A stretch of 64,000 nt of DNA from Hyaloraphidium curvatum SAG 235-1 (taxonomy: Eukaryota; Fungi; Monoblepharomycota), in contig JAIVFI010000047.1 of NCBI GenBank assembly GCA_025558095.1, positions 1 to 64,000 of the forward strand, in the 5' to 3' direction. Made by a program: the position numbers and the translations under genes. Of this stretch, positions 1 to 64,000 are shown piece after piece. Numbering within the stretch: the stretch's first letter is position 1; the number at the start of each line of letters is the position of its first letter. Below the pieces are notes generated by a model. That model did no database searches and had not been told where the DNA came from. It saw only the letters and a list, made by a program, of their open reading frames with translations.

Positions 1-1
1 C

Positions 2-604
2 GCAGCGGCGGAGACTCGGAACGCCAAGGCCAACGCTACCCGGCTTCCGATTACCTTCCGCCCCGGCGACCTCGTGCTCATCTGGGGACCAGAACGACCG
101 CGCAAGGGCGAGCCGGGCAAGTTCGTCTCTCGTTATCTTGGGCCCTACCGCATCGAGGAGTCAGGCCACACCGACCTCACCTGGAAGTGTAGACACGTCT
201 ACGAGACCGACCACGTCACCACTGTGCATGTGGACCGGCTGGCGCGCTACAAGCCTTGGGAGTCGGCCACCTTCAACGCGCGCTCGTGGAACGCACGCGC
301 CCCGGAGCTCGCCGCCGGTGAAGAGCTCGATCTCTCGGAACCGGTGAACGAGTTCGAAGAGGAAATCGAGGTCGAGAACGCGCTTGGGAACGAGCAGGAG
401 TACACCGTCGAGGACATCGTCGGCCACGAGGGCCAGGGTCACGGACTCAAGTTCGAGGTCAAGTGGCGGGGCTTCGCTCGCACGACCAAGCTCCCTCTGG
501 ACATGTTGCACGGCGCCATAGGGATCGTCCGCGCCTATGCCGATCGCGTTGGTCTCCAGCTCCCGACGGGTCTCCCCAGGCGCATGCGGACTCGGCGTCG
601 CTAG
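2..604 (+). CDS. pol: Pol C-terminus: integrase GPY/F region + chromodomain (5'-partial)
   Basis: Open from base 2: FRPGDLVLIW...KFVSRYLGPYRIEE...VHVDRLARY, then EYTVEDIVGH...KFEVKWRGF (chromodomain Y/W/F); TAG at 602-604. Confidence 0.92.
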   Translation, partial: AAAETRNAKANATRLPITFRPGDLVLIWGPERPRKGEPGKFVSRYLGPYRIEESGHTDLTWKCRHVYETDHVTTVHVDRLARYKPWESATFNARSWNARAPELAAGEELDLSEPVNEFEEEIEVENALGNEQEYTVEDIVGHEGQGHGLKFEVKWRGFARTTKLPLDMLHGAIGIVRAYADRVGLQLPTGLPRRMRTRRR

Positions 605-674
605 TAACACCAACGACGTCTATCCGGTCACAGCACTACCATCTCTGTGCTCCGATCCCCGGCTTTTCACTGAC

Positions 675-1660
675 TCAAACCCGACGTACTACCTCGAGCC
701 TATCCTCGACCCCCTCGAACGCCAACTTGTGATACCCGGACTGAAAATGCGTGTTCAGATTGCCCAGGAGGCCCTTAGCCTTGTGCTTTACCAGATGGCA
801 CCACGGGAACGAGCATACCGCCACTTCGCCCTTGGTGGGGCTCCGGTACAGTTCGCCGGCGTACGTTCCGGCAATCTTCCATCGGAGGAAGGAGCCTGCC
901 GGCACGGCATCAGGGACCTTCTTCGTCACCCGTTCCGCCTTCAAGCCCCAGACCGGCGACGACTTCTTCATCTGGCACATTCAGTGACGATCAGCGCTTG
1001 TGGGGCGTACTCCCGTCGAGCCGTTCACCTGCGCAATCTGCTCCCGGGCCTCCCCGCGCTGCACCACATGCCCCTCGTCTTTACCTGAAGTTGCCGTTTG
1101 GGCCGTCTGGAAGGCGCTCCCTTGTTCAGTGGCGGCCTCGAAGTCGCCTAAGTGGTCCAGCTCCCAAGAGGGCGCATGAAGCGTGACTGACAGCACGGGG
1201 ACTTCGTCGGCCGCCTCGAGCTCCTCCCTCGAGTCCGCCGCCGACTCGCCCTCGCCGACGGAAGGCGCACCCTTCGACGACATCGCCGGCAGGAAGACGC
1301 CGGAGGTCCGGGTTGCGGCCGCGGCCGCGATCGGGTCGTTGCCTCTGGCCCCGCCAGCCTCGCGCAGCTTGGCGGTCCCGCCGGCCTCGCGCAGCTCGGC
1401 GACGAGCCGACGGAGCACTCGGACCTCGACAACGACGTTCCCAGCCTCTTCGGCCAGCGGCAACATCCCGCGCATGGCGGCCAGACGCACCAGTTGCAGG
1501 AAGCAGTCGACCACGTCGTCCTCCTGGCGCGGCGCTGAGCTCCCGTTCGAGGACCACGCCGCTACGCTCTTACCTTGGTGCACAGCAGGACGTCGAAGGT
1601 CGGCAACCGAACCTCGAACCACGAACTCGGCGGGACGACGTTCGGCAGCTCCGCACTCAT
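675..1660 (-). CDS. Antisense 3-exon accessory gene (~292 aa) with C-terminal C2H2 (U1/matrin- or BED-like) zinc finger
   Basis: Exons 1660-1574, 1523-1029, 971-675; phase-0 introns 1573-1524 (GTAAGA..CCAG, 50 nt) and 1028-972 (GTGAAC..GCTGATC..CCAG, 57 nt); C-x4-C-x16-H-x5-H motif CSFPWC...NLNTHFQSGYH. Confidence 0.7.
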
Positions 1661-1799
1661 GACAGGCGCGGAGATCCCCCCAGCTCTTCTGGACCCTACG
1701 TCGCGATCCCCCGCGAGCGCTTTCGTCGACGCAATGGCGTACGGCCCTCGCTCGCGCCCCGTCCCCCGTGGCGGGGACTGGTGACCCGGTGTGCGGGCG

Positions 1800-1936
1800 A
1801 ACTCGCGGTCGACTCGACTCGCAGTTGACTCGCGGTTGACTCGCGGTTGGCTCGCGGTTGACTCGCAAGTGACTCGCGAGTCACTCGCGAGTCGCTCGCA
1901 AGTCACTCGCGAGCGACTTGCGATGCACTCGCGAGT
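1800..1936. repeat. Tandem array of ~12 degenerate 11-bp units, consensus GACTCGCG(A/G)(G/T)T
   Basis: gactcgcagtt gactcgcggtt gactcgcggtt ggctcgcggtt gactcgcaagt gactcgcgagt cactcgcgagt ... read directly. Confidence 0.95.
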
Positions 1937-1953
1937 TGCCTGCGCTTCGCACC

Positions 1954-1960
1954 ATATAAG
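1954..1960 (+). promoter_or_regulatory. Putative TATA box of internal promoter
   Basis: ATATAAG in GC-rich DNA, ~20 bp after the array and ~70 bp before ATG 2029; same layout as 3623-3631. Confidence 0.6.
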
Positions 1961-2028
1961 CGGCGGACCACAGGAGGCCGCGGCCGCGGACTACGCACCC
2001 AACGTCGACCTCGCCGCTACCGTCTCCC

Positions 2029-3294
2029 ATGGCGACCCCCACGACTGCCGGCCACAACCTGCGGCCCCGCCGGCCGCATGTGGCCACGGCGCCGCCGCCG
2101 GCGACTGCGCCCGTCGCTGCGTTGCCTGGCGTCGTACCCCCGGACTATCGGTCGGCGCTTGCCTCCCTCTCGACCCGGCTGGACGACCTCCGGGCCGACC
2201 TCGACGTCAGACACTCCCAGACGACGGCCCACTTGCACAAGGTCGAGCAGGCCGCCTTCTCCGCGGTCATGCCCATCCGCGCAGCCCTCGACGCACTCCA
2301 CCCGGTGCTCAACACCCTCGTCAATGTCGGCAACCTGGAGCAGCACGCTCTTGACCGCGTAACGGCGACGCTCGAGCAGCAAGAGGCCCGCCTGGACGCC
2401 CAGATCCGCCAGCAGCGTGACGAGCTCCAGGTGGTCCTCAGTGGCCGCCACCGCGAACTTGAGTTCGCCGTCACCGCCTTGCGCCGGACCGACGACGCTC
2501 GTCTCGGTGCCATCGAGACGCAGCTCGACCGGCTTGCGTTGGTGCTCGAGGCTCAACGTCAGAACTTCAACGGCATTCTCCTGGTGGACGAAGCTACCAT
2601 CGAGGAGTTGAGGGAGTTCGGCTCTTCCCTCGCCGGGCTGGTTGCTCAGACCGGGACCAACCTCGAAACCACCATCGAGACCGTCGTCGAGACCAATCTC
2701 GCCCGTCACAACAATGGCCCCATGGCGGAGTTTGCGGCCGACCTCAAGAGCGTCCTGGCGGCCCATCTGCAGCGATTTGGGTCGGAGCAGCACAAGCAGC
2801 TCATGCTTTCAGCTCAAGACCACACCACGCTCCTCACGGCCGGCCTGAACGCGCAGCGCGAGCACTTCACCAAGACCGCCGACGAGCAACGGGCCCTCCT
2901 GCGTCGCTTCCTCGGCAATCAAGTGGCTCCCCTGGCGGGGCAAACGACGCCCGCCGTGGTCACCTCCACGCCGGTCGGCCGCGTCAAGGACGAGGACCTC
3001 GTCACCTCCGACGATGAGGCTGGGGATATGCAACCTCCAGCTCCTCGCCCCGAGAGCGTGTCCAGCAGCGACGCCTCCTCCATCGTCTCGCAGGACGACG
3101 GCCTCTTGGCCGCCCTGTACGACGACATCCCGGCCGCTCCCTACAAGTCGACCATGCCCCCGGTCTACACCCCCTCGGCCGCGGACGGCTCAGCCGTGCA
3201 TGCCGCCTTCGCTCTCGACTTTACCCGCCGGCTCCGCGCCCCGCCGCCGAGCGACGACGAGGCGGACGCCGACGTCGACTTTGAGGACGCCTAA
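2029..3294 (+). CDS. Intronless accessory ORF (421 aa), long helical/coiled-coil core, acidic low-complexity tail
   Basis: Long ORF with GC3-biased codons, heptad-like LxxLxxRL segments, located between pol and the PPT. Confidence 0.75.
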   Translation: MATPTTAGHNLRPRRPHVATAPPPATAPVAALPGVVPPDYRSALASLSTRLDDLRADLDVRHSQTTAHLHKVEQAAFSAVMPIRAALDALHPVLNTLVNVGNLEQHALDRVTATLEQQEARLDAQIRQQRDELQVVLSGRHRELEFAVTALRRTDDARLGAIETQLDRLALVLEAQRQNFNGILLVDEATIEELREFGSSLAGLVAQTGTNLETTIETVVETNLARHNNGPMAEFAADLKSVLAAHLQRFGSEQHKQLMLSAQDHTTLLTAGLNAQREHFTKTADEQRALLRRFLGNQVAPLAGQTTPAVVTSTPVGRVKDEDLVTSDDEAGDMQPPAPRPESVSSSDASSIVSQDDGLLAALYDDIPAAPYKSTMPPVYTPSAADGSAVHAAFALDFTRRLRAPPPSDDEADADVDFEDA

Positions 3295-3421
3295 GCCACC
3301 CTTCGGCCCTACACTCTCCAACATCTGTTGTCTCCACCTCGGCCTTCAACATCTTCTACTGCAAGCATGACGTCACTCCGCGGAGGAGCTTCGATTTCGT
3401 GGCGCCGAGGGCGGCGCCTTC

Positions 3422-3436
3422 TTTTGGGTGGGGGCG
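3422..3436 (+). other. T-tract + polypurine-tract-like segment
   Basis: TTTTGGGTGGGGGCG directly before TG at 3437. Confidence 0.55.
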
Positions 3437-3792
3437 TGCGAAGGTACAGGACGTCTGACATTCGGACAAGGGTATTTTCATTTTCGGTTCGGAGGCGTGG
3501 AGGCGTCGGTCCTCGCGATCGACTCGTGATCGACTCGCGATCGACTCGCGAGTGACTCGCGAGTCACTCGCGAGCGACTCGCGAGCGACTCGCAAGTGAC
3601 TCGGCACAGCCACCCTCCTGGGATATATAAAGAGCGGGACATGTAACAGTACAATCTTGATCGCCAGTTGACTCTACGTGCTCTCCGTGTCGTTCGACCA
3701 CCGTGCGGAACCCCGCCCGGCCGGATCCTCGTTCTGAGAGCCCTTGGGACGCACCCCGGGAGACATCCCGTAACCTCTTTCCCCCGGCTACA
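3437..3792 (+). repeat. Putative 3' LTR (TG...CA; end uncertain)
   Basis: Begins TG after PPT; contains 11-bp array and TATATAA (3624-3630); candidate end ...GGCTACA 3792; second LTR not in window. Confidence 0.5.
3510..3603. repeat. Second tandem array of 8-9 11-bp GACTCGCGAGT-type units
   Basis: gactcgtgatc gactcgcgatc gactcgcgagt gactcgcgagt cactcgcgagc gactcgcgagc gactcgcaagt. Confidence 0.95.
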
Positions 3793-3874
3793 GTCAAGTA
3801 TCTTCAGCGCTGTTCGCTTATTCATATTCAGGGCCTATCCGACCCGAAGAGCCGAGCGGGATTCGCGCGCCGGG

Positions 3875-6097
3875 TTAGAGCTTCAGGCCCGGTTCCGACC
3901 CGGACCGTCGCACTCCGATCTTGCCGGCCGGCAACGGGATGACGGCGGTCGGCATCACAACCGTGGGAGCCACGAGGGCGGCCTCGTTCGGCCAAGGCGC
4001 CGCTGCCGTCGATACCGTGCTCATCTCAGGGATGGCGGAGGGAGGGTCGTTGCTGGGGACGGGGAAGGCGTCGTCGGCTTTGGGCATGCTCATGACTGAG
4101 GGATCCCAGGTCAGCGTCGAGCCCTGGATGTCCTTCCACTTCTCCTGCGAATCCTCCTCGGAGGAGGCGTCGGTCTTATGATCGGCCGCGGCGGCGCGCT
4201 TCCTCTTCATGCCGTAGTACGTCAGGCCGCCGATCGCACCCAGCGCCACCACCCCGCCCACGACGCCGCCGACAATGGCGCCGATGTTGCTCGGGGGCGG
4301 CGGAGGCGGCGGGGCCGCGGAGGAGGCCGAGACAGTCCATAGTCCGGCCTGCGCGCTCGAGCACGAGCCAAGGGTCACTGGCCCCTCGGATGGGACCTGC
4401 AGGCAGCCGGCCGAGGCGCCGAGGTTGGCATTCATGACCTTGGTGGTGCCCGAGGAGTTGAAGAGCGTCCAGTACGGAAGCGCGCCGACCTGCCGCCGCC
4501 GGCGCCCCGCGGATCCGCCAGGGCAGCTTTCGTCGAGCACCGAAGCCGTGGTGCCGGATCGGCGCACTTGGAGGCAAGAAGACCCGCGCTGCAGCAGGAT
4601 GGCCGACGAATCGGGCACCCGGCCGACGGCATACTCGCCCGAAGATCCATCAGCAAGCGAGCACTCCGGGTTGCAAGAGAGACCTTTGGCACCGGAGGCA
4701 ATGAAGATCTTGGAGCCGGGTTCGATCGTCACGGATGTCGCCCCTGCGGGAAGGACGACGGCGGAGCTTGGAACGCTGGCAAAAGTTGTGCCCGAGCCGA
4801 CAGTCGATGTAGCACCTGCGACGGGTGCACTTGAAGTCGTGGCAAAAACGGAGCTCGTGGTGGCCAGCAGGGAGGTCCTTGAAGACGGGACGAGGAACGT
4901 CGAGGTAACGAAAACAGCATTCGAGGTGGATATTGGCCGGAACTGGCAGACGCTGGACGAGCAGCCCGTCGAGTCTGCAGGGCAGCTCGCCCCGCATCGC
5001 CCGCAATGGTTCCGGTCCGAGTCGGTCGAGACGCAGAAGCCGTTGCAGTTGGTGAGCCCTCTGGGGCAGACGCATCTGCCGCCCGAGCACGACTGTCCGC
5101 TGGGACACGCAGTGCCACATTTTCCGCAGTTTTGCGCGTTGGAATCGAGCACGACGCAATTGACGGAGCTCTCGCTGCCGCAGTTTGTCTGGCCGCTGGG
5201 GCAAGTTGGACGGAACTGGCAAGCGCCCGAGGAGCAACCGATTGAATCCGTGGGGCAGCTGTTGCCGCAGTGCCCTGAGCAACAAAAAGATGAGAAAGAT
5301 GCGCTGGCTGTGTGCAGGTTGTTGTGGCTTACCGCAATTGTTGCGATCCGAGCTGGTGGCGACGCAATAGCCGCCACATTCCTTCTGCCCGCTCGGACAG
5401 TAGCAGTTGCGGCCCGAGTTGCCGTCCGACGTGAAGCCCGGGTTGCAGGTGCATGATCCGCCCGTGCACGACGAGAAAGCACCGCAGTTGACTCCCGCGC
5501 AAGGATCGATTGGACGGCAGTTCCTTCCGTCGTTGGAAGACGAGGTGTAGCCGGAGTTGCAGGTGCACGTCCCGCCGGAGCAGGAAGAGTAATCGCCGCA
5601 GTTGACGTTGGCGCAGGGATTGGCTGGCGGAGGCGGAGGACCAGCTCCAACACAGCGGCCACTGGAGCACTGCGCAGAGATCCCAAGTCAGCGATGCACG
5701 GAAGTAGTCTACCGAAACCACAAAGCAGCACCGATTCTCCAGCCCCACATCTGTTGTTCAGTGACCCACAATGTAAGTCATTGTTGTCGAAGTCGAAATA
5801 CTTCATACAAAACACGTCGTATGCTGGGCCATCACTGCAAAGGCATCTTGACAAAGCGCGAACACATTGATCAAACAGAGGGCCAGGACAGTCGCCATCG
5901 GAGTTGCATGGAATGTAACATAGGCCGGCGGGATCAGAACACTGAGGAAACGACCATCAATAAAGGGTGACCTCCTTTTACCATGTGCTCACCTTCCACC
6001 CTGTTGGACACCCGTTCTTGCATAAGGGGTACTTCTGGCTCTCTACCACTTGCGCAGAGCCCAACAAGAAAGAGAACACAACGAAAATGACCGCCAT
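3875..6097 (-). CDS. Multi-exon single-pass membrane protein: signal peptide, Cys-rich Stig1-like repeats, S/T stalk, ricin-B-like lectin region, TM helix
   Basis: MAVIFVVFSFLLGSAQ signal; repeats NAQNCGKCGTACP / DRNHCGRCGASCP; CLQV..LGSC..GLW; TM IGAIVGGVVGGVVALGAIGGLTYY followed by KRKR. Confidence 0.75.
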
Positions 6098-7231
6098 CTT
6101 GCTGCCGGTGAAGAGTTGCGTGCCGGTCGTGGTCATTGTGATCCTACGCAGCAGAATGGGCATTCGCGGACAAGCCAAGGCCAAGACACGTCTCTCGAGG
6201 TGGTGCAGGCAGGTAGCGAAAAACAAGCAAGGAGATCCTTCTAGGGCCTCCGGGATCTTCGGGACTTGCGGCGCGGCCGTAGTGGCCCGTCGAAGCGACA
6301 GCCCAGGAAGACGCCGAAGTGATGAAATGCGGCCGAGCCTCAAGAGTCCTCACCGCGCCGAAGGTCCGCAGCCGCCACCGGGTCCGTTTCCGCGAGGGGC
6401 AACGACTTCCGAGCGGCGTAGCAGCGCCGACCGGTCTTCTCCTCCGCGCGAGATGCCTGCACTTCGTTTGATTGACTGAAACTGGCTGAGACAAAGCCAA
6501 AATCGGGCCCGCCCTTAGCCCCGCCGTTGCGGCTGTACCGGCTTACGTCGATCCCGGATCATCCGCCGACGCATTGTAATTTTGTTCCGCGCCTGCTGCG
6601 GGCGTCTCGTGGCCCCCGTCCTCGCCCCACGGCCCCCGCGCAAGGCTGACGCCCCATCCAACCAGTCCCCCTCCCCTCCCTGCCTTCCTCCCAACTCCGA
6701 TAGCGATTCTCGCCGTACGCCCACGGCGCCTATCACCTCCCGACGCCCCATCCACCCTTCCCTCCCCGCGATCACACCCCCCTCCTCGCGCACAACCCTA
6801 CCAACGCCAAAGCCAAATCGCCAAATCGGTTATCGTGCCGACCTGCCCGCGATCAGGAAAAGTTCGCCGAGCGTCAGAAATAGGCTTTGCGTCTATCGCC
6901 CGCGAGTAGCGCCCCGCCGCCGCACGCTGCTGCGGTCCCTCGGACAGCGATCACGGAAGTCTGTCAATCACGGAAAAGTCAGTCAATCACGAAGTCAATC
7001 AAGTCAATCAGAGGCTGGCAGCATCTGCGCAAGTCACTTCTGAGGCAGTCTCGCCGAAACCGAGCCCAAAGGGGCCCTGCGAGGTTGGTGCCGCGCGCGC
7101 GTTCGGCGGAACGGTCGGCGGCGCGTGCTGGACCCACCCGTCCGTCTCCGCCACCCAAGGCCGACCTGACGCTCCTCCACTGCCACCGCCAGCCTGCTTA
7201 CCTCCCCGCCCTTCCGCTATCAGCAAAGAAA

Positions 7232-8110
7232 ATGGTCCGCTTCGTGATCCTGCTCGCTTTGGCCCTGCTCGCCGCTGCGGCCGCCCCGGTTTCGGCACAG
7301 TCCTACTTGCAGGGCTGCGGGTTCGGGTTCTCCTGCTGCGGCGAACCGCTTTCGAGATTGCAAAATCAAACGCTCATAAGCTGCGATACAGCCTGCAAGT
7401 CGGATGATTACTGCTACCTATACAACTTCAAGATGGACACGGGGGACTGCATCTTCTTCCCGGCCAAGTGCGGCGGCAGCGGCAGGGCCAACCTCACAGG
7501 CTGGATGTTCAACGGCTACCCCGGGCAGTGCCCCGATCGGGACGGCCTTTGCAACCAGCCGCTGCGTTACGCCGCCTGCGGCTTCGGCCGGCAGTGCTGC
7601 GACGTCCCACTGGCCTACTCCCTGGCGTCGAGCCGCCAGGAATGCGAGCTCTCGTGCGACATGGATCTCAACTGCCGGGTCATTGCGTACAGCTCCTCCA
7701 CGAGCTTGTGCTACCGCTACGGCCACACGTGCACCAACTACCGGGCGGTCCCCGGATGGGCCCTCAGCGCCAAGCCCGGCGCCGGCCTCTGCCCCGCCCG
7801 CTCCGGATGCAAGGTCAACCTCCGCATCAACGTCCCTAACCGCACCGTCAAGAGGGGCCAGCACGTCACGCTGACCGCCACGGCTTCCAACGCGGACACG
7901 GGTCGCGCCGTGGCCAGCATCCAGATCGTCTTCCTGATCGGCCCGATCGTAGTCGGTAGGGCAAACACCAACCGCCAGGGGGTGGCCAGCCTGCGGTACA
8001 GGTACCCCGCGAGCCAGTCGCTGGGGAGGAGGCAGATCACGGCGAGGTTCGCGGGTTCCAGCAGCTTCAATGCCGGGTCCGCGAACGCGACCCTGCAAGT
8101 GAACCGTTGA
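7232..8110 (+). CDS. Secreted protein: two PAN/apple-like Cys domains + Ig-like (Big-type) C-terminal domain
   Basis: Signal MVRFVILLALALLAAAA; two C-xxx-C...C..Y...C repeats; VTLTATA...TNRQGVASL...ITARFAGSSSFNAGS. Confidence 0.75.
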   Translation: MVRFVILLALALLAAAAAPVSAQSYLQGCGFGFSCCGEPLSRLQNQTLISCDTACKSDDYCYLYNFKMDTGDCIFFPAKCGGSGRANLTGWMFNGYPGQCPDRDGLCNQPLRYAACGFGRQCCDVPLAYSLASSRQECELSCDMDLNCRVIAYSSSTSLCYRYGHTCTNYRAVPGWALSAKPGAGLCPARSGCKVNLRINVPNRTVKRGQHVTLTATASNADTGRAVASIQIVFLIGPIVVGRANTNRQGVASLRYRYPASQSLGRRQITARFAGSSSFNAGSANATLQVNR

Positions 8111-8466
8111 TCCGGCCCCTGTGCGATACTTGCAATTGGATTTCTTTCGGATGGTGCAATCGTCTCGCATGAAGTGCGGTTGGGATTGTCGACCCCGAGT
8201 GTAGTGTTCTAGTGGAAACGGTGTGACTAAATTGATTTATCATCCGCAAGCGTCACGCTTCGGGACCGCGCCCTTCTCGGCCGCCGCGCCGTCCTGCCCT
8301 CCGCCTCCCCGAACCCGCGATCCCGCGCGCCTTCCATCTGCTGCACACCGTGCGAATCCGATCCGGTGCTCCCGGCGCGCCGATCCGATGCCGCCCAATG
8401 TCCGTGCCCCGGGAGCGACCGATAAGCATCCCAGCGTCTTCGCCCGAGCCCCGTCCCTCGCCGCGA

Positions 8467-9324
8467 TCAGCGCCCCCTCCTTGCCCACAACCCCACCAAC
8501 CCCCCTCCCTCCCCCTCCCTCCCCCTCAACCCATCCCAGAAACCCTCGTCCACGCCTTCCTCCTCCGACACCTGCTGATCCAATACCGGTCTGACGAACC
8601 TGAACTCCTCGAACCCGGCCGCCGCGAAGCACGCGCGGACGGTGTCGGGCGAGAGGTAGTAGTTCTCCAGCTCGAACGACGACACATCCGTCGCCAGCGC
8701 GGCGTCCGGAACCGTGGGATCCGACGCGGCTAGCGCCGCCTCGCGGATGTCCAAAGGCCGCGAGAAGATCCGGTACACGACCGAGTCCCCGTCGCGCCGT
8801 TCCCCGGACGCGTTGTCCGCGCGGGGCTGCCACCGCTTGACGAACCCGTACCTCCCGTGCGCGCCGTAACTTTCCACGGGATCGAACGGGCCGTCGTTGA
8901 ACCCCACGAACGCGCCCCCCGGGGCCAGGTTCGAGAAGGCGGTCCGCAGCATCGCCGTGAGCTCCTCCTCGCCGCGGGCGTAGTTCAACAAATAGCTGGC
9001 CACGACGGCGTCGAACCCCCCGCCTTCCACCACCCCGCACGTGCGTGCGTCGCCCACATGGTACGTTGGCCCGCCGCCCTCCTCCACCGCGCGCGCGACC
9101 ATCGCCGGCGACAGGTCGACGCCCACCACCTGCGCGCCCATGGCGGCGAAGCGGCGGGCCCAGGTGCCGTCGCCGCACGCGAGGTCGAGCACCCTTCGGC
9201 CCGAGATGGGGGGGAGCAGGGAGAGGAGGGTGGGGAGTTCGGTGGCGCGGCGGAAGGGGAGGCCCTTTGAGCGGGAATAGAGGGGGGCGAGGGGAGGGTT
9301 GTATTGGTCGTCGGGGGCGGGCAT
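8467..9324 (-). CDS. Class I SAM-dependent methyltransferase (ToxA-like), intronless
   Basis: VLDLACGDG, VVGVDLS, FDAVVASYLLNYA, NLAPGG. Confidence 0.88.
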   Translation of the reverse strand: MPAPDDQYNPPLAPLYSRSKGLPFRRATELPTLLSLLPPISGRRVLDLACGDGTWARRFAAMGAQVVGVDLSPAMVARAVEEGGGPTYHVGDARTCGVVEGGGFDAVVASYLLNYARGEEELTAMLRTAFSNLAPGGAFVGFNDGPFDPVESYGAHGRYGFVKRWQPRADNASGERRDGDSVVYRIFSRPLDIREAALAASDPTVPDAALATDVSSFELENYYLSPDTVRACFAAAGFEEFRFVRPVLDQQVSEEEGVDEGFWDGLRGREGEGGGLVGLWARRGR

Positions 9325-10661
9325 CTTTCGGTCGGGGAGCGGAGAATGGGTGAACGCGGGAAGGGGACGGGTGTCCCTGACAAGGCTGCGGGCGGGATGG
9401 GGGCGGGGGATCGGACAGATGCCTCCCTTCCCGGACGGGGGCGGATCAAACGCGGGGCGGCATCTGACAAGCCGATCGGTCCGTCTGCTCGTCGAGAACC
9501 GCGGTTCGGAAGGGGAGGACGATCGGACGCGTTGTTTGACTGACTGACTTGCGTTCGCCAAGAGGGCTCCCCTCTGTTCGGCTAGCAACCCGCTGCGAGC
9601 AGTTCGGACGCCGCCAATACGCACGATCGAACGGTCGACCATCGCTGATGGGATGGAATCCGTCTGTTTGTCGCCGCCGCCGGCGAGCTGAGGGCCCAGC
9701 GCGCGGGATGCCGCAGGCTGTGCTTCCGCACGCACGCGACAGCGGAAGCCGCCGGTGTTTGGCAGCCTGCTGCTCGGTGGATGTCGATCCAGACTGCAAA
9801 GGATGCGCGGGAATAGGACGCCGGATGTCGCTGGCACCGCCCGGTGGGGGTCGGTCGGCGGGCTGGGGCTTCGGGTCCTGGGAGAGGGCAGAGGCGTCGA
9901 TCGAAGGGGTGCTTGGAACCGTCTATCGAACCGATCGGCCGCCTCTCCCTGCGGATGATTTAGCACGCCATCCGCATTGCCGATCCCCGCCCCCTGCGGT
10001 GCCGCCCCGGGTCCGCCTCGGTACGGTCCCCCGCGCTCGAAGAGGAAGGAGGGATCGGCGCGCCGCGGCGCCTCCCCCGCGGGGGACCCGATCGGCGGCC
10101 GGAGGCATGCTGCGGAGGCTGGCTGCCAGCTGCGATTGCTGCGGCGCGGGGGGATCGGGCGGCGGCCGGGGGTTGTTGGGCCCTTGCTGTTTGTCCATCC
10201 AGGCCCCAGCGCGAAACCAGCGAGGGCTGGTGGTGTGCAAGTCCCCCGAGAAGAACCCCCACAGCAGGGGTTTGCCAGCACCTGTGCGGCGCGCGCGGCC
10301 GCGGATCCAGGTGCGTTTGCTGCCGGCGGGCGGGGCGGGCGGGGCGAGCGGGGCGCGGGGCGCGCGGGGGTTCGGGAGCGCGGCCGTGTTTGCCGGTCGC
10401 GGCGGCGCTCCGCCCAGCGCGGCGCCGCGCCATTGAATTCGGCCGCGCCGCGGATCGGCCGCGGGAGGGCGGCGCGCGGCCGGCGGCGCGCGCGGCCGGG
10501 CGGGGAGCGACGCACCGCGCACCCCGGGCGACACCCTCCGCCCGCCACGTCGATCGGCGCACGCCGCATTCTGACCGCCGCTCCCGCACTCCGCTCCTCG
10601 TCGCAGGCTTCCGCCGGCCCGCACACGCCGCATGGCTTGAGCCGCGCCCGCAGCCCCCGCA

Positions 10662-12435
10662 ATGGACCCCATGGCCGTCGACCCGCCGGCTGCCGACCCG
10701 GCCGCGGACGCAAAGCGCGGCGCGGACTCGGAGGACATGCCCATGCCGGCGCCGGGCCCGGTGCCCAACGTGGCCGCTCCCGCGCCCGCTGTGCGCATCC
10801 CCGCGGCCGCGGCGGGTGCGCCGCCCGGCCTGCTGAGCCCCGCCAGCGAGGCGCACGCCTCGGAGGACGCGGTCATGGCGCTGCTCTCGATGAGCAACGG
10901 CCGCGCGAGCCCCGGCCCGCAGGCGACGCAGCCGCTGCCCGCTGTGTTCGTGTCGCCTTCGACGCCCGTGACAGGCCCCGCGCAGGCAGCCGACGGCGCC
11001 GACCCGCCGCACCCCACGCGCAAGCGCCGCTCGGAGGACCTCGCCGAGGCCGCAGCCGCATCCGCCGCGGGCGGCGCGCACTCGCCGGACCGCAGGCCGT
11101 CCCCCGAGCCCGCCGACCCCGCGCAGCGCCCCCGCTCCCCCTTCCAGCACCGCGCCCACTCGCCGCAGCACCACGCGCGGCAGCTCTCCCCCGCCCTCGC
11201 CGCGCAGATGGGCCACGCCATGCAGGGCGCGTACCTCGTCGACTCCGCAACCGGCCTGCCCGTGCACTACGCCTTTTCCGGCGCCCCCGGCATCGCCTAC
11301 GCCCACCCGCACGCATACCCATACGGCTACCCCGCGCAGGCCGCGGGCCAGGCCCCGCACTCGCCCGGCTCGCTCGTGGCCGTGGTGGTGCCCACCAACC
11401 CCGCCTGGGCCGCCGGCGCGCTCGGCGGGCCGGGCGGCGTGGTGTTCCAGCACTTTGCCCCCGCCCATCAGCAGGGCGGCAAGCGCGGCTCGCTGCCCCC
11501 GGGCGGCTACGCGGCCTACCCGCCCGTGTTCCCCGTCTCGACGAGCCTCGCACCCGCGGGGTCGACCGAGTGGCCCGCGGGCTTCCAGCAGGCCGGGCAG
11601 GCCCGCCTGCACCCCTCTGGCCTCGTCCTGCCCCCGCCGAGCATGGTGGTCGACGAGGCCTCGTCCCCCGAGACCAACGCCACGAACCGCACCTCGCCCA
11701 GCGACGCCTCGCCCGTCTCGTCGACGCTGTACCCTGGCGACGGCAAGAAGTCGGCCTCGGACGCCGAGGACGCGGGCGCGAAAAGGCGCAGGGGGCACCG
11801 CCGCAACCTGACCGCCACCTCGACGGGGTCCGCGGGCTCGGCGCACTCGGGCGCGGCGTCGGCGGCGTCGTCGCGCGAGGCGAGGGTGTTCCAGTGCGAG
11901 CAGTGCGGCAAGGTGCTCAAGAGCTCGGGGCACTACCACCGGCACCGCAGGGAGGTGCACGAGCGCAAGCGCGACTACGGTACGTTGCCCCGGCGCGCCA
12001 TCTCGCTCTCCGTCCAATCTGACCATCCCGCCCTCCACGTTCACAGTGTGCACGGTGTGCAACGAGGCCTTCTCCCGGCAGGAGCACCTCTCCCGCCACA
12101 TGGCCTCCCACGAGCGCGGCACCGCGCACCCCGCCGTGCGCATGGCCGGCGGCTCCGGCTCCCCCGGCCTCTCGTCGTCCTCGTACGAGCACGGCAGCTC
12201 GCCGCGCTCGATCCTCTCGGACCTCGGGCCGTCGCCGGTGCTCGCGGCCGCGGGCCACCACGGCGAAGCGGGGGACGACGGCAGGTCCGCGTTCCAGAAG
12301 CCGGAGGGGGTGCCGGTGCAGCCGCACGGGGTGCAGGGGGACGGCAAGGCCGGGGAGGACCTGGTGGTGCCGTCGCCCATCTCGGCGGCGGCCAACCCGG
12401 GGGAGCACTTCTGGCGGGACGAGCGCACGCAGTGA
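10662..12435 (+). CDS. C2H2 zinc-finger transcription factor (2 fingers)
   Basis: FQCEQCGKVLKSSGHYHRHRREVH; intron 11980-12046; VCTVCNEAFSRQEHLSRHMASH. Confidence 0.88.
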
Positions 12436-12695
12436 CCGCCGCGCGGCGACCGGCGCGCCCGCTGCCGGGGGGGTTTCCGGGAAAGAATTGTAGATTAGCA
12501 GCATACCTGTGGTCGTTTGCCGGCTGGGGCTTGGACGCTGTGACGTTGTGGGATTTGTAGGTCGTAGGATACACGTAATCACGGTTGGATAAAAGCACTC
12601 GCATGGTGTACAATCGCCCGGGCGTCCGTCCCACCCGCACGCAAATACTCTAGTCCCATCTGTCTAGAACTCCGTCGTCCGTTGATGGTGTCCAA

Positions 12696-14618
12696 TCAAG
12701 CCTGCACCGCGACGCGGTTGGCGGACGCGGACGCCGATCCCGCGCGCATCCCCGAGAAGGTGAAGGGCAGGTCGAACGGCGGCGACGACGCCACGACACC
12801 CCCGATCGCATCCGCCACCACCTCCCCCGTCGCCTTGCTCACGATCAACCCGCCCCTCTCCTCGTGCCCCCCCTCCTCCCACGCGCTCGGCAGGCCGAGG
12901 AACCGCAGCCGCACCACGGATTCGGCGCTCTCGAACGACGCCTCCATCCACCCCCTGCGCAGCCCGAACGCCTCGTTGACGACGTACACGGGCTCCCCCT
13001 TGAGCGGCTCCGCCGACGCGCGGAGGATCTCGACGCTGGTGAGGTACGGGTCCGTCCGGCGCTGCATGTGCCACGCGCCCTCGTCCCACAGCTTGACCAC
13101 GCTGCGCAGCGGGGCGGGGATGTCCGCCTGCGGGAACAGGACGCGGAGCTGCCGCACGAGGTGGGCTTCCCAGGATGAGGGGGACATGCCCGAGCCGGTG
13201 GCGTGGCGCCAGTGGAGCGCGACGCAGTCGCCGGCGACGTACGAGACGTGCAGGGCGGCTTCGCCCTTGGCGCCGCGGCCGAGGTACGGGACGACTTGGC
13301 CTGCAAGGCACGCAGATGTAAGGACCCATGGAGCAGTGGTCGGAGAGCGACGTACCGAGGCAATTGCCGGCGCCCGAGATGCCGTCGAGGTAGCCCGTGC
13401 TCCCGTTGGCGGCGATGATCGGCTCCCACCACGCGTGCGGGAACAGCAGCGCGGCCTTGAACGCGACATCGGGGTACGAGTGCCGCAGCAGCGGCGTGGC
13501 AAGGAGGTCCTCGGGCACGGCGCCGCGGATCTTGGCCAGCGCGAGCGGCGGCACGGCGAAGGCGACGCGCGAGGCGGTGAAGGTCTTTTCGCGCGAGGTG
13601 CGCACGGTGTAGCAGTCCCCGCCGCGGCGGCCGGCCGCGCGGCGCTCCGCGTCCGAGCAGCGGTCGACCTTTTCGACGGCCATGGCGACCGACATCCGCA
13701 CCACGCCGCGCCGCGAGAGCTCCTCCGTCATGAGCCGGGGCACGTTGCCGATGCCCCCGCCGACGGGGCGGAAGTGGTTCGAGGGTCCCGAGCCCCACAT
13801 CCGGAACATGTCCAGGCTCCAGCGTGGGTCGACGTCGTGGAAGGACGAGGTGAAGCCGCCGAACTCGACCTCCTTGAGGTACGAGACCGCCTCCGGGCCG
13901 TACTTGGCGAGCAGTATGTCGTAAAGGTCCGTGTACCCGCGCAGGACGCGCGTGCTTTCATCCGTAGGCGGCAGCTGCGCGATCAGGTCGGCAAGCACGC
14001 TGGCGTTGCCGAACGGACCGTCCGCAAAGACGGGATAAGCGGCCCTGCGCACGGCGCCGTTTTCGACCTCGGCCGAAGAGTAGATCTTTCCGCGCGCCTC
14101 GCGGAACTTGCCCTGCACCTGCCACCGCCGGAGCGTCATGTTGTACCGCTCCACCGCGCTGCGCCAGACTTTCGGGTTGTGGTCCTGGTCGATGCGCCAT
14201 CCGCCGAGCCCGACCGGTTCCAAATCGCCGCCGACGGGGTTGCCGTCCTCGTCCGGCCAATACCAGTCGTACGCACGGCCGCCGAACCGGAGCTCGCGCT
14301 CAAAGATGCAAATGTCGGAGGGCTTGAGGAGCTTGTGGTCCAGGAGCTCGAGGGCCAGATGGAGCCCTGTACGCGGACGGACGATCAGCACCCCGATACG
14401 CGTGCCCCGAAGGAAGCGGGGCCGCAATCGCGTTTGTAACTACCTCCGACGCCGCCTCCGACGATGGCCAGCTCGCAGTGGTCGGGACGGGCGCCCGCCG
14501 CGGCCGGGAGATTGGAATCGCCCGCGCCGAGTCTCCCACGCGCCCCGAGCTGGAATGCCGCCTGAATGCCCGCGCCGAGGCAGGCGCCGACGGCCAGCAG
14601 TGCTGCTGATCCGATCAT
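12696..14618 (-). CDS. Flavin-dependent amine / L-amino-acid oxidase family protein
   Basis: LAIVGGGVG|GL (intron 14443-14367), IFERELRFGGR, LGGWRI, intron 13355-13301, C-terminal NEAF..RGWMEAS. Confidence 0.85.
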
Positions 14619-14775
14619 GGTGCGCGATGCGCTCGAATCGGCGCGCACTGCGAGTGACGATCGTTTGGAAACCGCGTCCCGTCTGCTGTCCTGCGCGCAT
14701 CGCAACTGCAAACTCACGGACGGCCCGACCTTGTGATCACTCCCCTTCGACGACGGAAAGAGTTATATGTGGTTA

Positions 14776-16566
14776 CTAACTACACAAAAGCGGCTCTTCC
14801 GACACTTCGTCGTCCTGGCCCTCGGGATTGGGAGTGGGTCCTCTCGTCGAGGATACCCGGATCTGCTTCCACTCGTCCAGCTTCCACTGCCCCTCGCCGC
14901 CCTCGCCGTCCGGGTCCTCCTTGGCGCTCGTCCAGTCCCTCATCTTCTCGCAGAAATCGCACGCCCCCTTGAAGCCGTCGGCCTGCTTCAGCGCCTTGCA
15001 GGGGTCGCCCGAGGTGGCGATCTTGTCCACGGCTTCGCGGAGATCGGTGCCCGCAGCGAGCAGCTCGCGCGGCTCCACGGGGTCGACTTGGATCTGCCGC
15101 AAGCCGCTGTTCGGAGGTCAGCCACCACTTCGCGGCCAGCTGCGACAACACCCACTGGTAGGGGTTCAACAGGTCCTCATGATCGCGCATCTTCTTGAAC
15201 TCCGCCTTCGACAGGTACTCGTCCGACTCGGGCGACATCTGCTTGATGGCGTGAACGGCTGCGTGGAGCAGCGAAAAGAACGAGGCGGCCGGGTCGGAGT
15301 ACTGGAGGGCCATGGACTGGGCGGCCCCGCACTTGACGAGCAGCTTGAGCTTGGTGTCGCCCCCGACGGAGCTGGTTGCCGATTTCCGGTTGCCTCCGCG
15401 GCCTATTCCGGCCGTCTGCTCAATCTCCATGCGGATGACGCGGGTCTTGAAGGAAATGTGCTGCGAAAAGAGCTCCGTAAGCGTTTCGCGTAGGGAAGCC
15501 TCGTCGCTTGCGCTCACGAGGGACGAGAGGCCATGCTCCGTGATCCGCATGTAGAACGGGTAGCGCCCCAACTGCCCCGGTGTCCGGTTGATGTCGATGT
15601 CCTTCGACTTGGCCCAATTCGCCAGGGCAATGTGGATCTCGTCGCTCTTCGGTGCGCAGGTGAGAGGTAGCCTCGCGAAGAAGATGGATTACAACGAACC
15701 TTTTCGATCTTCCTCTTCTTGCCAGTCTGCGGAACGACGGGCAGCTCAAGAGCCGGGCTGGCGGGCCTCTTGCCGATGCTTTTGGGATCCGGCAGGTCGT
15801 CGTCGTCATCGCCGTCGTCCGCCTTGGCCTTGGCAGGTTTGGCCTTCGGTCGCCTCAAAGGGACCTTCTTTGCCTTGGCCTTTGGCGGCGACTGAGATGC
15901 AGGGTCCGTAATCTGGATCGGGTCCCCGACCGGGCTGAACTGCTCGGCAATGTCATCGGGCGGCAAGAAATCGTCGTCCGCTGCAGAGGCATGCCGACCG
16001 TTGGCATTCGAGCGCGCAGTGGGTCCCCTTTCGGCGTCAGGGGTCGGAGAAACGTGGTCACGAGGAGCAGGGTAGCGGGCGGAGCTCCGCTGGATTACTC
16101 TGAGCGGCGCCTTGCCCTTGGAGGCGGACGCCCCAGCCGGATCCGCGGTGAAGCCCGGAACGAAAGGCGCCGGTTCCCCCTTGGGGAACAGGGTAGCGTC
16201 CTCAAACGCCGTGCCGCCAGGGACTCGGAAGAGGGTGAAGAGGTGGAGCATGACTTGAAGACCGCTCGGCACAACTTCTTTGTGCTCAGGTTCGTCCCCT
16301 TCGGCGTGGCCCTCTTCGGCCTGTGCCCAACCGCGCACGAGCTTGCGGGCGACCTCCATCTCGGGATGGTTGACAAAGGTAACAAGATCGAGGAAACAGT
16401 TTCGTGCGTTGTCGGCGGCCGAGGGCGCCAAGGAGAGGCCCAGATGCGAGACCATCTTCTGGACCGTCGGGGCGAGGTTCGGAGGGAAGGTTCGCAGCAG
16501 GAAGGCCTCGACCGAGTGCGCCGGCTCCCACTCGTCCGCCATGTCGAACGGACGGCCGCCTATCAT
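14776..16566 (-). CDS. Hypothetical multi-exon protein
   Basis: Successive coding-like frames (16566-~15700, ~15650-15150, ~15100-14776) separated by GT-AG introns; no family recognised. Confidence 0.6.
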
Positions 16567-16757
16567 GCGCGGCTCCCGCCGAGAAGGAGCGTGCGGTTTG
16601 GAACTTTCGGGTGACTTTGGTCCCGCGAGCACTGCTGGCGGGAAGTGGGTCCAGCTGCATCCCGCCAACCGAAACCACCCAGGTCGATCATCGCAACAAG
16701 TGAATAAACGAAGTTTCATACACGATGCTGTGCTTCCCATAGCGGTCCTGCTCCCGA

Positions 16758-17769
16758 TCAGCAGCAGCAACCGCCACCCTTCGCGGGTTTCCATGGATGG
16801 TGAGAGAAGACGCAGAACTGAAGCAGCATGCCCACGCCGGCAAACACACCGCAGCCCACAACCATGCCGATCAGCGCCGGCGTCCAGTTCCAGCCGTCGA
16901 ACTCCTGGAATTGGCCCTTGAAGAGGACCGTGAGCATCTGGTTGAAGCCCACTTGAACGAAGAAGTCTGGGTTGATCCCGGTCAGATTCACGCTGCCTTC
17001 CGATCCAACCGCATGACGTACCGATGCCCCAGAACGTGGAGACCGACCCTGCGATCGAGGTACTGTAGGAACCCATCGCGTCAGCCAAAGCATCGAGAAG
17101 CAGGCACCGCCAGAACGGACCTGATGATGATCAAGGGCGTCTGCAGGAACCATATGGCGATTGCGCCGACGATCGCCAGCACCACAATGATCACGATGCC
17201 TCCCCACGAGGGAAGCACGTTGGACAAGAGCCCCGAGATGAACAGGCCCAGGAAGAGGCCTCCGACCGCGCCCAGCACGATGAGGCCGAGCTGCCACAGC
17301 AAGCCCAGGAGCAGGCCGCCCACGAGGCCGGCACCGGCAGTGACGCCCACATAGAGCCAGTAACGGTTGACGGGGTAGCCGACGCCGTTCGCGGGCTCAA
17401 ACACGTAGAGGAGCGTGTAGGCGATAATACCGAAAAGGTAGGCTCCCGCGAAGAACAGACAAATCCTGAACAGTCTGATGCCGAAGAGGCACATGAGCAC
17501 ACCCGCAACGATGGTGATAACGCCTGTGGAGCGAGGGAATGAGGGACGGCCAGGGGACTAAACGGCTTCCACTGACCCGCGGTGATGCCGGCCGCCGTGA
17601 TTTGGTTCGCGACCGTGTTCGGGTCGGGGAAATAGAAGGGGGGAGGCAGCTTCTGGGCGCTAGCCGCCAGGAAGTTGCCGATGAGGACGGCGAGGAAGAG
17701 GATGGCCTTCCACGCCGTGGCCAGGGGTTGCGACGCCGCGGGCCGTCGAGGCCCGCGGGCAGAGTCCAT
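16758..17769 (-). CDS. TMEM198/TM7S3-like (DUF4203) multi-pass membrane protein
   Basis: LMCLFGIRLFRICLFFAG, LGAVGGLFLG, STSIAGS..FWGID; three introns; ends GGGCCC*. Confidence 0.82.
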
Positions 17770-17949
17770 TCCGGTGAAGGCGCCGGCGGCGGACACCGGC
17801 GCTCTCCGACGCAAACATGCCGAGTGTGGTTGGCGTTCCATTGTGTAAGGGGGTCGTTCAGGCGCTTCGCTCTTTTGAGAAGTCGTCGAACGGGGCACAG
17901 CACCACCAAGCCCTCGGCACAGCCGATGCGCCGCAACAAGCCCGGATGC

Positions 17950-18130
17950 TGAGACGCCTGTACTCAGCGATACACTCGCAGGAGTCCATCCGTCCCTGCA
18001 GCTACCCGGATCCTCTCCCATGGTTGCTCCTGCTGCCGCTCAATCACGCCGCGGCAACCTCGCCCGCTTCTGTGCCCAGATCGACCTCCGCCTCGGTCAC
18101 CAATTCCGCCTTCCCCAAAAGTGGAAGGCC
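17950..18130 (-). pseudogene. Degenerate duplicate of the 3' end of the WD40 gene (19326-19506)
   Basis: Near-identical DNA; encodes ERIRVAAGTDGLLRVYR* versus ERILVAAGTDGLLRVYR*, with indels. Confidence 0.85.
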
Positions 18131-18748
18131 TTCTGTTAGCTGTCATTCTTTTCTTGTGAGCCCCTTCGGCGGGGATACTTGCCTTTACAACATGTTTCGA
18201 TTGGACCGCTATGACCGCCTTTCGTTCGGTCTGGACGTTGCTGATCGGCGTCGGCGTTCAACAAGGCTCCGTCGACGGGAGGAATTCCTCGTTCGTATTC
18301 AAGAACTGTCAATTCTCCCTTGAGTGAGCCATATAGACTTGTAGGTCGGCGCTAACTTGATTTCGTTGGGCAGCGTATCCAGCGAGTACTCATCAAGCGT
18401 TCGTTACGGAAGAGATCGGAGAAAAGCAATCCACGAAGATGAAAGAAGAGAACATAAGCACGGCTATCTTTTGGGGAAAGTCGAAAGAAAGACGCGAAGC
18501 GTCGTATTGGGATGGGGTGAAGTCCTTGGCAGCACCAGCCCCGACTTGGTCTCCCACCATTCACCCGCCGCCACCCAGTTTCACATTCCACGGCGACCGG
18601 CGGCCATCCGCGCGACAGACGGACGCCACCGCAGAGCCTTGCTTTCGGGTTGGTCGTCGGGGCGCTGCGCCCTGGGCTTGATGCGGTCTGACCCGGGCGA
18701 CCCCACCGCGCCGCGCCGCCCAGCGCCCCTCACCCACAGCCCTACCGA

Positions 18749-19128
18749 ATGGCCGCCTCCGCTCCCGCGTGGGTCACGGACTACTACAAGGTCGTCGACC
18801 AGAAGTCTATTCCCGCGCTCCTCCCCCATCACACTGAGGATTCGGTCATCAAGTTTGCAAACAACCCCCCCGCCGTCGGGCACGATGCCATCGCGGCGTC
18901 TATCGGCCCCTTCTTTTCATCAATTGCCGGGATGAAGCACCGCTTTGTCAACGTCTGGGAGCAGGGGCGGGGAGCACAGCCGTCCTCGAAGCCCTGGTCA
19001 CATACACCAGGCTCGACGCAAAGGAGGTCGTGGTGCCGTGCGTGTCCATCCTGGACCGCGACGTCCAACACGGAAAAGTGAAGGAGCTCAGGGTGTTCAT
19101 TGATTTGGCCCCGGTCTTCGCTCCCTAG
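18749..19128 (+). CDS. SnoaL/NTF2-like protein with a 1-nt frameshift (~18965-18972)
   Basis: FANNPPAVGHDAI...HRFVNVWEQ, then in another frame AVLEALVTYTRLDAKEVVVPCVSIL...LRVFIDLAPVFAP*. Confidence 0.8.
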
Positions 19129-19340
19129 TTTGTTCAAGCACAGCCGGGGAGGAACCAATGGAGGCTCTGGAAACGCGGACAGAGAGCCCCGGTTGCATGA
19201 GCAGCCCCAAAAGGTGGAGATCCGAGGAACAAGGAACGAATCATGGGGACATAACTACTCGAACAATTGTATTGCGACTAATAGCAAAGCTTGCGGAATC
19301 TGACCGTGCCGCCGTCCATGACATCCTGAGGTGCCTGTAC

Positions 19341-22011
19341 TCAGCGATACACTCGCAGGAGCCCATCCGTCCCTGCAGCTACGAGGATCCTCTCCTTGGG
19401 GTTGCTCCTGCTGCCGATCCACGCCGCAGAAGCAACCTCGCCGGCCTCAGCGCCCAGATCGACCTCCACCTCGGTCGCCGATTCCGCCTTCCAGAAGTGG
19501 AGGCCCGCCTTGGTCGAGGGACCGTCGTCCGCTCCCCGTGGTCCAACCTCGGTGGCGTACACGTACTTTGCGCACGGGGAAAAGCTCCCAACGATATTCG
19601 ATCTGGGATCGACATGGCGGCTGTTGAAGTTCAGCACGATCCCGCCGCTCCAGCATTCCACCAATAACACTGAGCAGCCGGCCGATACGAGAACGTGGGT
19701 TCTGGGGCCTGATGGATGGCAGGCAATGGCGCTGATGTGCGTTTTGCTGGGAGTGAAATCAGTTATTGGGGATCTCTAACAGCCTGGTGGGATACCCACC
19801 TTTCCTTCAACGACGGTAGGCGGACGCTCTTCAGCAGATTCAGCTCAAGGGCATCGTAGATCTTCAGTGCATAGCTCAGTCCGGCGATCAGCAGGGCCTT
19901 GCCGTGTCCCCTCGCGACTTCTGCCGCATTGTCCTCCGCCGGCGCAAAGTCGAACCCCCCGAAAGGCTCGTTGGCATGGACCCTTTTCGCGTCGTCAGTG
20001 TCCTCCAGACCGCTGTCGAGCGCAGTTTCGTCGTCATCCCTGCGAGCCTTGTCCTCCATGACCGCCCTCCAGACTTTCAAGCTGTGATCGGTCGAACAGG
20101 ACACGGCATAGTCCGCCATGTCGCCAAGTCCCTGAAGGACGGGAAAGAAGCTGCACTTGCTGATTGGCCGCGAATGCCACTTTCTCCAGCGCCGAAGCAT
20201 CTTGCCGGTCGTCAGGTCCCAGAGTTTGCAATCCATGGCCGCATCGCACGTCATGGCCAGAGGCGAGCTCGAATGCAGGGCAACGTGGGAGATGGCTTTA
20301 GTAGTCGAAAGCTCGAGGAAAGGCTCGCCTCCCGAGCTTTCTTCAGAAAGGTCGAAGAAAGCAGCGCCTTTGCCGCACTGGGCCGCGACCACACCAAAGC
20401 TGGCGGATGATTGGTTGACGAACAGGAAAACCACTCGGATGAAGGTTCTCACCTGGAGTTGACGACGATGTCCAAGCTGCGGACAGCTTGGAGAGGTCCC
20501 AGCACACCATCCAAGTCAAAGTTCACGGTCTCGCCAGCTTGAAGAGGAGCGGGCACAGACTGTCTGTGCCTTGACGGCTCAATCTCTTGAAAGCTCCTGG
20601 TGTCAATTTTTGCAGGCTTCTTGCCGTCATCCGCCGAGCTTGACGGCGGCGGAGTACCAAGACGTCCTGGCATCGTTCCCGTCTTTGATGCCTCCTTAGC
20701 ACGGCGAAGGAGATGCTCCGCTCTTGCTATGGCATTGGAGCGGCGCTTTTCCGTGACTGGCGTCTGATCAGCGTCCGCCTCATCGTCTGCAGTTTGCGTT
20801 TGGCCCCCCAGACACGCCGACACCATGAAGCGCGAAACCATCCAATACTCAAATAAGGCTCCCAGCTCGAGCGGTGGGGCCAGCTCGGCGCTGCTATCCA
20901 CCGTAGCTAGCTCGGATCTGAGGGATTCGGCTGCAGCAGGGAATCGATCCGAGAGCCACCGAAGAACTGCAAGGTCAATCCAAGTGGCAACCTGTTCATT
21001 CGGTTCCCCCTTTCCACGTTCGCTATCCAAAAGAACATCCCCAATGTCCGCCACGCAGCCCAAGCACGAATGAAGTCGGTTGAGGTCCGTTTCGCATTGC
21101 AGAACCCGAGAGACGAGGAGATCAAGAGTTGGTACGAGATCTTTGGAAACGAAGACCTCAGAAGTTTCCGTCCAACTGCCTTGTCCAACGGGGCTAGAGT
21201 GCTGGTCGAAAGTGTCCAAATCCAGAGCAGGCAGGCCATGCAGAGTCGCAGTCGAAGACTGAACTTGTGCCTCCAAGGAAACTCGAGCGGAAGAAGGTCT
21301 GGAAAACTGTCCCTCTCCTCGACGCAGGCGCTGCCCTCTAGAAGCCGATCCGTTTGCATTGTCAGCAGCGCCATCGCCGCGTGGAGTGCCAAGCGCGTTG
21401 AACCCAGCCGTAGCCGGTGCCCGGTCGGCCCCTTTCGCGTCGAGGCCTGATGGGTCTTGGAGCAAATCGCGCAGGGCACTCGAATCGTTGCCTCTTCGCG
21501 TCCGCGGTCCTACGCGCGACCTCGGATCGGCAGTCGCAGAAGCCGACGCTCCGCGAAGCCCTTCCGTAGTCCGTCCTCCGCTCGACGTCACAGCGCTCGG
21601 CCCGTCATCTTCGAGCCTTGGATCTTCTCCGCTCTGCCCAGGCTCGGCAGTTGCCGCCGGAAATGGATCTCTTGCTGCCGGAGAGAACGCAGCGTGTCCA
21701 CCGCGTGACTCGCCACGGCCTACGCGAGGGGCAATGCCCTGGTTGTCCAACCCGGGCGAATCTCCCGGCGGCACAGGGATCCCGTAGTACGGAACGTGCC
21801 CCATCGGCCAGTAGTACGGAAGCGGAGGATGGCCGGCGCTCGGAGGAAAGGGTGTCGGAAATGGTTGCGAGACCAGGGTCGCTCTTTCGGCCGGCAACCG
21901 TCCGGTGCCGTCCAAAAAAGGAGCAACTGCTGGTGCCCATGGAGAGCATTGAGGAAGGTGTTCGGAATCGGGGACAGGTCGCTCCCACGGGGGAGATTCG
22001 GCGGGGGGCAT
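19341..22011 (-). CDS. LisH-like + WD40-repeat protein, multi-exon
   Basis: IDLAVLRWLSDRFPAAAESLRSE; CKLWDL, STDHSLKVW, GTDGLLRVY. Confidence 0.78.
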
Positions 22012-22176
22012 TGGTGGGTCGTCGCAGACTGTTTACGCATCGCCAGTCATCCCCCGTGTCCGTGTCCGCGAGGGCCACAAGATCCGATCATCTAGTCCTT
22101 TCTCTCCGACACGTTTCCACGTTCTCGTCAACCTTGCCTGAGCAACGAAGGCCCCAAACCTTCCTTCTAGGGCGAT

Positions 22177-24009
22177 CTACAACCGCATCCACACCTTCCC
22201 ACCCGCCAAATCGAACCTGAGCAAGCAGGTGATCACCGCCCCGAGCAGCAGCGTGAATCCGCCGTACATCTGCACGGGGATCCAATTGATCGACACCGTG
22301 CCGTCCGGCAAGGTGGTTGTCTGCGAATCGATGATGGCACCCCCGATAACGGGCCCTACGAGTCCGCCCGGCACGAACGCAACGTAAACCATGCCCAGAG
22401 TGGTCCCGATCTGGGCTGTCCCGAACGCCTTGACGAGCGTGAGCGGCAGCGTGCTTGCGTATCCGCCGGCCACGAAGCCGTACAAGAACATCAAACCCAT
22501 TTGGCTCGCAAACGTGAACGAGAAGGGCCAGAAAACCAAATCGCAGAGGGCGCCAACGAACACGCAGATGACGAACGTGTTTGCCGCACCCATTAGGTCC
22601 GAAGTGAAGCCCTGGAAGATCCGACCGAAGAAGGAGAAGAGGTTCAGGAAACCAACAAGATTGGCTCCCTGGTTCGCCGTCAGCCCGATGTAAACCGAAT
22701 AAAGTGGAGTGTAGATGGTGATTGTGAAGAACCCAAACTGTATGGCGAGCAGAGCACCGAAAGCAAGCCAGAATCGGCGTTGCCGGAGCTTGGAAAAGTC
22801 CAAAAGTGGTGCGCCGCGCAGCCGTGGAAACCGAGGGCGCATGGCGATCGCAACGAAGACATACACAATGGCCGCAACAAGCGCGGTGATGCGGAGCGCC
22901 CAACGGAACCCGAATCGGTCCAGCATCGCTTGCGTCCCCGGTCCTAATGCGAAACCTCCCATACCCACGCCTGTCCGGGACGGCCAGGTGAGCGTCGCGT
23001 TTGCCGCGCGTCTGCTCCATCACCTACCACTAACCGCGATGCCCATTGCCAAGCCCCGGCGCTTGTCAAAGTACTGCGGGATTATGCTAAGCGGGGGATA
23101 GTAGGTGAAGCTGGCACCGATGCCCTTGATCAGTCCTTGCGTGAGGAAAAGCTGCCAGAGTTCAACGGAGAAACTGGCCAGCACGAGCCCGACCACGTAA
23201 ATGCACGCCCCGGTAACCACGACATTGCGAGGACCCCAAGTGTCTGTTAGGCGGCCCGCGACTATCCCAAAAATTCCGAAGCAACCCGCACTGACGCTGC
23301 CGACAAGGGCAACGGCCCGGTTCGTGCTTCCGGGAAAGATTTGGTTCGAGTAGAAGTAAGATTGATAGACACCAAATGCCCCTGAAAGTGAGAGACGTGG
23401 AGGATCAGGACGTACTCTTATTGATGTCTCCGCTAAGCACTCACAGTCGCTTCCTCCAGCAAGAGCGCAGGTGAAGAAAGCGGCCACCATGACGAGCCAG
23501 CCCCAACCGCCTTCGGGAGGCGGGCCCAGGCGGGAGATCGTCTGGTTGAAGGACTCCGTTGCGGATAGTACTTTTTGCGGTCCGTCGCCGGGATCGCGAT
23601 GCAGTTCGTCACTGGGATCGTGATGCAGCTCCTCCATTTGCATGGTAAACTCGTCGCTATCCTCTTCAGCTCCTGCGTCCTTAGAAGTGGTCGCCGGTTC
23701 GTGCAGCACCGGCCGGTCCGTCACTTCCAAAGGCGGCGAGCCTTCCTTGGGCTCGAGGGAAGCCGGCAAGTGCGGTGAGCCCGAGTCCGACGCTTCGGTG
23801 GGGGCCACCGGCCCGTTTGGAACATCGCTTTCCGAGTCCTTCAACGTCCGCGAAACTGCCAACGGATCACTGTCCTGTTCCTCCGGCCGGCCAGGAGCCT
23901 CCACCGGCTGTTTCACTGCCGAGGAGTGCGACAAAGCCTGGGCCTTCCTGTCCGACCAATCGCCGTTCTCGGCCCGGACGCCAACGTCTATCGACGATCC
24001 AGTGTCCAT
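22177..24009 (-). CDS. MFS monocarboxylate-transporter-like permease
   Basis: PPEGGWGWLV, GRLTDTWGPR, QYFDKRRGLAMGIAVSG, two introns. Confidence 0.92.
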
Positions 24010-24135
24010 CTCTAGCCGCTGGCAGCGCTCAGCGCCAGCTGCTCCACTGGTGGTGGAGAGAAGTGGAGTGGGTGGCAAATGCCGCGCCGCGGCCCCGCCA
24101 CTACTGCCTCGTTGACGCCGCTCGCTCATCAGCCG

Positions 24136-24924
24136 ATGAGCGGCGAGCAAGACCGTAACGCTGCAGAAAATTACCGAGAGACGTTGCCCACGGACCATGA
24201 AACCGCGATTGGCCCCGGAGCCTCGCCGGACGCGTCCCGCTCCAGGGATTCGGACACTCTTCGCATCCCGCCCCAGATACCGCGCCAGACACGTTCCATG
24301 CTGACGGACATCCTTGCTGCGCGTCGGCGATACCTTGAAATATGTGCCGATACCCTGGACACGGCCACTGCGGTGGCAAACCTAGCTCTGAAGAGGAACA
24401 ACGCCCGCGCAAAGGCGGGCAAGTGGGCCCCTGGCGAAACCGAGGACGAGATCGGGTGGGAAGCCACCGCGGAAGAGCTCGACGCTGAGTGCAGGGATAC
24501 CGTGGATTACCTCCGGGATACCGCGATCGCGAAGCTCGAAAGCTTGGTCGCGAGGTTGGAGCTCGCGCTGAAGCGCATTCTTCACCTCTCGACCGAGACA
24601 TCCCGAAACCACGGTTCGATCATGGTAGCTGAGCGGCCGGTGCTCGGACTGTTCACCTTGGACGCGCTAGGTAGGTCTGAGCGGGACATGGTAAGAACGA
24701 TCCTGACGACGCCGTGATCTCCAGTTGGGTGGGCGCAATCGGTCACAGATTCCTGTAGCAAGGACTTGCGTCTGCGGCGCTCTCTTGCGAACATTCATTT
24801 GGCGGCCGTGAAGACCAGGCAGGAAGCGATCCTCTATCTGGCGGCGTGGCGGCACGGGCCGTACCTGGACGACGCGGACGACGACCTAGGTGGCATGGCA
24901 GACTTGATCGAATGCGCCATGTAG
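24136..24924 (+). CDS. CINP-like coiled-coil protein
   Basis: Intron ~24671-24724; C-terminus SKDLRLRRSLA...ILYLAAWRHGPYLDD resembles the CINP family W-x-H-x-PY motif. Confidence 0.55.
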
Positions 24925-24941
24925 ATCATCTGCAGTACCGG

Positions 24942-25445
24942 CTACAGAGCTGACCTCTTGCTCTCGGTTTTCGCGAGGAACCTGGTGCCATCAACAATCA
25001 CTCGGGTGTGCGTGCCCCGGCCGACCAGTTCCTTCTCGTCCTTCACGGAAATATCAAACTCCATCTGCCGCTTTTCGAACTTCACCAGCCTCGCTTCCGC
25101 TGTGACCTTCATTCCCCGGGGAGTCGCGGCGAGGTGTTCCACCGTGATCAGTGTCCCAACCGTGGTCCACGGATCCGCCAGATGGCGCTGTGCAGCCTCA
25201 AAGGCAGCGCGTTCCGACAGCGCGACGAGCATGGGAGTCGCCTTTGGAGCGTCAGAAGCTCGTCTGGCGCGATCCGTACCTCGAAACCCACGAAGACAGG
25301 CAACCCTCCGCTTCCCACTGTCGCGGCGGTATTCGTGTCATCAACTGTCAGACTGGTCCCAGGAATCAGCTTCATTTCGAGCAGTTGTAGCCCTGATCCA
25401 CCTCGCTGTGCCAACGAGGTCCGCAGGGAACGTGAACGCCGACAT
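24942..25445 (-). CDS. FlK-like (fluoroacetyl-CoA thioesterase family) hotdog-fold thioesterase
   Basis: TAATVGSGGLPVF|ATPMLVALSERAA, TTVGT..VEHLAATP, GRGTHTR; two introns. Confidence 0.88.
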
Positions 25446-25693
25446 CTTTGTTTGGGTGACAGCGGCAGCGCGCGCCCGCGCACGCCGATCCTCTCATGCG
25501 CGCATTTTCGAAAATGGTAGAAGCCTACGATTGAATTGTTAGCTCCAGCTACTACACAAGCGAAGATTCTTGGGCATGTATAGGCGACGGAAGCTTCAAT
25601 CCACCGGCAACCATTACAATGGGGAGGGGGTTCGGGGACGAATGGACGTGCGGGATGGCCTCCAAAAGAAGATTCTTGAACAAGCATAGTCGG

Positions 25694-26598
25694 CTAGAGC
25701 TTCGACCCGCCGGTAACCTGCCCCTCAACCCAGAGCTTGCGGTGGAACATGTCGAAGATCAGTTCAAAACTGACGCGCGCCGCGGCGGGATCGTAGCGGC
25801 CCTTGGAGAGCTCGTCGCGGATGTAGGCGTGCTGCACATGAGCCAGTTCCAGAAAGGTGTGCGTGATGCCGTACTCGTTGAGCTTCTCGCGGATCAGGGT
25901 CCTTCCGGCAAGGGGGATGTGTGTATCCAAGTGCCCAAAGATCACCATAAGCTCGCCCCGCACGTCCTTGATCCTCTGCAACGTGTCTGCATTCTTTCCC
26001 TTGGCTAGCGATCCGGCATGGACCTGGAAAAGTGGTGTCAATGGATGCAAATGAGTGCGGGCCGAGGCAACCCACGTCCGTGGGCTCGATCAAAGCAGCG
26101 CAGCGAACCCTCGGGTCGAACGCGGCCCGCAGGGCAAGGTGGCCTCCGATGCAGATCCCGGCGGTGCCGACAGCACCCGTGCATTGAGGGTGCTTCAGGA
26201 TGTAATCCAAAACTGCCTTCGAGTCTTCGTCGTACGATTTGAGCTCCTTTTCCACCTTGAGCGCGTTCCCACGGTCGGTGCCTTGGTCGTCGTACGGAAA
26301 CTGGGCACCCGGTTCCTCGAATTCGTGGTAGATCTCCGGGGCGGCAACGATGTACCCTCTGCGGGAACGCGTCAGAATGCCCGGCGGCGAGGTCGACTCG
26401 GGAAGGAGCGACGCACCTCCCACTCGCCATGCGGCAGAAGCGCTTGATGGGCTCAGTGACCTGGTAAATTTCGCTGAACACGACGATTCCGGGAAAGCGG
26501 AGCTTCTGCTGCTCGCCGGGCATTGTCGGGGTGAAAACGTGCGTCCTCAGAATGCCGTAGGACGTTCGCAGGTCCTCGAAGGACTCTAACACGAGCAT
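25694..26598 (-). CDS. Dienelactone hydrolase family protein
   Basis: VFSEIYQVT, GICIGGHLA nucleophile motif, FGHLDTH, HAYIRDE; two introns. Confidence 0.92.
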
Positions 26599-26814
26599 CG
26601 TGACGCGTTGACTAGCAACCGATGAAGGCTGGTTTCAAAGGGCTGAGACGCGTGACGCAGGAGTGCCGGTAAACAACGGAGGCTGTTTCTATAGCTCGCG
26701 GCCAGCTGAAGCTGTGGCGGGGAGTGCGGCGGCGCCGCGGGGGACAGAGTGATCGGTCCGTGCGGTCGTCGTCATCAACCAAACAACTCGACCCGCCCGC
26801 GCCGCTTTCGTGAG

Positions 26815-28144
26815 ATGTCGAAGCCAAAGCACCTCATCGTCCTCCTTCCTGGCGATGGTATTGGCCCGGAGGTTGTTGGGCAGGCGAAGCGGGTGCTGGA
26901 CCTGATCGCTGAGAAGCGGAAGGCCGTCGTGGATTTCGAGTTTCGGGAGGAGCTCATCGGCGGGGCTGCCATCGACGCCACTGGTGATTCGGCCTCTTTT
27001 CCCAGACGAGAACTGTCTTTGACCATTTTTCTTTGTCGCCGAATCGCGATGGCCCGTGGAACCTCCTGCAATCTAGGCAAGCCGCTTCCGGAAAAGACCC
27101 TCGCGTCCTGCAAACAGGCCTCCGCCGTCGTGCTCGGTGCCGTCGGCGGGCCGAAATGGGGCACCGCGGCGATCAGGCCGGAGCAGGGTCTGCTGGAGAT
27201 TAGGAAGGCGCTGGACCTGTACGCCAACATCCGGCCGTGCTACTTCCCGAGCGAATCGCTGGTCAAGCACAGCCCGCTGAAGGAGGAATACGCCCGCGGG
27301 ACGGAGTTTGTCGTCATGCGGGAGCTGACGGGCGGCATCTACTACGGGAACAGGCAGGAGGAGACGAACGGCGTCGGTGGGTATTCTCAAACTGGAGATG
27401 GGGCCGTCGACCGACATTCTTGCCAACGCAGCGTACGACACCATGATCTACAACGTCGGCGAGATCGAGCGCATCACGCGGATAGCCGCGTCCATCTCGC
27501 TCCTGTACAACCCGCCGTGGCCCATCATCTCCGTGGACAAGGCCAACGTGCTGGCCACCTCGCGCCTGTGGCGCAAAACCGTCACTCGCGTGCTCGAGAC
27601 CGAGTACCCGCAGATCAAATTCTCGCACCAGCTCGTGGACTCGTGCTCCATGATCATGGTCAAGTCGCCCAAGGCGCTCAACGGCGTGCTCCTGATGGAG
27701 AACATGTTCGGCGACATCCTCAGTGACGAATCCAGCATCATCCCCGGCAGCCTGGGGCTCCTGCCCAGCGCCAGCTTGAACGGCTGGGGCAGGCAGAGCA
27801 TCGGTCTCTACGAGCCGATCCACGGCAGCGCGCCCGACATTGCCGGGCAGGGTAAGTCCGTCCGTGAACTGTCCTCAATCTCAACTCATCCAACTTTTCA
27901 AGGCATCGCAAACCCCATCGGTACCATCCTCTCGCTGGCCATGATGTTCCGGTACTCCCTCGGGATGGACGCCGAGGCCCAGGCGGTGGAGAACGCGGTC
28001 CGCAAGGTGCTGGACGACAAGTCCGCCGGGGGCTACGGCATGCTGACCAAGGACCTGGGCGGCGATTCGTCCACGACCGAGATCGGAGATGCCGTGCTCA
28101 AGGCCCTTGGACCGGAGCTCGAGAAGCTGGCCGGCAAACTGTAG
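26815..28144 (+). CDS. LEU2: 3-isopropylmalate dehydrogenase
   Basis: [63 protein letters not shown]; introns 26984-27076, 27377-27431, ~27852-27902. Confidence 0.97.
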
Positions 28145-28228
28145 ACGCGGTGGTTCTAAAACTAGAAAGTAGAGCGTATTGAGCCTCCATCAACGAGTCC
28201 ATTTTCGTCATTTTCGTCCATGAACAGG

Positions 28229-29271
28229 TCACCGCGGCCGAGGCTGCGGGGCCCTGGTCTGATTCAGGAAGCCCGCGGTCCCTCCAGACGGCACCATCAA
28301 GTCCTCGACGTTCTCAAAAGTCCGGCCCGGTCTCCCCTGCGTCGGAGTTGCTCCCGTCGGAGTCTGCGGGCCGCCGCCGGCAGCGCTCGCCGCACCCAGC
28401 GCCGCGGTCTGCACCGAGATGTTGGCCGCCGCGCCGCGAAGTCGGGGATCGTTCGGGTTCATTTGCGTCGTGGGGGGCGCAGGTGCAGGCTGAGGTGCGG
28501 CAGGCCGCGTGAGGAGCGAGGAAGCACTCTTGCGTTCCGCCGGCGCCCCCGAGCGGTCTCCGAGCACCGAACCCGAAGAGCCCGTCCGTTGGATGCGCGG
28601 TCCGGCGGCGGAACTGGCCGCCGGAGTCCCGTCCATCTCCGGTGTCTGCGGCCGCGCAATTGAGGCGATCTGGGCCAACTGCGATGCGAATTCAGCCCGC
28701 GCAGGAAAGCTCCGCGGAGATTTCTCACCTCCTGGTTCATCGGCCTGGCCATGAGCTGGGTCTGCACCGTGTCCCGATACTGCGCATCTATCGTCTGCCG
28801 CTCTGGCGCGTTCTTGCCGAACCGAGCGTCGTACGCGTTCGCCAGCTCAATGAACCGGTCGCGAATCTGCTTGTCCCAGATCAAGCTGACCTGCGCGAGG
28901 AAGAGACCCCTGACGTTTTCCCCGTACGTCCCGGCCGCGGAGCGGTCCTCGATCATCGCGTCCGGGACGTGCACCGGCCCCAGCTCCGCCATCGAAGCCG
29001 CGCTCTCCATGAGCGAACGCAGGTCCGCGGGCGAAGCGAACGCATTGTCCATGTCCCATTCGCCGAAACACGCGCTCATGGCGTCGACCAGGGCCTCGGA
29101 CGAGAGCACGTCGATCTCCGCCCGGATGGCCGCGGCGAAGCGGTTGCAGAGCCGGTCCAGCTGGTGCAACAGCTCGCGCCGCGCGCCCTCCCGATCCCAC
29201 GCCGCCGCCTCCGGGTAGTACGACTCCATTTCCTGGGCCAAATCCCACGTCCGCTTCCTCGAACCGGCCAT
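28229..29271 (-). CDS. Hypothetical protein between LEU2 and LEU1
   Basis: [11 protein letters not shown]... helical domain, intron 28728-28679, low-complexity tail. Confidence 0.7.
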
Positions 29272-29510
29272 CGTTGCTGGGCCTCCCAGACTGCTCCCAG
29301 AAGCGGAATGATCACGGCCGTGCCGCCGCCGCGAAGACAAACAAAAGAGTCTCCCCTCCTCCATCGTCCTCGTGGGCTCTTGCGCTTCTGCTGCGCACGT
29401 TTCGTTGTGCTTATTGTCATCTGCTGCCCGGCATCGGCCCCGTCCCGCCGACCCTGGCACCCCACCGTCTCCCGCACGCAGCCCGCGCCACCGCGGCCTC
29501 CTCCGCAGCC

Positions 29511-31766
29511 ATGGCGCCCCTGACGATGTACGACAAGATCTTCCGGGACCACGTAATCGACACGATGGAGGACGGCACGGCGCTGATCTACATCGACCGC
29601 CACCTGGTTCACGAGGTCACCTCGCCGCAGGCCTTCGAGGGTCTCCGCAAGGCCGGTCGCAAGGTGCGCCGGCCCGACAACACGCTGGCGACCGTGGACC
29701 ACAACATCCCGACGACCTCGCGCGCGAGCTTCAAGTCGGTCGAGACCTTCATCAAGGAGGCCGACTCGCGGCAGCAGTGCCAGACGCTGGAGGAGAACGT
29801 GGTGGCCTTTGGCCTCACCTACTTCGGAATGACGGACAAGCGCCAGGGCATCGTGCACGTCATTGGCCCCGAGCAGGGCTTCACGCTGCCCGGCACCACG
29901 GTCGTGTGCGGCGACAGCCACACCTCGACACACGGCGCCTTTGGCGCGCTGGCCTTCGGCATCGGCACCTCCGAGGTCGAGCACGTCCTGGCCACGCAGA
30001 CGCTGCTGCAGAAAAAGTCCAAGAACATGCGGATCACCGTCAACGGCAAGCTGCCCGAGGGATCCAGTTCCAAGGACATTGTGCTCCACGCCATCGGCAT
30101 CATCGGCACCGCGGGCGGCACGGGCTCCGTCATCGAGTTTGCCGGCGAGGCCATCCGCGCCCTGTCGATGGAGGCCCGCATGTCCATCTGCAACATGTCG
30201 ATCGAGGGCGGCGCCCGCGCGGGCCTGATCGCCCCCGACGAGATCACCTTCGAGTACCTCAAGGGCCGGCCCATGGCCCCGCGCGGCGAGGAATGGGACC
30301 GCGCGGTCGCCTACTGGAAGACGCTGGCTTCGGACGAGGGCGCCAAGTACGACATCGAGGTCGAGATTGACGCGGCGTCGGTGATCCCCACCGTGACGTG
30401 GGGCACGAGTCCGCAGGACGTGGTCCCGATCACGGGCAACGTGCCCGACCCGGCCAAGGTGCAGGACCCCGTCAAGCGCGCGGCCATGGAGCGCGCGCTG
30501 CAGTACATGGGCCTGGAGCCCAACCGGAAGATGGACGAGATCCCCGTGGACAAGGTCTTCATCGGCTCGTGCACCAACTCGCGCATCGAGGACATGCGCG
30601 CCGCCGCGGGCGTCGTCGCCGGCCGCAAGGTGGCTCCCAACGTGCACGCCTTGATCGTCCCCGGCTCGGGCCTGGTCAAGAAGCAGATGGAGGCCGAGGG
30701 CCTCGACAAGGTCTTTGTCGACGCCGGGTTCGACTACCGCGAGGCCGGGTGCTCCATGTGCCTGGGCATGAACCCCGACATCCTGCAGCCCGGGGAGCGC
30801 TGCGCGTCTACCTCGAACCGCAACTTCGAGGGCCGCCAGGGGCAAGGCGGGCGCACGCATCTGGTCAGCCCGATGATGGCGGCCGCTGCAGCCGTGACGG
30901 GCAAGCTGACGGACGTGCGCACGCTGCTGGGCGCCGCCGACAAGCCCGGATACACCGTCACCAAGCACTCGTGGAGCGAGTTCTTGGAGCCCGAGGCCCC
31001 GATCCCCGCCGCCTTCCTGGACGGCGCCTCGGCCGAGGGCGCGGCCGCCAACGGCTCCGGCGCCGCCGCGTCGGGTGGCATGCCGGCCTTCACCGTGCTC
31101 AAGGGCATCGCGGCCCCCCTGCCGGTCCCCAACATCGACACGGACGCCATCATCCCCAAGCAGTTCCTCAAGACCATCCTCAAGACGGGCCTGGGCGTGA
31201 GCCTGTTCTACGAGCGCCGCTACGACCCCGCCACGGGCGCGGAGCGGCCCGAGTTCGTGCTCAACCGGGAGCCCTACCGCCGCGCCACGATCCTCGTGGC
31301 CGGCGAGAACTTTGGCTGCGGCTCCTCGCGCGAGCACGCGCCCTGGGCCCTGAACGACTTCGGCATCCGCTGCATCATCGCGCCCTCGTTCGCCGACATC
31401 TTCTTCAACAACTGCTTCAAGAACGGCATGCTGCCCGTCGTGCTGCCCCGCGAGGCCGTGGACGAGCTGATGGCCGACGCCGAGGCCGGGCTGGAGCTCG
31501 AGGTGGACCTGCCCGCGCAGGTGATCCGCCGCTCCAACGGCAAGGAGGTCAAGTTCGACGTCGAGGAGTTCCGCAAGTACTGCCTGGTCAACGGGTTCGA
31601 CGACATCGGCCTGACGATGCAGAAGGCGGACAAGATCGCCGCGTTCGAGGGGCGGAGGAGCGAGGAGTACCCGTGGCTGGACGGCGCCGGGTACCGCGGC
31701 AAGGGTATGGAGGGCGCCACGAGGCTGCGGCCGCACGTGGAGAAGAAGGCGGGGATGGAATGGTAG
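29511..31766 (+). CDS. LEU1: 3-isopropylmalate dehydratase (fused LeuC-LeuD), intronless
   Basis: [72 protein letters not shown]. Confidence 0.98.
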
Positions 31767-31845
31767 AAAAAGGACCGACGAGCCCGCGGGCGATTTGGCA
31801 GCCGATCCGGCCGCGCATGTAGAGCGCAAAAGCCGGGCCCATGCA

Positions 31846-33496
31846 TTAGACGGGGGAGGTGAACGTTTCCGCCACCCTGACGAACTCCCGCGCCGTCGGC
31901 AACGCCAGCAGCGCGCCGTGCCCGCCCTTGCCCGCCTCGGGCTTGCCCACGAGAACGAACCTCCCCCTCGAATGCCGCTTGACCGCCGCGTACAGGACCA
32001 GCACCGACGCCGCGGGGCCCATGTCCGCCAGCGCGTGCTCGGGCGGGTTGGCGACGATCTCCACCAGGCTCTCGTCCAGCAGCGACGGCGCCAGGTCGCC
32101 CTTGACCAGCGCGGGGAGCGTGGCAGGGTCCTTGGCCAGCTGCAGGGCCAGAAGGGCGGCTTGGGCGCGGGGGGCCTCGCGCGGGTCCGTGCCGGATTTG
32201 GCGGACGCGACGAGGCGCCGGAAGACGGTGCCGGGGATGGCGATTACGAAGGGGGGGGAGGAGCGCGTGCGGGGGTCCGAGGGGAATTGCGTCCATGCGT
32301 GCTGTGCAGCAAAGGGGGCGTCAGGTTGGGAACAATATCGTGTGCGAGCAAAGCACCTTTGCGATCCAGCCCACGACGGCCTCGATGCCCTCCCACCCGG
32401 CTTCGATCAGCCCGTCGTAAGTGAACGCGACCACACCCCGCGACGCCGGCCAGATTTCGGCAAAGTAACCCCCCGCACCCGCCGGATTGGCCACGGGGAA
32501 CCCGAATTCGTAGAACCGCGTGGCACGGTGCGGAGCCTGCAGCCACGCCGCGACCCGCCGCACATGCAGCGCGTGCCGCACCGCCGGCCTGACGACGAAC
32601 GCCAGGTCGGGCGGCGGGCCGCCGGGGGAGTAGTCCGCCGATCCCGCGCGGCGCAGCATCAGCAGCAGATCCTCGTAGTCCCCATCGCCCTGCCGTCCGA
32701 GCACCGAGCAGGTTTTGCCCTCGGGGTGCAGCGCGGGCAGGCCGGCGGCGCGGAGCAGGGCCTCGGTGCGGAAGGCGGGAGGGTCGAGCAGGGATTCGTT
32801 GCGCGAGGTGCGCGAGCCGGAGGTGCCCCATTCGTCGGCGGCGGATCGCAGGGAGCACCCTGCGGCGTCGGCGTCGGAAAAGGGGACGGCGAACAGGGCG
32901 AGGCCGCGGTCGCCCGGGTCGGGCAGCTGCGCGCCGGCCACCTGCACGCCGGGCGGCACGACGAACGCGGCGATGTCCGGGAAAAGCAGCACGGCGATGC
33001 GGTTGCGGATCCTCAGCTGGGCCGCGCTGCGCGAGAACGCGTCCGGCGGGTTGGTGGTGCCTGCCAGCCGCAGCTCGAAGGCGCCAGGCGGAGTCCCGGC
33101 GGCGACCAGCGCGGCGACGAGGTCGGCGAGCGATTTGGCGGGAATCGCGCCGGCGATGCGCCACGCCGCGGGTTCGCTTGCCGGGCCGGCCGCGGCCGAC
33201 AGGAGCTGCGCGGTGGCCGCCTCCCGCGCCTTTCCCGCGCCGTCGGCCGCGTTTCCGCCCTCACCGGAGCTGCCCACGCGGAAGGCAAATAGCTCGAAAG
33301 CGGCGTCGCGCGAGGCGGCGAACGGAGACCCGGCCGGTTGAAGCACGCGCACGGAGCCCAGCGGACGCGCTACCGGCGCCGATGTCCGGTCCGCCGCCGC
33401 CCGTTTGAACTTTGGCAGAGCATTGGACGATGGTGCCGCGCGTTTGGCAGGCCGCCGCGCCACCAGGGGGCGCTCATCCTCGGAAGCCGAACTCAT
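31846..33496 (-). CDS. Hypothetical protein, 2 exons
   Basis: Long GC3-biased frame from MSSASEDE, intron ~32355-32290, final exon ending FTSPV*. Confidence 0.65.
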
Positions 33497-34016
33497 TGTT
33501 CGGAGTTCTACTCGGGCCGGCCGGGACGAGAGGACCAAACCCGCCATTAACGCCTCTGAATCCTGCCGGATTACGCATCTCAAGGCTGCACGAATCTTGC
33601 TCAACTCTGCCGCAGCCGCACCAGTATCGTCGAGGGACACGATTGCCGGGGCACTGTCCCCGTTTCCGCCTTCCTCGCGCCCCACAGAATCGCAATCGCT
33701 GAAGCGCCGCAGGACCGGTAGCGATGTTGACAGTGGACAAGGCCGCGCGAAGATACCGAGACAGGCTTTAATCGTTACTTCCCTCGAGACACGACCCCGA
33801 ATTCCCTAAGCCGCCATCCGCCTCGAACCCCGCCACCCGGATCCAGCCCTCAAGAAAAGTCCGCGCGAAAGTACCCGGGATAGCCGGCCAGTGCCGACGT
33901 CCCTCCTCCGCCAACCCCGCCTCCGGTGCCCGTCTTGGCGACTTGATGCGATGCTGCTGGAATTCGCTCGGTCAGAAACAAGCTGGCAGGCTCCGGCGCG
34001 GCCCGACCTACCCCAA

Positions 34017-34232
34017 TCAGCAGGGCTCGTCCCTGGTGTGGCCGCACGGGCCGCCGAACTTCCAGGACCTGGGGCAGGCGACCTGGTTGCGCCTGCTCCA
34101 GAGGATCCCGAGGGTGCGGACCCTGAGCGGGCTGGCACCGCAGTCGGGGCAGTTGCCGCCCTTGGTCGACCAGAGCGCAGCGTTGAGGGCCTTGAGGAGC
34201 TCCATGGAGGCGTAGCTAGCGATGTCGCTCAT
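34017..34232 (-). CDS. Small putative zinc-ribbon protein (71 aa)
   Basis: CPDC...VACPRSWKFGGPC; coding-like codon use. Confidence 0.4.
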   Translation of the reverse strand: MSDIASYASMELLKALNAALWSTKGGNCPDCGASPLRVRTLGILWSRRNQVACPRSWKFGGPCGHTRDEPC

Positions 34233-34750
34233 TGTGGCCGTTGGTAACGTGAGAGCCGATGGCGTTCGGAGGACAAACGGCCGAGATTATGTAGCACGTA
34301 GGTCCTTAGTAAGTAAACCAAGCAGCGTACGTACTGACGCACGGAAGTGTGTTCGCGGCAGCGCCGATCTCGCGGCAAATTTGCTAGCTGCTGCCCAAGA
34401 ACACCGAGATCTTTGTGCCGAAAGTCTCGTTCGGGCATCCAGCGGCGGCGTCGTTCTTTCTGGTTCCCTAGCTCATCGCGCCGGGACTTGTCTTCCCGCC
34501 GCAAGGCTTCGCGGCGGCGAAGGATGGTTTTCGAGCTCTCGTTGATCTTCCGACTCCCGCCCTCGCTTAGCAGCGCGTGCAATTCGGCGCTCGAACTCTG
34601 GCTGACACGCACGTTGGTCGCGAGCGCGCCCATCTGCGCGTCGCTCCGGAGCACGAGGAGGGGCTAGCCGCTCGCGTCGGCGGACGAGACCGTGCCCAAC
34701 CTGTTGATCGCGTCGAGTGCCTCCCCCACCAGCTTTGCGGGGGCGAACAT
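34229..34750 (-). pseudogene. Interrupted hypothetical ORF (in-frame TAG at 34664-34666)
   Basis: MFAPAKLVGEALDAINRLGTVSSADASG*PLLVLRSDAQMG... continues in the same frame. Confidence 0.4.
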
Positions 34751-35099
34751 TGGACCGCTTAGGCAGGCTATAATGGGGTCGGACGCGGGGGGGCTCGAGG
34801 TCGCAGTGAACAGCTTCTCGATGCAGAGAGCGTGTCAGGTTGGTTAGTTCGAGGTCAGCATGCGTAACGTCAGTCCGCTGCGCATCGAAACTGCCTCAAG
34901 CGTACACAGAGATTCGCTAGTCGACGTTTGGAGGGGCACGTGGGGGTTCTCAGATGAGGGGCGCAGTCAGTCGGCACAGCTTCTGAGAAGTCCAGCTGAG
35001 AAGTCCAACCCCGCCCAGTAGTAGTGTGCAACGCAAGCGTTCTTATCGTCTCCTTCGCACCACGCTCGCGGAGTCTCCTGCCGTCCCGCCGCTACCGGG

Positions 35100-36542
35100 A
35101 TGGTGAACCCAAAGGACCTTGCAGATGCAGTGGCAATAATGGCGTCGGCTCAAGGCCCAACCATGCCTTTCGAAATGGCCTTTCTGTTCCTTCTCTGCCT
35201 CTTCCTCCTCTGCCTGCTTCTCCTCTGCCTGCTTCTCTGCCTGTTCCTACTCTGGCAAATCTGGCGCTTCGAGAAACCTTCGTTTCACAGAGCCGCACCA
35301 TCCCCGCCTCAAATCGGAGCAATGGTTTCGGCTGAAGATGCTCTCTCACGTTTCCGACCCCACGCATACCTAGCACTGGCCGCGTATGATGATCCAAACC
35401 ATTTCGCGACCCAGAGTGTCCACGACGCGCTTGGCACACGCTTCCGTTATCTGGCGAACCGGGACGGTGGACGGATCTGGATTTTTGTGCCCGACGACCC
35501 AGCGCGCAGCGATCAGGTGCATATAGTCTTGCGCGGCACCGACACCATGGACGACGTGATGGACTGCATAGGCTTGGTCGCAGCTGCGGTTGAAGCTAAA
35601 GGCGACAAGTTCCTCGAGGCAGTCAATACCGTTCGCAGATAAGTCGAAGATGCTCTGAAGGAGTTCATCGCGAGTCGTGCTGGAAGCCGCATGTTTCGCC
35701 CTGCGCAGTGCAACGTCATCCTCATCGGACATTCGCTGGGAGCCGCCTTGGCAGAGGGAATGTTTGCTACCTGGCATTTGATGGAGCAGCGAGGGGAAAA
35801 GCCAGACTTCTTGGGCTCTCTGGAGGCAACGCTCTTTGACACGCCCGGGACGCCAAAGAGGTTCAGAGAGAAACATGGCTTGCACGAGCACCCCCACATC
35901 TACGTACTCAATGCGTCTACAAATCCGGTCAACATGCTCTATGGGCCCTCAGCTGCCAAGCATGTCTTTGCCTGTGGGGATGGCATGCGGTTGAGGCTAT
36001 CGACCAGCTCCAGTGCCTTGAATGACATATGGCAGCTCTTGACCAACGGGCTTACTGTCGTGGGGCTGGCAATAACAACGATCAATTTCGCAGGACGCAA
36101 TCTCCAAGGTCACAAGATGTCAAACCTCTTGCTCGAAACCATACGTGGCAACATCCACTCAGTCAATGGGTCAAAATGGCCCGTTCATTCGGGAGCTACG
36201 GCGGAACGGATGTTACCGCATCTTTTCCGCTTCTGGAAACCCGCCAGTCCGGACAAGGCTCCCGACCGGCTGATGGAGCTCAAACGCAGAGAAGGTGACC
36301 TACGCGCCTTGATGTTCGGGAGACACAAGGATGTGGCACAGATGCAGCTCGAATTCACCCGTCAGAGACGGATGGCGCTGGAACGTAGAGCAGGTGGCCT
36401 ATGGGACAGGGAATTTGAGGAGGAAGATTTATGGGAGATGGAATACGATACGGAACGGGAGGACCGGCGCAGAGAACTGGAGGACGTAGCAGTCCCAGCA
36501 CGGACTGCTGACTTCACCTGGAGGGTGACGTCTGAGGACTGA
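35100..36542 (+). pseudogene. Lipase class 3-like gene with in-frame TAA at 35640-35642
   Basis: VHIVLRGTD...NTVRR*VEDALKEF...VILIGHSLGAALA...LFDTPG; both supplied ORFs share one frame; hydrophobic N-terminal segment. Confidence 0.75.
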
Positions 36543-36864
36543 TCTGATCTACGTATGCGAGGCTTATCGATGGGGGAACTCTTCTATGTATGTTAGCGCC
36601 GCAGCACGGCGGCAGTGTCGACGATTACAACCTCAATCTCGCTGGCAAGCTATCCCGGCGGACGGTCCAGTAATCCCCATACCAGTACTGTTATGGAACA
36701 ATGCAGGACCTCCTCGGTCTTTGAAAAGAATCACCAGACGCCTTTGTACGAAGAAAAAGAGAGAGAAAGAAATAGGGGACAAGCCACGCGCCGTTCGTCC
36801 GCGTCCCAGCCGCTCCGTCGCGGGGAGGCCGATCCATTGCAACCCGCACATCCAGACAACGTTA

Positions 36865-38073
36865 CTACCCCGCCCCGTCCTTTTTCCTCAGCGACTTGGA
36901 CCTCCCGATCGCCGCGAAGAAGCTGCCCAGCGACTTGCCGCTCTTTCCGCTTCCCATGCTCCCCGAGCTCGCGTCGCGCGCGATCGGCGAGCGCGGGCCG
37001 CCCGAGAGGGGCGACGAGGGGGAGCCGATGGGCATGAAGCCGTTGCCCGATCCCGCCGAGGAGGAGAGCGAGGCGGAGGTCGATGCGAGCGGGGCGGATG
37101 CCGAGGCGCCGGGGATGGGGAGCGAGGAGCGCGAGGAGCCCGCGCTGCCCGGCGAGGAGGCGTAGGGCGACGCCGCGAGGGTGGCCGAGGACGACCGCGT
37201 CCCCGGCCACACCGAGTCGACGAAGCTCGCCACGAGCGCGGCAAACTCGCCGCCCAGGAGCACCTCGTAGTGCGACCCCGACGCCTGCGTGACCATCTGC
37301 ACGCGCACCTCGGGGCCGTCCCGGCCGCCCGCGTTGCCCGGCTCGGCGGCGACCAGCGCGCGCAGGTGGTCCCTGAATTTGGCGGTGCCGTCGGGGGGCA
37401 GCGCGTCGTCCTCGGGCGAGTGCACGAGCAGCCAGGGCGGCATGCGGTACTGCTTTTCCAGCTTCAGGTACTGCGGCGAGGCGTAGATCCAGTTCCGGCG
37501 CTCCTCCTCTGCCCGCGGGCCGAACGCGCCCTCGACAAACTCGAGCAGGCCCGGTTTGGCGGCCACCAGGCCCGGCAGGTCGTACAGCCCCTGCACGCCC
37601 ACCACGCCCCTCACGGCGCGCCAGTCTTCCCCCAGCCACCGCGGGTTCAGCACCAGCACGCCGGCCAGCTGCGCTCCCGACGAGTGGCCCACCAAAAAGA
37701 TGCGGTCGGGGTCGTACCCGTAGCACTGCGCGCGGCCGGGGCCGCGGAACCATTTCACCGCGGCGGCGCAGTCCTGCACGTGGTCCGGGTACCGCACCGG
37801 CCTGCCCTCGCGGGCGGACAGGCGGTAGTTGACCACGGCCACGGCCACGGGGTGGTCGGGGCTGGAGGCCCACGCCTTTGCGAGGGCGGCGTGCTCCGAC
37901 TTGTCCCCCGCGCGCCACAGCCCGCCGTGGATGAAGACCAGCAGCGGGACGCCGCCTGCGCGGGGCGGCTGCGGGCAGAAGAGGTCGAAGAGGCGGCGCG
38001 GGTCGTGCGGGAGGGCGAGCGACGGCGGCGAGGCGTACGAGACGTCGCGGTACACGCCGAGGTTGGGCGGCAT
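36865..38073 (-). CDS. Alpha/beta hydrolase, kynurenine formamidase (AFMID/Bna7)-like
   Basis: FIHGGLW, VNYRLS, LVGHSSGAQLA, GLYDL, HSPEDD, GSHYE. Confidence 0.85.
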   Translation of the reverse strand: MPPNLGVYRDVSYASPPSLALPHDPRRLFDLFCPQPPRAGGVPLLVFIHGGLWRAGDKSEHAALAKAWASSPDHPVAVAVVNYRLSAREGRPVRYPDHVQDCAAAVKWFRGPGRAQCYGYDPDRIFLVGHSSGAQLAGVLVLNPRWLGEDWRAVRGVVGVQGLYDLPGLVAAKPGLLEFVEGAFGPRAEEERRNWIYASPQYLKLEKQYRMPPWLLVHSPEDDALPPDGTAKFRDHLRALVAAEPGNAGGRDGPEVRVQMVTQASGSHYEVLLGGEFAALVASFVDSVWPGTRSSSATLAASPYASSPGSAGSSRSSLPIPGASASAPLASTSASLSSSAGSGNGFMPIGSPSSPLSGGPRSPIARDASSGSMGSGKSGKSLGSFFAAIGRSKSLRKKDGAG

Positions 38074-38474
38074 CGCGGGCAACGGGGGGAGCGGGCGGCC
38101 GGGGCGGTGTCCTAAGCGATCAAGCAGGCCGGTACCGGAGAAATGGGACGCCTAGGGCGGCGGTTCGGGGGGCCCTGGGAGCGCCGCGGGGGGCACTCGA
38201 GTGACTCGGCCCGCCGTCGGGGGCGGATCGCGGACCGCGGCCCGCCGGCGGCCTCGGGCGGGCTCGCGCGGTTAAGCACGCGCGTCCCGCGCCGGAGGAC
38301 CGGATTCGCCGATAACGAGCTGACTTTGCGTTCGCTGGTCTGTCGATCAGCGCGACGCGTCTGTTGCCCATGTGACGGCAATCCGTGCCACCTCTGTCTG
38401 CGTGCTTCCTGCCACGTCTTCAGGCCATCAGACAGGTTGCTCGGCCTCTTAGCAGCCCGCATCGCCCGGCCGCC

Positions 38475-39584
38475 ATGTCCGGCCTCCTCTCCGCCGCCGC
38501 CACGGCCTTCCGCTCGGTGCGCGAGCAGCTGGCCCCCCTCCCCTCGGCGTCGCGCTTCAGGGAGCAGGGCACGCTGACCCCCGCGGAGTTCGTCGCCGCG
38601 GGCGACCTGCTGGTGCGGCAGTGCCCCACGTGGCAGTGGGCGCCCGGGCTGCCCGAGAAGCGGCGGGACTATTTGCCAGAGGGCAGGCAGTACCTGGTCA
38701 CGCGCAACGTGCCGTGCAGGCGGCGCGCGGGGGAGCTGGAGGCGGAGAGCGCAGAGAGGATGGTGGAGGGGGAGGAAGGCGGGGAGGGGTGGGTCGAGAC
38801 GCACGCGGGGAGGGAGGGCGGCGGCAGGGAGGTCGGCGAGATCGGCGGGGACGAGGCGGCGGAGGCCGTTGCGAAGCTGTCGCTGGCCGATGCCGCGCCC
38901 GCGGTGCCGGCGGAGGAGGCAGAGAGGCCGCCGGACGACGAGATACCGGACTTTGACGAGGACGGGCTGCTCTCCGCCGACCCGGGTGTGGTCGAGGCCG
39001 ACGACCCGGGCGCGCTGCGGCCCGATGCCGAGGCTGCGCCGGGGGAAAACATCCTGCGGACGCGGACGTACGATCTGAGGTGGGTTGCGCGCCGTCGGGG
39101 CGCCCATGCCGTAGATCCCGTATGATCTGAGCCCCGTCGCCCCCATCCTCCCCTGCCCGCCCCTTTCATTTCCTCCATTGCACCTTCCCAGCATAACGTA
39201 CGACAAGTACTACCAGACCCCCCGCGTGTGGCTCTTTGGCTACGCCGAGGACCGCACCCCGCTGTCCCCCCCCCAGATCTTCGAGGACATCTCGCAGGAC
39301 CACGCCCGCAAGACGGTGACCGTCGAGCCGCACCCGCACGAGCGCGCGATGGCGGCGGGGATACACCCGTGCCGGCACGCGGGGGTCATGCGGAAGCTGG
39401 CCGAGATGATGGGCGAGGGCTCGGGGGAGGGGATGAGGGCGGAACTGTACCTGCTCGTGTTCCTCAAGGTGGGTGACGTGCTTGGGTGGGCGTGGCGGGG
39501 TTTGGCTGACGCCGTGTTGCGTCGGGGCAGTTCATGAGCAGCGTGCTGCCGACGATCGACTACGACTACACGATTTCCATGTGA
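38475..39584 (+). CDS. ATG3: Autophagy E2-like enzyme Atg3
   Basis: [27 protein letters not shown]|[20 protein letters not shown]|[12 protein letters not shown]; two introns. Confidence 0.97.
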
Positions 39585-39709
39585 TCATTGGACCTGCCCC
39601 CGGGCTTTGGCTGTCACCCTGTATTCCCAGATTAATTCCCGAACACGCGATTTCCACGATCGCCTCCTCCGGCATGCGATTTCCGCGATCGCCGCACCAA
39701 AGCGTGGCA

Positions 39710-40426
39710 TCAGCCCCCCGCGGCCCGCGCCAGCGCGTCCACAAACTCCCTCTCCTCCAGCGCAATGTCCAGCACCTCGGCCCTCCTGCACACCAGCACC
39801 GCCTCCTTGCCCTCCCCGAACGGCACCTCGAGGCACGCCGCGAACCCCCCCGGGCCGTCCAGCGCGGCCACCGACCCCGCCAGCGCCGCGCCGTGGTCGC
39901 GCTCCAGCTCCGCCGGCGTCGTCCCCCTCGCGGACGCGAATATCGGCAGCGAGGCGATCTCGGGGCAGTGCATCCCGCGCTCGAAGAGCATCTTGTCCGC
40001 CACGAACAGCCCCCCCGCGCCGCCCTCCAGGAACCCGGCCAGCCGCCCGAGCTCCCCCTCCCCGACCGAGAACACGGGGATGCCCTTCAGCGCCGCCCTC
40101 GCGAGGAACAGGTAGTGCGGGAGCAGGCCGCACAGCAGCGCCAGCGCCCTCCCCGCCGCCTCCTCGGCCTGCCCGCGCCCCTTGCCGCACCGCCGCCTGT
40201 GGGAGGGCCAATCGCGCGCCTGGCACTCCTTCCCGCAGTACCTGACCCCGCACCTGCCGCACCGCATCGCCGGATTGGTGGAAGGGCAAGCGGGGGCGCG
40301 GCACCGGGGGGGTTCCGAGAGGCGCGCGAGGAGCGCGGCGGCGAGGTCGGGCGGGCAGTGCGCGGCGAGCGCGGGGAGGTTCGAGGCGGCGGGGAGCGCG
40401 CGCGAGGGCGGGAAGGCGCGGTGCAT
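39710..40426 (-). CDS. MYND zinc-finger protein
   Basis: CGRCGVRYCGKECQARDWPSHRRRC. Confidence 0.85.
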   Translation of the reverse strand: MHRAFPPSRALPAASNLPALAAHCPPDLAAALLARLSEPPRCRAPACPSTNPAMRCGRCGVRYCGKECQARDWPSHRRRCGKGRGQAEEAAGRALALLCGLLPHYLFLARAALKGIPVFSVGEGELGRLAGFLEGGAGGLFVADKMLFERGMHCPEIASLPIFASARGTTPAELERDHGAALAGSVAALDGPGGFAACLEVPFGEGKEAVLVCRRAEVLDIALEEREFVDALARAAGG

Positions 40427-40668
40427 TGCCCCGGGCGGGCCGCGTCCCGATCGGGGAAGCTCGTGTCGGCCGAGGGGCCGATCGGCGGAGCCTGCTGGGC
40501 CGCGGCGTTTGTGGCTGAGTCGACGCGGAAAACACAAGTGGATCTCCCGAACCGGGAGCCAGAAATCCGACAACACTGCACGCCGTCCACACCCATACCG
40601 CAACCGTGGACGCCGCATCGCAACAGCGCTCCCCCTCCCCTTCCTCCTCGACCCCCCCGACTGCCGAG

Positions 40669-41670
40669 ATGAGCACCTTTGCCGTTCACATCCTGGTCCC
40701 GACCGTGCCCGCCTCGGGCGAGCAGCCGCACCCGCTGTTCTGCGCCGTGGACGAGCCGGGGAAGCCGAGCATGTGGGCGCCGCTCACCGCGAAGGAGCGC
40801 AACGCCGTGGCCGGCCGCCTGGCCGGGTCTTCCCCCCACCCGCTGAAGGTGACTCGCCTCCGCCTTCCCCCCGCAGATCTCCCGCTCACCCCCGCGCAGC
40901 GCCTCGTCTTCTACGCCGTCGACCCCGCCAAGGCCTCCCTCCGCGCGGACCACGTCGCCCGCCAGCTCGACGCGCAGTCGCGCCCGTCTCCCGGCTCGCA
41001 CGGCCCGCGGCACGCCCTCGTGGTCGTCTGCGCCCCCGAGCTCGCCGAACCCCCGTGCGCGCCCGCGTTCGCCGAGTGGTCGTTCGACGCCGTGCGGGCG
41101 GCCGTGGTCGAGGGGACCGCACGGCTGCCGGGGGGGGGCGAGGACCTCTCGCTCGCGTTCCGCCCGCTGTCCCTGGCGGCGCTGCGGATGCTCGCCGAGG
41201 CGTCCCGGTCTTCGCCGCCGGAACTCATCGCCGCGGCGCGCAAGGCGCTGGACGAGCTCTTCTCCCCGGACGCGCTGCCGCCGCCGGCGCCGCCCGCGCA
41301 GCCGTGCCGGAGGGCCATGGACGAGCTGGTGGAGGTGCGCGCGGCGGAGCTGCTCGCAAGGATGTCGCTCGCCGCCGACCGGGAGCGGGAAAAGGACCGG
41401 GAGGGCGGCGGGTACCACGCACTGAGGAGGTCGAGCGCGGTGCGCAGGCACCGCCGCCCCGGGTCGACCGGGTCGATCGGCTCGGTGCGCAGCCTCAAGC
41501 TGCACGCGCACCACCAGCAGGCCCCCAAGGGCGAGCCGAGGCACAAGCGGCTGGCAAAGTCGCTCGGACTCAAAGTCATCATCGGGCTGCCGCGCGCCGA
41601 CAGGCTGCGCAGGCAGGGGCTCCCCGTGCCCGTGCTGCAGCCCGTGCAGGTGCCGGCCAACGCCGAGTGA
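40669..41670 (+). CDS. Hypothetical protein
   Basis: Intronless GC3-biased ORF from MSTFAVHILVP; no family recognised. Confidence 0.65.
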   Translation: MSTFAVHILVPTVPASGEQPHPLFCAVDEPGKPSMWAPLTAKERNAVAGRLAGSSPHPLKVTRLRLPPADLPLTPAQRLVFYAVDPAKASLRADHVARQLDAQSRPSPGSHGPRHALVVVCAPELAEPPCAPAFAEWSFDAVRAAVVEGTARLPGGGEDLSLAFRPLSLAALRMLAEASRSSPPELIAAARKALDELFSPDALPPPAPPAQPCRRAMDELVEVRAAELLARMSLAADREREKDREGGGYHALRRSSAVRRHRRPGSTGSIGSVRSLKLHAHHQQAPKGEPRHKRLAKSLGLKVIIGLPRADRLRRQGLPVPVLQPVQVPANAE

Positions 41671-41815
41671 TCCGTCCTCGGAGGCATCTCCGGAACCCCG
41701 TGACATTGGCCGCACGCAGCGGCAGCTATACACAGACGATAGATAGCTAGCTAGCCTATACCTTGGAACCGCCCAGAATGGATCTGTACAATCTACGGAT
41801 GCCCCGCTCCCGCAT

Positions 41816-44800
41816 TCACGGCAGCACGCCCAGCCGCCTCATCCTCGCCGCCCGTCCCACCCACTCCGGCACCCCCTCCCCGCCCGCAGCCAGCGCATCC
41901 AGCGCCTGCCTGTCCGCCGCGCACACCCGCTCCGCCCACGCCTCGGCGTCCGCGAGGTTCAGCGGGCCCGACTCGCACCGCCCGGGGATCCACAGGCCCT
42001 CGACGACCACCGCGCAGTGCATCGACACGGACTCGTGGCGCCGCGAGGGGACGGGGGGCTTGGCGGCCGAGGGAGGGGCGAGGGAGGCGCCGGAGGGGCG
42101 GGCAAAGGGCGAGGCGGGCTTGGGCTTGCGGCCGCCGGCGCCGACGATGTTGCCGAGCCTGCCGAGAAGGCCCGACCGCTTGCCGGGGTCGTTCGCCGAG
42201 GGCATGCCTCGGGGCGGCACGTGCGGCTGCGGAGAGGCCGGCTCGGCGGCGTGCTCAACCGGGGCGGGCGCCTCCACCGAGATCTTGCCGACCATGGCCA
42301 CGCGGTGGCCGCCCAGCCGCAGGGGCTCGCCGGCAAAAGCCTCGCCGATGTCGAGCTGCACCCGTGCCGCGACGACGCCGGCCGACTGCGCCGGGTCGCG
42401 CATGGATCCCGCGAGGCTGGCCGAAGAGGCGTTGGACTGCCGCGAGGCCATGGCCAGCGCGGTCGAATCCGAGTCCACGTCGCCCGACGCCGAGCTCAGG
42501 TCCCCGTACGAGAGCTCGTGGTTGAAGCTCCGTCCGAAGAAGGAAGACGTCTGGCTCATGAGTGAAGGTTGGAACGAGGCCACCGAGGCCTGGCGGTGCA
42601 TGTTCGAGTCCCTCCGCGGCGGCAGCGGCGGCGGCGAGGCGGACGGCTGATGCGAGGCCAGGGCGTGGTGCGAGAGCGGCTGCGCCTTGCGGCCGAGCAG
42701 GGGCTGGAGGTAAAGGGTGACCTCGGCGTGCTCGGGCTCCTCGATGTACCTGAACGAGAACGTCGAAATCAGATGCGCTCGACCAACCCGAGAGCGTAAT
42801 GAGCTTACAGGCTGAACCCAGCCCGGTTTTGCGCCGGAATTTCGAGCGTGTAGTGCTCCGTCAGGCTGTCGACCTGCATGCGCTCCGTCACGCAGTCCTC
42901 GCGCGTTCCCCCGACGCCGATCCACAGCTGCGCCGGCGCTGTGCATCGATGCGCGTCAGTCCGATCTCGCGAGAAGAGCGCACCGCCACCCACTGAGGTA
43001 GTCCGGCATCATCTTGGGGATCTCGCACCGCACCACCCTCCCCGCGAACCACCCCGCGCCCGACTCGACCTCCCGCTTCAGCTCCTCCTTCTCCATCTGG
43101 ATCCGTGCCTTGACGAGCTCGGGGTTGGGCGCCGTGTACGTGATGACCTTATCCGCTTCGGGTTCAGGCCGGGCCGCAGCCTCGGGGAAGGCCTGCTCCA
43201 GCTGGAAGAGGGCGCTCGTGGCAAAGGCGACGTCGTCAAAGTCCAGCTCGAGCCTGCCCGCCGACGGGATCTCGGGGATCTGCACCGCCGGTTCCGAGAT
43301 CCCGGAGCTGCTGGCGGTAGTCTCGCTGCGCAGCGTCGGCGGCGGCGCGGGAAGGGTGGCGGCCGACGCATCCGAAGCCGGGGTGTCGGGGACTTTCGTC
43401 GGAGACGGCGGATCTGGCGACTGCAGGGCCGCGAGGATGCCCGTCAGGAAGCCGTTCTCCATCGGTTGATGTGCGCCGGCGGGCCAGACGGTCGGAGTGT
43501 TGGGAGGCGTGTTGTACCCTTTCTGCCCGACCGACGACTGACCGGGCGAGCTGCTGGGCGCCGGGGTGATTGGCGTGTTGGGCGGGACGTTGCCAATGGG
43601 AGGGAGGGAGAAGCGTGCGGATGTCGGAGTGTTGGCGACCGAGGGCGGCGACGACGAGCTCAGAGGGAGATTCTGGATGATCTGGTCCAGCTCCTCGACG
43701 TGCAGGTCAAAGTCGCTCAATGACGGTGCGCCGTCCAATGGAGTGTTCGGCGGCGGCCCCGGGCGCATCGAAGCGGCCGGGCTCGGCATGGGAGCATCCC
43801 CGTACGGCGAAGCGGGCGGGGTCTTGCCGACGCTCGAGTGCCCGGAAGCCGAGCTGTTGGTCGCCGCGACCTCGCGCAGAGCACGCTGGCTCGTGTCAAT
43901 CTTGGGTATGCCCTTGCGCGAAGGCGTCGACTTGAGCGGGATCCGGGGGGGAAGCTGGCTCGCCTGTGCGGCGGATTCCCAGATGTCCTCGGCCTGTGGA
44001 TGCAAGGAGTCAAAGCAGGCCTCGCACGAGGCGCAAGAATGACGCACCTCGAGTGAGATTCCGCTCTCCGACTTTGGCATCTGCATCTCGACGTCAAACT
44101 TCGAATCCTGCTTCGCCCTCATGTTGTCGTCCTTGGCAGCCGAAAGCTCGGGGAGCACAAAGTCGGGTTGCGACTGCCCCAGGTGCGCGACCTTGTCTGT
44201 CAAGCGAACAATCCCGGGGGCGTCCTCGACCGTCGCCCGTGCCACACTGGTGGTCGGCGTGTACGGCGACGTCGTTGCAGGCGCGGTGTCTTTGGAGCTG
44301 AAGATGAGGCTGGCCGTCCGGACAACGTCCTTGGACGGGGACCCGTCGAGCTTTGAAGCCTTGGTCGGCGACGCGGCAGGCGGCACCGGCAGTGCCACGG
44401 CGACCGAGGTCGTGGGGGTGAGGGCTTCGGGGGGCACCTCGATCGAAGCCTGGCTCTCGGCTTCCTCGATCTGTTTCTTGCGGGCCTCGAACAGCGACAG
44501 CCCGCGGTCCTTGGTCGGGGAAGACGATGCCGAAGAGCCAGGCGCAGGTTTCTCGCCGGTCACGATGGGGACAACTCCTGAGGGCTGGCTGTCAGACCAG
44601 GATGCAGCCGCATTCTGCCTGCGCTCGAAAAGGGCGAGGCCTTTGTCGGGGCTTCCGCTTGCGAGGCGCGACGAAGCTGGGTTCGGGTTCGACCTCGTCG
44701 GGGTGCGCGAGCCGTCGTCGAGGCTTTCGCGCGGTGCACGAGACTCGCTCGCCGCGACGTTGCTCGTTGGCTCCGCCTCGTCCGGTTTCGGCGTTTCAGA

Positions 44801-45829
44801 CCGCACTGCGGTTAGTTCGGTCTCTGAAGCGTCTGTGCTCTGCGGTTCGAACATGGGCTCCGAGATTTTTGCGATGAGGGGCTCGGTGATCGCGACCTCC
44901 GCAACGGGGGCTTCCAAAGCGTCCGCCTCCGCAGGCTGCGACGGCTCCACGGCAGTGACCGAAACAATGTCCACCTTGATCTCCTCGTTGAGCGCTTGAG
45001 AAGGCTCTGCATCAGCAGAAAAGGCCTCAGGAGCGGCCATCCCGTCGATCTCATCGCCGAGGAAGCCGCTTTCCTGGACCTTGAGGTAGAGTGCGAATTC
45101 GTTGCCCGCAGGGGGCTCGTCCTCGACGCGGGGAAGTTCCGGGTGGCTGTCGGTCCGCATGGACTCGGAATCCACGGCCGACGAGAGCATCGAGGTCGCC
45201 GAGGTGCCCCTCTCGAAGCGCGAGATCGACGAGGAGCTCTGGAAGCCCGACTCGGAGTCCGCGGCGTCGTCCTCGATCTCGATCTCCGACCCGGTGCCTT
45301 TCCACCACATGCGCACCTTCTGTCCCAGTGAAGGGTCCTCCGCCATGTCCATGGCCGTGAAGTTGCGCGAGTTGTTGGCGTCGGGCCGGAAACCGGCCTT
45401 GACGAGCATGACGGCGATTTCGGCCAGGCCGTAGAACATGGCCTCATGCAGCGGCGTGGTCACAGGAGGGAAGAGAGGCCGTTTCCAGTAGCTGGAAGGC
45501 TGCGTCTGTTTGCCGTCGGGGATGAGCCACTGGCGTCGTCGACGGTGAGGAAAGCCGCCCACCTCGAGCACCTGCAGCATGGCCTTGACCATCTCGGCCC
45601 CCTTCTTCTTGTCGTCCTTTCTGGCGAGCCGAACGGCGACGCTGAGCGGCGTCGGCGACACGTCCCCGAGCATCCACGCGACGTCGCGCCGGTGGTTCAG
45701 CGAGACGCCCTTGCCGGGGAGCTGGGCGGCCCAAAGCTCCTGATCACGCTGGAGCGCGGCGGCGACGGCGTCCGCGTCCCATCTCAGGATGCTCTCGAAG
45801 AGCGCCGAGGCATCCTCGGGTGCCGGCAT
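41816..45829 (-). CDS. Ankyrin-repeat protein with long disordered middle and globular C-terminal region
   Basis: TPLSVAV, TPLHEAMFYGLAEIAVMLVKAG..NNSRNFTAMDMA; several short introns. Confidence 0.75.
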
Positions 45830-46320
45830 GGCGCCGGTCGCTGAGTCGCGTTGTTGTGCGGCGGCCGACCAGCCCAGCGCGGGTGCTTCGGGGGAAATCC
45901 TGGTGGAAATGAAGAGTAATGTTGGTGCCTTTGCAAATGGAACGACCAGCAGGCCGAGCCGGTGTGCCGCGCGGTGGGTGCGGCGCGGGGTGCCGTTGCA
46001 GCCCAACGAGTCCGCTCCCGGCGCCCGCGCGGCGGGGACAACTCACGTCCACCTGGGTGGTCGCTTTCCGTTATGAGCTAGCCCGGGCTGTTTTCCGGAA
46101 ACCGCGCGAACCCGCCCGAGTCGGGGGACGGCGTCAGATTCGGAGGAGCGGTTTGGGGGGGGTCGAGCACGCGGCGCGTGCTTGTGACGCACACGCACAG
46201 CCGCTCGGATCTGGTTGCAAAACCCCCGGCAGAAAGCACCAAAACGGTATGAATTGTGAGGAATGTACAGTGGAATAGCTGGGATCTTCGGGTATCGTCG
46301 CGGCGCCACCCCAGCGGCGC

Positions 46321-47290
46321 TCAATCGTCCGAATCGGAGCCGCTCTCGGGGAAGCCGAGCACCGTCTTCCGCTTCGACGGCTGCGCGTTGTCCGCCGTGA
46401 GCTTGATGACCTCTGCGAGTGGAACAGACGCGGTCATGGGGCACGCGAAGAAGGATGTCGTTTGCGGCAAAAGAGGACGATCCCCAAGCAAGAGCATCAG
46501 TCACAAAACTGCTTCGAAGCGGGCAGACAAATGCTACCCACCGGATTTCGAGGCTAGGCGTTTCTCGAGCTGTGCCATAGTAAAGTTGTCGTTGTTGCCC
46601 AGCTCCTCGAAACCAACGAGTCTGGCCCGGGCGCCTTCAGAATCCACGTTTCCAGATAGCCGGCTTCGCCCCCCACCTGTCCACCGATATGCCGTCGACA
46701 AATGCCAGCACACACGGCAAAATTTGGATCTTGAGCCTCTCCACCAGGAACGGCGCGTTCTCCACGTCTATCCGGACGAACTTTGTCCGGAAGTGCTTCT
46801 TTGCCAGGGCCTGTCGACAGTCGCGTTCAGTCCGAGAAATCAATGCCAACACCCGCAATGAAACTGACTTCCAGATGCTTGTCCATGATCTGGCACCTCC
46901 GGAAGTCCTTGTGGAAGAAGCTGACCACGACGAGCTTCGTCGTCGTCGTGATCCGCATGAGCTCCTTCTCCTGCGTCACCGTCTCGTACGTGCCGTGGGC
47001 ATTCTGCCGCATCTCCGAGAGCCGCTCCATCCTGGCCGGGCCGGGGCCGCGTCAGGACCGGGCCAGGTCCCGCTGTCCCGCGTTTCGGGGAGGTACCCAC
47101 TCCCGCTTCAGCTCCTCCATCCTCTGCTCCCGCAACCGCGCCATCCCGTGGTCCTCGTCCTCCTCGCGTTCCAGGGCGCGGAGGATCTCGTCCTCGTCGC
47201 GGAAGTCGTCGCTGCCGAAAGGGCAACCGCGTCGGAGGCCACCCCGGTCGCGGCGGCCGGGAATGCGGACTCATCGTGCGCCGACGGCAT
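46321..47290 (-). CDS. Phosducin-like / TXNDC9 (Plp1-type) thioredoxin-fold protein
   Basis: LREQRMEELK, FFHKDFRRCQIMDKHLE, VENAPFLVERLKIQILPC; about five introns. Confidence 0.92.
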
Positions 47291-47694
47291 CCTGGCCGGC
47301 CGAGAAAATTGGACAAGTAAACGACGATGGGCGAGGAGGGGAGGAAACGCCCGTAGAAAAAAGTCGAGCGAACGACGAGCTCGCGCGTGACGTCGCCGGC
47401 TCGCACCGAGAACCCGCCGCGTTTTTTTATCCATCGGGCGCTTTTGTTATCGATCTGGCTCTCTCCTACCCCAGTTTAGCTACTGATAGACATTGCGGCA
47501 TGGCACATGTTTGCTCCTTGCCGTATTTCGCCGCCAGGGGCATGGGTCTACGAAGGGAGGCCCGGAAGTCAAGTCCATCATCTCGGGCATCCATACTGTC
47601 CCTATCCTTCACGAGTGGGTTGCTTGTCGACACCACTCATGTCCAATCCGCTGGATCCGTTCCAACGGAAGATTTGGGGGGCACATGCCGCACG

Positions 47695-49251
47695 ATGTCT
47701 GATCGACTCCCAAGGATCGTCGCCCGGCGGCTTGACTTCTCGGTCAAGCTCTCCGAAATGGCACCGCCGCCGTTCACGGCACGCGAGTGGGCGGCGCTCT
47801 TTCCCGCGCTGCCACCGGCGGCGGACGATGGGCTTGCGGCTAAGGCGGCCGACGGGTCCTCCGAGCCGAGCCGATTGGCGCAGGCCGAAGTGCTCGCTGC
47901 GCTGCCCAACGCCGCGCTGCGCGCATCTGTGCGGCTCTTCCCTGTTGCTTTGCGACTTTTCTCGCCATGGCGTGCGTTGGTCGTGTGGACGTCGCTGCCG
48001 ACGACGGTCGTGGTGTCTCCGACCGCCGCACTGTTCGCGTTCGCGCGGGCCGACTTCGCCGGGCGGGCGTTCGGCGCCGCGCAGGTCGGCGTCGCTGTCG
48101 CCGCGCTCGCCGCGATGTCGCTCTCGTTCTTCGTGGCGCAGCGCATGGACGCGTTTGCTGCAGGCGCGGTCGCCGGCAACCCCGCCTCCGCCGACGACTA
48201 CGCCGCGCACGCCATCGCAGGGCTGGTGCGCTGGCGGCAGCTGTGCGCCTCAGAGCCACAGAGTGCGCTCGTGCTGCACGTGGCGGGCGACGCGGACTGC
48301 CCGTGCCCCGGTTGCCTCCGGTCCGTGCTGCGCTCCGCCGCTGCCGCGTACTGGGTCGAGACCGCCGTCAAGGCTGCTGCTTCCATCGTATCTCTCTTCT
48401 TCGTCTTCTACTCGCCGTTCGTCACTTTTTCGCATGTATTTTGGCCGACGTGGTGGTGCGCCCTGCTCGGAATTGTCGGCTTCGTCGGAATGGGCTGGGG
48501 CCCTGTCACCTTCATCTTTGGCACGCACGGCCAGTCAGTGCCGGTGCTGGAAGTTGCAAAGAAACTGCACAAGCGTGCGATGGCGCTCGCACTGGATGTG
48601 GTGGCAGCGAACCTCGAGCTGCCCGAGGACGGAATGGCGGGACCGCGGCCGCCCGACGGCTCGGCTGCTGAACCCGAGCGCTCGATCGGTGCCGCGGCCC
48701 CCCGGCCACCTCACGGCTGCACCGGTCCGCAGGGCACCCTCTACGCAGTGCTGCACGACCGCCTCGCGACCGCCTGGCGACGCCGCTCCGCCGCGGTCGC
48801 ATACAGCGTCACCCGCCTCGTCGTCCACTTCCTCGGCCTCCTCTTCGCCGCCATCATCTCCGCCGCCGGCGCCTCCTGCATCCCCGCCTACGTCCCCCTT
48901 CTCGCGCTGTACCTCCTCCTGCAGCTCACCGCCGCCCTCGTCGTCCTCGCCGTCGCTAACTCCCAGATTGACGCCGTCGTGGACCTGTACGTCTCCACCC
49001 GCACTGCCCTCCGCCGGATCGCCGCCTCCTCCCTTGCCGTGCTCCCGAATCTGGAAGCGCACGACGCGCAGCTGGCGTTCTTTGCCTTGACGGCGGACAG
49101 GAGCCGCGCGAGGTTCGCGGGGGTCCCCGTTGGACTCGGGACCGCGAGAGCGGTTGTGGCGACTGTGGTGACCGTCGCGCTGGGGTTGTGGAGTCTGTTG
49201 AAGGGGGCGGGGTTGGCCGTCGTCGCGGACAACGTTTGTCCCGTGGTGTAG
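47695..49251 (+). CDS. Intronless multi-pass membrane protein (possible gustatory-receptor-like 7TM fold)
   Basis: About 7 hydrophobic segments; C-terminal RARFAGVPVGLGTARAVVATVVTVALGLW. Confidence 0.7.
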   Translation: MSDRLPRIVARRLDFSVKLSEMAPPPFTAREWAALFPALPPAADDGLAAKAADGSSEPSRLAQAEVLAALPNAALRASVRLFPVALRLFSPWRALVVWTSLPTTVVVSPTAALFAFARADFAGRAFGAAQVGVAVAALAAMSLSFFVAQRMDAFAAGAVAGNPASADDYAAHAIAGLVRWRQLCASEPQSALVLHVAGDADCPCPGCLRSVLRSAAAAYWVETAVKAAASIVSLFFVFYSPFVTFSHVFWPTWWCALLGIVGFVGMGWGPVTFIFGTHGQSVPVLEVAKKLHKRAMALALDVVAANLELPEDGMAGPRPPDGSAAEPERSIGAAAPRPPHGCTGPQGTLYAVLHDRLATAWRRRSAAVAYSVTRLVVHFLGLLFAAIISAAGASCIPAYVPLLALYLLLQLTAALVVLAVANSQIDAVVDLYVSTRTALRRIAASSLAVLPNLEAHDAQLAFFALTADRSRARFAGVPVGLGTARAVVATVVTVALGLWSLLKGAGLAVVADNVCPVV

Positions 49252-49319
49252 GCGTGCGCTACTTTCCGCAGTTGCCATTTTACAATACATACAGATGCTA
49301 CGCCACGGTACATGCTTGC

Positions 49320-51389
49320 TCATTGTCGGATGTCGCAGCCTTCGGCATGGGCCTTGAGCACATAGGCCCGGTAGTCAAGAACATCATCCCGAGCTTCCAT
49401 TTGCTCCACCAAATCCGCTTCCAGGTGCTTGTCAATGCCTCGCATGTTGAATCCGCCCGTGATCCACTGGTGCAGCACCATCCGTGGGGCATCCGTCCCA
49501 AAGTAAGAGTGACCTAGGACGTCCTTGGCCGGATTTTTGACATCCACGTAGCGGATTCCTCGACAGACTGTGTGCTTTCCTCTGCCAAGGCGACGATGCC
49601 GAGTACCCCCAAGACCGTCATTGATGAGGCTCCCTGAGACTATGAGGGCGAGGTCTGAGTAGGTTCCCATTACTAGGATGGGAGGTACTGTTGTCGACGA
49701 TTGCAGCCTGGCATGCACGTCGGCCAAGTCCTTCACGAAAAGATCCTCAGAGACGTCTGGAGCCACGAATGCGACAGTGTTTGGGATGGTTTCGCCAGCA
49801 ATCACCAGATCAAGGAGGATTCTGCATCCCATGCTGTGGGCAAATGCATGCAGTTCCATGCCGTGAGAGTCAGTCCACCTCTTTAGCAGCTTCATGCATT
49901 CTTTTGCTCTTGGCAAAACATGACGAGAGTTCTCTGAAGCCCGAGGATAGTTTGTCCACGGCATGAGCACACTGGTAAACTCGGATTCCCATGCAAATAC
50001 GACTGGGATGTACTCGTCCAGGCAGCGGCACTCGACGAAGGAAGCCATCGTGTTCACAGCACCTTGGGCGGTGTTGTTGAACCCGTGGATGTAAACGACG
50101 ACACCGCGGCAGCGTCTGAACGCCTCAAGGGCCACCTTGGCATTCTCAAGGCAATCTAAAAAGCGGAGGTCACCAACGCGGGTAATGCGGAGATCCCGCT
50201 TGCGGTGGTTGTGGCCGGCCAAAACAACGTGGCCGTAGCGAAGGAAGTCGTCGCTTTCTGCTGCCGTCGGAAAGCTGTAGGCACCTTTGCCGGCAGGAGC
50301 ATTTGGCAGTACGGGCCACCACTTGGTTGTGACTAAGAAAAGGTCCCGGCGAGCTCGGTAGCGTTTGTAGTCGTTGAGATCCTTTCCAGCATAAGGATTA
50401 GGCTTCAGATTGGCGTCCAATGCCACTGTCAGTATTGAAGTGTCAAGCCAGTTACTTGCGATAGACACTGCAGCGCCCAACTAACTTTCAGCTTTAGCAT
50501 CCTGCTCCAGCAGAATCTTCGCGCTCTCGTTCCCGACAGAGAACACGTAGCCTTTCTTGTTGCAGGCGTAGCAGCCAACGACATTCAGGTCAGCTTCGAA
50601 CTGGTCGTCCGCATCTAACGTCGCATGGATCTTTCCTCCACGGTGCCGCACGAGAGATGACTACTGGGAGCATCGGTCATCTGCCGACTGAGGAACGCAC
50701 GATGCTGGGCCTACCACTCTCGACTTGTCTGCATCTATGCAGGCAAGTTCAATCTTTGCGCGGTCCCTGGCATCTGCAACATCGCGTTCTAGCCGTGTTT
50801 TCTGGAAGAAGCGGAGCAGTGATCTGTGAGCCGGACGGCGGCCTGCCAGAGAGAGCAAAGAGGGACGCACGATGTCATTGGCCCGGCGATCGATTTCTGC
50901 TTCCTTCGGTGACCGACCCATCGGCGCAACGGCCCACAGGGGTAGCCAATCCTTTCGGTACGCAACCAGGAAGCCGTCTCCCCTGACCAGCACGTGGTTG
51001 ATCCTCGCGCCAGCCAGGTCAACACCAACGAGCGCATCTTTTGGGCCAGCGGGGCCCTCGATCATGAGCTTGCCGTCTTGGATCACCGCTTTAGTCCCGT
51101 TTGCGACGTCGGGTGACCTCCATTCGATGCCGTCGCCGGAGCTGAAGACAAGCCTCGCGAACCGTTGATTGCCTATCGTCACCTCTTCGAGCTTGAGCTC
51201 CGCTCCCCCAGTCTCGGCGAGGAGCTTCAGTTGGCTGTCGGAGCGGTACGGCAAGAGCTCTCGTGTGGCGCGGAGCCGCATCTTGTCGTCTGACCCAGGG
51301 ATCCCCACTTCGGCGATGAGGATGTCCTTGCGCTCCATGGTGGGCTGCGAGATCGCCCGGGGCAGAACGGGAGAGCTTTTGCTCGGCAT
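49320..51389 (-). CDS. Protein with C-terminal DUF900-type alpha/beta hydrolase
   Basis: YIHGFNNT, FAWES, FAHSMG, APDV, SDLAL, GHSYF; in-frame stops removable by introns 50714-50661 and 50485-50426; start uncertain. Confidence 0.72.
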
Positions 51390-51825
51390 CGCTTTGCTGG
51401 GCGCTTCGGGAGAGGTTGCGGGAAGCGTCGCCTGAACCGCCGTGACTGACTGACTTCCGTGACTGACTGACTTTCGGTGACGGACACGGTTACCAACGAA
51501 AGTATCCCCCGTCGAAAGTAGCAAAGTAGCAATCGCCTCACAATCACTGTCTCTCAACCTGTTTACAGACGCTTGAATAGTCCAAGAACCGACGTGACGC
51601 CGCGGTGCCAGGATGGGCCCTGGCAGTCATCAGGACCTCGCGCATCCGCCGGGGCACCAGGGGAGGCCGAGAAAGCAACAGAGCGGGTGATGAGGGATCG
51701 AAGGAACACCAAGGCCCAGAACAAAAGCGGTGGTTTAGAATCAGACATCGACTGCGGCACTCACCCGCCCGCCCCGCGTCCTTTGTCCCCGCGCCGGGTC
51801 AGAAAAGCCGCCCAGTTATCCCGCC

Positions 51826-52991
51826 ATGACCTTCGACGGCCCTCCTGCGGACTCACTCTCCTCCCCTTTCGAGCTCTGGTGCGCCTCGCCCCTCCTGGTC
51901 GACCGCATTCCCGAGGACCTCGCGCTCTACCTCCACCCCGGCGGCCAGCCCGAGCGTTACGCGCTCATCGTGGTCAACACGCCGCTGTGCCGGAGGGACA
52001 GCTTTGAAAAAATCTGGAACAGGGGTCGGTCTTCGCGTGTCGGTGTTCGCGGGGGGTGCTGACGGGTTCCGAAGCCGCGGTCAAGATATGCGCGGACGGG
52101 GGTGCAAACAGGCTGTTTGACCAGTTCCGGGGCGACGATGCGGCGCGGGAAGAGTGGGCCAGCTTCTTGGCGCGGTTGCCGGGCCGCGATTGATATGCTC
52201 GTCGGCCAGATTCCTCCCGGGCTACATCGTCGGCGACCTCGACTCGGTCCGGCCCGAGGTCATGGACCACTACGCCGCGCGGGGTACCCGCGTGCTTCGC
52301 TTCGAGGACCAGGACTCGACGGACCTGCAGAAGTGCATCACAGTGCTGCGGCAACTCGAGGTCGGGATCGACCCGGCGTCGCCCGTCGAGCACCGGAAAC
52401 GGGCGTTGGCGGAACGGCCGAGGGCGAAAATGGACTTCGTGCCGCACGACCTGGTCGTCCTGGGTGCCCTGAATGGCCGGTTTGACCACTGCATCGCCAG
52501 CATCAACACGGTCTTTCTTTTGCGGGGTGGCCAGATCCACCTCGACGACGGGGTCGAGGGGGACGGCACGCCGGACCACCGCCGCGTCTGGCTCGTTAGC
52601 GACATGAGTGTCGCGACGGTCCTGGGCAAGGGGAGGCACAGGGTGGTGGTGATGCCGGCCGTGGAGGGACCGACGTGCGGACTGATGCCGCTGGGCGTGA
52701 CCGAGGCCATGGTGGTGACGAAGGGCCTCAGATGGAACCTCGGTGCGTCGCCCTCTTTTCCCGATCGGCATCCGTGTTCCTTATCGCATGCTTCCGACGG
52801 CAGATCATTCGCTGCCCTTGCGCTTCGGCGGGATGGTGTCGACCTCGAACCAGTTTGCGCTGGAGGACCCGAAACTGGACCACGGCGGGGCGAACTTTGA
52901 GCGCGAGTGGCACGTCGTCGAAATCGAGACGGACGAGCCGATCGTGTGGACTGTCGAGGTGGACCTTGCGGGCAGCTACATCCCGCTATGA
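51826..52991 (+). CDS. THI80: Thiamine pyrophosphokinase
   Basis: CADGGANRLF, IVGDLDS, DQDSTDLQKC, GRFDH, TKGLRWNL, VSTSN; three introns. Confidence 0.93.
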
Positions 52992-53296
52992 CGGGGCCGC
53001 GGAAGGGCGCTGATGTAGTGGGACGTATTCTATGGTCTTGTAAAGCATGGCTCTCGCATCTCGGTCTGCTTCTTGCAAATTTGGTGTTGTCCGGACGCGG
53101 CTAAACCATGACGTGCCTGTGTGGCGAGTCTGCGAGAAAGGTCCCGAGCGAGTCGGGGGTCAGGCACCCGAACCGCAGCACAAAAGTCTGTGCCGCCCCC
53201 CTCCCATCAGGCGCGGCGTCCTTCGCGGCGTCCCTTTCTTGAGCGCGGCCACCGGCGGTTTTCGCGCGCGCGCCGCGGCGGCCGCTTCCGGTCGCG

Positions 53297-55944
53297 ATGT
53301 CCGCGCCGCCGCCGATGGGGATGGGCGGGCCGTCGCACCGCGCGGCGCCGGGCAACGCGGGCGGCGCCGTCGCGCAGCTTGCGGCCCACGCCGCGCAGCA
53401 CGCGCCCGCGTCGCACCGGCTGCCCGAGCTGCTCGAGGCCATCAAGGCCGAGTTCCAGACGCTGGCAGACGAAATGCACGTCTACAAAATGCAGCGCGAC
53501 GAATACGCCGAGAAATGTGGGCCCTCCTCCGGCTCTGCTTGCTGCCGCTGACTTGGTTTTTTCGCAGTCACGGCCCAGGTCAACGAGCTGAGCCAGATCC
53601 GCGGCAACCTGTTCGACCTCGAGCGGATCCACAACACGATCAAGCAGCAGTACGAGGAGGACATCATGCGGCTGCGCAGGGAGCTCGAGGCCGCCGGAAT
53701 CAACCCCTCGGTGGGCGCGCGGCCGGGTGGCCCCCTGCCGCCCAAACCCGAGTTTGCTGGTGCGGCGCCCGCCCTGGGTGGTGCTGCAGGTGCGTCCCCC
53801 GCGCCGCACGAACTCGTCGGCCGCTGACCGTATCTCCATTTCACCAGGCTCCATTCCGGACTCGCTGCACCGCCCGATGGGGCAGCCTCCCGCGAACCAG
53901 TACATGAACGGCGGACCCCCTCCGCTCCCCCCCTCCTCCCTGCCCAGCATGGGTCCCGGCGGCACCCCTCCGCTCGGCAACCCCAACGACCCCAACAACC
54001 CGAACAAGCGCCTGCGCGGGCCCGAGGAGGGCTTCCCGAGGCCGCCGGGTCCGGGCACGCCGGGCGGCTCCCAGCCGTCGTCGTTCCCGCCGCCGCCGCG
54101 GCCGGGCGGGATGCCGCCTTTCGGGATGGATGTGAAGCCGCCTGGGCCGGGGCAGCCGCTGCCGAGTCTGAAGGATGGGCCCGGATTCAGGGGTAAGAGG
54201 GCTGCGGGACACCCCGGGGGATCGGTCCCTCAATTTTGTGGCTTCCGCAGGACCGTCGACTCCCGGACCCGCTCCGCCTGGAGGCCTTCCATCCATGCAG
54301 GCATCAACTCCTCCCAGCAGCTCCGCTCCACTCGTAAGCAAGCAGCTTTTCGTTTCGTTGGACTGCCTCTCACCGCTTCGTCCAGCCCCCCTCCGCCGGC
54401 TCCGCCCCGCAGCCCACGACCCCCGTCTCCGCCAACGCTCCCTCCAGCGCCGTATCGCAGCCCGTCACGGGCTTCTGCGAGCTGGATCCCGAAAGCGTGC
54501 CCGCGAATTACCGGAAGGAGGGCCCGGATTGGGTTGTTGTGTACAACCCGAAGCTGCCGCGGACGGTGAACGTGGAGCTCGTCCACAGCCTCGACCACCA
54601 GAGGTGGGTTGCTTTCCCGCGCGCGTTGCTCTGCCTCCTGACGCCTGCGCCCTAGCGTCGTCTGCTGCGTCAAGTTCTCGCAGGACGGCAAGTTCCTGGC
54701 CACGGGCTGCAACCGCGTCGCCCAGATCTTCGACGCCGTCACGGGTGCCAAGATCATGACCCTCGCCGAGGACTTCTCGCCCAAGGACGGCGACCTGTAC
54801 ATCCGCTCCGTGTGCTTCTCGCCCGACGCAAAGTACCTCGCCACCGGCGCGGAGGACAAGATGATCCGCGTGTGGGACATCCAGCGGAAGAAGGTCAAAT
54901 GGGTGCTGCCGGGGCACGACCAGGACATCTACTCGCTGGACTGGAGCAGGGACGGGCGCTACGTCGTCAGCGGATCCGGCGACAGGACCGTCAGGGTATG
55001 TCTGTCGGGACGCAGGCTCTGTCGAGGTGTGACAATACCGCACAGATCTGGGAGGTGGAAACCGGGCGTTGCCTCGTGACCATGATGAACGAGGACGACA
55101 AGACGATGAACCAGTTCCCGCGGACGCAGGCTACGTCCAAGGACTCGGGCGTGACGAGCGTGGCCATCAGCCCGCTCGATGGCCGTGTCGTCGCAGCTGT
55201 GGGTCTTGTCCGCCACGTTGTTAGCAACATCTAACATCCACTTTCAGGGCTCGCTGGACAAGATGGTCCGGCTGTGGGACGCGCGGACCGGGCAGCTTCT
55301 GGAGCGCTTCGACGGCCACAAGGACTCTGTCTACAGCGTCGCCTTCTCCAGTGACGGAAAGTCCATCGTCTCGGGCTCGCTGGACAAGACGCTCAAGATC
55401 TGGGACATCTCCCCCCCCGTCCTCTCCTACCTCGCCGCAACGGCGCACATCGACATGTCGGAGGACGGCCAGCCCCCCGACACCTTCCCGCGGTTCGAGG
55501 CCCTTGTCACCACCACGTGCCGCCACACCTTTGCGGGGCACAAGGACTTTGTCCTCAGCGTCGCGTACGGGGCCGTGTTCCCGTCACTGCCGCCGCAGAG
55601 CGAGGACGAGTGCCGCGAGTGGGTGGTGAGCGGGAGCAAGGATCGCACGGTTACGTTCTGGGACGCGCGAGGTAGGTCGTTTGCCGCTTGCCGCGCTTAA
55701 CCTGGCGCTCAAACGCATCCTTGCAGGCCCGAGGGGACGGGATCCCGCGACGGTCACGCAGTTCATGCTCCAGGGTCACAAGAACTCTGGTGAGTGTTCT
55801 TGAGGCGTTTGCCTACCCTGGGTCTGACGATTTCGGACAGTTATTTCTGTCGCCCTGTCGCCGATCGGGGGAACGTTTGCCACGGGCTCCGGGGACTGGC
55901 GGGCCCGCATATGGAGGTACTCGAAGCGCGAGGAGACCTCGTGA
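53297..55944 (+). CDS. TUP1: Transcriptional corepressor Tup1
   Basis: Tup_[14 protein letters not shown]; [51 protein letters not shown]; multiple introns. Confidence 0.95.
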
Positions 55945-56053
55945 GCGGGACGCGGTCCAGGTCTTTCGATCATGGCAATCGAGGCGCGGGAGGAAACTAG
56001 TCTTGCCGTGCTCTGTAATTGGGTATATCGTCGGGAAAGAAACAACTACTCCC

Positions 56054-57410
56054 CTACATGAAGAGGAACGTGCTGTTGGTGTCGTTGCCCGGTGCTGGCG
56101 GCGGCGAGGGCGCCGGCTCATCCGGCTGCCCGTCGTCCGGCGGCGCGCCGGAGTGCAGCACCACGAACCGGAAGAAAACGACTTTGAACAGCACGGCGAG
56201 GCTGAACTGCGCCAGAGCGATGAAGGAGAGCACGAAGGTCGTTGCCCTCTTGTCCTCCGAGCGCGAAGTGATGGCGTGCGCGTTCCGCAACATGAACGCC
56301 GCAGAGAAGACAAATGCCAGCACGATAAGAACCCATCGGAAAGTTTCCGATGGGATGATAGAGAGGACCTGTTTCGCGCGTCAGCGACGCCACGGGAACC
56401 AACTCGGCCGAAACTCACGGATACGGGGATCCAGATGAACATCCCGTACCCGTAAATCATGACCAGCTCCAGGAGTTGTGCTGGTGCCGACAGCCAGCGA
56501 CACAGTACCCAAACTATCAACGGCACCAGGAATGCGTAGAGGTAGCACGTCGTGGTCGCAAACGACAGCAGGGTAAAGTCATACTCCAGCGGCTGGCCCC
56601 CGATGTACGACACGATGTTGTTTGCAATCGATGTCGTCACAAACAGGGCAAAGATGACGGTGGTTGGGATCCAAAAAGGTCCGTAGAGCTCCAGGTTGTT
56701 CTCCACAAGCTCCAGAAAAGAGCCCCTCGGGGCAAAGGTCGCCGAAATCCGTTTCAGTACCTGATTTCGCAGTTTTGTAGCTAGCCCACAATAGCAACAG
56801 AAGACGGCAACAATACCTGGTCGGAATCGACGTCGAACCATTGCTGGTAATATTCAATGTTCCAGAAGGAAGCATTCGACGACTCGGCGGACGCGTTCGC
56901 CTGGGTTGCCGTAAACGCGTACGCGGCTGAAGACGGAACCGAGATCAGAATAAGTTTTGAGTCGCAGAGCTCCAAGCCGACACCGCGGGCCAGAGCAGTG
57001 CCACGCGCGCCGGTCCGTGGGGATCCGTGAGGAACACCCACCTCCCGAGCCCGTCGACGCCCCATTCTGCCCTCCAGCAACTCCACCGCCACCGCTCGCG
57101 CCGATTGTCGTACCTTGGCCACGGGAGGGGCCGCTGTTGTCCGACAGGACAAAGTCTGAGCGACACGGGACCCAGGCCTTGGTGAGCAACAGAGAAACCA
57201 GGGCAGGAATGGCGGTCCCCACTTTGAAACTGAAGCTCCTGCTCGGCCGTGCTCTGCATTCGGGGAAAGCAACGAGCCGACGGGCGCGTTGAATTGGTTG
57301 AAGTGATACTCCTTGAGTTGCCAGCTCTCCGGGCCCATGCCGCCACCGTGCCCCACCGAGAAATCGAGAATTGAATCCTGTTTGCCGTTTCCGGCAGAGG
57401 ATCCGGCCAT
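56054..57410 (-). CDS. Yip1-domain protein (YIPF1/2, Yip5-like)
   Basis: FWNIEYYQQWFDVD, ELYGPFWIPTT, IYGYGMFIWIP. Confidence 0.9.
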
Positions 57411-57614
57411 GGTCCCCTCGTTCGGTGGCACAGGACCGAGTGGTGAACCCCAAGAATGACGTCCCGTGCGGGAGCTGATCGACGATCGATGCGCTGTTGG
57501 CCGCAGCAAGGTCTCGGCGGCAGTCTCCTCGGAAGGCTGCCGTAGCCCTAATCGGCGACCGTTGCGCCAAAGTGCTTGACCATAACTAGTATCTTGGGCC
57601 GTCTGGAGCTCACG

Positions 57615-58655
57615 ATGGCCCTCCGCCGGGTGTTGGCGGCCTTGACCGTGGTGCTTCTCGCGGTCAGCGCTTCGGCGACCGTAGTCGACCTCGACGACAG
57701 CAATTTCAACAGCTTGGTATGGAGCCCAATCGTCACGATTTCTCTGGCGGCTCGGCCTCGGCAGAAGTCTGCTTTGGACAGCTCTCATTCACTCGATCTC
57801 TCCGTTCCGCAGGTCCGGTCAGACGGGCCGCCGTGGATTATCAAGTTGTGGGTTTCGATGCCTGTATCGTCATGGGTGCCAATGTCTGACCTTCTTCCGT
57901 CCCATTTGGGCAACGAAGCTACGCGAAATGGTGCGGAATGGGCGGTTTCCTCCGAGAATGGGACGATCTCATATGCCGGGGTTGGCCGCAGGTGTGGAGC
58001 CTGCCAGTCGATGGCGGTGGAGTACGAGGAGTTTGGCAAGGACGTCGACGAGGCGGATATGGATCTGCGGATCGGGCGTGTCGACATTGACGAGAACCCG
58101 ATCTTGGTCAATCGGTGGACGATCATGAGGCTACCGACACTCATGCACGTGCTGCCGAACCGCGAAGGTCGGTCTTTCTGGATCTTTGAGTTAAGTTCCA
58201 CTAGTGACCTTCTTTTCAGTGAGGGAGGTCGAGCTGGAGGCTCGGACGGCGGAGGGCTTGATGAAGTACATCAAGGAGGAGCAGTGGAAGAACACCACCC
58301 CGAGATGGAGCATAACGGGTCCTTATTCCCTGTTTGGCTACTTCATGGGGTACATGGGATGGTTCGTGAAGCAGTTTGGGAAGATTGCGCTCTGGTTCGA
58401 GGCGAGGCCGTGGGTCCTTTGGTACGACCCGCGGAATTCGGCTCTTGACTGGTTCCCGACAGCGGGTACGAGACCGCCCTCATCGTCTCCATCAGCATGA
58501 TCTGCCCAATCATAGTCAGCTACTCGTTCCATCGCAGCCGCGAGCGGGAAAAGGCGGCGAAGGAGGCTGCTAAGGAAGCGGCTCGCGCGAACGGCGCCAG
58601 CGGAAGCGGAGCCGCGGGAACGCCGAAAAAGGCGAAGGCGAAAAAGACGTCTTGA
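57615..58655 (+). CDS. TMX-like ER thioredoxin transmembrane protein
   Basis: Signal peptide; spliced KFYAKWCGAC; IGRVDIDENP; C-terminal KKTS* (KKxx). Confidence 0.82.
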
Positions 58656-58907
58656 ATCTTGTATCGTTGGAATGAAAGAAACGAAGAGGCGATCTCGATC
58701 TCGGTGGGTGCCACGTCAGTGGAGTTTTGATGGGCGTGCGGACTCGTCGCGAGAACGCGTCGACTCCGCGAGTTCACAAACCCTCCGCCATCGCCCCTGT
58801 CCTCCGAATTGCACCCCGGCCGCGAGCTCAATAGGCAGAAATTGCCTTGCCGATGCCGAGGGCGACATTCAGCATGTGCGCATCGGCTCTTGGTCGAGTT
58901 CCGACGA

Positions 58908-60174
58908 ATGGACGCCTCACTGACTCCCCGCCCGGCATCGCGCTGGGAAAACACCGCCATTGACCCGCTGCACGCCATCGATGTCACGGTGATGGTCTCC
59001 AGCGAAGATGCACTCGGCCGAGGCGGCCAGATTGTCGAATGCCGGGAGCACCTCAACAACCGCGGAAAGTACACCGTTCGTGTCGAGCTGCCCCCGGGCG
59101 GTGCCGAGCCCGCCTCCGTCCTGACGTAAGTCTGTCTTTGTATTCGACTTCGCTTTGTCTCAACTTCGTTCCAAAATCGGCAGCTATACGAACATCTCGG
59201 GGTGAGTGAATCAGCCCTGTGCAACGAACTCACTGTGCTCATCACGCGCTTATCAGGCACTTACTCGCGATGTTCCGGCGGTCCATGTCTGTTTCGAGCA
59301 AGGCTATGGTGCCGCCGACGAACGGAACGTCCGCCAAGTCGCCCGGCCGCCCCGAGATCGCCCCTGCCCAGCGTGGCGTCAAGAAGAAGCGCACCGAGGC
59401 CACTGGGAGGCAAAGGCGCAAAAGCACATCATCGCCGCCTCCTCCGCCTTCCGAGCACGAGTCTTCCAGTGTCCTGGACAGCGAAGAAGTAGGTTTCGCA
59501 GTCGCTATGCGCTTCCCCGCTCGCGAACTCATGTGAACCTATAGCAAACGGAACCTCCTTCGCCGAGCGACATCGAGAGGTACAGCACTCCGTACATTGT
59601 GTATTTGCGGATGCCCGAGGATGGCCAGATCGAGGTCTTTGGCAATGTTTCGCTGGTGAGACCAGGGGACGACTCGTGGAGCCTGTCAATCTCTAAATCT
59701 TTGTCCTTTACTACAGGCACGGATCGAAGCCATCCACAAGCAGGTTCTCGCCATGCAGTACGACTCGGACGACGACGACGGGGATGACCGGGAGCCCGGT
59801 GAGTTGGAGATGATCGAAACGAAAAGTTTACTGATACCCTTTTCTATCGTTACAGAAGATGTGCTCGATGCGTGAGTGTTCTGACGGTCGAAGGTTCGGC
59901 GATTGGCCCACTGATTCCTTTACCAGATGCGTCAAGAGGGGAGGAACAATCATCCACGTTGATCCATTCCCGCTCGCAGTCAAGACCGAGCTTGCTGTTG
60001 AGGATGATGTCATGAGTGAAGACGGTAAGCTATCGTCGCGGGCAGATTCGATATGGCTGACCTCGTGAATCAGCAGATGCCACCGAAGGCGGCGCGGAGA
60101 TGCCAGATATGTCCGCCCTCCTCGCGCTCAACCAACTCCTGTCTTCCAACTTCCCATCTCTTGTCTCTACGTAA
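58908..60174 (+). CDS. Hypothetical multi-exon protein
   Basis: Short coding-like exons separated by GT-AG introns (e.g. GTAAGT 59126, GTGAGT ~59202); model not fully resolved. Confidence 0.4.
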
Positions 60175-60355
60175 GATACGCCGAAGTTGATTCTTGATTC
60201 ACCGATCTGGGCGTGGGACCAACCTGGGTGTGCGATCAAGTCTTGGCGTGGGGCGTGGGGGATTGGCGAATACCATAATCAGGGAAAGTGCGTTCTATTG
60301 TAAAGCGTGCTCGCAACGCAAAGGAAATGCGAGCTTTTTGCTGGGCCTGAAGCCT

Positions 60356-62448
60356 CTAGTGCGTGAACAACCGCGTGCTGGTAAAGACGAGAACCATGCC
60401 GTTGTCGTTTGCGGCATCAATGACGACCTGGTCGTTGACCGAGCCGCTCGGTGCCGCGACATAGTCCACGCCGGACATCTTTGCCCGTTGGATATTGTCC
60501 GAGAAGGGGAAGAAGGCGTCCGAGGAAACAACCACGCCCGAGAGTTTCTTCTTCCACTCCTTCTTCTCCTCGGCCGTCAGCAGATCGGGCACCGAGGCCG
60601 GGTTGAACAGCGCCTGCCACGCGGCGAGATCCGTGATCTGGTCCGTGACGTAGAGATCGATGGCGTTGGCACGGTCCGGCCTCTTGACTTCCTTCTTGAA
60701 ATCAAAGGCCAGGACCTTCGGGTGGTGCCGAAGCCACCAGTTATCGGCCTTGTCGCCGGCCAGACGGGTGCCTGAATGAACGAATGGTCAAAGCTTGAAA
60801 AAGAATGCAAGCCGCGACCGCTCACAGTGAATGCGGCTCTGCTGCCCGGCGCCCAATCCGATCGTTTGGCCGTTCTTGGCGTAGCAGACCGAGTTGCTCT
60901 GCGTGTACTTGAGAGCGATCGTAGCCACGATGAGATCACGTAGAGCGTCCTCTGGGATCTCTTTCTTGGCCGAAACAACGTTGGTGAAGAAGCTCTTCCC
61001 GATCTCGAGGTCGTTGCGACCCTGCTCCAGGTACATTCCGTAGACCTGGCGGACCTCCCTCTTTTCCGGGACGTACGACGGGTCCATCTCCAAAACGGTG
61101 TACTTTCCGCCCTTCTTCTTCTTCAAAATCTCGAGCGCCGCCGGTTCGTATCCAGGAGCAATGATACCGTCCGAGACCTCGCGGGAGATGATCCTTGCGG
61201 TAACGACGTCGCACTTGTCGGAAAGCGCGATCCAGTCGCCGAAGGAGCTCATGCGGTCCGCACCCCTGGCGCGAGCGTAGGCGTTGGCGAGCGGGGTGAG
61301 CTCCGCGGCGAGATCCTCCACAGCATAGACGTCCAGCTCCTCCTTCGAGAGCGGGACACCAACGGCGGCGCCGGCGGGAGAAACGTGCTTGAACGAGGCA
61401 GCAGCGGGCAGGCCGATCGCGGCCTTCAGCTCCTGCACCAACGGGTACGAGTTGAAGGCATCAAGGAGGTTGATGTAGCCTGGGGAGCCGGCGAGCACTG
61501 AAGAAAGGTGTGAATTGGGGGGACAAATGAAAGGAATCGACGAGCTCACCTTTGAAGGGCAGCTTTCCGTGCTTAACGTACACGCTGGCGGGCTTCTGAT
61601 GCGGGTTGATGCCGTAGCGGAGCGGCTGGAACTGCTCTCCTGCCGCGTACTGGCCCCTGAAGTACCCGCTAATGGCCGTGTCGTAGTCTGAAGTCTGAGT
61701 GAACGCTTTCAGGGCAAGGGTCTTCCTCGTGGCCTCCGAGATGGTCTTGTTCGCCTTCAGCTCGGTGAGGAAGCTGGCGTAGTCCGCGGGGTCCGACAGA
61801 ATTGTGACACGAGCGTGGTTCTTGGCAGCGGCACGGAGAAGCGTGACGCCGCCTACGGAAAGCTAAGTCGGGAGGAAGAAACAGCGCTTGACAAGGAACC
61901 AACCGATATCAATCTCCTCGACCGCCTCCGGGATGGTGACACCCTCCTTTGCCACGGTCTTTTCGAACGGGTAAAGGTTGCAGACCACGTAATCGATCTT
62001 ATTGTAGCCACGGGCCGCCATGTCGGCGTTGTCAGAGGGAATGTCGCGAGCGAGAATTCCTGGTGACCGCAAAGAATTCCAATCAAACACATGGAATGTT
62101 TCCTTCAGTAATCCATCAACGTACCGCCGTGGACAGCGGGGTGGAGGGTCTTGACACGGCCTCCCAGCATCTCCGGCGCCTGGGTGATGTCGGCGACATC
62201 GCTGACCTCCAATCCCGCGTCCCGGATGGCTTTCGCGGTCCCTCCAGAAGCAATGAGCCGCACACCGCACTCGGACAGGCCCTTGGCCAGGTCCAAGAGG
62301 CCGGTTTTGTCCGAAACGGACAGGAGCGCTGCGGTCCCATTAGTTCCCACGCGAGTCCCGGAATCGCGGCGCGGAGACCAGTCAGACGCTGAAAAAATAG
62401 AATTCTTGCCGAGAGCGTCGTACCGTAGGATCCCTGCTGCGAAGCCAT
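60356..62448 (-). CDS. ADE17: Bifunctional AICAR transformylase / IMP cyclohydrolase (fungal Ade16/Ade17 type)
   Basis: [59 protein letters not shown]; first intron 62423-62329. Confidence 0.96.
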
Positions 62449-62581
62449 TTCGTGGGAGCGCGGGGATTGCCGTGTTTTTGTTTTGGTTCTGCGGCCGCGT
62501 CGTGCGTTCCAGCAGTGACTTGGCCGAGCCTCGAAGCATTCGCACCACCCCGCGGAGCCCTACTTCGGCGCGCGTTGCTCC

Positions 62582-64000
62582 ATGGCGGCCGGTGTTCCGC
62601 CCTCGCCGGCGATCGAAGCCGGCGCCGGCCAGCCCTCCGTGAGGGGCCTGGGCATCTCCTTTTCGCCGCCGGGTTCGGAACCGTCGCAAGACGAGATCGA
62701 AGACTCCGTCGGCCGCCAGCCCGCGGCACCAGCGCGCACCTCGAAAGCAAATGCTCCCTCGCAAGGGAGCGGCGCGGCCAAGAGGAGAGCGGCCCGTTCG
62801 CGCCTGACCTTCGACGACGCTGACGGGGACGATCGCTCGCCGCAGGTGCGCGTCCAGCGCGCTCTGCCGCCGGAGCACGAGGACTGGCGATTGACGCGTC
62901 TTATGCAGAGCAAAGGACTGGTCGCGCGGGCCAGGCAAGGGGCAGGCGGGGACGATCGTTCGCCGAGCCCCGGCCCGAGTCACGTAGCGATCAAACCGCT
63001 GGACCCGCTGGATTTCGAGGCATTCTCGGCGTTCGATCTCCGCATCCGGGAGGACGGGAACAATGCCTATGCCGTTGAAGGAGACGAGGATGCCGCGGAA
63101 GCGGACAGAGGACGCGGCGGACCCGGGATCCGTGGCAGGAAGCGCACCGTTGCGAGCAAGAAGGCCCGCTTCGCCCCTCCAAGTCAAAACATGTACATCG
63201 ACCCGTCGGCCTCGGTGGTGACCTCTTCGGCCGCTCAAATCCGTGACGATGCGAGCCAGGCGTCGTCGGAGAACATCGCGGAGCAGGAGGACGTGCGGGA
63301 GGACGACGCGGTGAGATTCCTCGAAGCTGCAATTGCACGCCCGCTCAATGAGCGACTTTAGGTGGTACTGTGCCTTTTGCATCGCAAGAAAAGGCTGGGG
63401 GCAGCTGCTTTCTTTCCTGCGACACGTATTCTCTACCTCATGCAGGAATGCGAGGAGACGGACAAGTTCGCCGTTGCCCACCAAGGTCATAACCCCCAGG
63501 AGCCGCCCTTCTTGATGGTCTTTTTGATAAGTTCCTCCCATGCAGTGATCTTGCAGCTCCGACCTGCCCGCATCATCACCTCGTCCCGCTCGGACGAGTC
63601 TTTCCTGGACTTTCTCAAGAACATCGAAGGCAACCGCGCCTTCATCGACGTCAGGCCCAGCACCGAGTTCTCCTTCCCCAACTCGCTCAACCGCCTCCTC
63701 ACCGTCCGCATCCTCGGCAACGGGTTCGACGTGCCCTCGTTCGAGGACCGAAAGGAGGCCGAGACGTGGCTGTCTGGCCGGATCGACCTCAGCACGCGAA
63801 ACGGCGAAACAGTGACGGCCGCGGGCGCGCTGCTGGCGTACCTGCAGCGGTCTCTGGTGGCGGGCGACGCCCCGCAGCAGAAGACCAAGAAGAGGGGGAG
63901 AAAGCAGCTCGAGGAGGACGAGGACGACGAGGGGCCGTCGGTGCCCGAGGTGGAGCTCGAGGGGGTCGAGGAGATGGCGCTGGAGGCGCACCTGCAGATC
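62582..64000 (+). CDS. MSH5: MutS homolog, probably Msh5 (3'-partial)
   Basis: [47 protein letters not shown] resemble the Msh5 N-terminal region; ATPase domain outside window. Confidence 0.7.

Follow-up and report, generated by a model that had tools for sequence, protein, structure and literature searches.

What does a Ty3/gypsy retrotransposon carry between its pol gene and its 3' LTR when these are 2.8 kb apart, and do the genes lying there belong to the element or to its host? This question is raised by the beginning of a 64-kb stretch of DNA from Hyaloraphidium curvatum SAG 235-1 (contig JAIVFI010000047.1; in the following, the window), which starts inside pol. The original prediction, made from the letters of the DNA, placed here a cassette of two divergent accessory genes. 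We compared the window with contigs of three public runs, one RNA-like (X1) and two DNA-like (X2 and X3); X1 was taken as RNA from an automated guess together with its splice joints, and its contigs give neither strand, start nor level. As argued below, positions 1-3912, cassette included, probably constitute the 3' portion of a transcribed Ty3/gypsy chromovirus, young and multi-copy, which seems to possess an internal two-way promoter and regulators of its own.

The end of pol

The frame with which the window begins (1-604, plus strand) is open from position 2 and terminates with a stop codon at 602-604, where the pol gene had been expected to end. Searching the fragment with HMMER against 1.84 billion representatives (E<=0.001), followed by Pfam on 60 matches, returned integrase or reverse transcriptase domains (Integrase_p58_C, SH3_Tf2-1, rve, RVT_1, RT_RNaseH) in 38 of the 60, Chromo only in 19 and neither type in the remaining three; altogether Chromo was found in 35/60, and 16/60 combine integrase and Chromo, arranged as in the fragment. 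It is the C-termini of full-length pols (P0053 and P0061, for example) that align with the fragment, and among the named matches the best is that of Gonapodya, which is related to the host. Judged by these library matches, 2-604 is a Ty3/gypsy pol C-terminus, with an SH3-like (GPY/F-type) integrase C-terminal domain at about residues 2-105 followed by a chromodomain at about residues 125-185, which agrees with the domains originally proposed. On the fragment itself Pfam Chromo stays below threshold (E 0.0016, 18.8 bits vs a cut-off of 25.1), and the integrase C-terminal models are not reported. All three PDB sequence matches at E<=10 are chromodomain proteins, none of them significant (at the top the HP1 and cpSRP43 chromodomains, E 0.28-1); the whole fragment matched no PDB sequence at E<=1, and the integrase part gave chance-level rows only. 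A protein word-index search found no annotated protein for the fragment among longer proteins, and the metagenome scan returned nothing for it.

The 3' LTR

A G-rich stretch, TTTTGGGTGGGGGCG (3415-3436, plus strand), resembles a polypurine tract, a role suggested by its position; it is broken by T and C, and GGGTGGGGGCG stands directly before the TGCGA at 3437. At this very position contig depth rises, and two X1 contigs carry different sequence before 3435 and 3437, both of which bear out the LTR start that had been predicted. The end proposed at 3792 is probably wrong, since depth is still high up to and including bin 3781-3920, and the contig of the single-copy flank (depth 6.7) begins at 3898; placed by contig depth, the LTR more likely ends at 3912, good to a few bases, giving a 476-bp unit on the plus strand (3437-3912, TGCGA...TCGCA). 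Two X2 contigs exit the window at 3914 into a shared sequence starting with TGG, possibly the primer-binding site (PBS) of the 5' copy. No tRNA gene for comparison with a PBS was found in the 64-kb window, and self-priming as in Tf1 was dismissed because the TGG-starting sequence is only partly complementary to 3658-3671.

The cassette as part of a multi-copy element

Copy number was judged from contig depth, which is a rough measure; it is equal for the pol end, the pol-cassette junction and the cassette, and about eightfold that of the flank. In X2, it amounts to 33.7 in pol (370-522), 33.2 in a contig bridging 549-736 and thereby spanning the pol stop at 604, 34-49 in the cassette and 34.0 in the antisense gene; in X3, the cassette reaches 52-60 vs 6.7 for the flank contig. 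Over about 3.9 kb the window copy departs from the majority sequence at three positions only (175, 3218 and 3388), and the contig comparison indicates that the element copies are about 99.9% alike. Equal depth together with so few differences leads us to conclude that the element is young and multi-copy and that the cassette is integral to it. Two outcomes that would have spoken against the prediction, single-copy host genes or a cassette missing from the other copies, are therefore not what the contigs give. By its equal X2 depth, rough as this measure is, most if not all members of the family have the antisense gene. Beyond the element, the window consists of ordinary housekeeping genes and holds no other copy, and the element is therefore a dispersed insertion.

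Five copies of the sense protein can be compared, namely four annotated and near-identical ones and that of the window, which differs from both annotated versions: P0002, comprising three NCBI accessions all located on one 816-kb contig, and P0001, located on a 207-kb contig. The three P0002 copies are neighbours on their contig and could be tandem duplicates. One might accordingly ask whether retrotransposition is involved at all, or whether a defunct piece of pol, two genes of the host and a solo LTR form a block that was multiplied by segmental or tandem duplication. The three identical proteins with every-other accession numbers on one contig would fit such a history, as would the fact that the window, starting inside pol, shows no 5' half of the element (5' LTR, PBS in place, target-site duplication, gag and RT); an X1 contig, however, carries pol 486 nt further upstream. 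Moreover, copies reside on at least two contigs as well as in the gene-rich site of the window, where no second copy occurs within 60 kb, the boundary of the repeat coincides exactly with a TG...CA unit that is present in far more copies than the interior, the RNA-like contigs connect the LTR start with at least two other sequences, and the two DNA contigs mentioned above leave the LTR end into one and the same TGG-starting sequence. We consider multiplication by duplication highly improbable for these reasons and retain the reading as a retrotransposon.

Two divergent genes

The antisense gene (675-1660, minus strand) lies between pol and the 3' LTR, opposite to gag-pol. It consists of three exons (1660-1574, 1523-1029 and 971-678, with the stop codon at 677-675) and two introns (1573-1524, 50 nt, and 1028-972, 57 nt), both of them GT..AG on the minus strand. 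The corresponding joints (1522>1573 and 971>1029, CT..AC on the plus strand) occur in X1 contigs only: both introns are removed in X1 and retained in X2 and X3, where the depth of spliced joints is 0. The spliced coding sequence of 876 nt yields 292 amino acids without an internal stop. Codon-position GC reveals a coding signal in all proposed frames, those of the antisense gene being of coding-type GC3. The gene is real and spliced, which upholds this half of the original claim. Its other half, a zinc finger, comes down to a C-x4-C-x16-H-x5-H motif in the basic exon 3, exon 2 being acidic. Pfam reported no family for exons 2 and 3 at E<=10, including zf-BED, zf-C2H2 and TRP28 (PF04195), and the ligand spacing fits neither the BED-type nor the classical C2H2 canon, so that both of these finger types were rejected. 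The best PDB match of the CCHH region was a finger of KLF5 (E 0.42), and an Atlas search provided a mere lead to a zf-BED cluster (score 0.92), in which 12% of members carry the family. The AF2 model of exon 3 was unusable (pLDDT 39.8), and no annotated protein was found for exon 2 in the protein word-index search.

Since a sense genomic RNA cannot splice the introns of an antisense gene, these would survive retrotransposition, and the confinement of introns to the antisense gene is consistent with carriage through an RNA intermediate. X1 contigs (535-1470 and 1441-3464) document antisense transcription across the pol end and the cassette. A further feature of X1 is a contig that extends without a break from the spliced exons of the antisense gene across the array described below and the sense ORF as far as 3464. 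It could represent one long antisense RNA with its start in the 3' LTR, and for this reason the internal promoter and a separate transcript of the sense gene remain putative. Such transcription is also what one would expect if control were exerted by RNA, the antisense transcript pairing with genomic RNA and feeding small-RNA silencing or copy control, with the proteins being incidental; a role of this kind is discussed for plant antisense aORFs in the portion of the literature available to us (PMC7264820). A frame of 292 codons that is open over three exons, has coding-type GC3 and ends in a basic CCHH exon is, however, difficult to reconcile with incidental proteins, and we regard purely RNA-level control as improbable.

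The sense gene (2029-3294, plus strand) was taken from the ORF list as an intronless frame of 421 amino acids, a length reached by one of 500 shuffles, with a GC3 of 0.85 vs a GC2 of 0.47. Its product has a Pro/Arg-rich N-terminus, a helical core (about residues 38-299) and an acidic, Pro-rich tail. The intronless ORF stands as predicted; the term "coiled-coil" has to be softened to long helices predicted for residues 38-299 by an AF2 model of low confidence (pLDDT 53). At NCBI, the only relatives are the four near-identical H. curvatum hypothetical proteins (P0001 and P0002). Foldseek found no match of the model in the PDB (best E 3.6), the Atlas offered none either (scores <=0.79), and nothing emerged from the metagenome scan or the viral-contig scans. 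The only Pfam matches, Baculo_PEP_C and DUF2218, were sub-threshold and were dismissed as typical of helical low-complexity sequence. An env-like ORF of the errantivirus or Athila type was likewise discarded, because the protein has no membrane segment (maximum 19-residue KD hydropathy 1.2), a Pro/Arg-rich N-terminus and a helical build with disordered ends. Protein, metagenome, Atlas and viral-contig searches returned no homologue of either accessory protein outside H. curvatum.

A repeat-plus-TATA module in duplicate

Between the divergent genes lies a promoter-like module (1801-1951), which was delimited by TRF, self-BLAST, alignment, motif scan and phasing. It comprises about 12 units of an 11-bp palindromic repeat of the TCGCGA type (1801-1936) and a TATAAG at 1944-1951, 78 nt upstream of the sense ATG. 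Its counterpart in the U3 of the LTR comprises nine phased 11-bp units (3512-3603) followed by the TATA box TATATAAA at 3624. The two arrays are 81% alike over 90 nt, their palindromes are helically phased, and all ten matches to ACTCGCGAGT with at most one mismatch in the 64-kb window fall within them (2.7 expected). The recurrence of an array with TATA in the LTR, as originally noticed, is thus confirmed. Self-BLAST and alignment confine the similarity between the internal region and the LTR to array and TATA, on which ground we rejected the idea that 1700-2030 is the 5' LTR of a non-autonomous LTR-gene-LTR element. From its layout, we infer that 1801-1951 is a putative internal two-way promoter.

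Regulators or passengers?

Assuming that the accessory genes are the element's own regulators, which is our inference, the internal module would be a copy of the array and TATA of the LTR and would give rise to two mRNAs, a subgenomic one in sense orientation that ends in the 3' LTR and an antisense one without a TATA box. Through its basic CCHH exon the antisense protein may bind DNA, possibly the arrays common to U3 and the internal module, and such binding would couple transcription of the accessory genes to that of the LTR; the helical, acidic-tailed sense protein might act as a cofactor. Taken to its full extent, this reading would depict a self-regulating "complex" retrotransposon in an early-diverging fungus, in which the CCHH protein binds the TCGCGA palindromes of both promoters in a feedback resembling that of foamy-virus Tas on internal promoter and LTR, and the sense protein serves as co-activator or antagonist; in so specific a form we hold it to be decidedly unlikely. 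It would accord with the binding site of ZBED1, a BED-finger factor, which likewise has TCGCGA as its core according to the accessible part of PMC7471704 and fits the weak zf-BED lead for the CCHH finger.

The genes might also be passengers, captured or born de novo in one ancestral copy and of no service to the element, their intactness reflecting recency. Copies that are near-identical render open ORFs uninformative on selection, selection is not measurable for proteins without a homologue outside the species, both being orphans, and the two coding differences of the window copy are both non-synonymous. An X1 contig 94% alike to 535-604 departs from the window right after the pol stop, a hint that a relative exists which differs behind pol. 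On the other hand, a retroelement would pay dearly for 2.8 kb of useless load, the internal module is a copy of the regulatory array that the LTR itself has, the antisense gene retains two precisely spliced introns, both frames have a strong codon-position bias, and analogous ORFs are retained across whole plant lineages, as far as the available text of PMC11963269 reports. Weighing both sides, we view a passenger cassette as possible but unlikely and prefer element-encoded regulators.

Comparison with known systems

The novelty on which the original prediction rested was overstated, as extra genes behind pol are already known from plant elements and from one other fungal element, and the present case is a new variant only. 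The following comparisons refer to the parts of the cited papers that were accessible. For the fungal Boty element an additional gene in antisense, brtn, is reported (Zhao et al. 2011, cited in PMC7264820 and PMC8365987). Compared by description and not by sequence, brtn of Boty/BcGypsy1 (Botrytis cinerea, Sclerotinia) likewise lies in antisense behind the pol of a fungal Ty3/gypsy element, ahead of the 3' LTR, but it is one gene instead of two and its hosts are ascomycetes; in the accessible descriptions neither a sense partner gene nor an LTR-like internal module is reported.

In Retand, a Tat-type Ty3/gypsy element of flowering plants, the region from pol to the 3' LTR measures 2.9-6.6 kb (Vicient 2025, PMC11963269), comparable to the 2.8 kb found here. 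According to the same excerpts, it resembles the present element in its antisense ORF, predicted to be DNA-binding in Retand, in its frequent tandem-repeat arrays, in occasional unannotated sense ORFs without membrane segments and in the occurrence of the cassette in recently active copies. Retand differs in that it is no chromovirus and its antisense ORF contains TRP28 (PF04195), a match lacking here, whereas the H. curvatum element has an early-diverging fungal host, a chromodomain and a copy of the U3 array between two divergent genes. A plant element studied in 2013 possesses, by the account in PMC7264820, an antisense gene in the 3' internal region with its own promoter and a nuclear protein; it has the antisense accessory gene in common with ours, with no sequence relation shown, and the promoter is putative in our case. 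In position and orientation, the antisense gene agrees with the aORF-3R group (Grande, RIRE2, Retand, Boty brtn), and precedents for antisense accessory genes with own promoters or DNA-binding domains exist in the material seen (PMC7264820, PMC11963269).

Complex retroviruses provide an analogy only, in having an internal promoter, a factor acting on both promoters and antisense coding, as exemplified in the consulted sections by foamy virus with its internal promoter and transactivator Tas (PMC8670036) and by the HBZ-type antisense genes of HTLV (PMC7264820); there is no homology, and no env.

Significance

Extra genes of LTR retrotransposons come closest to the transition by which a simple element would become a complex retrovirus, and what they do is obscure even in well-studied plant cases. 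The present locus extends antisense accessory genes from elements of ascomycetes and plants to the Monoblepharidomycetes and adds a paired sense gene as well as an internal duplicate of the regulatory module found in the LTR. Intact genes, near-identical copies, transcription, splicing and a candidate binding array in both promoters make the role of these genes open to experiment, and access is helped by the host being a free-living fungus and not a large plant genome.

Accessory genes carried by the element

The 3′ part of the Ty3/gypsy chromovirus at 1-3912 carries a real, element-borne cassette of two accessory genes between pol and the 3′ LTR, and in this the original prediction was largely right. 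Upstream of the cassette, the frame 2-604 is open up to its stop codon at 602-604, and Pfam recognised in this fragment Chromo alone, below threshold (E 0.0016; 18.8 bits against a cut-off of 25.1). A HMMER search among 1.84 billion representatives (E<=0.001) returned 60 proteins, all of which were scanned with Pfam: 38 contain integrase or reverse transcriptase domains of Ty3/gypsy elements (Integrase_p58_C, SH3_Tf2-1, rve, Integrase_H2C2, RVT_1, RT_RNaseH), 19 contain Chromo without such domains and three neither; integrase and Chromo in the order of the query occur in 16 of the 60. Given this domain content, and since full-length pols align by their extreme C-termini (P0053, 1826 aa, at 1635-1804; P0061, 1241 aa, at 1015-1179), 1-604 is where a chromovirus pol naturally ends. 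Among the named matches, the best belongs to Gonapodya sp., a relative of H. curvatum, and no identity among the 60 proteins exceeds 44%; this element's own pol is therefore absent from the annotated proteins, with which an empty protein word-index search agrees. A low-depth contig of the RNA-like sequencing run X1 holds the last 70 nt of pol (535-604) with 4 differences, followed by 388 nt unlike the window, which hints at a diverged sister element changing its sequence exactly after the pol stop.

Copy number and age

The H. curvatum hypothetical protein P0002 (421 aa), which matches the sense gene, is found as three identical copies under three NCBI accessions, numbered every other one, on a single 816-kb contig, suggesting that the elements form a cluster or tandem array there, neighbours being separated by one gene model. 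A second match, P0001 (411 aa), differs in its first 73 residues and is located on a 207-kb contig. The window's sense protein is neither of the two (it differs from P0002 by D397G), so that at least five copies exist. In the DNA-like run X2, contig depth is 33.7 in pol (370-522), 33.2 across the pol stop (549-736), 34.0 at 859-1526 and 35-49 at 1827-3244, and in the DNA-like run X3 cassette contigs reach 52-60 compared with 6.7 for the flank contig 3898-4190. Rough measure though it is, contig depth puts the copy number at about eight, with pol end, junction and cassette in a 1:1 ratio. This ratio, together with the at least five copies, places the cassette in other copies as well, rather than making it private to the window copy; a pair of single-copy host genes is excluded by the multi-copy proteins and the contig depth.

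The element family is very young. Within ~3.9 kb, only three positions (175, 3218, 3388) distinguish the runs from the window, and both coding differences, D58E in pol and the above D397G in the sense gene, are non-synonymous in the window copy. In a freshwater metagenome run (X4), contigs of 151-201 nt match parts of both accessory genes and of the LTR (626-826, 2275-2982, 3748-3829) at 99-100% identity; H. curvatum, or some near relative that has this element, is therefore present in nature.

Repeat module and LTR

TRF detected two arrays of 11-bp units, at 1801-1936 between the accessory genes and at 3512-3603 in the LTR, which are 81% alike over 90 nt and strictly phased at 11 bp. Allowing up to one mismatch, ACTCGCGAGT has ten matches in the 64-kb window, all inside these arrays, compared with 2.7 expected, and ten matches were reached in none of 100 shuffles. 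A TATA box follows both arrays: TATAAG at 1944, 78 nt upstream of the sense ATG, for the internal one, and TATATAAA at 3624 for that of the LTR. Since the likeness of the two modules fades past the TATA region, the internal site copies the regulatory module of U3 and is not a second LTR.

Depth climbs sharply at 3437, and in two X1 contigs the sequences preceding 3435 and 3437 are unrelated, which places the repeat in other contexts. The LTR had been predicted to span 3437-3792; its 3′ limit probably lies farther downstream, as high depth persists through the bin 3781-3920, the low-depth flank contig begins at 3898, and TGCGA at 3437 is mirrored by a TCGCA ending at 3912. Most likely, the LTR is 3437-3912 (476 bp), its end being accurate to a few bases only. 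Two X2 contigs exit the window at 3914 into one common sequence, which with T3914 starts TGG, a hint of the 5′ LTR joining the primer-binding site, as would be expected there. RNA-like contigs also exit the element at the inner positions 1386, 1441, 3135 and 3752 into unrelated stretches of 28-255 nt, which may reflect variant copies, chimeric contigs or junctions not recognised as such.

The antisense gene

On the minus strand, the antisense gene (1660-675) starts with an ATG at 1660 and a first exon of 29 codons, ending at a GTAAGA donor. After an intron of 50 nt the frame resumes at 1523 in exon 2 (1523-1029), and a second intron (1028-972; 57 nt, GTGAAC...CAG) separates this from the final exon, which starts at 971 and closes with the stop codon at 677-675. 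The spliced coding sequence of 876 nt encodes 292 aa without internal stop, and GC3 is 0.78-0.90 and GC2 0.44-0.50 in the proposed frames. The gene is transcribed and spliced: X1 contigs contain the joints 1522>1573 (50 nt skipped) and 971>1029 (57 nt skipped), reading CT..AC on the plus strand, and both have depth 0 in X2 and X3, which bear the same organism code. X1 is presumed to be RNA, a view supported by the presence of these canonical joints in X1 alone.

The prediction of a spliced zinc-finger gene thus holds for the splicing; a named zinc-finger family is backed by no profile, as Pfam found none in the exons even at E<=10. Exon 2 is acidic (28 D/E, 15 K/R) and exon 3 basic (17 K/R, 8 D/E), the latter containing C53, C58, H75 and H81 in the arrangement C-x4-C-x16-H-x5-H. 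The best result of a PDB sequence search was the first finger of KLF5 (E 0.42), the Atlas gave only leads (a cluster with zf-BED in 12% of its members and a zf-C2H2_12 cluster), and a single-sequence structure model of exon 3 was unusable. A zinc finger is a reasonable guess.

The sense gene

The sense ORF (2029-3294, 421 aa) shows strong coding periodicity (GC1/2/3 = 0.73/0.47/0.85), and an ATG-ORF of its length appeared in one of 500 shuffles of 605-3436. Its product has a Pro/Arg-rich N-terminus, long helices predicted with low confidence at 38-299 (pLDDT 53) and an acidic, proline-rich tail. An env-like protein was ruled out, because no hydrophobic segment is present. Among 5.8 billion proteins, P0001 and P0002 are the sole matches, both named Hyaloraphidium curvatum by NCBI; the Atlas gave no score >0.79, Foldseek no PDB match, and scans of metagenomes and viruses found nothing. 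On these searches, the sense protein is an orphan.

Genomic setting

Hyaloraphidium curvatum belongs to the Monoblepharidomycetes and is a freshwater fungus of an early-diverging lineage. The window is eukaryotic DNA rich in GC (57-79%), and beyond the element it contains ordinary housekeeping genes such as aconitase, isocitrate dehydrogenase and AICARFT/IMPCHase; neither other transposon genes nor a second copy of 1-4000 were found in the rest of the 64 kb. A long minus-strand ORF at 3875-5956 encodes a protein rich in cysteine that has a single membrane helix and no Pfam match, and the final ~12 codons and stop of the ORF fall within the end of the LTR (3875-3912). It seems that the element inserted in the 3′ end of this host gene, giving it its present C-terminus. 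At ~10000-12500, GC rises to 77-79% and ORFs of 600-840 codons without Pfam match are open in several frames of both strands.

Known systems and proposed working of the cassette

The view of fungal chromoviruses as carrying gag-pol alone is outdated. A review covers antisense ORFs located between pol and the 3′ LTR in the plant elements Grande, RIRE2, Retand and PvRetro13 and notes such ORFs in the fungal Boty of Botrytis and Sclerotinia (PMC7264820), and Porquier et al. drew the antisense gene brtn on BcGypsy1 (PMC8365987); its original report in Boty is cited as Zhao et al. 2011 (PMC7264820, PMC8365987). Retand elements have a pol-to-LTR interval of 2.9-6.6 kb with antisense ORFs encoding a probably DNA-binding TRP28 domain in 97% of clusters, tandem arrays in this region in about half of the elements and, in some, sense ORFs with no known domain (PMC11963269). 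In a 2011 survey of LTR elements in fungi, the available portions speak of additional domains only for 'complex transposons' from nested insertions (PMC3248453). Searches of the literature for retrotransposons of Hyaloraphidium or Monoblepharidomycetes gave nothing relevant. Judged by those searches alone, novelty appears to lie in an antisense and a sense accessory gene being paired on either side of an internally placed U3-array copy, in the lineage of the host, and in an element that is intact, young and expressed.

Introns are confined to the antisense gene, and the sense gene is intronless, as is expected when a retroelement carries a gene in sense orientation. Because the sense genomic RNA cannot splice introns of the opposite strand, these survive reverse transcription, the principle on which antisense-intron retrotransposition reporters rest. 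The palindromic array may work in both directions, yielding with its TATA box a subgenomic sense mRNA that would end in the 3′ LTR, and also a TATA-less antisense mRNA. One X1 contig extends from the spliced antisense exons to 3464, taking in the array and the entire sense ORF; it may represent merged overlapping transcripts or a single long antisense RNA from the 3′ LTR. The basic CCHH exon would bind DNA, perhaps the array itself, and such binding would couple the promoters of the accessory genes and the LTR. By analogy, it is attractive to regard the cassette as a putative set of regulators like those of complex retroviruses.

Follow-up and report, generated by a model that had tools for sequence, protein, structure and literature searches.

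The window analysed here is a stretch of 64,000 nt from Hyaloraphidium curvatum SAG 235-1 (contig JAIVFI010000047.1, positions 1 to 64,000), and the 3' part of a high-copy Ty3/gypsy retrotransposon lies at its start. The 3' end of pol (2..604, plus strand) is a frame open from the window start to the stop codon at 602-604, which encodes the integrase C-terminus and a chromodomain-like tail. The Pfam family Chromo matched this pol end weakly, at residues 134-159 of 200 aa (E 0.0016; 18.8 bits, cut-off 25.1). A chromodomain at this position would mark the chromovirus branch of Ty3/gypsy; the window contains no other part of pol. The 3' LTR of 476 nt was placed at 3437..3912 on the plus strand, with inferred boundaries and the ends TGCGA...TCGCA; the purine-rich tract GGGTGGGGGCG is located just upstream. 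Contigs ended loosely at these boundaries: those of run X2 'before' 3435 and 3437, those of runs X1 and X3 at 3891-3914. The region from the pol stop (604) to the 3' LTR contains a gene on the strand opposite to pol (1660-675, minus), which is the subject of this analysis, together with an intronless accessory ORF on the sense strand (2029..3294, plus).

Four runs were compared with the window: X1 and X3 are DNA runs of the same organism, X2 is discussed below, and X4 is a freshwater metagenome run that matches a small share of the stretch (5 records). The summed contig depth of X1, which is a rough guide to copy number only, was 229-313 over pol (1-548), 144-396 over 549-1644, and 0-7 in the host flank (4111-8200). 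Inside the LTR it reached 2314-3270, compared with 3-7 in the flank. The DNA depth of the element exceeded that of the host flank by a factor of about 25-60; since the antisense gene has a depth as high as that of pol, it is considered part of the element. In X1-X3, only three places across 1-3912 differ at 10% or more, and X4 added two further differing places, each in one low-depth contig. With so little difference between them, the copies in the DNA runs are uninformative on selection. Searches of the rest of the window with parts of the element (tblastn and blastn) revealed no second copy.

The sense ORF listed at 2029..3294 encodes a helical protein of 421 aa, which is identical at 420 of 421 positions to P0011 (known under three H. 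curvatum accessions) and shares 99% identity with P0003. A host ORF of the window (29079-32243), in contrast, matched no H. curvatum protein in a search, and its best hit was 56% identical. No Pfam family scored above its cut-off on this protein; Baculo_PEP_C reached 19.1 bits against 38, and DUF2218 was also sub-threshold. An earlier note on this DNA, made from the sequence alone, had described the sense partner as intronless. This agrees with one contig of X2 (record 11) that covers 2029-3294 with no joint; in H. curvatum, the ORF is annotated as a 421-aa protein.

The two genes diverge from a tandem repeat. Some 16 copies of an 11-nt unit (ACTCGCGAGTC, with the palindromic core TCGCGA) form an internal array at 1785..1962, which sits between the divergent start codons at 1660 (minus) and 2029 (plus). 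A TATAA at 1955-1959 faces the plus-strand ORF. The same 11-nt unit ACTCGCGAGTC forms an array in the LTR U3 (3490-3623, plus), which is followed by TATATAAA at 3624-3631. The LTR and internal arrays could be aligned, and are identical over a block of about 36 nt. The internal array region might thus serve as a promoter common to the antisense gene and the sense ORF.

Structure and splicing of the antisense gene

The earlier note had proposed that three minus-strand ORF fragments are joined by two phase-0 GT-AG introns into a frame of 292 codons, and this arrangement was confirmed in the sequence. Exon 1 (1660-1574, minus; 87 nt, 29 codons) starts with the ATG at 1660-1658, and is followed by intron 1 (1573-1524, minus; 50 nt, GTAAGA...CAG). 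Exon 2 (1523-1029, minus; 495 nt, 165 codons) includes a tandem duplication of 27 nt (1350-1401). Intron 2 (1028-972, minus; 57 nt, GTGAAC...CAG) then leads to exon 3 (971-675, minus), which has 98 codons and the stop codon at 677-675. Both introns are of the GT-AG type and lie in phase 0; the joined exons (879 nt) encode 292 aa with a single terminal stop. Intron 1 shifts the frame, and intron 2 is in frame but contains one TGA, so the antisense frame needs splicing. There is no minus-strand ATG in 1661-1800, and therefore the ATG at 1660 is the first one downstream of the repeat array. The part encoded by exons 1-2 is acidic (pI 4.6); exon 3 is basic (pI 9.9). The protein of this gene was absent from the protein libraries searched, in keeping with a gene missed by annotation.

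Two joints in the contigs of X2 coincided with the introns. The first (1522->1573, cut +1) skips 50 nt and was found in one contig (depth 611, side 82); the second (971->1029) skips 57 nt and was also found in one contig (depth 198.3, side 255). Both have CT..AC ends on the plus strand, which correspond to GT..AG on the minus strand. They were the sole joints reported across 1-8200 in the four runs, and they match to the base the junctions 1574/1523 and 1029/971 that had been predicted from the sequence. Neither joint was found among the records of X1 (1931), X3 (474) or X4 (5). Moreover, a multi-copy DNA contig of X3 (record 17, 859-1526) crosses intron 2 unspliced. The suggestion that antisense introns survive in the DNA of the element was borne out by these runs.

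The host genes at 14001-34000 served to characterize X2. X2 showed 24 intron-like joints in this region, and the 15 that were listed skip 49-93 nt (median 55), so that the two antisense introns are of host-typical size, as had been claimed. All of these 15 joints were found only in X2; 13 have CT..AC ends and 2 have GT..AG ends. The depth over the same region was 20-1877 in X2 and 4.6-9.3 in X1. Because X2 has intron-like joints in host genes, and X1 has none among the 15 listed, X2 was identified as RNA. None of the runs listed for this stretch is recorded as RNA. The X2 depth in the bin 823-1096 (157.1) equals that of record 10 alone with 57 nt uncovered (198.3 x 217/274); therefore no X2 contig, at a likeness of at least 95%, covers intron 2. 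The antisense gene of this retroelement is transcribed, and both introns are removed in the RNA. This RNA support consists of contigs from one run of one study, and the contigs carry no strand, transcript ends or level.

The X2 record that joins exons 1 and 2 (record 11) extends without a break over 3464-1441, and thus across the sense ORF. Overlapping RNAs of the two strands may have been merged in this contig; alternatively, antisense transcription could begin far upstream, which would imply a long leader before the ATG at 1660.

Coding potential and the protein homologue

The codon composition suggests that the antisense frame is protein-coding. The GC contents at the three codon positions are.69/.47/.81 in the antisense gene,.68/.47/.81 in the pol end and.73/.47/.85 in the sense ORF. 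Among the six frames, the proposed one alone is stop-free in all three exons and combines a low GC2 with a high GC3.

Exon 3 is the conserved part of the protein. A search of 1,835,955,588 representative proteins gave two matches at E <= 0.001, namely P0001 and P0002. P0001 (KAI9034073.1) is a hypothetical protein of 274 aa from Hyaloraphidium curvatum, with a library-wide E of 4.2e-11; in the pairwise comparison with exon 3, 39 of 90 residues were identical (43%, E 2e-19). The match to P0002 (E 4.3e-05), a repetitive protein of 1752 aa, was judged to be spurious, as a chance match to the repeats of P0002. Exon 2 had a short match to P0001 (11/26 identical, E 0.003). Aligned globally, the antisense protein and P0001 are colinear over both junctions: a GEAxxQIAxM motif spans the exon 2/3 junction, and xLLC/VLC-xxxDxV spans the exon 1/2 junction. 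The front halves of the two proteins are barely alike, and 7 of 300 shuffles reached the observed local score.

Further members of the family were searched for in several ways. P0001 matched only itself among proteins of near length (1/1788 candidates). Pattern searches gave 172 matches in metagenome contigs and 49 in viral contigs, and none of them was confirmed as a relative in either set. The family therefore has two known members, neither of which is functionally annotated, and it represents a new protein family.

The putative Cys2-His2 motif

The earlier note had called the product a zinc-finger protein, a label that is putative here, like the finger type. The pattern CSFPWC-x16-H-FQSGY-H is present in exon 3 (815-729, minus) as a putative metal-binding motif, C-x4-C-x16-H-x5-H, with C53 at 815-813, C58 at 800-798, H75 at 749-747 and H81 at 731-729 (exon 3 numbering). 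All four putative ligands are identical in P0001, in which the spacing is C-x4-C-x18-H-x5-H. With two known members that are 43% identical, four conserved residues carry little statistical weight. The motif matched no recognised finger family: Pfam searches of exon 3 and P0001, at E up to 1 and then up to 10, returned no family at all, and hence neither a BED nor a U1 or matrin finger. When solved structures were searched by profile, there were six matches (E 0.19-1.7), none of them on the Cys2-His2 motif. The AlphaFold2 models had a mean pLDDT of 43.1 (exon 3) and 31.2 (P0001), and were unusable.

The finger type had been compared with the U1/matrin or BED fingers on the basis of the spacing. 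The BED signature is C-x2-C ... H-x3-5-H/C, and the x2 spacing of the cysteines also occurs in the U1/matrin fingers. The exon 3 domain resembles these fingers in having two Cys, a spacer of 16-18 residues, two His at x5 and a basic character; whereas its Cys pair is spaced by x4 rather than the x2 of BED (PF02892) and U1/matrin fingers. Thus the H-x5-H part of the comparison fits, but the Cys pair does not, and no Pfam profile matched. In a language-model look-up, clusters with zf-BED (PF02892) at 0.92 and zf-C2H2_12 (PF18658) at 0.90 were among the nearest to exon 3; clusters with the same two families were also among the nearest to P0001, at 0.81 and 0.79. These are weak leads towards a BED-type motif. 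The antisense product is likely to be a small, zinc-finger, nucleic-acid-binding regulator, as judged from its sequence.

Proposed function and alternative explanations

The best explanation, to which we assign a probability of about three in four, is a three-exon antisense gene in the 3' internal region of a Ty3/gypsy element, whose introns are spliced and whose product, predicted to bind nucleic acids, likely regulates the element. Antisense transcription would proceed leftward from the 368-bp region between the ATG at 1660 and the ATG at 2029. This region (1661-2028), with its roughly 16 phased 11-bp ACTCGCGAGTC units, might duplicate the LTR promoter and work in both directions; this is proposed because identical units precede the TATA box of the LTR. 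The introns would be backward in the genomic RNA of the element, where the spliceosome would not recognise them, and they would consequently be copied into every new insertion. The protein would combine an acidic front (exons 1-2) with a basic C-terminal domain, in which the Cys2-His2 motif would bind zinc and the domain then DNA or RNA. Its role might be that of an accessory regulator, as has been suggested for other gypsy antisense ORFs.

A more specific version of this regulatory role is possible, although rather speculative: the Cys2-His2 protein might be the retrotransposon's own sequence-specific transcription factor, which binds the helically phased 11-bp ACTCGCGAGTC palindromes. The LTR enhancer and the internal two-way promoter would both be composed of these palindromes. 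The protein could then form a feedback loop similar to those of Tat or Tax, which turns the genomic RNA, the sense ORF and the gene of the factor itself up or down. Such an intron-bearing factor gene could persist in a retroelement only by facing backwards. For the internal two-way promoter of the main explanation, a vertebrate parallel is the palindromic 'CGCG element' TCTCGCGAGA, which is described as driving two-way transcription in human promoters; the related hDRE site TGTCGYGAYA is bound by the BED-finger factor ZBED1, and the knockdown of ZBED1 was stated to have no effect on the test gene of that study (PMC6192621). The arrays of the element share with TCTCGCGAGA a palindromic TCGCGA core in a promoter, which is putative here. 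They differ from it in being phased 11-nt arrays of 8-16 units in a fungal retroelement, with a putative promoter role.

Other explanations compete with the accessory regulator. The antisense gene might be a passenger, i.e. a host gene captured as genomic DNA together with its introns and of no service to the element, with P0001 or its kin as the original. P0001 has the annotation of an ordinary single gene, lies on a contig of 1.6 Mb and forms a cluster of one member; moreover, the capture of cell sequences is one of the origins proposed for such ORFs (PMC7264820, PMC11963269). However, a capture from the P0001 lineage would be old at 43% identity, and yet a family of tens of copies has preserved the frame, the splice sites and the coding composition. 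The fixed layout, with a putative repeat-array promoter that is also used by the LTR, also argues against a mere passenger, which we regard as unlikely.

It is somewhat less probable again that the spliced antisense transcript acts as RNA, by pairing with the sense RNA or by feeding silencing, and that its frame is untranslated. The evidence for expression is indeed RNA and not protein. The antisense gene and pol run towards each other, and their stop codons are 70 nt apart; record 10 of X2 extends to 535, inside pol, so that RNAs of the two strands would overlap. DNA of 65% GC is rich in open frames (80 ORFs of at least 50 aa in 9 kb), and antisense RNAs that regulate retrotransposons are known, such as that of Ty1 (PMC12786077). 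Against an untranslated frame stand the codon-position GC values, which resemble those of pol and the sense ORF and are unique among the six frames; the two phase-0 introns, which restore a single frame; and the 43%-identical protein homologue, which is colinear over the junctions and retains the putative Cys and His ligands. A chance frame combined with an assembly artefact, for which one could cite the long open frames that arise in GC-rich DNA and the single contig of a single run at each junction, is close to refuted by two independent, base-exact joints at the sequence-predicted junctions with GT..AG ends and host-typical lengths, by the similar joints of X2 in host genes with none in DNA, and by the significant homologue.

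Implications

Retroelements are expected to be intron-free because they pass through spliced RNA. A backward-facing gene escapes this rule, and the base-exact RNA proof of such a case comes here from an early-diverging fungus. Backward passenger genes are known; whereas working introns in such genes have hardly been described. The open-access literature searched contained no description of introns in the antisense ORFs of LTR retrotransposons, and the papers in it that mention both Hyaloraphidium and retrotransposons are, judging by titles and abstract openings, not about the retrotransposons of this fungus. A review of antisense ORFs calls for a search for spliced antisense transcripts, and the word 'intron' occurs 0 times in its text (PMC7264820).

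The accessory antisense genes of gypsy elements, so far known mostly from plants and Boty, can thus be ordinary multi-exon genes. Such genes are overlooked both by ORF-based transposon annotation and by repeat-masked gene calling. Moreover, the divergent accessory pair around a copy of the LTR array offers a compact test system for a retrotransposon-borne regulator.

Comparison with known antisense genes

Antisense genes are also found in the deltaretroviruses, e.g. HBZ of HTLV-1 (PMC7264820, PMC11963269), and the antisense promoter of HTLV is located in the 3' LTR. HBZ resembles the H. curvatum gene in lying on the strand opposite to gag-pol, near the 3' end, and in having a spliced antisense transcript. 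The spliced HBZ gene encodes a bZIP protein; whereas the gene described here has no bZIP and no sequence likeness to HBZ, and its putative promoter is internal rather than in the 3' LTR.

The closest parallels are the antisense ORFs located between pol and the 3' LTR of gypsy elements (aORF-3R). In the same two sources, the examples include gene23 of maize Grande, rice RIRE2, and ORF4 of Silene Retand, which has a TRP28 domain; ORF2 of Phaseolus PvRetro13 and brtn of Boty, in Botrytis cinerea and Sclerotinia, are also included. Some of these ORFs are reported to have their own promoter, and some products are nuclear or predicted to bind DNA (PMC7264820; PMC11963269). The class is positional and not defined by homology, and Pfam searches of the three exons and P0001 gave no match to the TRP28 (PF04195) or SMC domains. 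The antisense gene of H. curvatum was found to have the site, the opposite coding strand and the own antisense RNA of an aORF-3R. A paper by Zhao et al. 2011 (PubMed 21802103) deals with brtn.

Several features are shared with this class. Like other aORF-3R, the antisense gene lies between pol and the 3' LTR in backward orientation, is probably carried by the copies of the family, has no clear database relatives, and is suspected of a nuclear or DNA-binding regulatory role. It is transcribed on its own, as is gene23 of Grande, and the element resembles Retand in having tandem repeat arrays in the region between pol and the 3' LTR. It differs from the known examples, as these are described in the review (PMC7264820), in that it contains two RNA-verified spliceosomal introns, forms a divergent pair with the sense ORF around a copy of the LTR repeat array, and belongs to an element whose host is an early-diverging fungus (Monoblepharomycota).

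Exon structure and splicing of the antisense gene

A multi-copy gypsy element carries the antisense gene, whose two introns are spliced out in RNA and retained in the DNA. On the minus strand, exon 1 (1660-1574; 29 codons, ATG at 1660), exon 2 (1523-1029; 165 codons) and exon 3 (971-675; 98 codons and the stop) are separated by two phase-0 introns, intron 1 (1573-1524; 50 nt, GTAAGA...CAG) and intron 2 (1028-972; 57 nt, GTGAAC...CAG). All the pieces of the earlier note's model, three minus-strand fragments joined by two phase-0 GT-AG introns of 50 and 57 nt into 292 aa, are present in the sequence. Intron 1 shifts the frame, and intron 2 is in frame with one TGA; therefore a single frame of 292 codons is obtained only through splicing. 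Candidate branch sites are CTCAG and CTGAT/CTGAA in the antisense introns, and CTGAC- or CTCAC-like sequences at the matching place in host introns.

Four public runs carry part of the region 1-8200: X1 and X3 (DNA of the same organism), X2 (RNA) and X4 (freshwater metagenome). Their contigs, aligned to 1-8200, revealed only two joints where part of the window is skipped. The first (971->1029, skipping 57 nt) is found in one X2 contig at a depth of 198.3, with 255 letters on its shorter side; the second (1522->1573, skipping 50 nt, cut +1) is found in one X2 contig at a depth of 611, with 82 letters on its shorter side. Both are CT..AC on the plus strand, i.e. GT..AG on the minus strand, and match the junctions 1574/1523 and 1029/971 that had been predicted. 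No joint on 1-8200 was observed in X1 (1931 records), X3 (474 records) or X4 (5 records), and X3 record 17 covers 859-1526 without a break, with intron 2 unspliced.

The nature of run X2 was checked by aligning the X1 and X2 contigs to 20 kb of host genes (14001-34000), where X2 has 24 joints. Among the 15 listed, none is present in X1, the skip is 49-93 nt (median 55), and the ends are CT..AC in 13 and GT..AG in 2. The depth over 14001-34000 swings from 20 to 1877 in X2; whereas it stays at 4.6-9.3 in X1. Because of these joints and depth swings, X2 is RNA. The antisense introns, 50 and 57 nt, fall within the range of the 15 listed host joints, in agreement with their supposed host-typical size. 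The host ORF 29079-32243 (minus strand) is highly expressed, at an X2 depth of about 1870. Its best matches in the protein library come from marine eukaryote transcriptomes and reach only 56% identity, and no H. curvatum protein was among the returns of that search. H. curvatum, a member of the Monoblepharomycota, or a very close relative is the probable host, judging from the names given to the element's proteins. Very high G+C was also seen at 10001-12000 (0.78) and 40001-42000 (0.74), with long open frames overlapping on both strands.

The X2 depth in bin 823-1096 is 157.1, the value expected from record 10 alone with intron 2 uncovered (198.3 x 217/274). Intron 2 is therefore in no X2 contig aligned at a likeness of at least 95%, which is compatible with some unspliced RNA, since contigs drop rare forms. 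X2 record 11 lacks intron 1 and extends without a gap from 3464 to 1441, spanning the sense ORF and the start of the antisense gene; a contig covering two genes in this way does not imply a single transcript, nor does it give the start position.

Coding evidence and the homologue

The GC contents at codon positions 1/2/3 are.69/.47/.81 in the spliced antisense frame, compared with.68/.47/.81 in the end of pol and.73/.47/.85 in the sense ORF. Of the six possible frames, the spliced one alone shows this GC pattern and reads through all three exons without interruption. A search with exon 3 among 1,835,955,588 representative proteins returned two at E <= 0.001. P0001 (274 aa, E 4.2e-11) is named 'hypothetical protein DFJ74DRAFT_753412 [Hyaloraphidium curvatum]'; it is encoded on a 1.6-Mb contig and is the sole member of its cluster. 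The other, P0002, a repetitive protein of 1752 aa, was set aside as a chance match.

In pairwise comparison with P0001, exon 3 has 39/90 identical residues (E 2e-19) and exon 2 has 11/26 (E 0.003). The global alignment of the spliced product with P0001 is colinear; the exon 1/2 junction (LLCTK/EDDVV) lies opposite VLCSGNDLV, and the exon 2/3 junction (GEAREQIAQ/MKK) lies opposite GEAQHQIASMPS. The front halves are faintly alike (local score 53, against 35.0 +/- 6.3 for shuffles; 7/300 shuffles reach the score). The antisense gene thus bears the signature of coding sequence, and its one homologue is colinear with it. Neither of its long minus-strand ORFs (678-980 and 984-1868) was found in a collection of 15 billion proteins; the gene is therefore unannotated, as had been claimed.

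Placement within the retroelement

A plus-strand frame is open at the window start and ends at 604. Its product resembles the C-terminus of a Ty3/gypsy integrase that has a chromodomain-like tail, and in Pfam it matches the Chromo family weakly (E 0.0016; 18.8 bits, under the cut-off of 25.1). The X1 depth is 229-313 over the pol end (1-548), 144-396 over the antisense gene (549-1644), 198-440 over 1645-3288, 2314-3270 over 3289-3836, and 0-7 in the flank beyond 4111. Since the depth over the gene is like that over pol and far above the flank, the gene is part of a unit present in some tens of copies; a terminal repeat reaches about ten times that abundance. The 3' LTR probably extends over 3437-3912, with TGCGA...TCGCA ends and a purine-rich tract directly upstream. 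Loose contig ends support these bounds: X2 contigs turn into foreign sequence 'before' 3435 and 3437, and X1/X3 have loose ends at 3891-3914. The antisense gene sits in the 2.8-kb stretch from pol to the LTR. The DNA copies of the element have kept the two introns, which is what one would expect of introns facing backward in the genomic RNA, and the proposal that they survive retrotransposition holds.

The window copy differs from nearly all X1, X2 and X3 contigs at 175 (C>G), 3218 (A>G) and 3388 (G>T); position 3218 is residue 397 of the sense ORF, Asp in the window and Gly in the runs and in P0011, a relative of that ORF. In X4, five short, low-depth contigs match parts of the element (626-826, 2275-2982, 3748-3829) at a likeness of 95% or more, and one of them overlies exon 3. 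The protein encoded by a host ORF at 3875-5854 (minus strand) is rich in Cys and in Ser/Thr and probably has a membrane span; X2 covers parts of 4372-5901 at a depth of about 5. This ORF overlaps the predicted LTR end (3912) by about 12 codons and stops at 3875, and the element may lie in the 3' end of the host gene.

Repeat arrays and the sense ORF

The ATG at 1660 (minus) and the ATG at 2029 (plus) are 368 bp apart. The gap holds an internal array (1785-1962) of about 16 units of the 11-nt ACTCGCGAGTC, with a palindromic TCGCGA core, and TATAA follows at 1955-1959 on the plus strand. The same 11-nt unit forms an array in the LTR U3 (3490-3623), followed by TATATAAA at 3624-3631. Downstream of each array the plus strand has a TATA-like box, and the unit length is about one DNA turn. 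The two arrays can be aligned and share an identical block of about 36 nt; together they contain 10 of the 34 TCGCGA sites of the window; an eleventh (1701) is just outside the internal array, on the side of ATG 1660.

The sense ORF (2029-3294, plus strand, 421 aa), downstream of pol, has a TATA-like box of its own behind a copy of the LTR repeat array. It shares 420/421 residues with P0011, which has three H. curvatum accessions, and is 99% identical to P0003. In H. curvatum it has repeatedly been annotated as a hypothetical protein; it is helical and matched no known family. The X2 contigs have no joint over 2029-3294, which bears out the expectation of an intronless sense partner. The X2 contig over this ORF is the deepest of the element (611).

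The antisense protein and its putative metal site

Exons 1 and 2 are acidic (pI 4.7 and 4.6), and exon 3 is basic (pI 9.9). A 27-nt tandem duplication in exon 2 (1350-1401, minus strand; 1.9 copies, 92% match) gives the nine-residue repeat AELREAGGT/AKLREAGGA in the acidic part. Exon 3 carries C53, C58, H75 and H81, all four identical in P0001, with the spacing C-x4-C-x16-H-x5-H in exon 3 and C-x4-C-x18-H-x5-H in P0001; HK-x-AFEGV is shared downstream, and H59 and H63 of exon 3 are not conserved. A Cys2-His2 metal site, conserved in P0001, is therefore plausible from the sequence.

The earlier note had likened the spacing of this putative zinc finger to that of the U1/matrin or BED type. The four candidate ligands are compatible with a finger; the type was not supported, as Pfam returned no family for exon 3 or P0001 at E up to 10. 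A profile search of solved structures gave six matches (E 0.19-1.7), none over the Cys/His motif, and tests of BED or U1/matrin membership were negative for exon 3. The AlphaFold2 models (mean pLDDT 43.1 for exon 3 and 31.2 for P0001) are too poor for fold comparison. In a language-model look-up, clusters with zf-BED and zf-C2H2_12 were among the nearest for exon 3 (0.92 and 0.90) and for the C-terminal part of P0001 (0.81 and 0.79); such matches are leads rather than evidence, and in the top such cluster only 10-12% of the members carry the BED family. The observation is confirmed, and its interpretation is supported except for the finger type.

Proposed mechanism and comparison with known antisense ORFs

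Transcription would start from the array region, which would act in both directions, and the introns would persist since they could not be read in the sense RNA. The product, acidic and basic in turn, would bind zinc and nucleic acid and regulate the element. In human promoters, transcription in both directions is driven by a TCTCGCGAGA element, and ZBED1, a BED protein, binds the similar hDRE site (PMC6192621). The boldest reading, drawn only from TCTCGCGAGA and the ZBED1 analogy, is that the antisense protein would bind the element's own TCGCGA arrays, which we consider unlikely.

Additional antisense ORFs in the interval from pol to the 3' LTR have been described in Grande, RIRE2, Retand, PvRetro13 and Boty (PMC7264820; PMC11963269). 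According to the same sources, gene23 has its own promoter and a nuclear product, DNA binding was predicted for TRP28, and Retand has tandem arrays near its antisense ORF. No description of introns in such ORFs was found in the open-access literature searched; the text of one review does not contain the word 'intron', and calls for attention to antisense and spliced transcripts (PMC7264820). In Pfam searches the antisense gene matches none of the domains of the Grande, RIRE2, Retand, PvRetro13 and Boty ORFs. Its place, orientation and expression are the same, and by these it belongs to their class.

What the first reader, a model, noticed from the sequence alone, without database searches (positions are those of the whole stretch)
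1800..3631. Same 11-bp palindromic array + TATA module at an internal site and in the putative LTR
Arrays at 1800-1936 and 3510-3603 share the unit GACTCGCGAGT (core palindrome ACTCGCGAGT). The 11-bp period is about one helical turn, so sites would face one side of the DNA. Each array is followed ~20 bp later by TATAAG (1955-1960; 3626-3631). Flanks are otherwise dissimilar, suggesting selection for the motif rather than a recent block duplication. Inference: a phased, CpG-rich factor-binding enhancer co-regulating genomic and accessory transcripts, possibly bound by the element's own Zn-finger protein and methylation-sensitive.
Basis: partly seen in the sequence, partly recalled or inferred. 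Interest (0 to 1): 0.75.

Follow-up and report, generated by a model that had tools for sequence, protein, structure and literature searches.

The report
Retrotransposon's twin promoter arrays
A young fungal jumping gene carries the same 11-letter repeat array plus TATA box in its terminal repeat and between two extra, head-to-head genes, one of them spliced and bearing a putative zinc finger; the array is likely a shared on-switch, and that finger is the best single candidate to bind it, though binding is untested.

Summary
The arrays are real. 11 and 8 phased 11-bp units (1816-1936, 3510-3597) end 28-29 bp before TATAA, flanks are unrelated, and no such array lies in the other 60 kb. Corrections: the second box is TATATAAA; only 5 of 19 units are perfect palindromes (ACTCG intact in 15, CGAGT in 5), so the conserved word is directional; an 11-bp period drifts about 170 degrees over array 1; the element shows no CpG depletion.

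The window is Hyaloraphidium curvatum by homologue names. It holds the 3' end of a multi-copy Ty3/gypsy chromodomain element (LTR 3437-3912). Array 1 lies between two divergent accessory genes: a 292-aa antisense gene whose two introns are spliced in one RNA run and whose Cys/His finger is kept in a paralogue, and a 421-aa sense orphan.

Best reading (0.62): a shared promoter module that ties both genes to the LTR. Binder open: own finger about 0.3, host factor about 0.35. No start site or binding is shown. The layout recalls foamy-virus dual promoters and plant Retand/Grande. The scan noted a similar layout before in an animal element (unchecked). New variant of a known kind.

The parts
1..604 (+). 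3' end of pol: integrase C-terminal region (GPY-type motif by eye, recalled) and chromodomain; open at the window start
   Evidence: Translation; Pfam Chromo E=0.0016, below the curated cutoff
675..971 (-). Antisense gene exon 3 (98 aa + stop) with C-x4-C-x16-H-x5-H putative zinc finger
   Evidence: 45% identity, E=4e-11 to H. curvatum KAI9034073 with all four ligands kept; Atlas lead to BED/Spin-doc-type fingers
972..1028 (-). Intron 2 (57 nt, GT-AG)
   Evidence: Joint 971>1029 in X1 contig, depth 198; DNA contigs of X2 and X3 cross it unspliced
1029..1523 (-). Antisense gene exon 2 (165 codons, short helical segment shared with the paralogue)
   Evidence: 26-aa match, pairwise E=0.003
1524..1573 (-). 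Intron 1 (50 nt, GT-AG)
   Evidence: Joint 1522>1573 (cut +1) in X1 contig, depth 611; keeps the frame
1574..1660 (-). Antisense gene exon 1, ATG at 1660; spliced ORF 292 aa
1800..1936 (+). Internal array: 11 phased 11-bp units (1816-1936) plus lead-in; constrained word (S)ACTCGCR
1955..1960 (+). TATAAG, putative TATA box of the sense accessory gene
   Evidence: the first ATG downstream is 2029
2029..3294 (+). Sense accessory ORF, 421 aa orphan: helical/coiled-coil-like middle, acidic Pro/Ser-rich tail, no TM segment, no Cys or Trp
   Evidence: near-identical models KAI9025608/610/612 and KAI9000422
3426..3436 (+). Polypurine-tract-like G run just before the LTR
   Evidence: Sequence
3437..3912 (+). 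3' LTR (476 bp), TG...CA with 7/8 inverted ends
   Evidence: other flanks join at 3435/3437 and 3913-3917; depth falls to single-copy level after about 3920
3510..3603 (+). LTR (U3) array: 8 phased units plus a half unit
3624..3631 (+). TATATAAA, putative LTR TATA box; the only TATATA in the window
3875..5806 (-). Host Cys-rich Stig1-like membrane-protein ORF; its last codons and stop lie inside the LTR (insertion site)

Best explanation
The two arrays are likely one reused promoter module of a young Ty3/gypsy chromodomain retrotransposon: head-to-tail copies of a directional site (S)ACTCGCR ending 28-29 bp before a TATA box, with the element's own spliced zinc-finger protein the best single candidate binder (untested). 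Shown: the arrays, their orientation and TATA spacing, the LTR limits, multiple near-identical copies, the head-to-head gene pair around array 1, and splicing of the antisense gene. Inferred: the LTR copy would drive the genomic RNA from the 5' LTR; the internal copy would drive the 421-aa sense gene through its TATA box and the antisense finger gene divergently; one factor would therefore switch gag-pol and both accessory genes together. If the binder is the element's finger, this is a foamy-virus-like feedback circuit (about 0.3 overall); otherwise a host factor does the job (about 0.35). The arrays probably grew by slippage from a palindromic seed and turn over independently (array-specific variants GGTT and GATC).
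For: Both arrays face the same way, with 29 and 28 bp from the last (half-)unit to TATAA, in DNA where TATAA occurs 4 times in 64 kb. Flanks are unrelated, so this is not a recent block copy. Variation avoids CTCGC: 2 changes in 95 positions; mismatches left half 4 versus right half 24; allele counts per array 2 versus 13, p=0.01. Array 1 fills the gap between two divergent ATGs (1660 minus, 2029 plus). Both introns of the antisense gene are spliced in X1 and restore a 292-aa frame. The finger's four ligands are kept in a 45% identical paralogue. Atlas neighbours at 0.90-0.92 include zf-BED (12% of members) and Spin-doc/GT2D2 fingers. Human BED-finger ZBED1 needs a TCG(C/T)GA core (PMC7471704, passages), present in 11 of 19 units. 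The motif is not enriched in the 60 kb of host DNA. Precedents: foamy Tas sites in internal and LTR promoters (PMC517496); same-orientation tandem VANC motifs (PMC5735166); a TCTCGCGAGA-plus-TATA promoter giving directional and divergent starts (PMC6192621).
Against: No start site was mapped; one X1 contig runs through array 1, so some RNA crosses it. RNA evidence is one run, one study, contigs only. The constraint test is weak once slippage is allowed for: pooled alleles 2 versus 9, p=0.06; left versus right halves 3 versus 9, p=0.15; the core columns were chosen after looking. Copies are nearly identical, so selection across copies cannot be tested. The finger has no Pfam or PDB match and AF2 failed (pLDDT 40 and 43); Atlas recognition 2277 is just under its 2300 mark. 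Its H-x5-H end also resembles RNA-binding matrin/JAZ fingers (recalled). Only 60 kb of host DNA was screened. ZBED1 knockdown did not affect a CGCG-element gene in human cells (PMC6192621). The paralogue's genomic context is unknown.
Confidence: 0.62

Rival explanations
1. Same promoter module, but bound only by a host transcription factor; the zinc-finger protein does something else (protein or RNA binding, integration targeting). This rivals the self-binding step, not the module, and its weight is counted inside the 0.62.
For: LTR enhancers usually use host factors (established knowledge). The junctions contain 8 TGACTC (Gcn4/AP-1-like, recalled) words. The core matches the vertebrate host CGCG element TCTCGCGAGA in 8 of 10 letters (PMC6192621). 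The finger's fold is unresolved.
Against: TCGCGA, ACTCGCR and TGACTC are at or below shuffle expectation in the 60 kb of host DNA (46 vs 75, 18 vs 26, 8 vs 28, both strands), and only one phased pair of CTCGCR lies outside the arrays. TGACTC is absent from many units.
Confidence: 0.35
2. The arrays act as RNA: long hairpins, or a duplex between array 1 and array 2 in the genomic RNA, for dimerisation, packaging, export or RNAi, perhaps bound by the finger protein in the manner of Rev/RRE.
For: Each array folds far better than shuffles (z -5.0 to -7.3); the two arrays pair at -137 kcal/mol; RNA crosses array 1; an H-x5-H end is typical of RNA-binding fingers (recalled).
Against: Any tandem palindrome folds like this. 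14 of 19 units break the palindrome on the right side, with no matching left-side change. RNA pairing does not explain two TATA boxes at the same offset. Rfam gives only sub-threshold hairpin hits.
Confidence: 0.13
3. Neutral minisatellite: an old duplication of an LTR promoter piece, or template switching between the two sites, seeded both arrays, and slippage keeps them; any promoter activity comes from the TATA boxes alone.
For: The arrays share an exact 24-nt string (27 nt in reverse complement); the conservative constraint tests are not significant; tandem repeats of unknown function are common in pol-3'LTR regions (PMC11963269); 2-4-unit runs of this word also occur in unrelated contigs.
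Against: Flanks have lost all similarity while the unit, period, orientation and TATA offset are kept; both arrays vary at the same columns with different variants.
Confidence: 0.2
4. Anti-silencing landing pad (VANC-like): the arrays recruit an element protein that keeps 5mC off the copies.
For: Same-orientation, high-density tandem motifs in non-coding parts are the VANC signature (PMC5735166); the three changes at the CpG columns 5, 7 and 8 are all CpG-type transitions.
Against: CpG o/e is 1.12-1.20 in element and host, with no decay signature; a review reports near-undetectable 5mC in early-diverging fungi, without naming this species (PMC13297926); no paper on methylation in Hyaloraphidium was found.
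Confidence: 0.06

Closest known systems
Foamy virus (Spumaretrovirinae) internal promoter + LTR with Tas/Bel1 response elements (PMC517496, passages)
   Same: A second promoter between the core genes and the 3' LTR; response elements in both it and the LTR; accessory genes beside it.
   Different: Here a fungal Ty3/gypsy element without env; the sites are 11-bp tandem arrays; the candidate regulator is antisense, spliced and has a zinc finger; binding is untested and no sequence likeness to Tas was found or sought.
Plant Retand / Grande / RIRE2 and fungal Boty elements with antisense ORFs between pol and 3' LTR (PMC11963269 abstract, Discussion, passages; PMC7264820 parts 1-2 of 3; PMC8365987 passages)
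   Same: Long pol-3'LTR region, antisense extra gene with its own promoter (Grande gene23), tandem arrays of unknown function.
   Different: Retand is a non-chromovirus plant lineage with TRP28 ORFs. This element has a chromodomain, two divergent extra genes, a two-intron antisense gene, and the same array repeated in the LTR before TATA; the passages read describe no such sharing.
VANDAL/VANC anti-silencing system of Arabidopsis (PMC5735166, passages)
   Same: Element-specific short motif amplified as same-orientation tandem repeats in several non-coding sites, next to element-encoded accessory genes.
   Different: VANDALs are DNA transposons with proven binding and demethylation; here neither is shown and there is no CpG decay.
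Vertebrate CGCG element TCTCGCGAGA and ZBED1/hDREF site TGTCG(C/T)GA(C/T)A (PMC6192621 abstract and passages; PMC7471704 passages)
   Same: 10-bp palindrome with TCGCGA core; bidirectional starts; works with a TATA box (PRDX1); tandem copies raise output; ZBED1 uses a BED finger.
   Different: Host promoter motifs of vertebrates; outer bases differ; our units are mostly one-sided; the likeness may be convergence or chance.

Membership tests
Ty3/gypsy LTR retrotransposon (chromovirus-like) | LTR with TG...CA ends and different flanks in other copies | tested here: met
   3437-3912; other flanks at both ends
Ty3/gypsy LTR retrotransposon (chromovirus-like) | Polypurine tract directly before the 3' LTR | tested here: met
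   G-rich run ending at 3436
Ty3/gypsy LTR retrotransposon (chromovirus-like) | Integrase last in pol, with C-terminal chromodomain | tested here: inconclusive
   Pfam Chromo E=0.0016, 18.8 bits, below cutoff 25.1; GPY-type motif by eye only
Ty3/gypsy LTR retrotransposon (chromovirus-like) | gag, PR-RT-RH-IN order and RT phylogeny | not testable with these tools
   Outside the window; no genome held
Ty3/gypsy LTR retrotransposon (chromovirus-like) | Primer-binding site after the 5' LTR (tRNA or self-priming) | tested here: inconclusive
   X3 loose end gives TGG one base after the LTR end; its best complement in the LTR has 3 of 12 mismatches; no tRNA gene in the window
BED zinc finger (PF02892) | Profile match to zf-BED | tested here: not met
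   No Pfam hit at E<=10 for exon 3 or the paralogue; Atlas lead only
BED zinc finger (PF02892) | Conserved Cys2/His2 with upstream aromatic residues | tested here: met
   W, Y, C-x4-C, H-x5-H kept in both sequences; the usual C-x2-C spacing (recalled) is not matched
BED zinc finger (PF02892) | BED fold | tested here: inconclusive
   AF2 pLDDT 39.8 and 43.1; Foldseek no hit at E<=0.001
Foamy-virus-type dual-promoter circuit | Same response element at internal promoter and LTR | tested here: met
   Shared array and TATA offset at sequence level
Foamy-virus-type dual-promoter circuit | Mapped internal start site | not testable with these tools
   Only contigs available
Foamy-virus-type dual-promoter circuit | Element-encoded protein binds the sites and trans-activates | not testable with these tools
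   Needs EMSA and reporter assays
Retand lineage | Non-chromovirus plant element with antisense TRP28 (PF04195) ORF | tested here: not met
   Fungal host, weak chromodomain, no TRP28 hit in any exon
env-like sense ORF (errantivirus/Athila type) | Transmembrane segment in the sense ORF | tested here: not met
   Max 19-residue hydropathy 1.2; no Cys or Trp
VANC-type anti-silencing | Host 5mC on the element, removed by the element's protein | not testable with these tools
   Proxy only: no CpG depletion

The most novel reading that the evidence does not exclude
A fungal Ty3/gypsy retrotransposon has evolved a complex-retrovirus-style regulatory circuit: a bidirectional internal promoter makes a spliced antisense zinc-finger protein (plus a coiled-coil, acidic partner) that binds a private tandem DNA code placed both in that promoter and in the LTR, so the element switches on, or limits, its own family in trans.
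Probability: 0.3. Interest if true: 0.82.

Novelty: new variant of a known kind. Interest (0 to 1): 0.6.

Why it matters
The reviews read here state that the functions of antisense extra ORFs and of tandem arrays between pol and the 3' LTR are unknown (PMC11963269 Discussion; PMC7264820). This element supplies a matched pair to test: a defined short motif at both promoters and an expressed, conserved finger protein. If the protein binds the arrays, a simple fungal retrotransposon would have a Tas-like self-regulator reached independently of retroviruses, and the motif/finger pair could serve as an orthogonal switch. If a host factor binds, it is still a clear case of an LTR promoter module reused internally and a first cis-element for a barely studied fungal lineage.

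Tried and rejected
No whole genome is held, so a genome-wide motif scan and full-length copies could not be read. RNA: no holder on record as RNA; X1 is taken as RNA because it shows two GT-AG splices that DNA runs lack. The drop in X1 cover between about 3600 and 3866 was rejected as evidence for a start or end site: two contigs both begin at 3866, which implies a missing shared contig. Summed depths were not used as copy number; single long contigs give a rough 6-10x over host flank. Pattern scans for two perfect units found 3 viral and 17 metagenome loci; all 20 have only 2-4 phased units, none has TATAWA within 80 nt, and none has a tblastn hit to the element's proteins. Relatives in viral contigs: none for the integrase end, the finger or the sense ORF. 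Protein searches: sense ORF only self-copies, Atlas under 0.8; finger exon none among longer proteins, one true relative in 1.84 billion representatives, the second hit being a bacterial Ig-repeat protein dropped as spurious; profile search returned only the paralogue; PDB sequence searches nothing; both AF2 models too poor to use. 8 alternative ORFs of the element are not in the protein collection. Rfam: sub-threshold hairpins only. Self-priming not supported. TGTAA as a poly(A) signal: not enriched in host DNA (20 vs 18). A nested-LTR relic at array 1: no flank similarity, only about 70 nt from TATA to ATG. Complex prediction was not used, as no binding between the two proteins is claimed. 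Paper searches found nothing on this element or on methylation in Hyaloraphidium; most subscription papers are not searched, and no supplements were read.

Full report
Observation. Both arrays exist. TRF reports period-11 arrays at 1816-1936 and 3512-3603 and no other array of this unit in the window. All 10 matches to ACTCGCGAGT with at most one mismatch lie in them; 0 of 100 shuffles reach 10. In register there are 11 units in array 1 and 8 units plus a half unit in array 2. The TATA words are TATAAG at 1955 and TATATAAA at 3624-3631. TATAA occurs at only 4 places in this 65%-GC window, so having one within 40 nt of a chosen point has a chance of about 0.001-0.002. From the start of the last (half-)unit to TATAA the distance is 29 and 28 bp. 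Flanks align no better than shuffles in 5 of 6 tests; the sixth gave p=0.024 uncorrected. The arrays share an exact 24-nt string, itself nearly a palindrome, so it gives no direction.

Two corrections matter for mechanism. First, the repeat is palindromic in consensus only: 5 of 19 units are perfect, ACTCG is intact in 15 and CGAGT in 5, and CTCGC has 2 changes in 95 positions. Each array has its own right-side variant (GGTT in array 1, GATC in array 2). Raw counts give p=0.0002, but slippage multiplies variants. Counting alleles gives p=0.01 per array (core columns picked after looking), p=0.06 pooled, and p=0.15 for left versus right halves. The constraint is suggestive, not proven. Second, 11 bp drifts about 17 degrees per unit, about 170 degrees over array 1, so same-face phasing is local only.

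What the region is. Near-identical proteins carry the name Hyaloraphidium curvatum, an early-diverging fungus. No genome is held. Bases 1-604 end a pol frame with a weak chromodomain hit. A G-rich tract precedes an LTR at 3437-3912 with TG...CA and 7/8 inverted ends. Contigs show other flanks at both ends, and one DNA run shows a TGG-starting, PBS-like sequence after the end. Long DNA contigs are 52-60 deep inside the element against 6-7 on the host flank in X2, and 33-49 against 5-6 in X3; X2 and X3 are one sample and may be the assembly's source. One LTR contig in X3 is 80 deep. Four annotated copies of the sense ORF lie on two other contigs. Only three substitutions were listed over 3.9 kb in runs X1-X3, and no 11-nt length variant among the rows shown (contigs drop rare variants). 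The family is therefore young, roughly 6-10 copies.

Between pol and the LTR lie two genes, head to head around array 1. The antisense gene starts at ATG 1660. Run X1 shows joints that remove 1524-1573 and 972-1028, both GT-AG on the minus strand, and together they give a 292-aa frame. This shows that the gene is transcribed and spliced, in one run of one study. Its last exon has C-x4-C-x16-H-x5-H. The only real relative among 1.84 billion representatives is another H. curvatum protein of 274 aa, 45% identical, with all four ligands kept. Atlas features point to BED and Spin-doc-type fingers (0.90-0.92; zf-BED in 12% of one cluster), but Pfam, PDB and folding gave nothing. The sense gene (2029-3294, 421 aa) is an orphan without a membrane segment and with an acidic tail; its ATG is the first after the TATA box and an X1 contig covers it.

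Is the repeat a common minisatellite? Not in the 60 kb of host DNA: TCGCGA, ACTCGCR and TGACTC are at or below shuffle levels, and only one phased pair of CTCGCR occurs outside the arrays. Scans of viral and metagenome contigs gave 20 loci with 2-4 units, none with a TATA box and none with a hit to the element's proteins. The rest of the genome was not testable.

How it most likely works. Shown: array identity, orientation, TATA offset, gene layout, splicing, multiple copies. Inferred: the arrays are multimerised binding sites upstream of TATA boxes. The LTR copy would drive genomic RNA; the internal copy would drive the sense gene and, divergently, the finger gene. A human promoter with TCTCGCGAGA plus TATA behaves this way: a main start 25 nt after TATA and divergent starts upstream (PMC6192621, passages). 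I give the module 0.62. The binder is open. The element's finger is the best single candidate (about 0.3): it is encoded beside the site, conserved, and BED-like, and human ZBED1 needs a TCG(C/T)GA core (PMC7471704, passages) that 11 of 19 units carry. A host factor is about as likely (0.35). Against the finger: no fold, an H-x5-H end that recalls RNA-binding fingers (from memory), and ZBED1 knockdown left a CGCG gene unchanged. Start sites could not be mapped; the gap in X1 cover after 3600 is probably a missing contig.

Rivals. RNA structure: strong folding (z -5 to -7; duplex -137 kcal/mol), but that is automatic for tandem palindromes and most variants break pairing (0.13). Neutral slippage product (0.2). 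Anti-silencing pad (0.06): CpG o/e is 1.12-1.20, and a review reports little 5mC in early-diverging fungi without naming this species (PMC13297926, passages).

Comparison. It works like the foamy-virus pair of internal and LTR promoters with shared response elements (PMC517496, passages) and resembles VANC arrays in being same-orientation tandem motifs (PMC5735166, passages). It is not a member of either system. Antisense extra ORFs and tandem arrays after pol are known from Retand, Grande and the fungal Boty, with function stated as unknown (PMC11963269 abstract, Discussion and passages; PMC7264820 parts 1-2 of 3; PMC8365987 passages). PMC13547354 was seen as passages only. Searches found no description of this element or of an array shared by LTR and internal promoter in a fungal retrotransposon; the library lacks most subscription papers and no supplements were read. 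The scan's own notes hold a similar layout in an animal LTR element (e1-9358293) and accessory genes in other gypsy families; these are unchecked and were seen after my reading was formed.

Verdict. A real, non-random feature with a plausible and directly testable regulatory role; new variant of a known kind; interest 0.6. The boldest reading, a self-regulating circuit in a fungal retrotransposon, has probability about 0.3 and would merit about 0.8.

Noticed in passing
window 3875-5806 (-): A Cys-rich Stig1-like membrane-protein ORF runs into the LTR; the LTR supplies its last 11 or so codons and the stop, so the element landed in the gene's C-terminal coding part.
   Followed up: partly
LTR left end 3435-3466, run X1: RNA contigs of 4,583 nt (depth 320) and 1,569 nt (depth 38) join other flanks to the LTR's left end, against depth 22-28 for right-end flanks: either host transcripts ending in the LTR or antisense transcripts driven out of it. 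Strand unknown.
   Followed up: no
window 2029-3294 homologues: Three identical gene models with alternating accessions (KAI9025608, 610, 612) lie on one 817-kb contig, suggesting a tandem cluster of elements or of the accessory cassette.
   Followed up: partly
window 175, 3218, 3388: The window copy differs from nearly all laid contigs at three places; 3218 changes Gly to Asp in the sense ORF. Private changes or assembly errors.
   Followed up: no
window 3913-3917: All four sequences seen after the LTR's CA begin with C, and one other insertion shares the first five bases: a possible target preference or an LTR one base longer.
   Followed up: no
window 3642-3646: TGTAA lies 10 nt after the LTR TATA box; if it is a poly(A) signal, R is very short. 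TGTAA is not enriched in host DNA.
   Followed up: partly
L001:2989-3032 and L017:1061-1103: An unrelated viral/metagenome contig has four phased copies of the same 11-bp unit in an intergenic stretch between AT-rich flanks; L002 and L003 carry 2-3 copies, apparently inside genes, iteron-like by recall.
   Followed up: no
window 1350-1401: A 27-bp tandem duplication inside exon 2 of the antisense gene keeps the frame.
   Followed up: no
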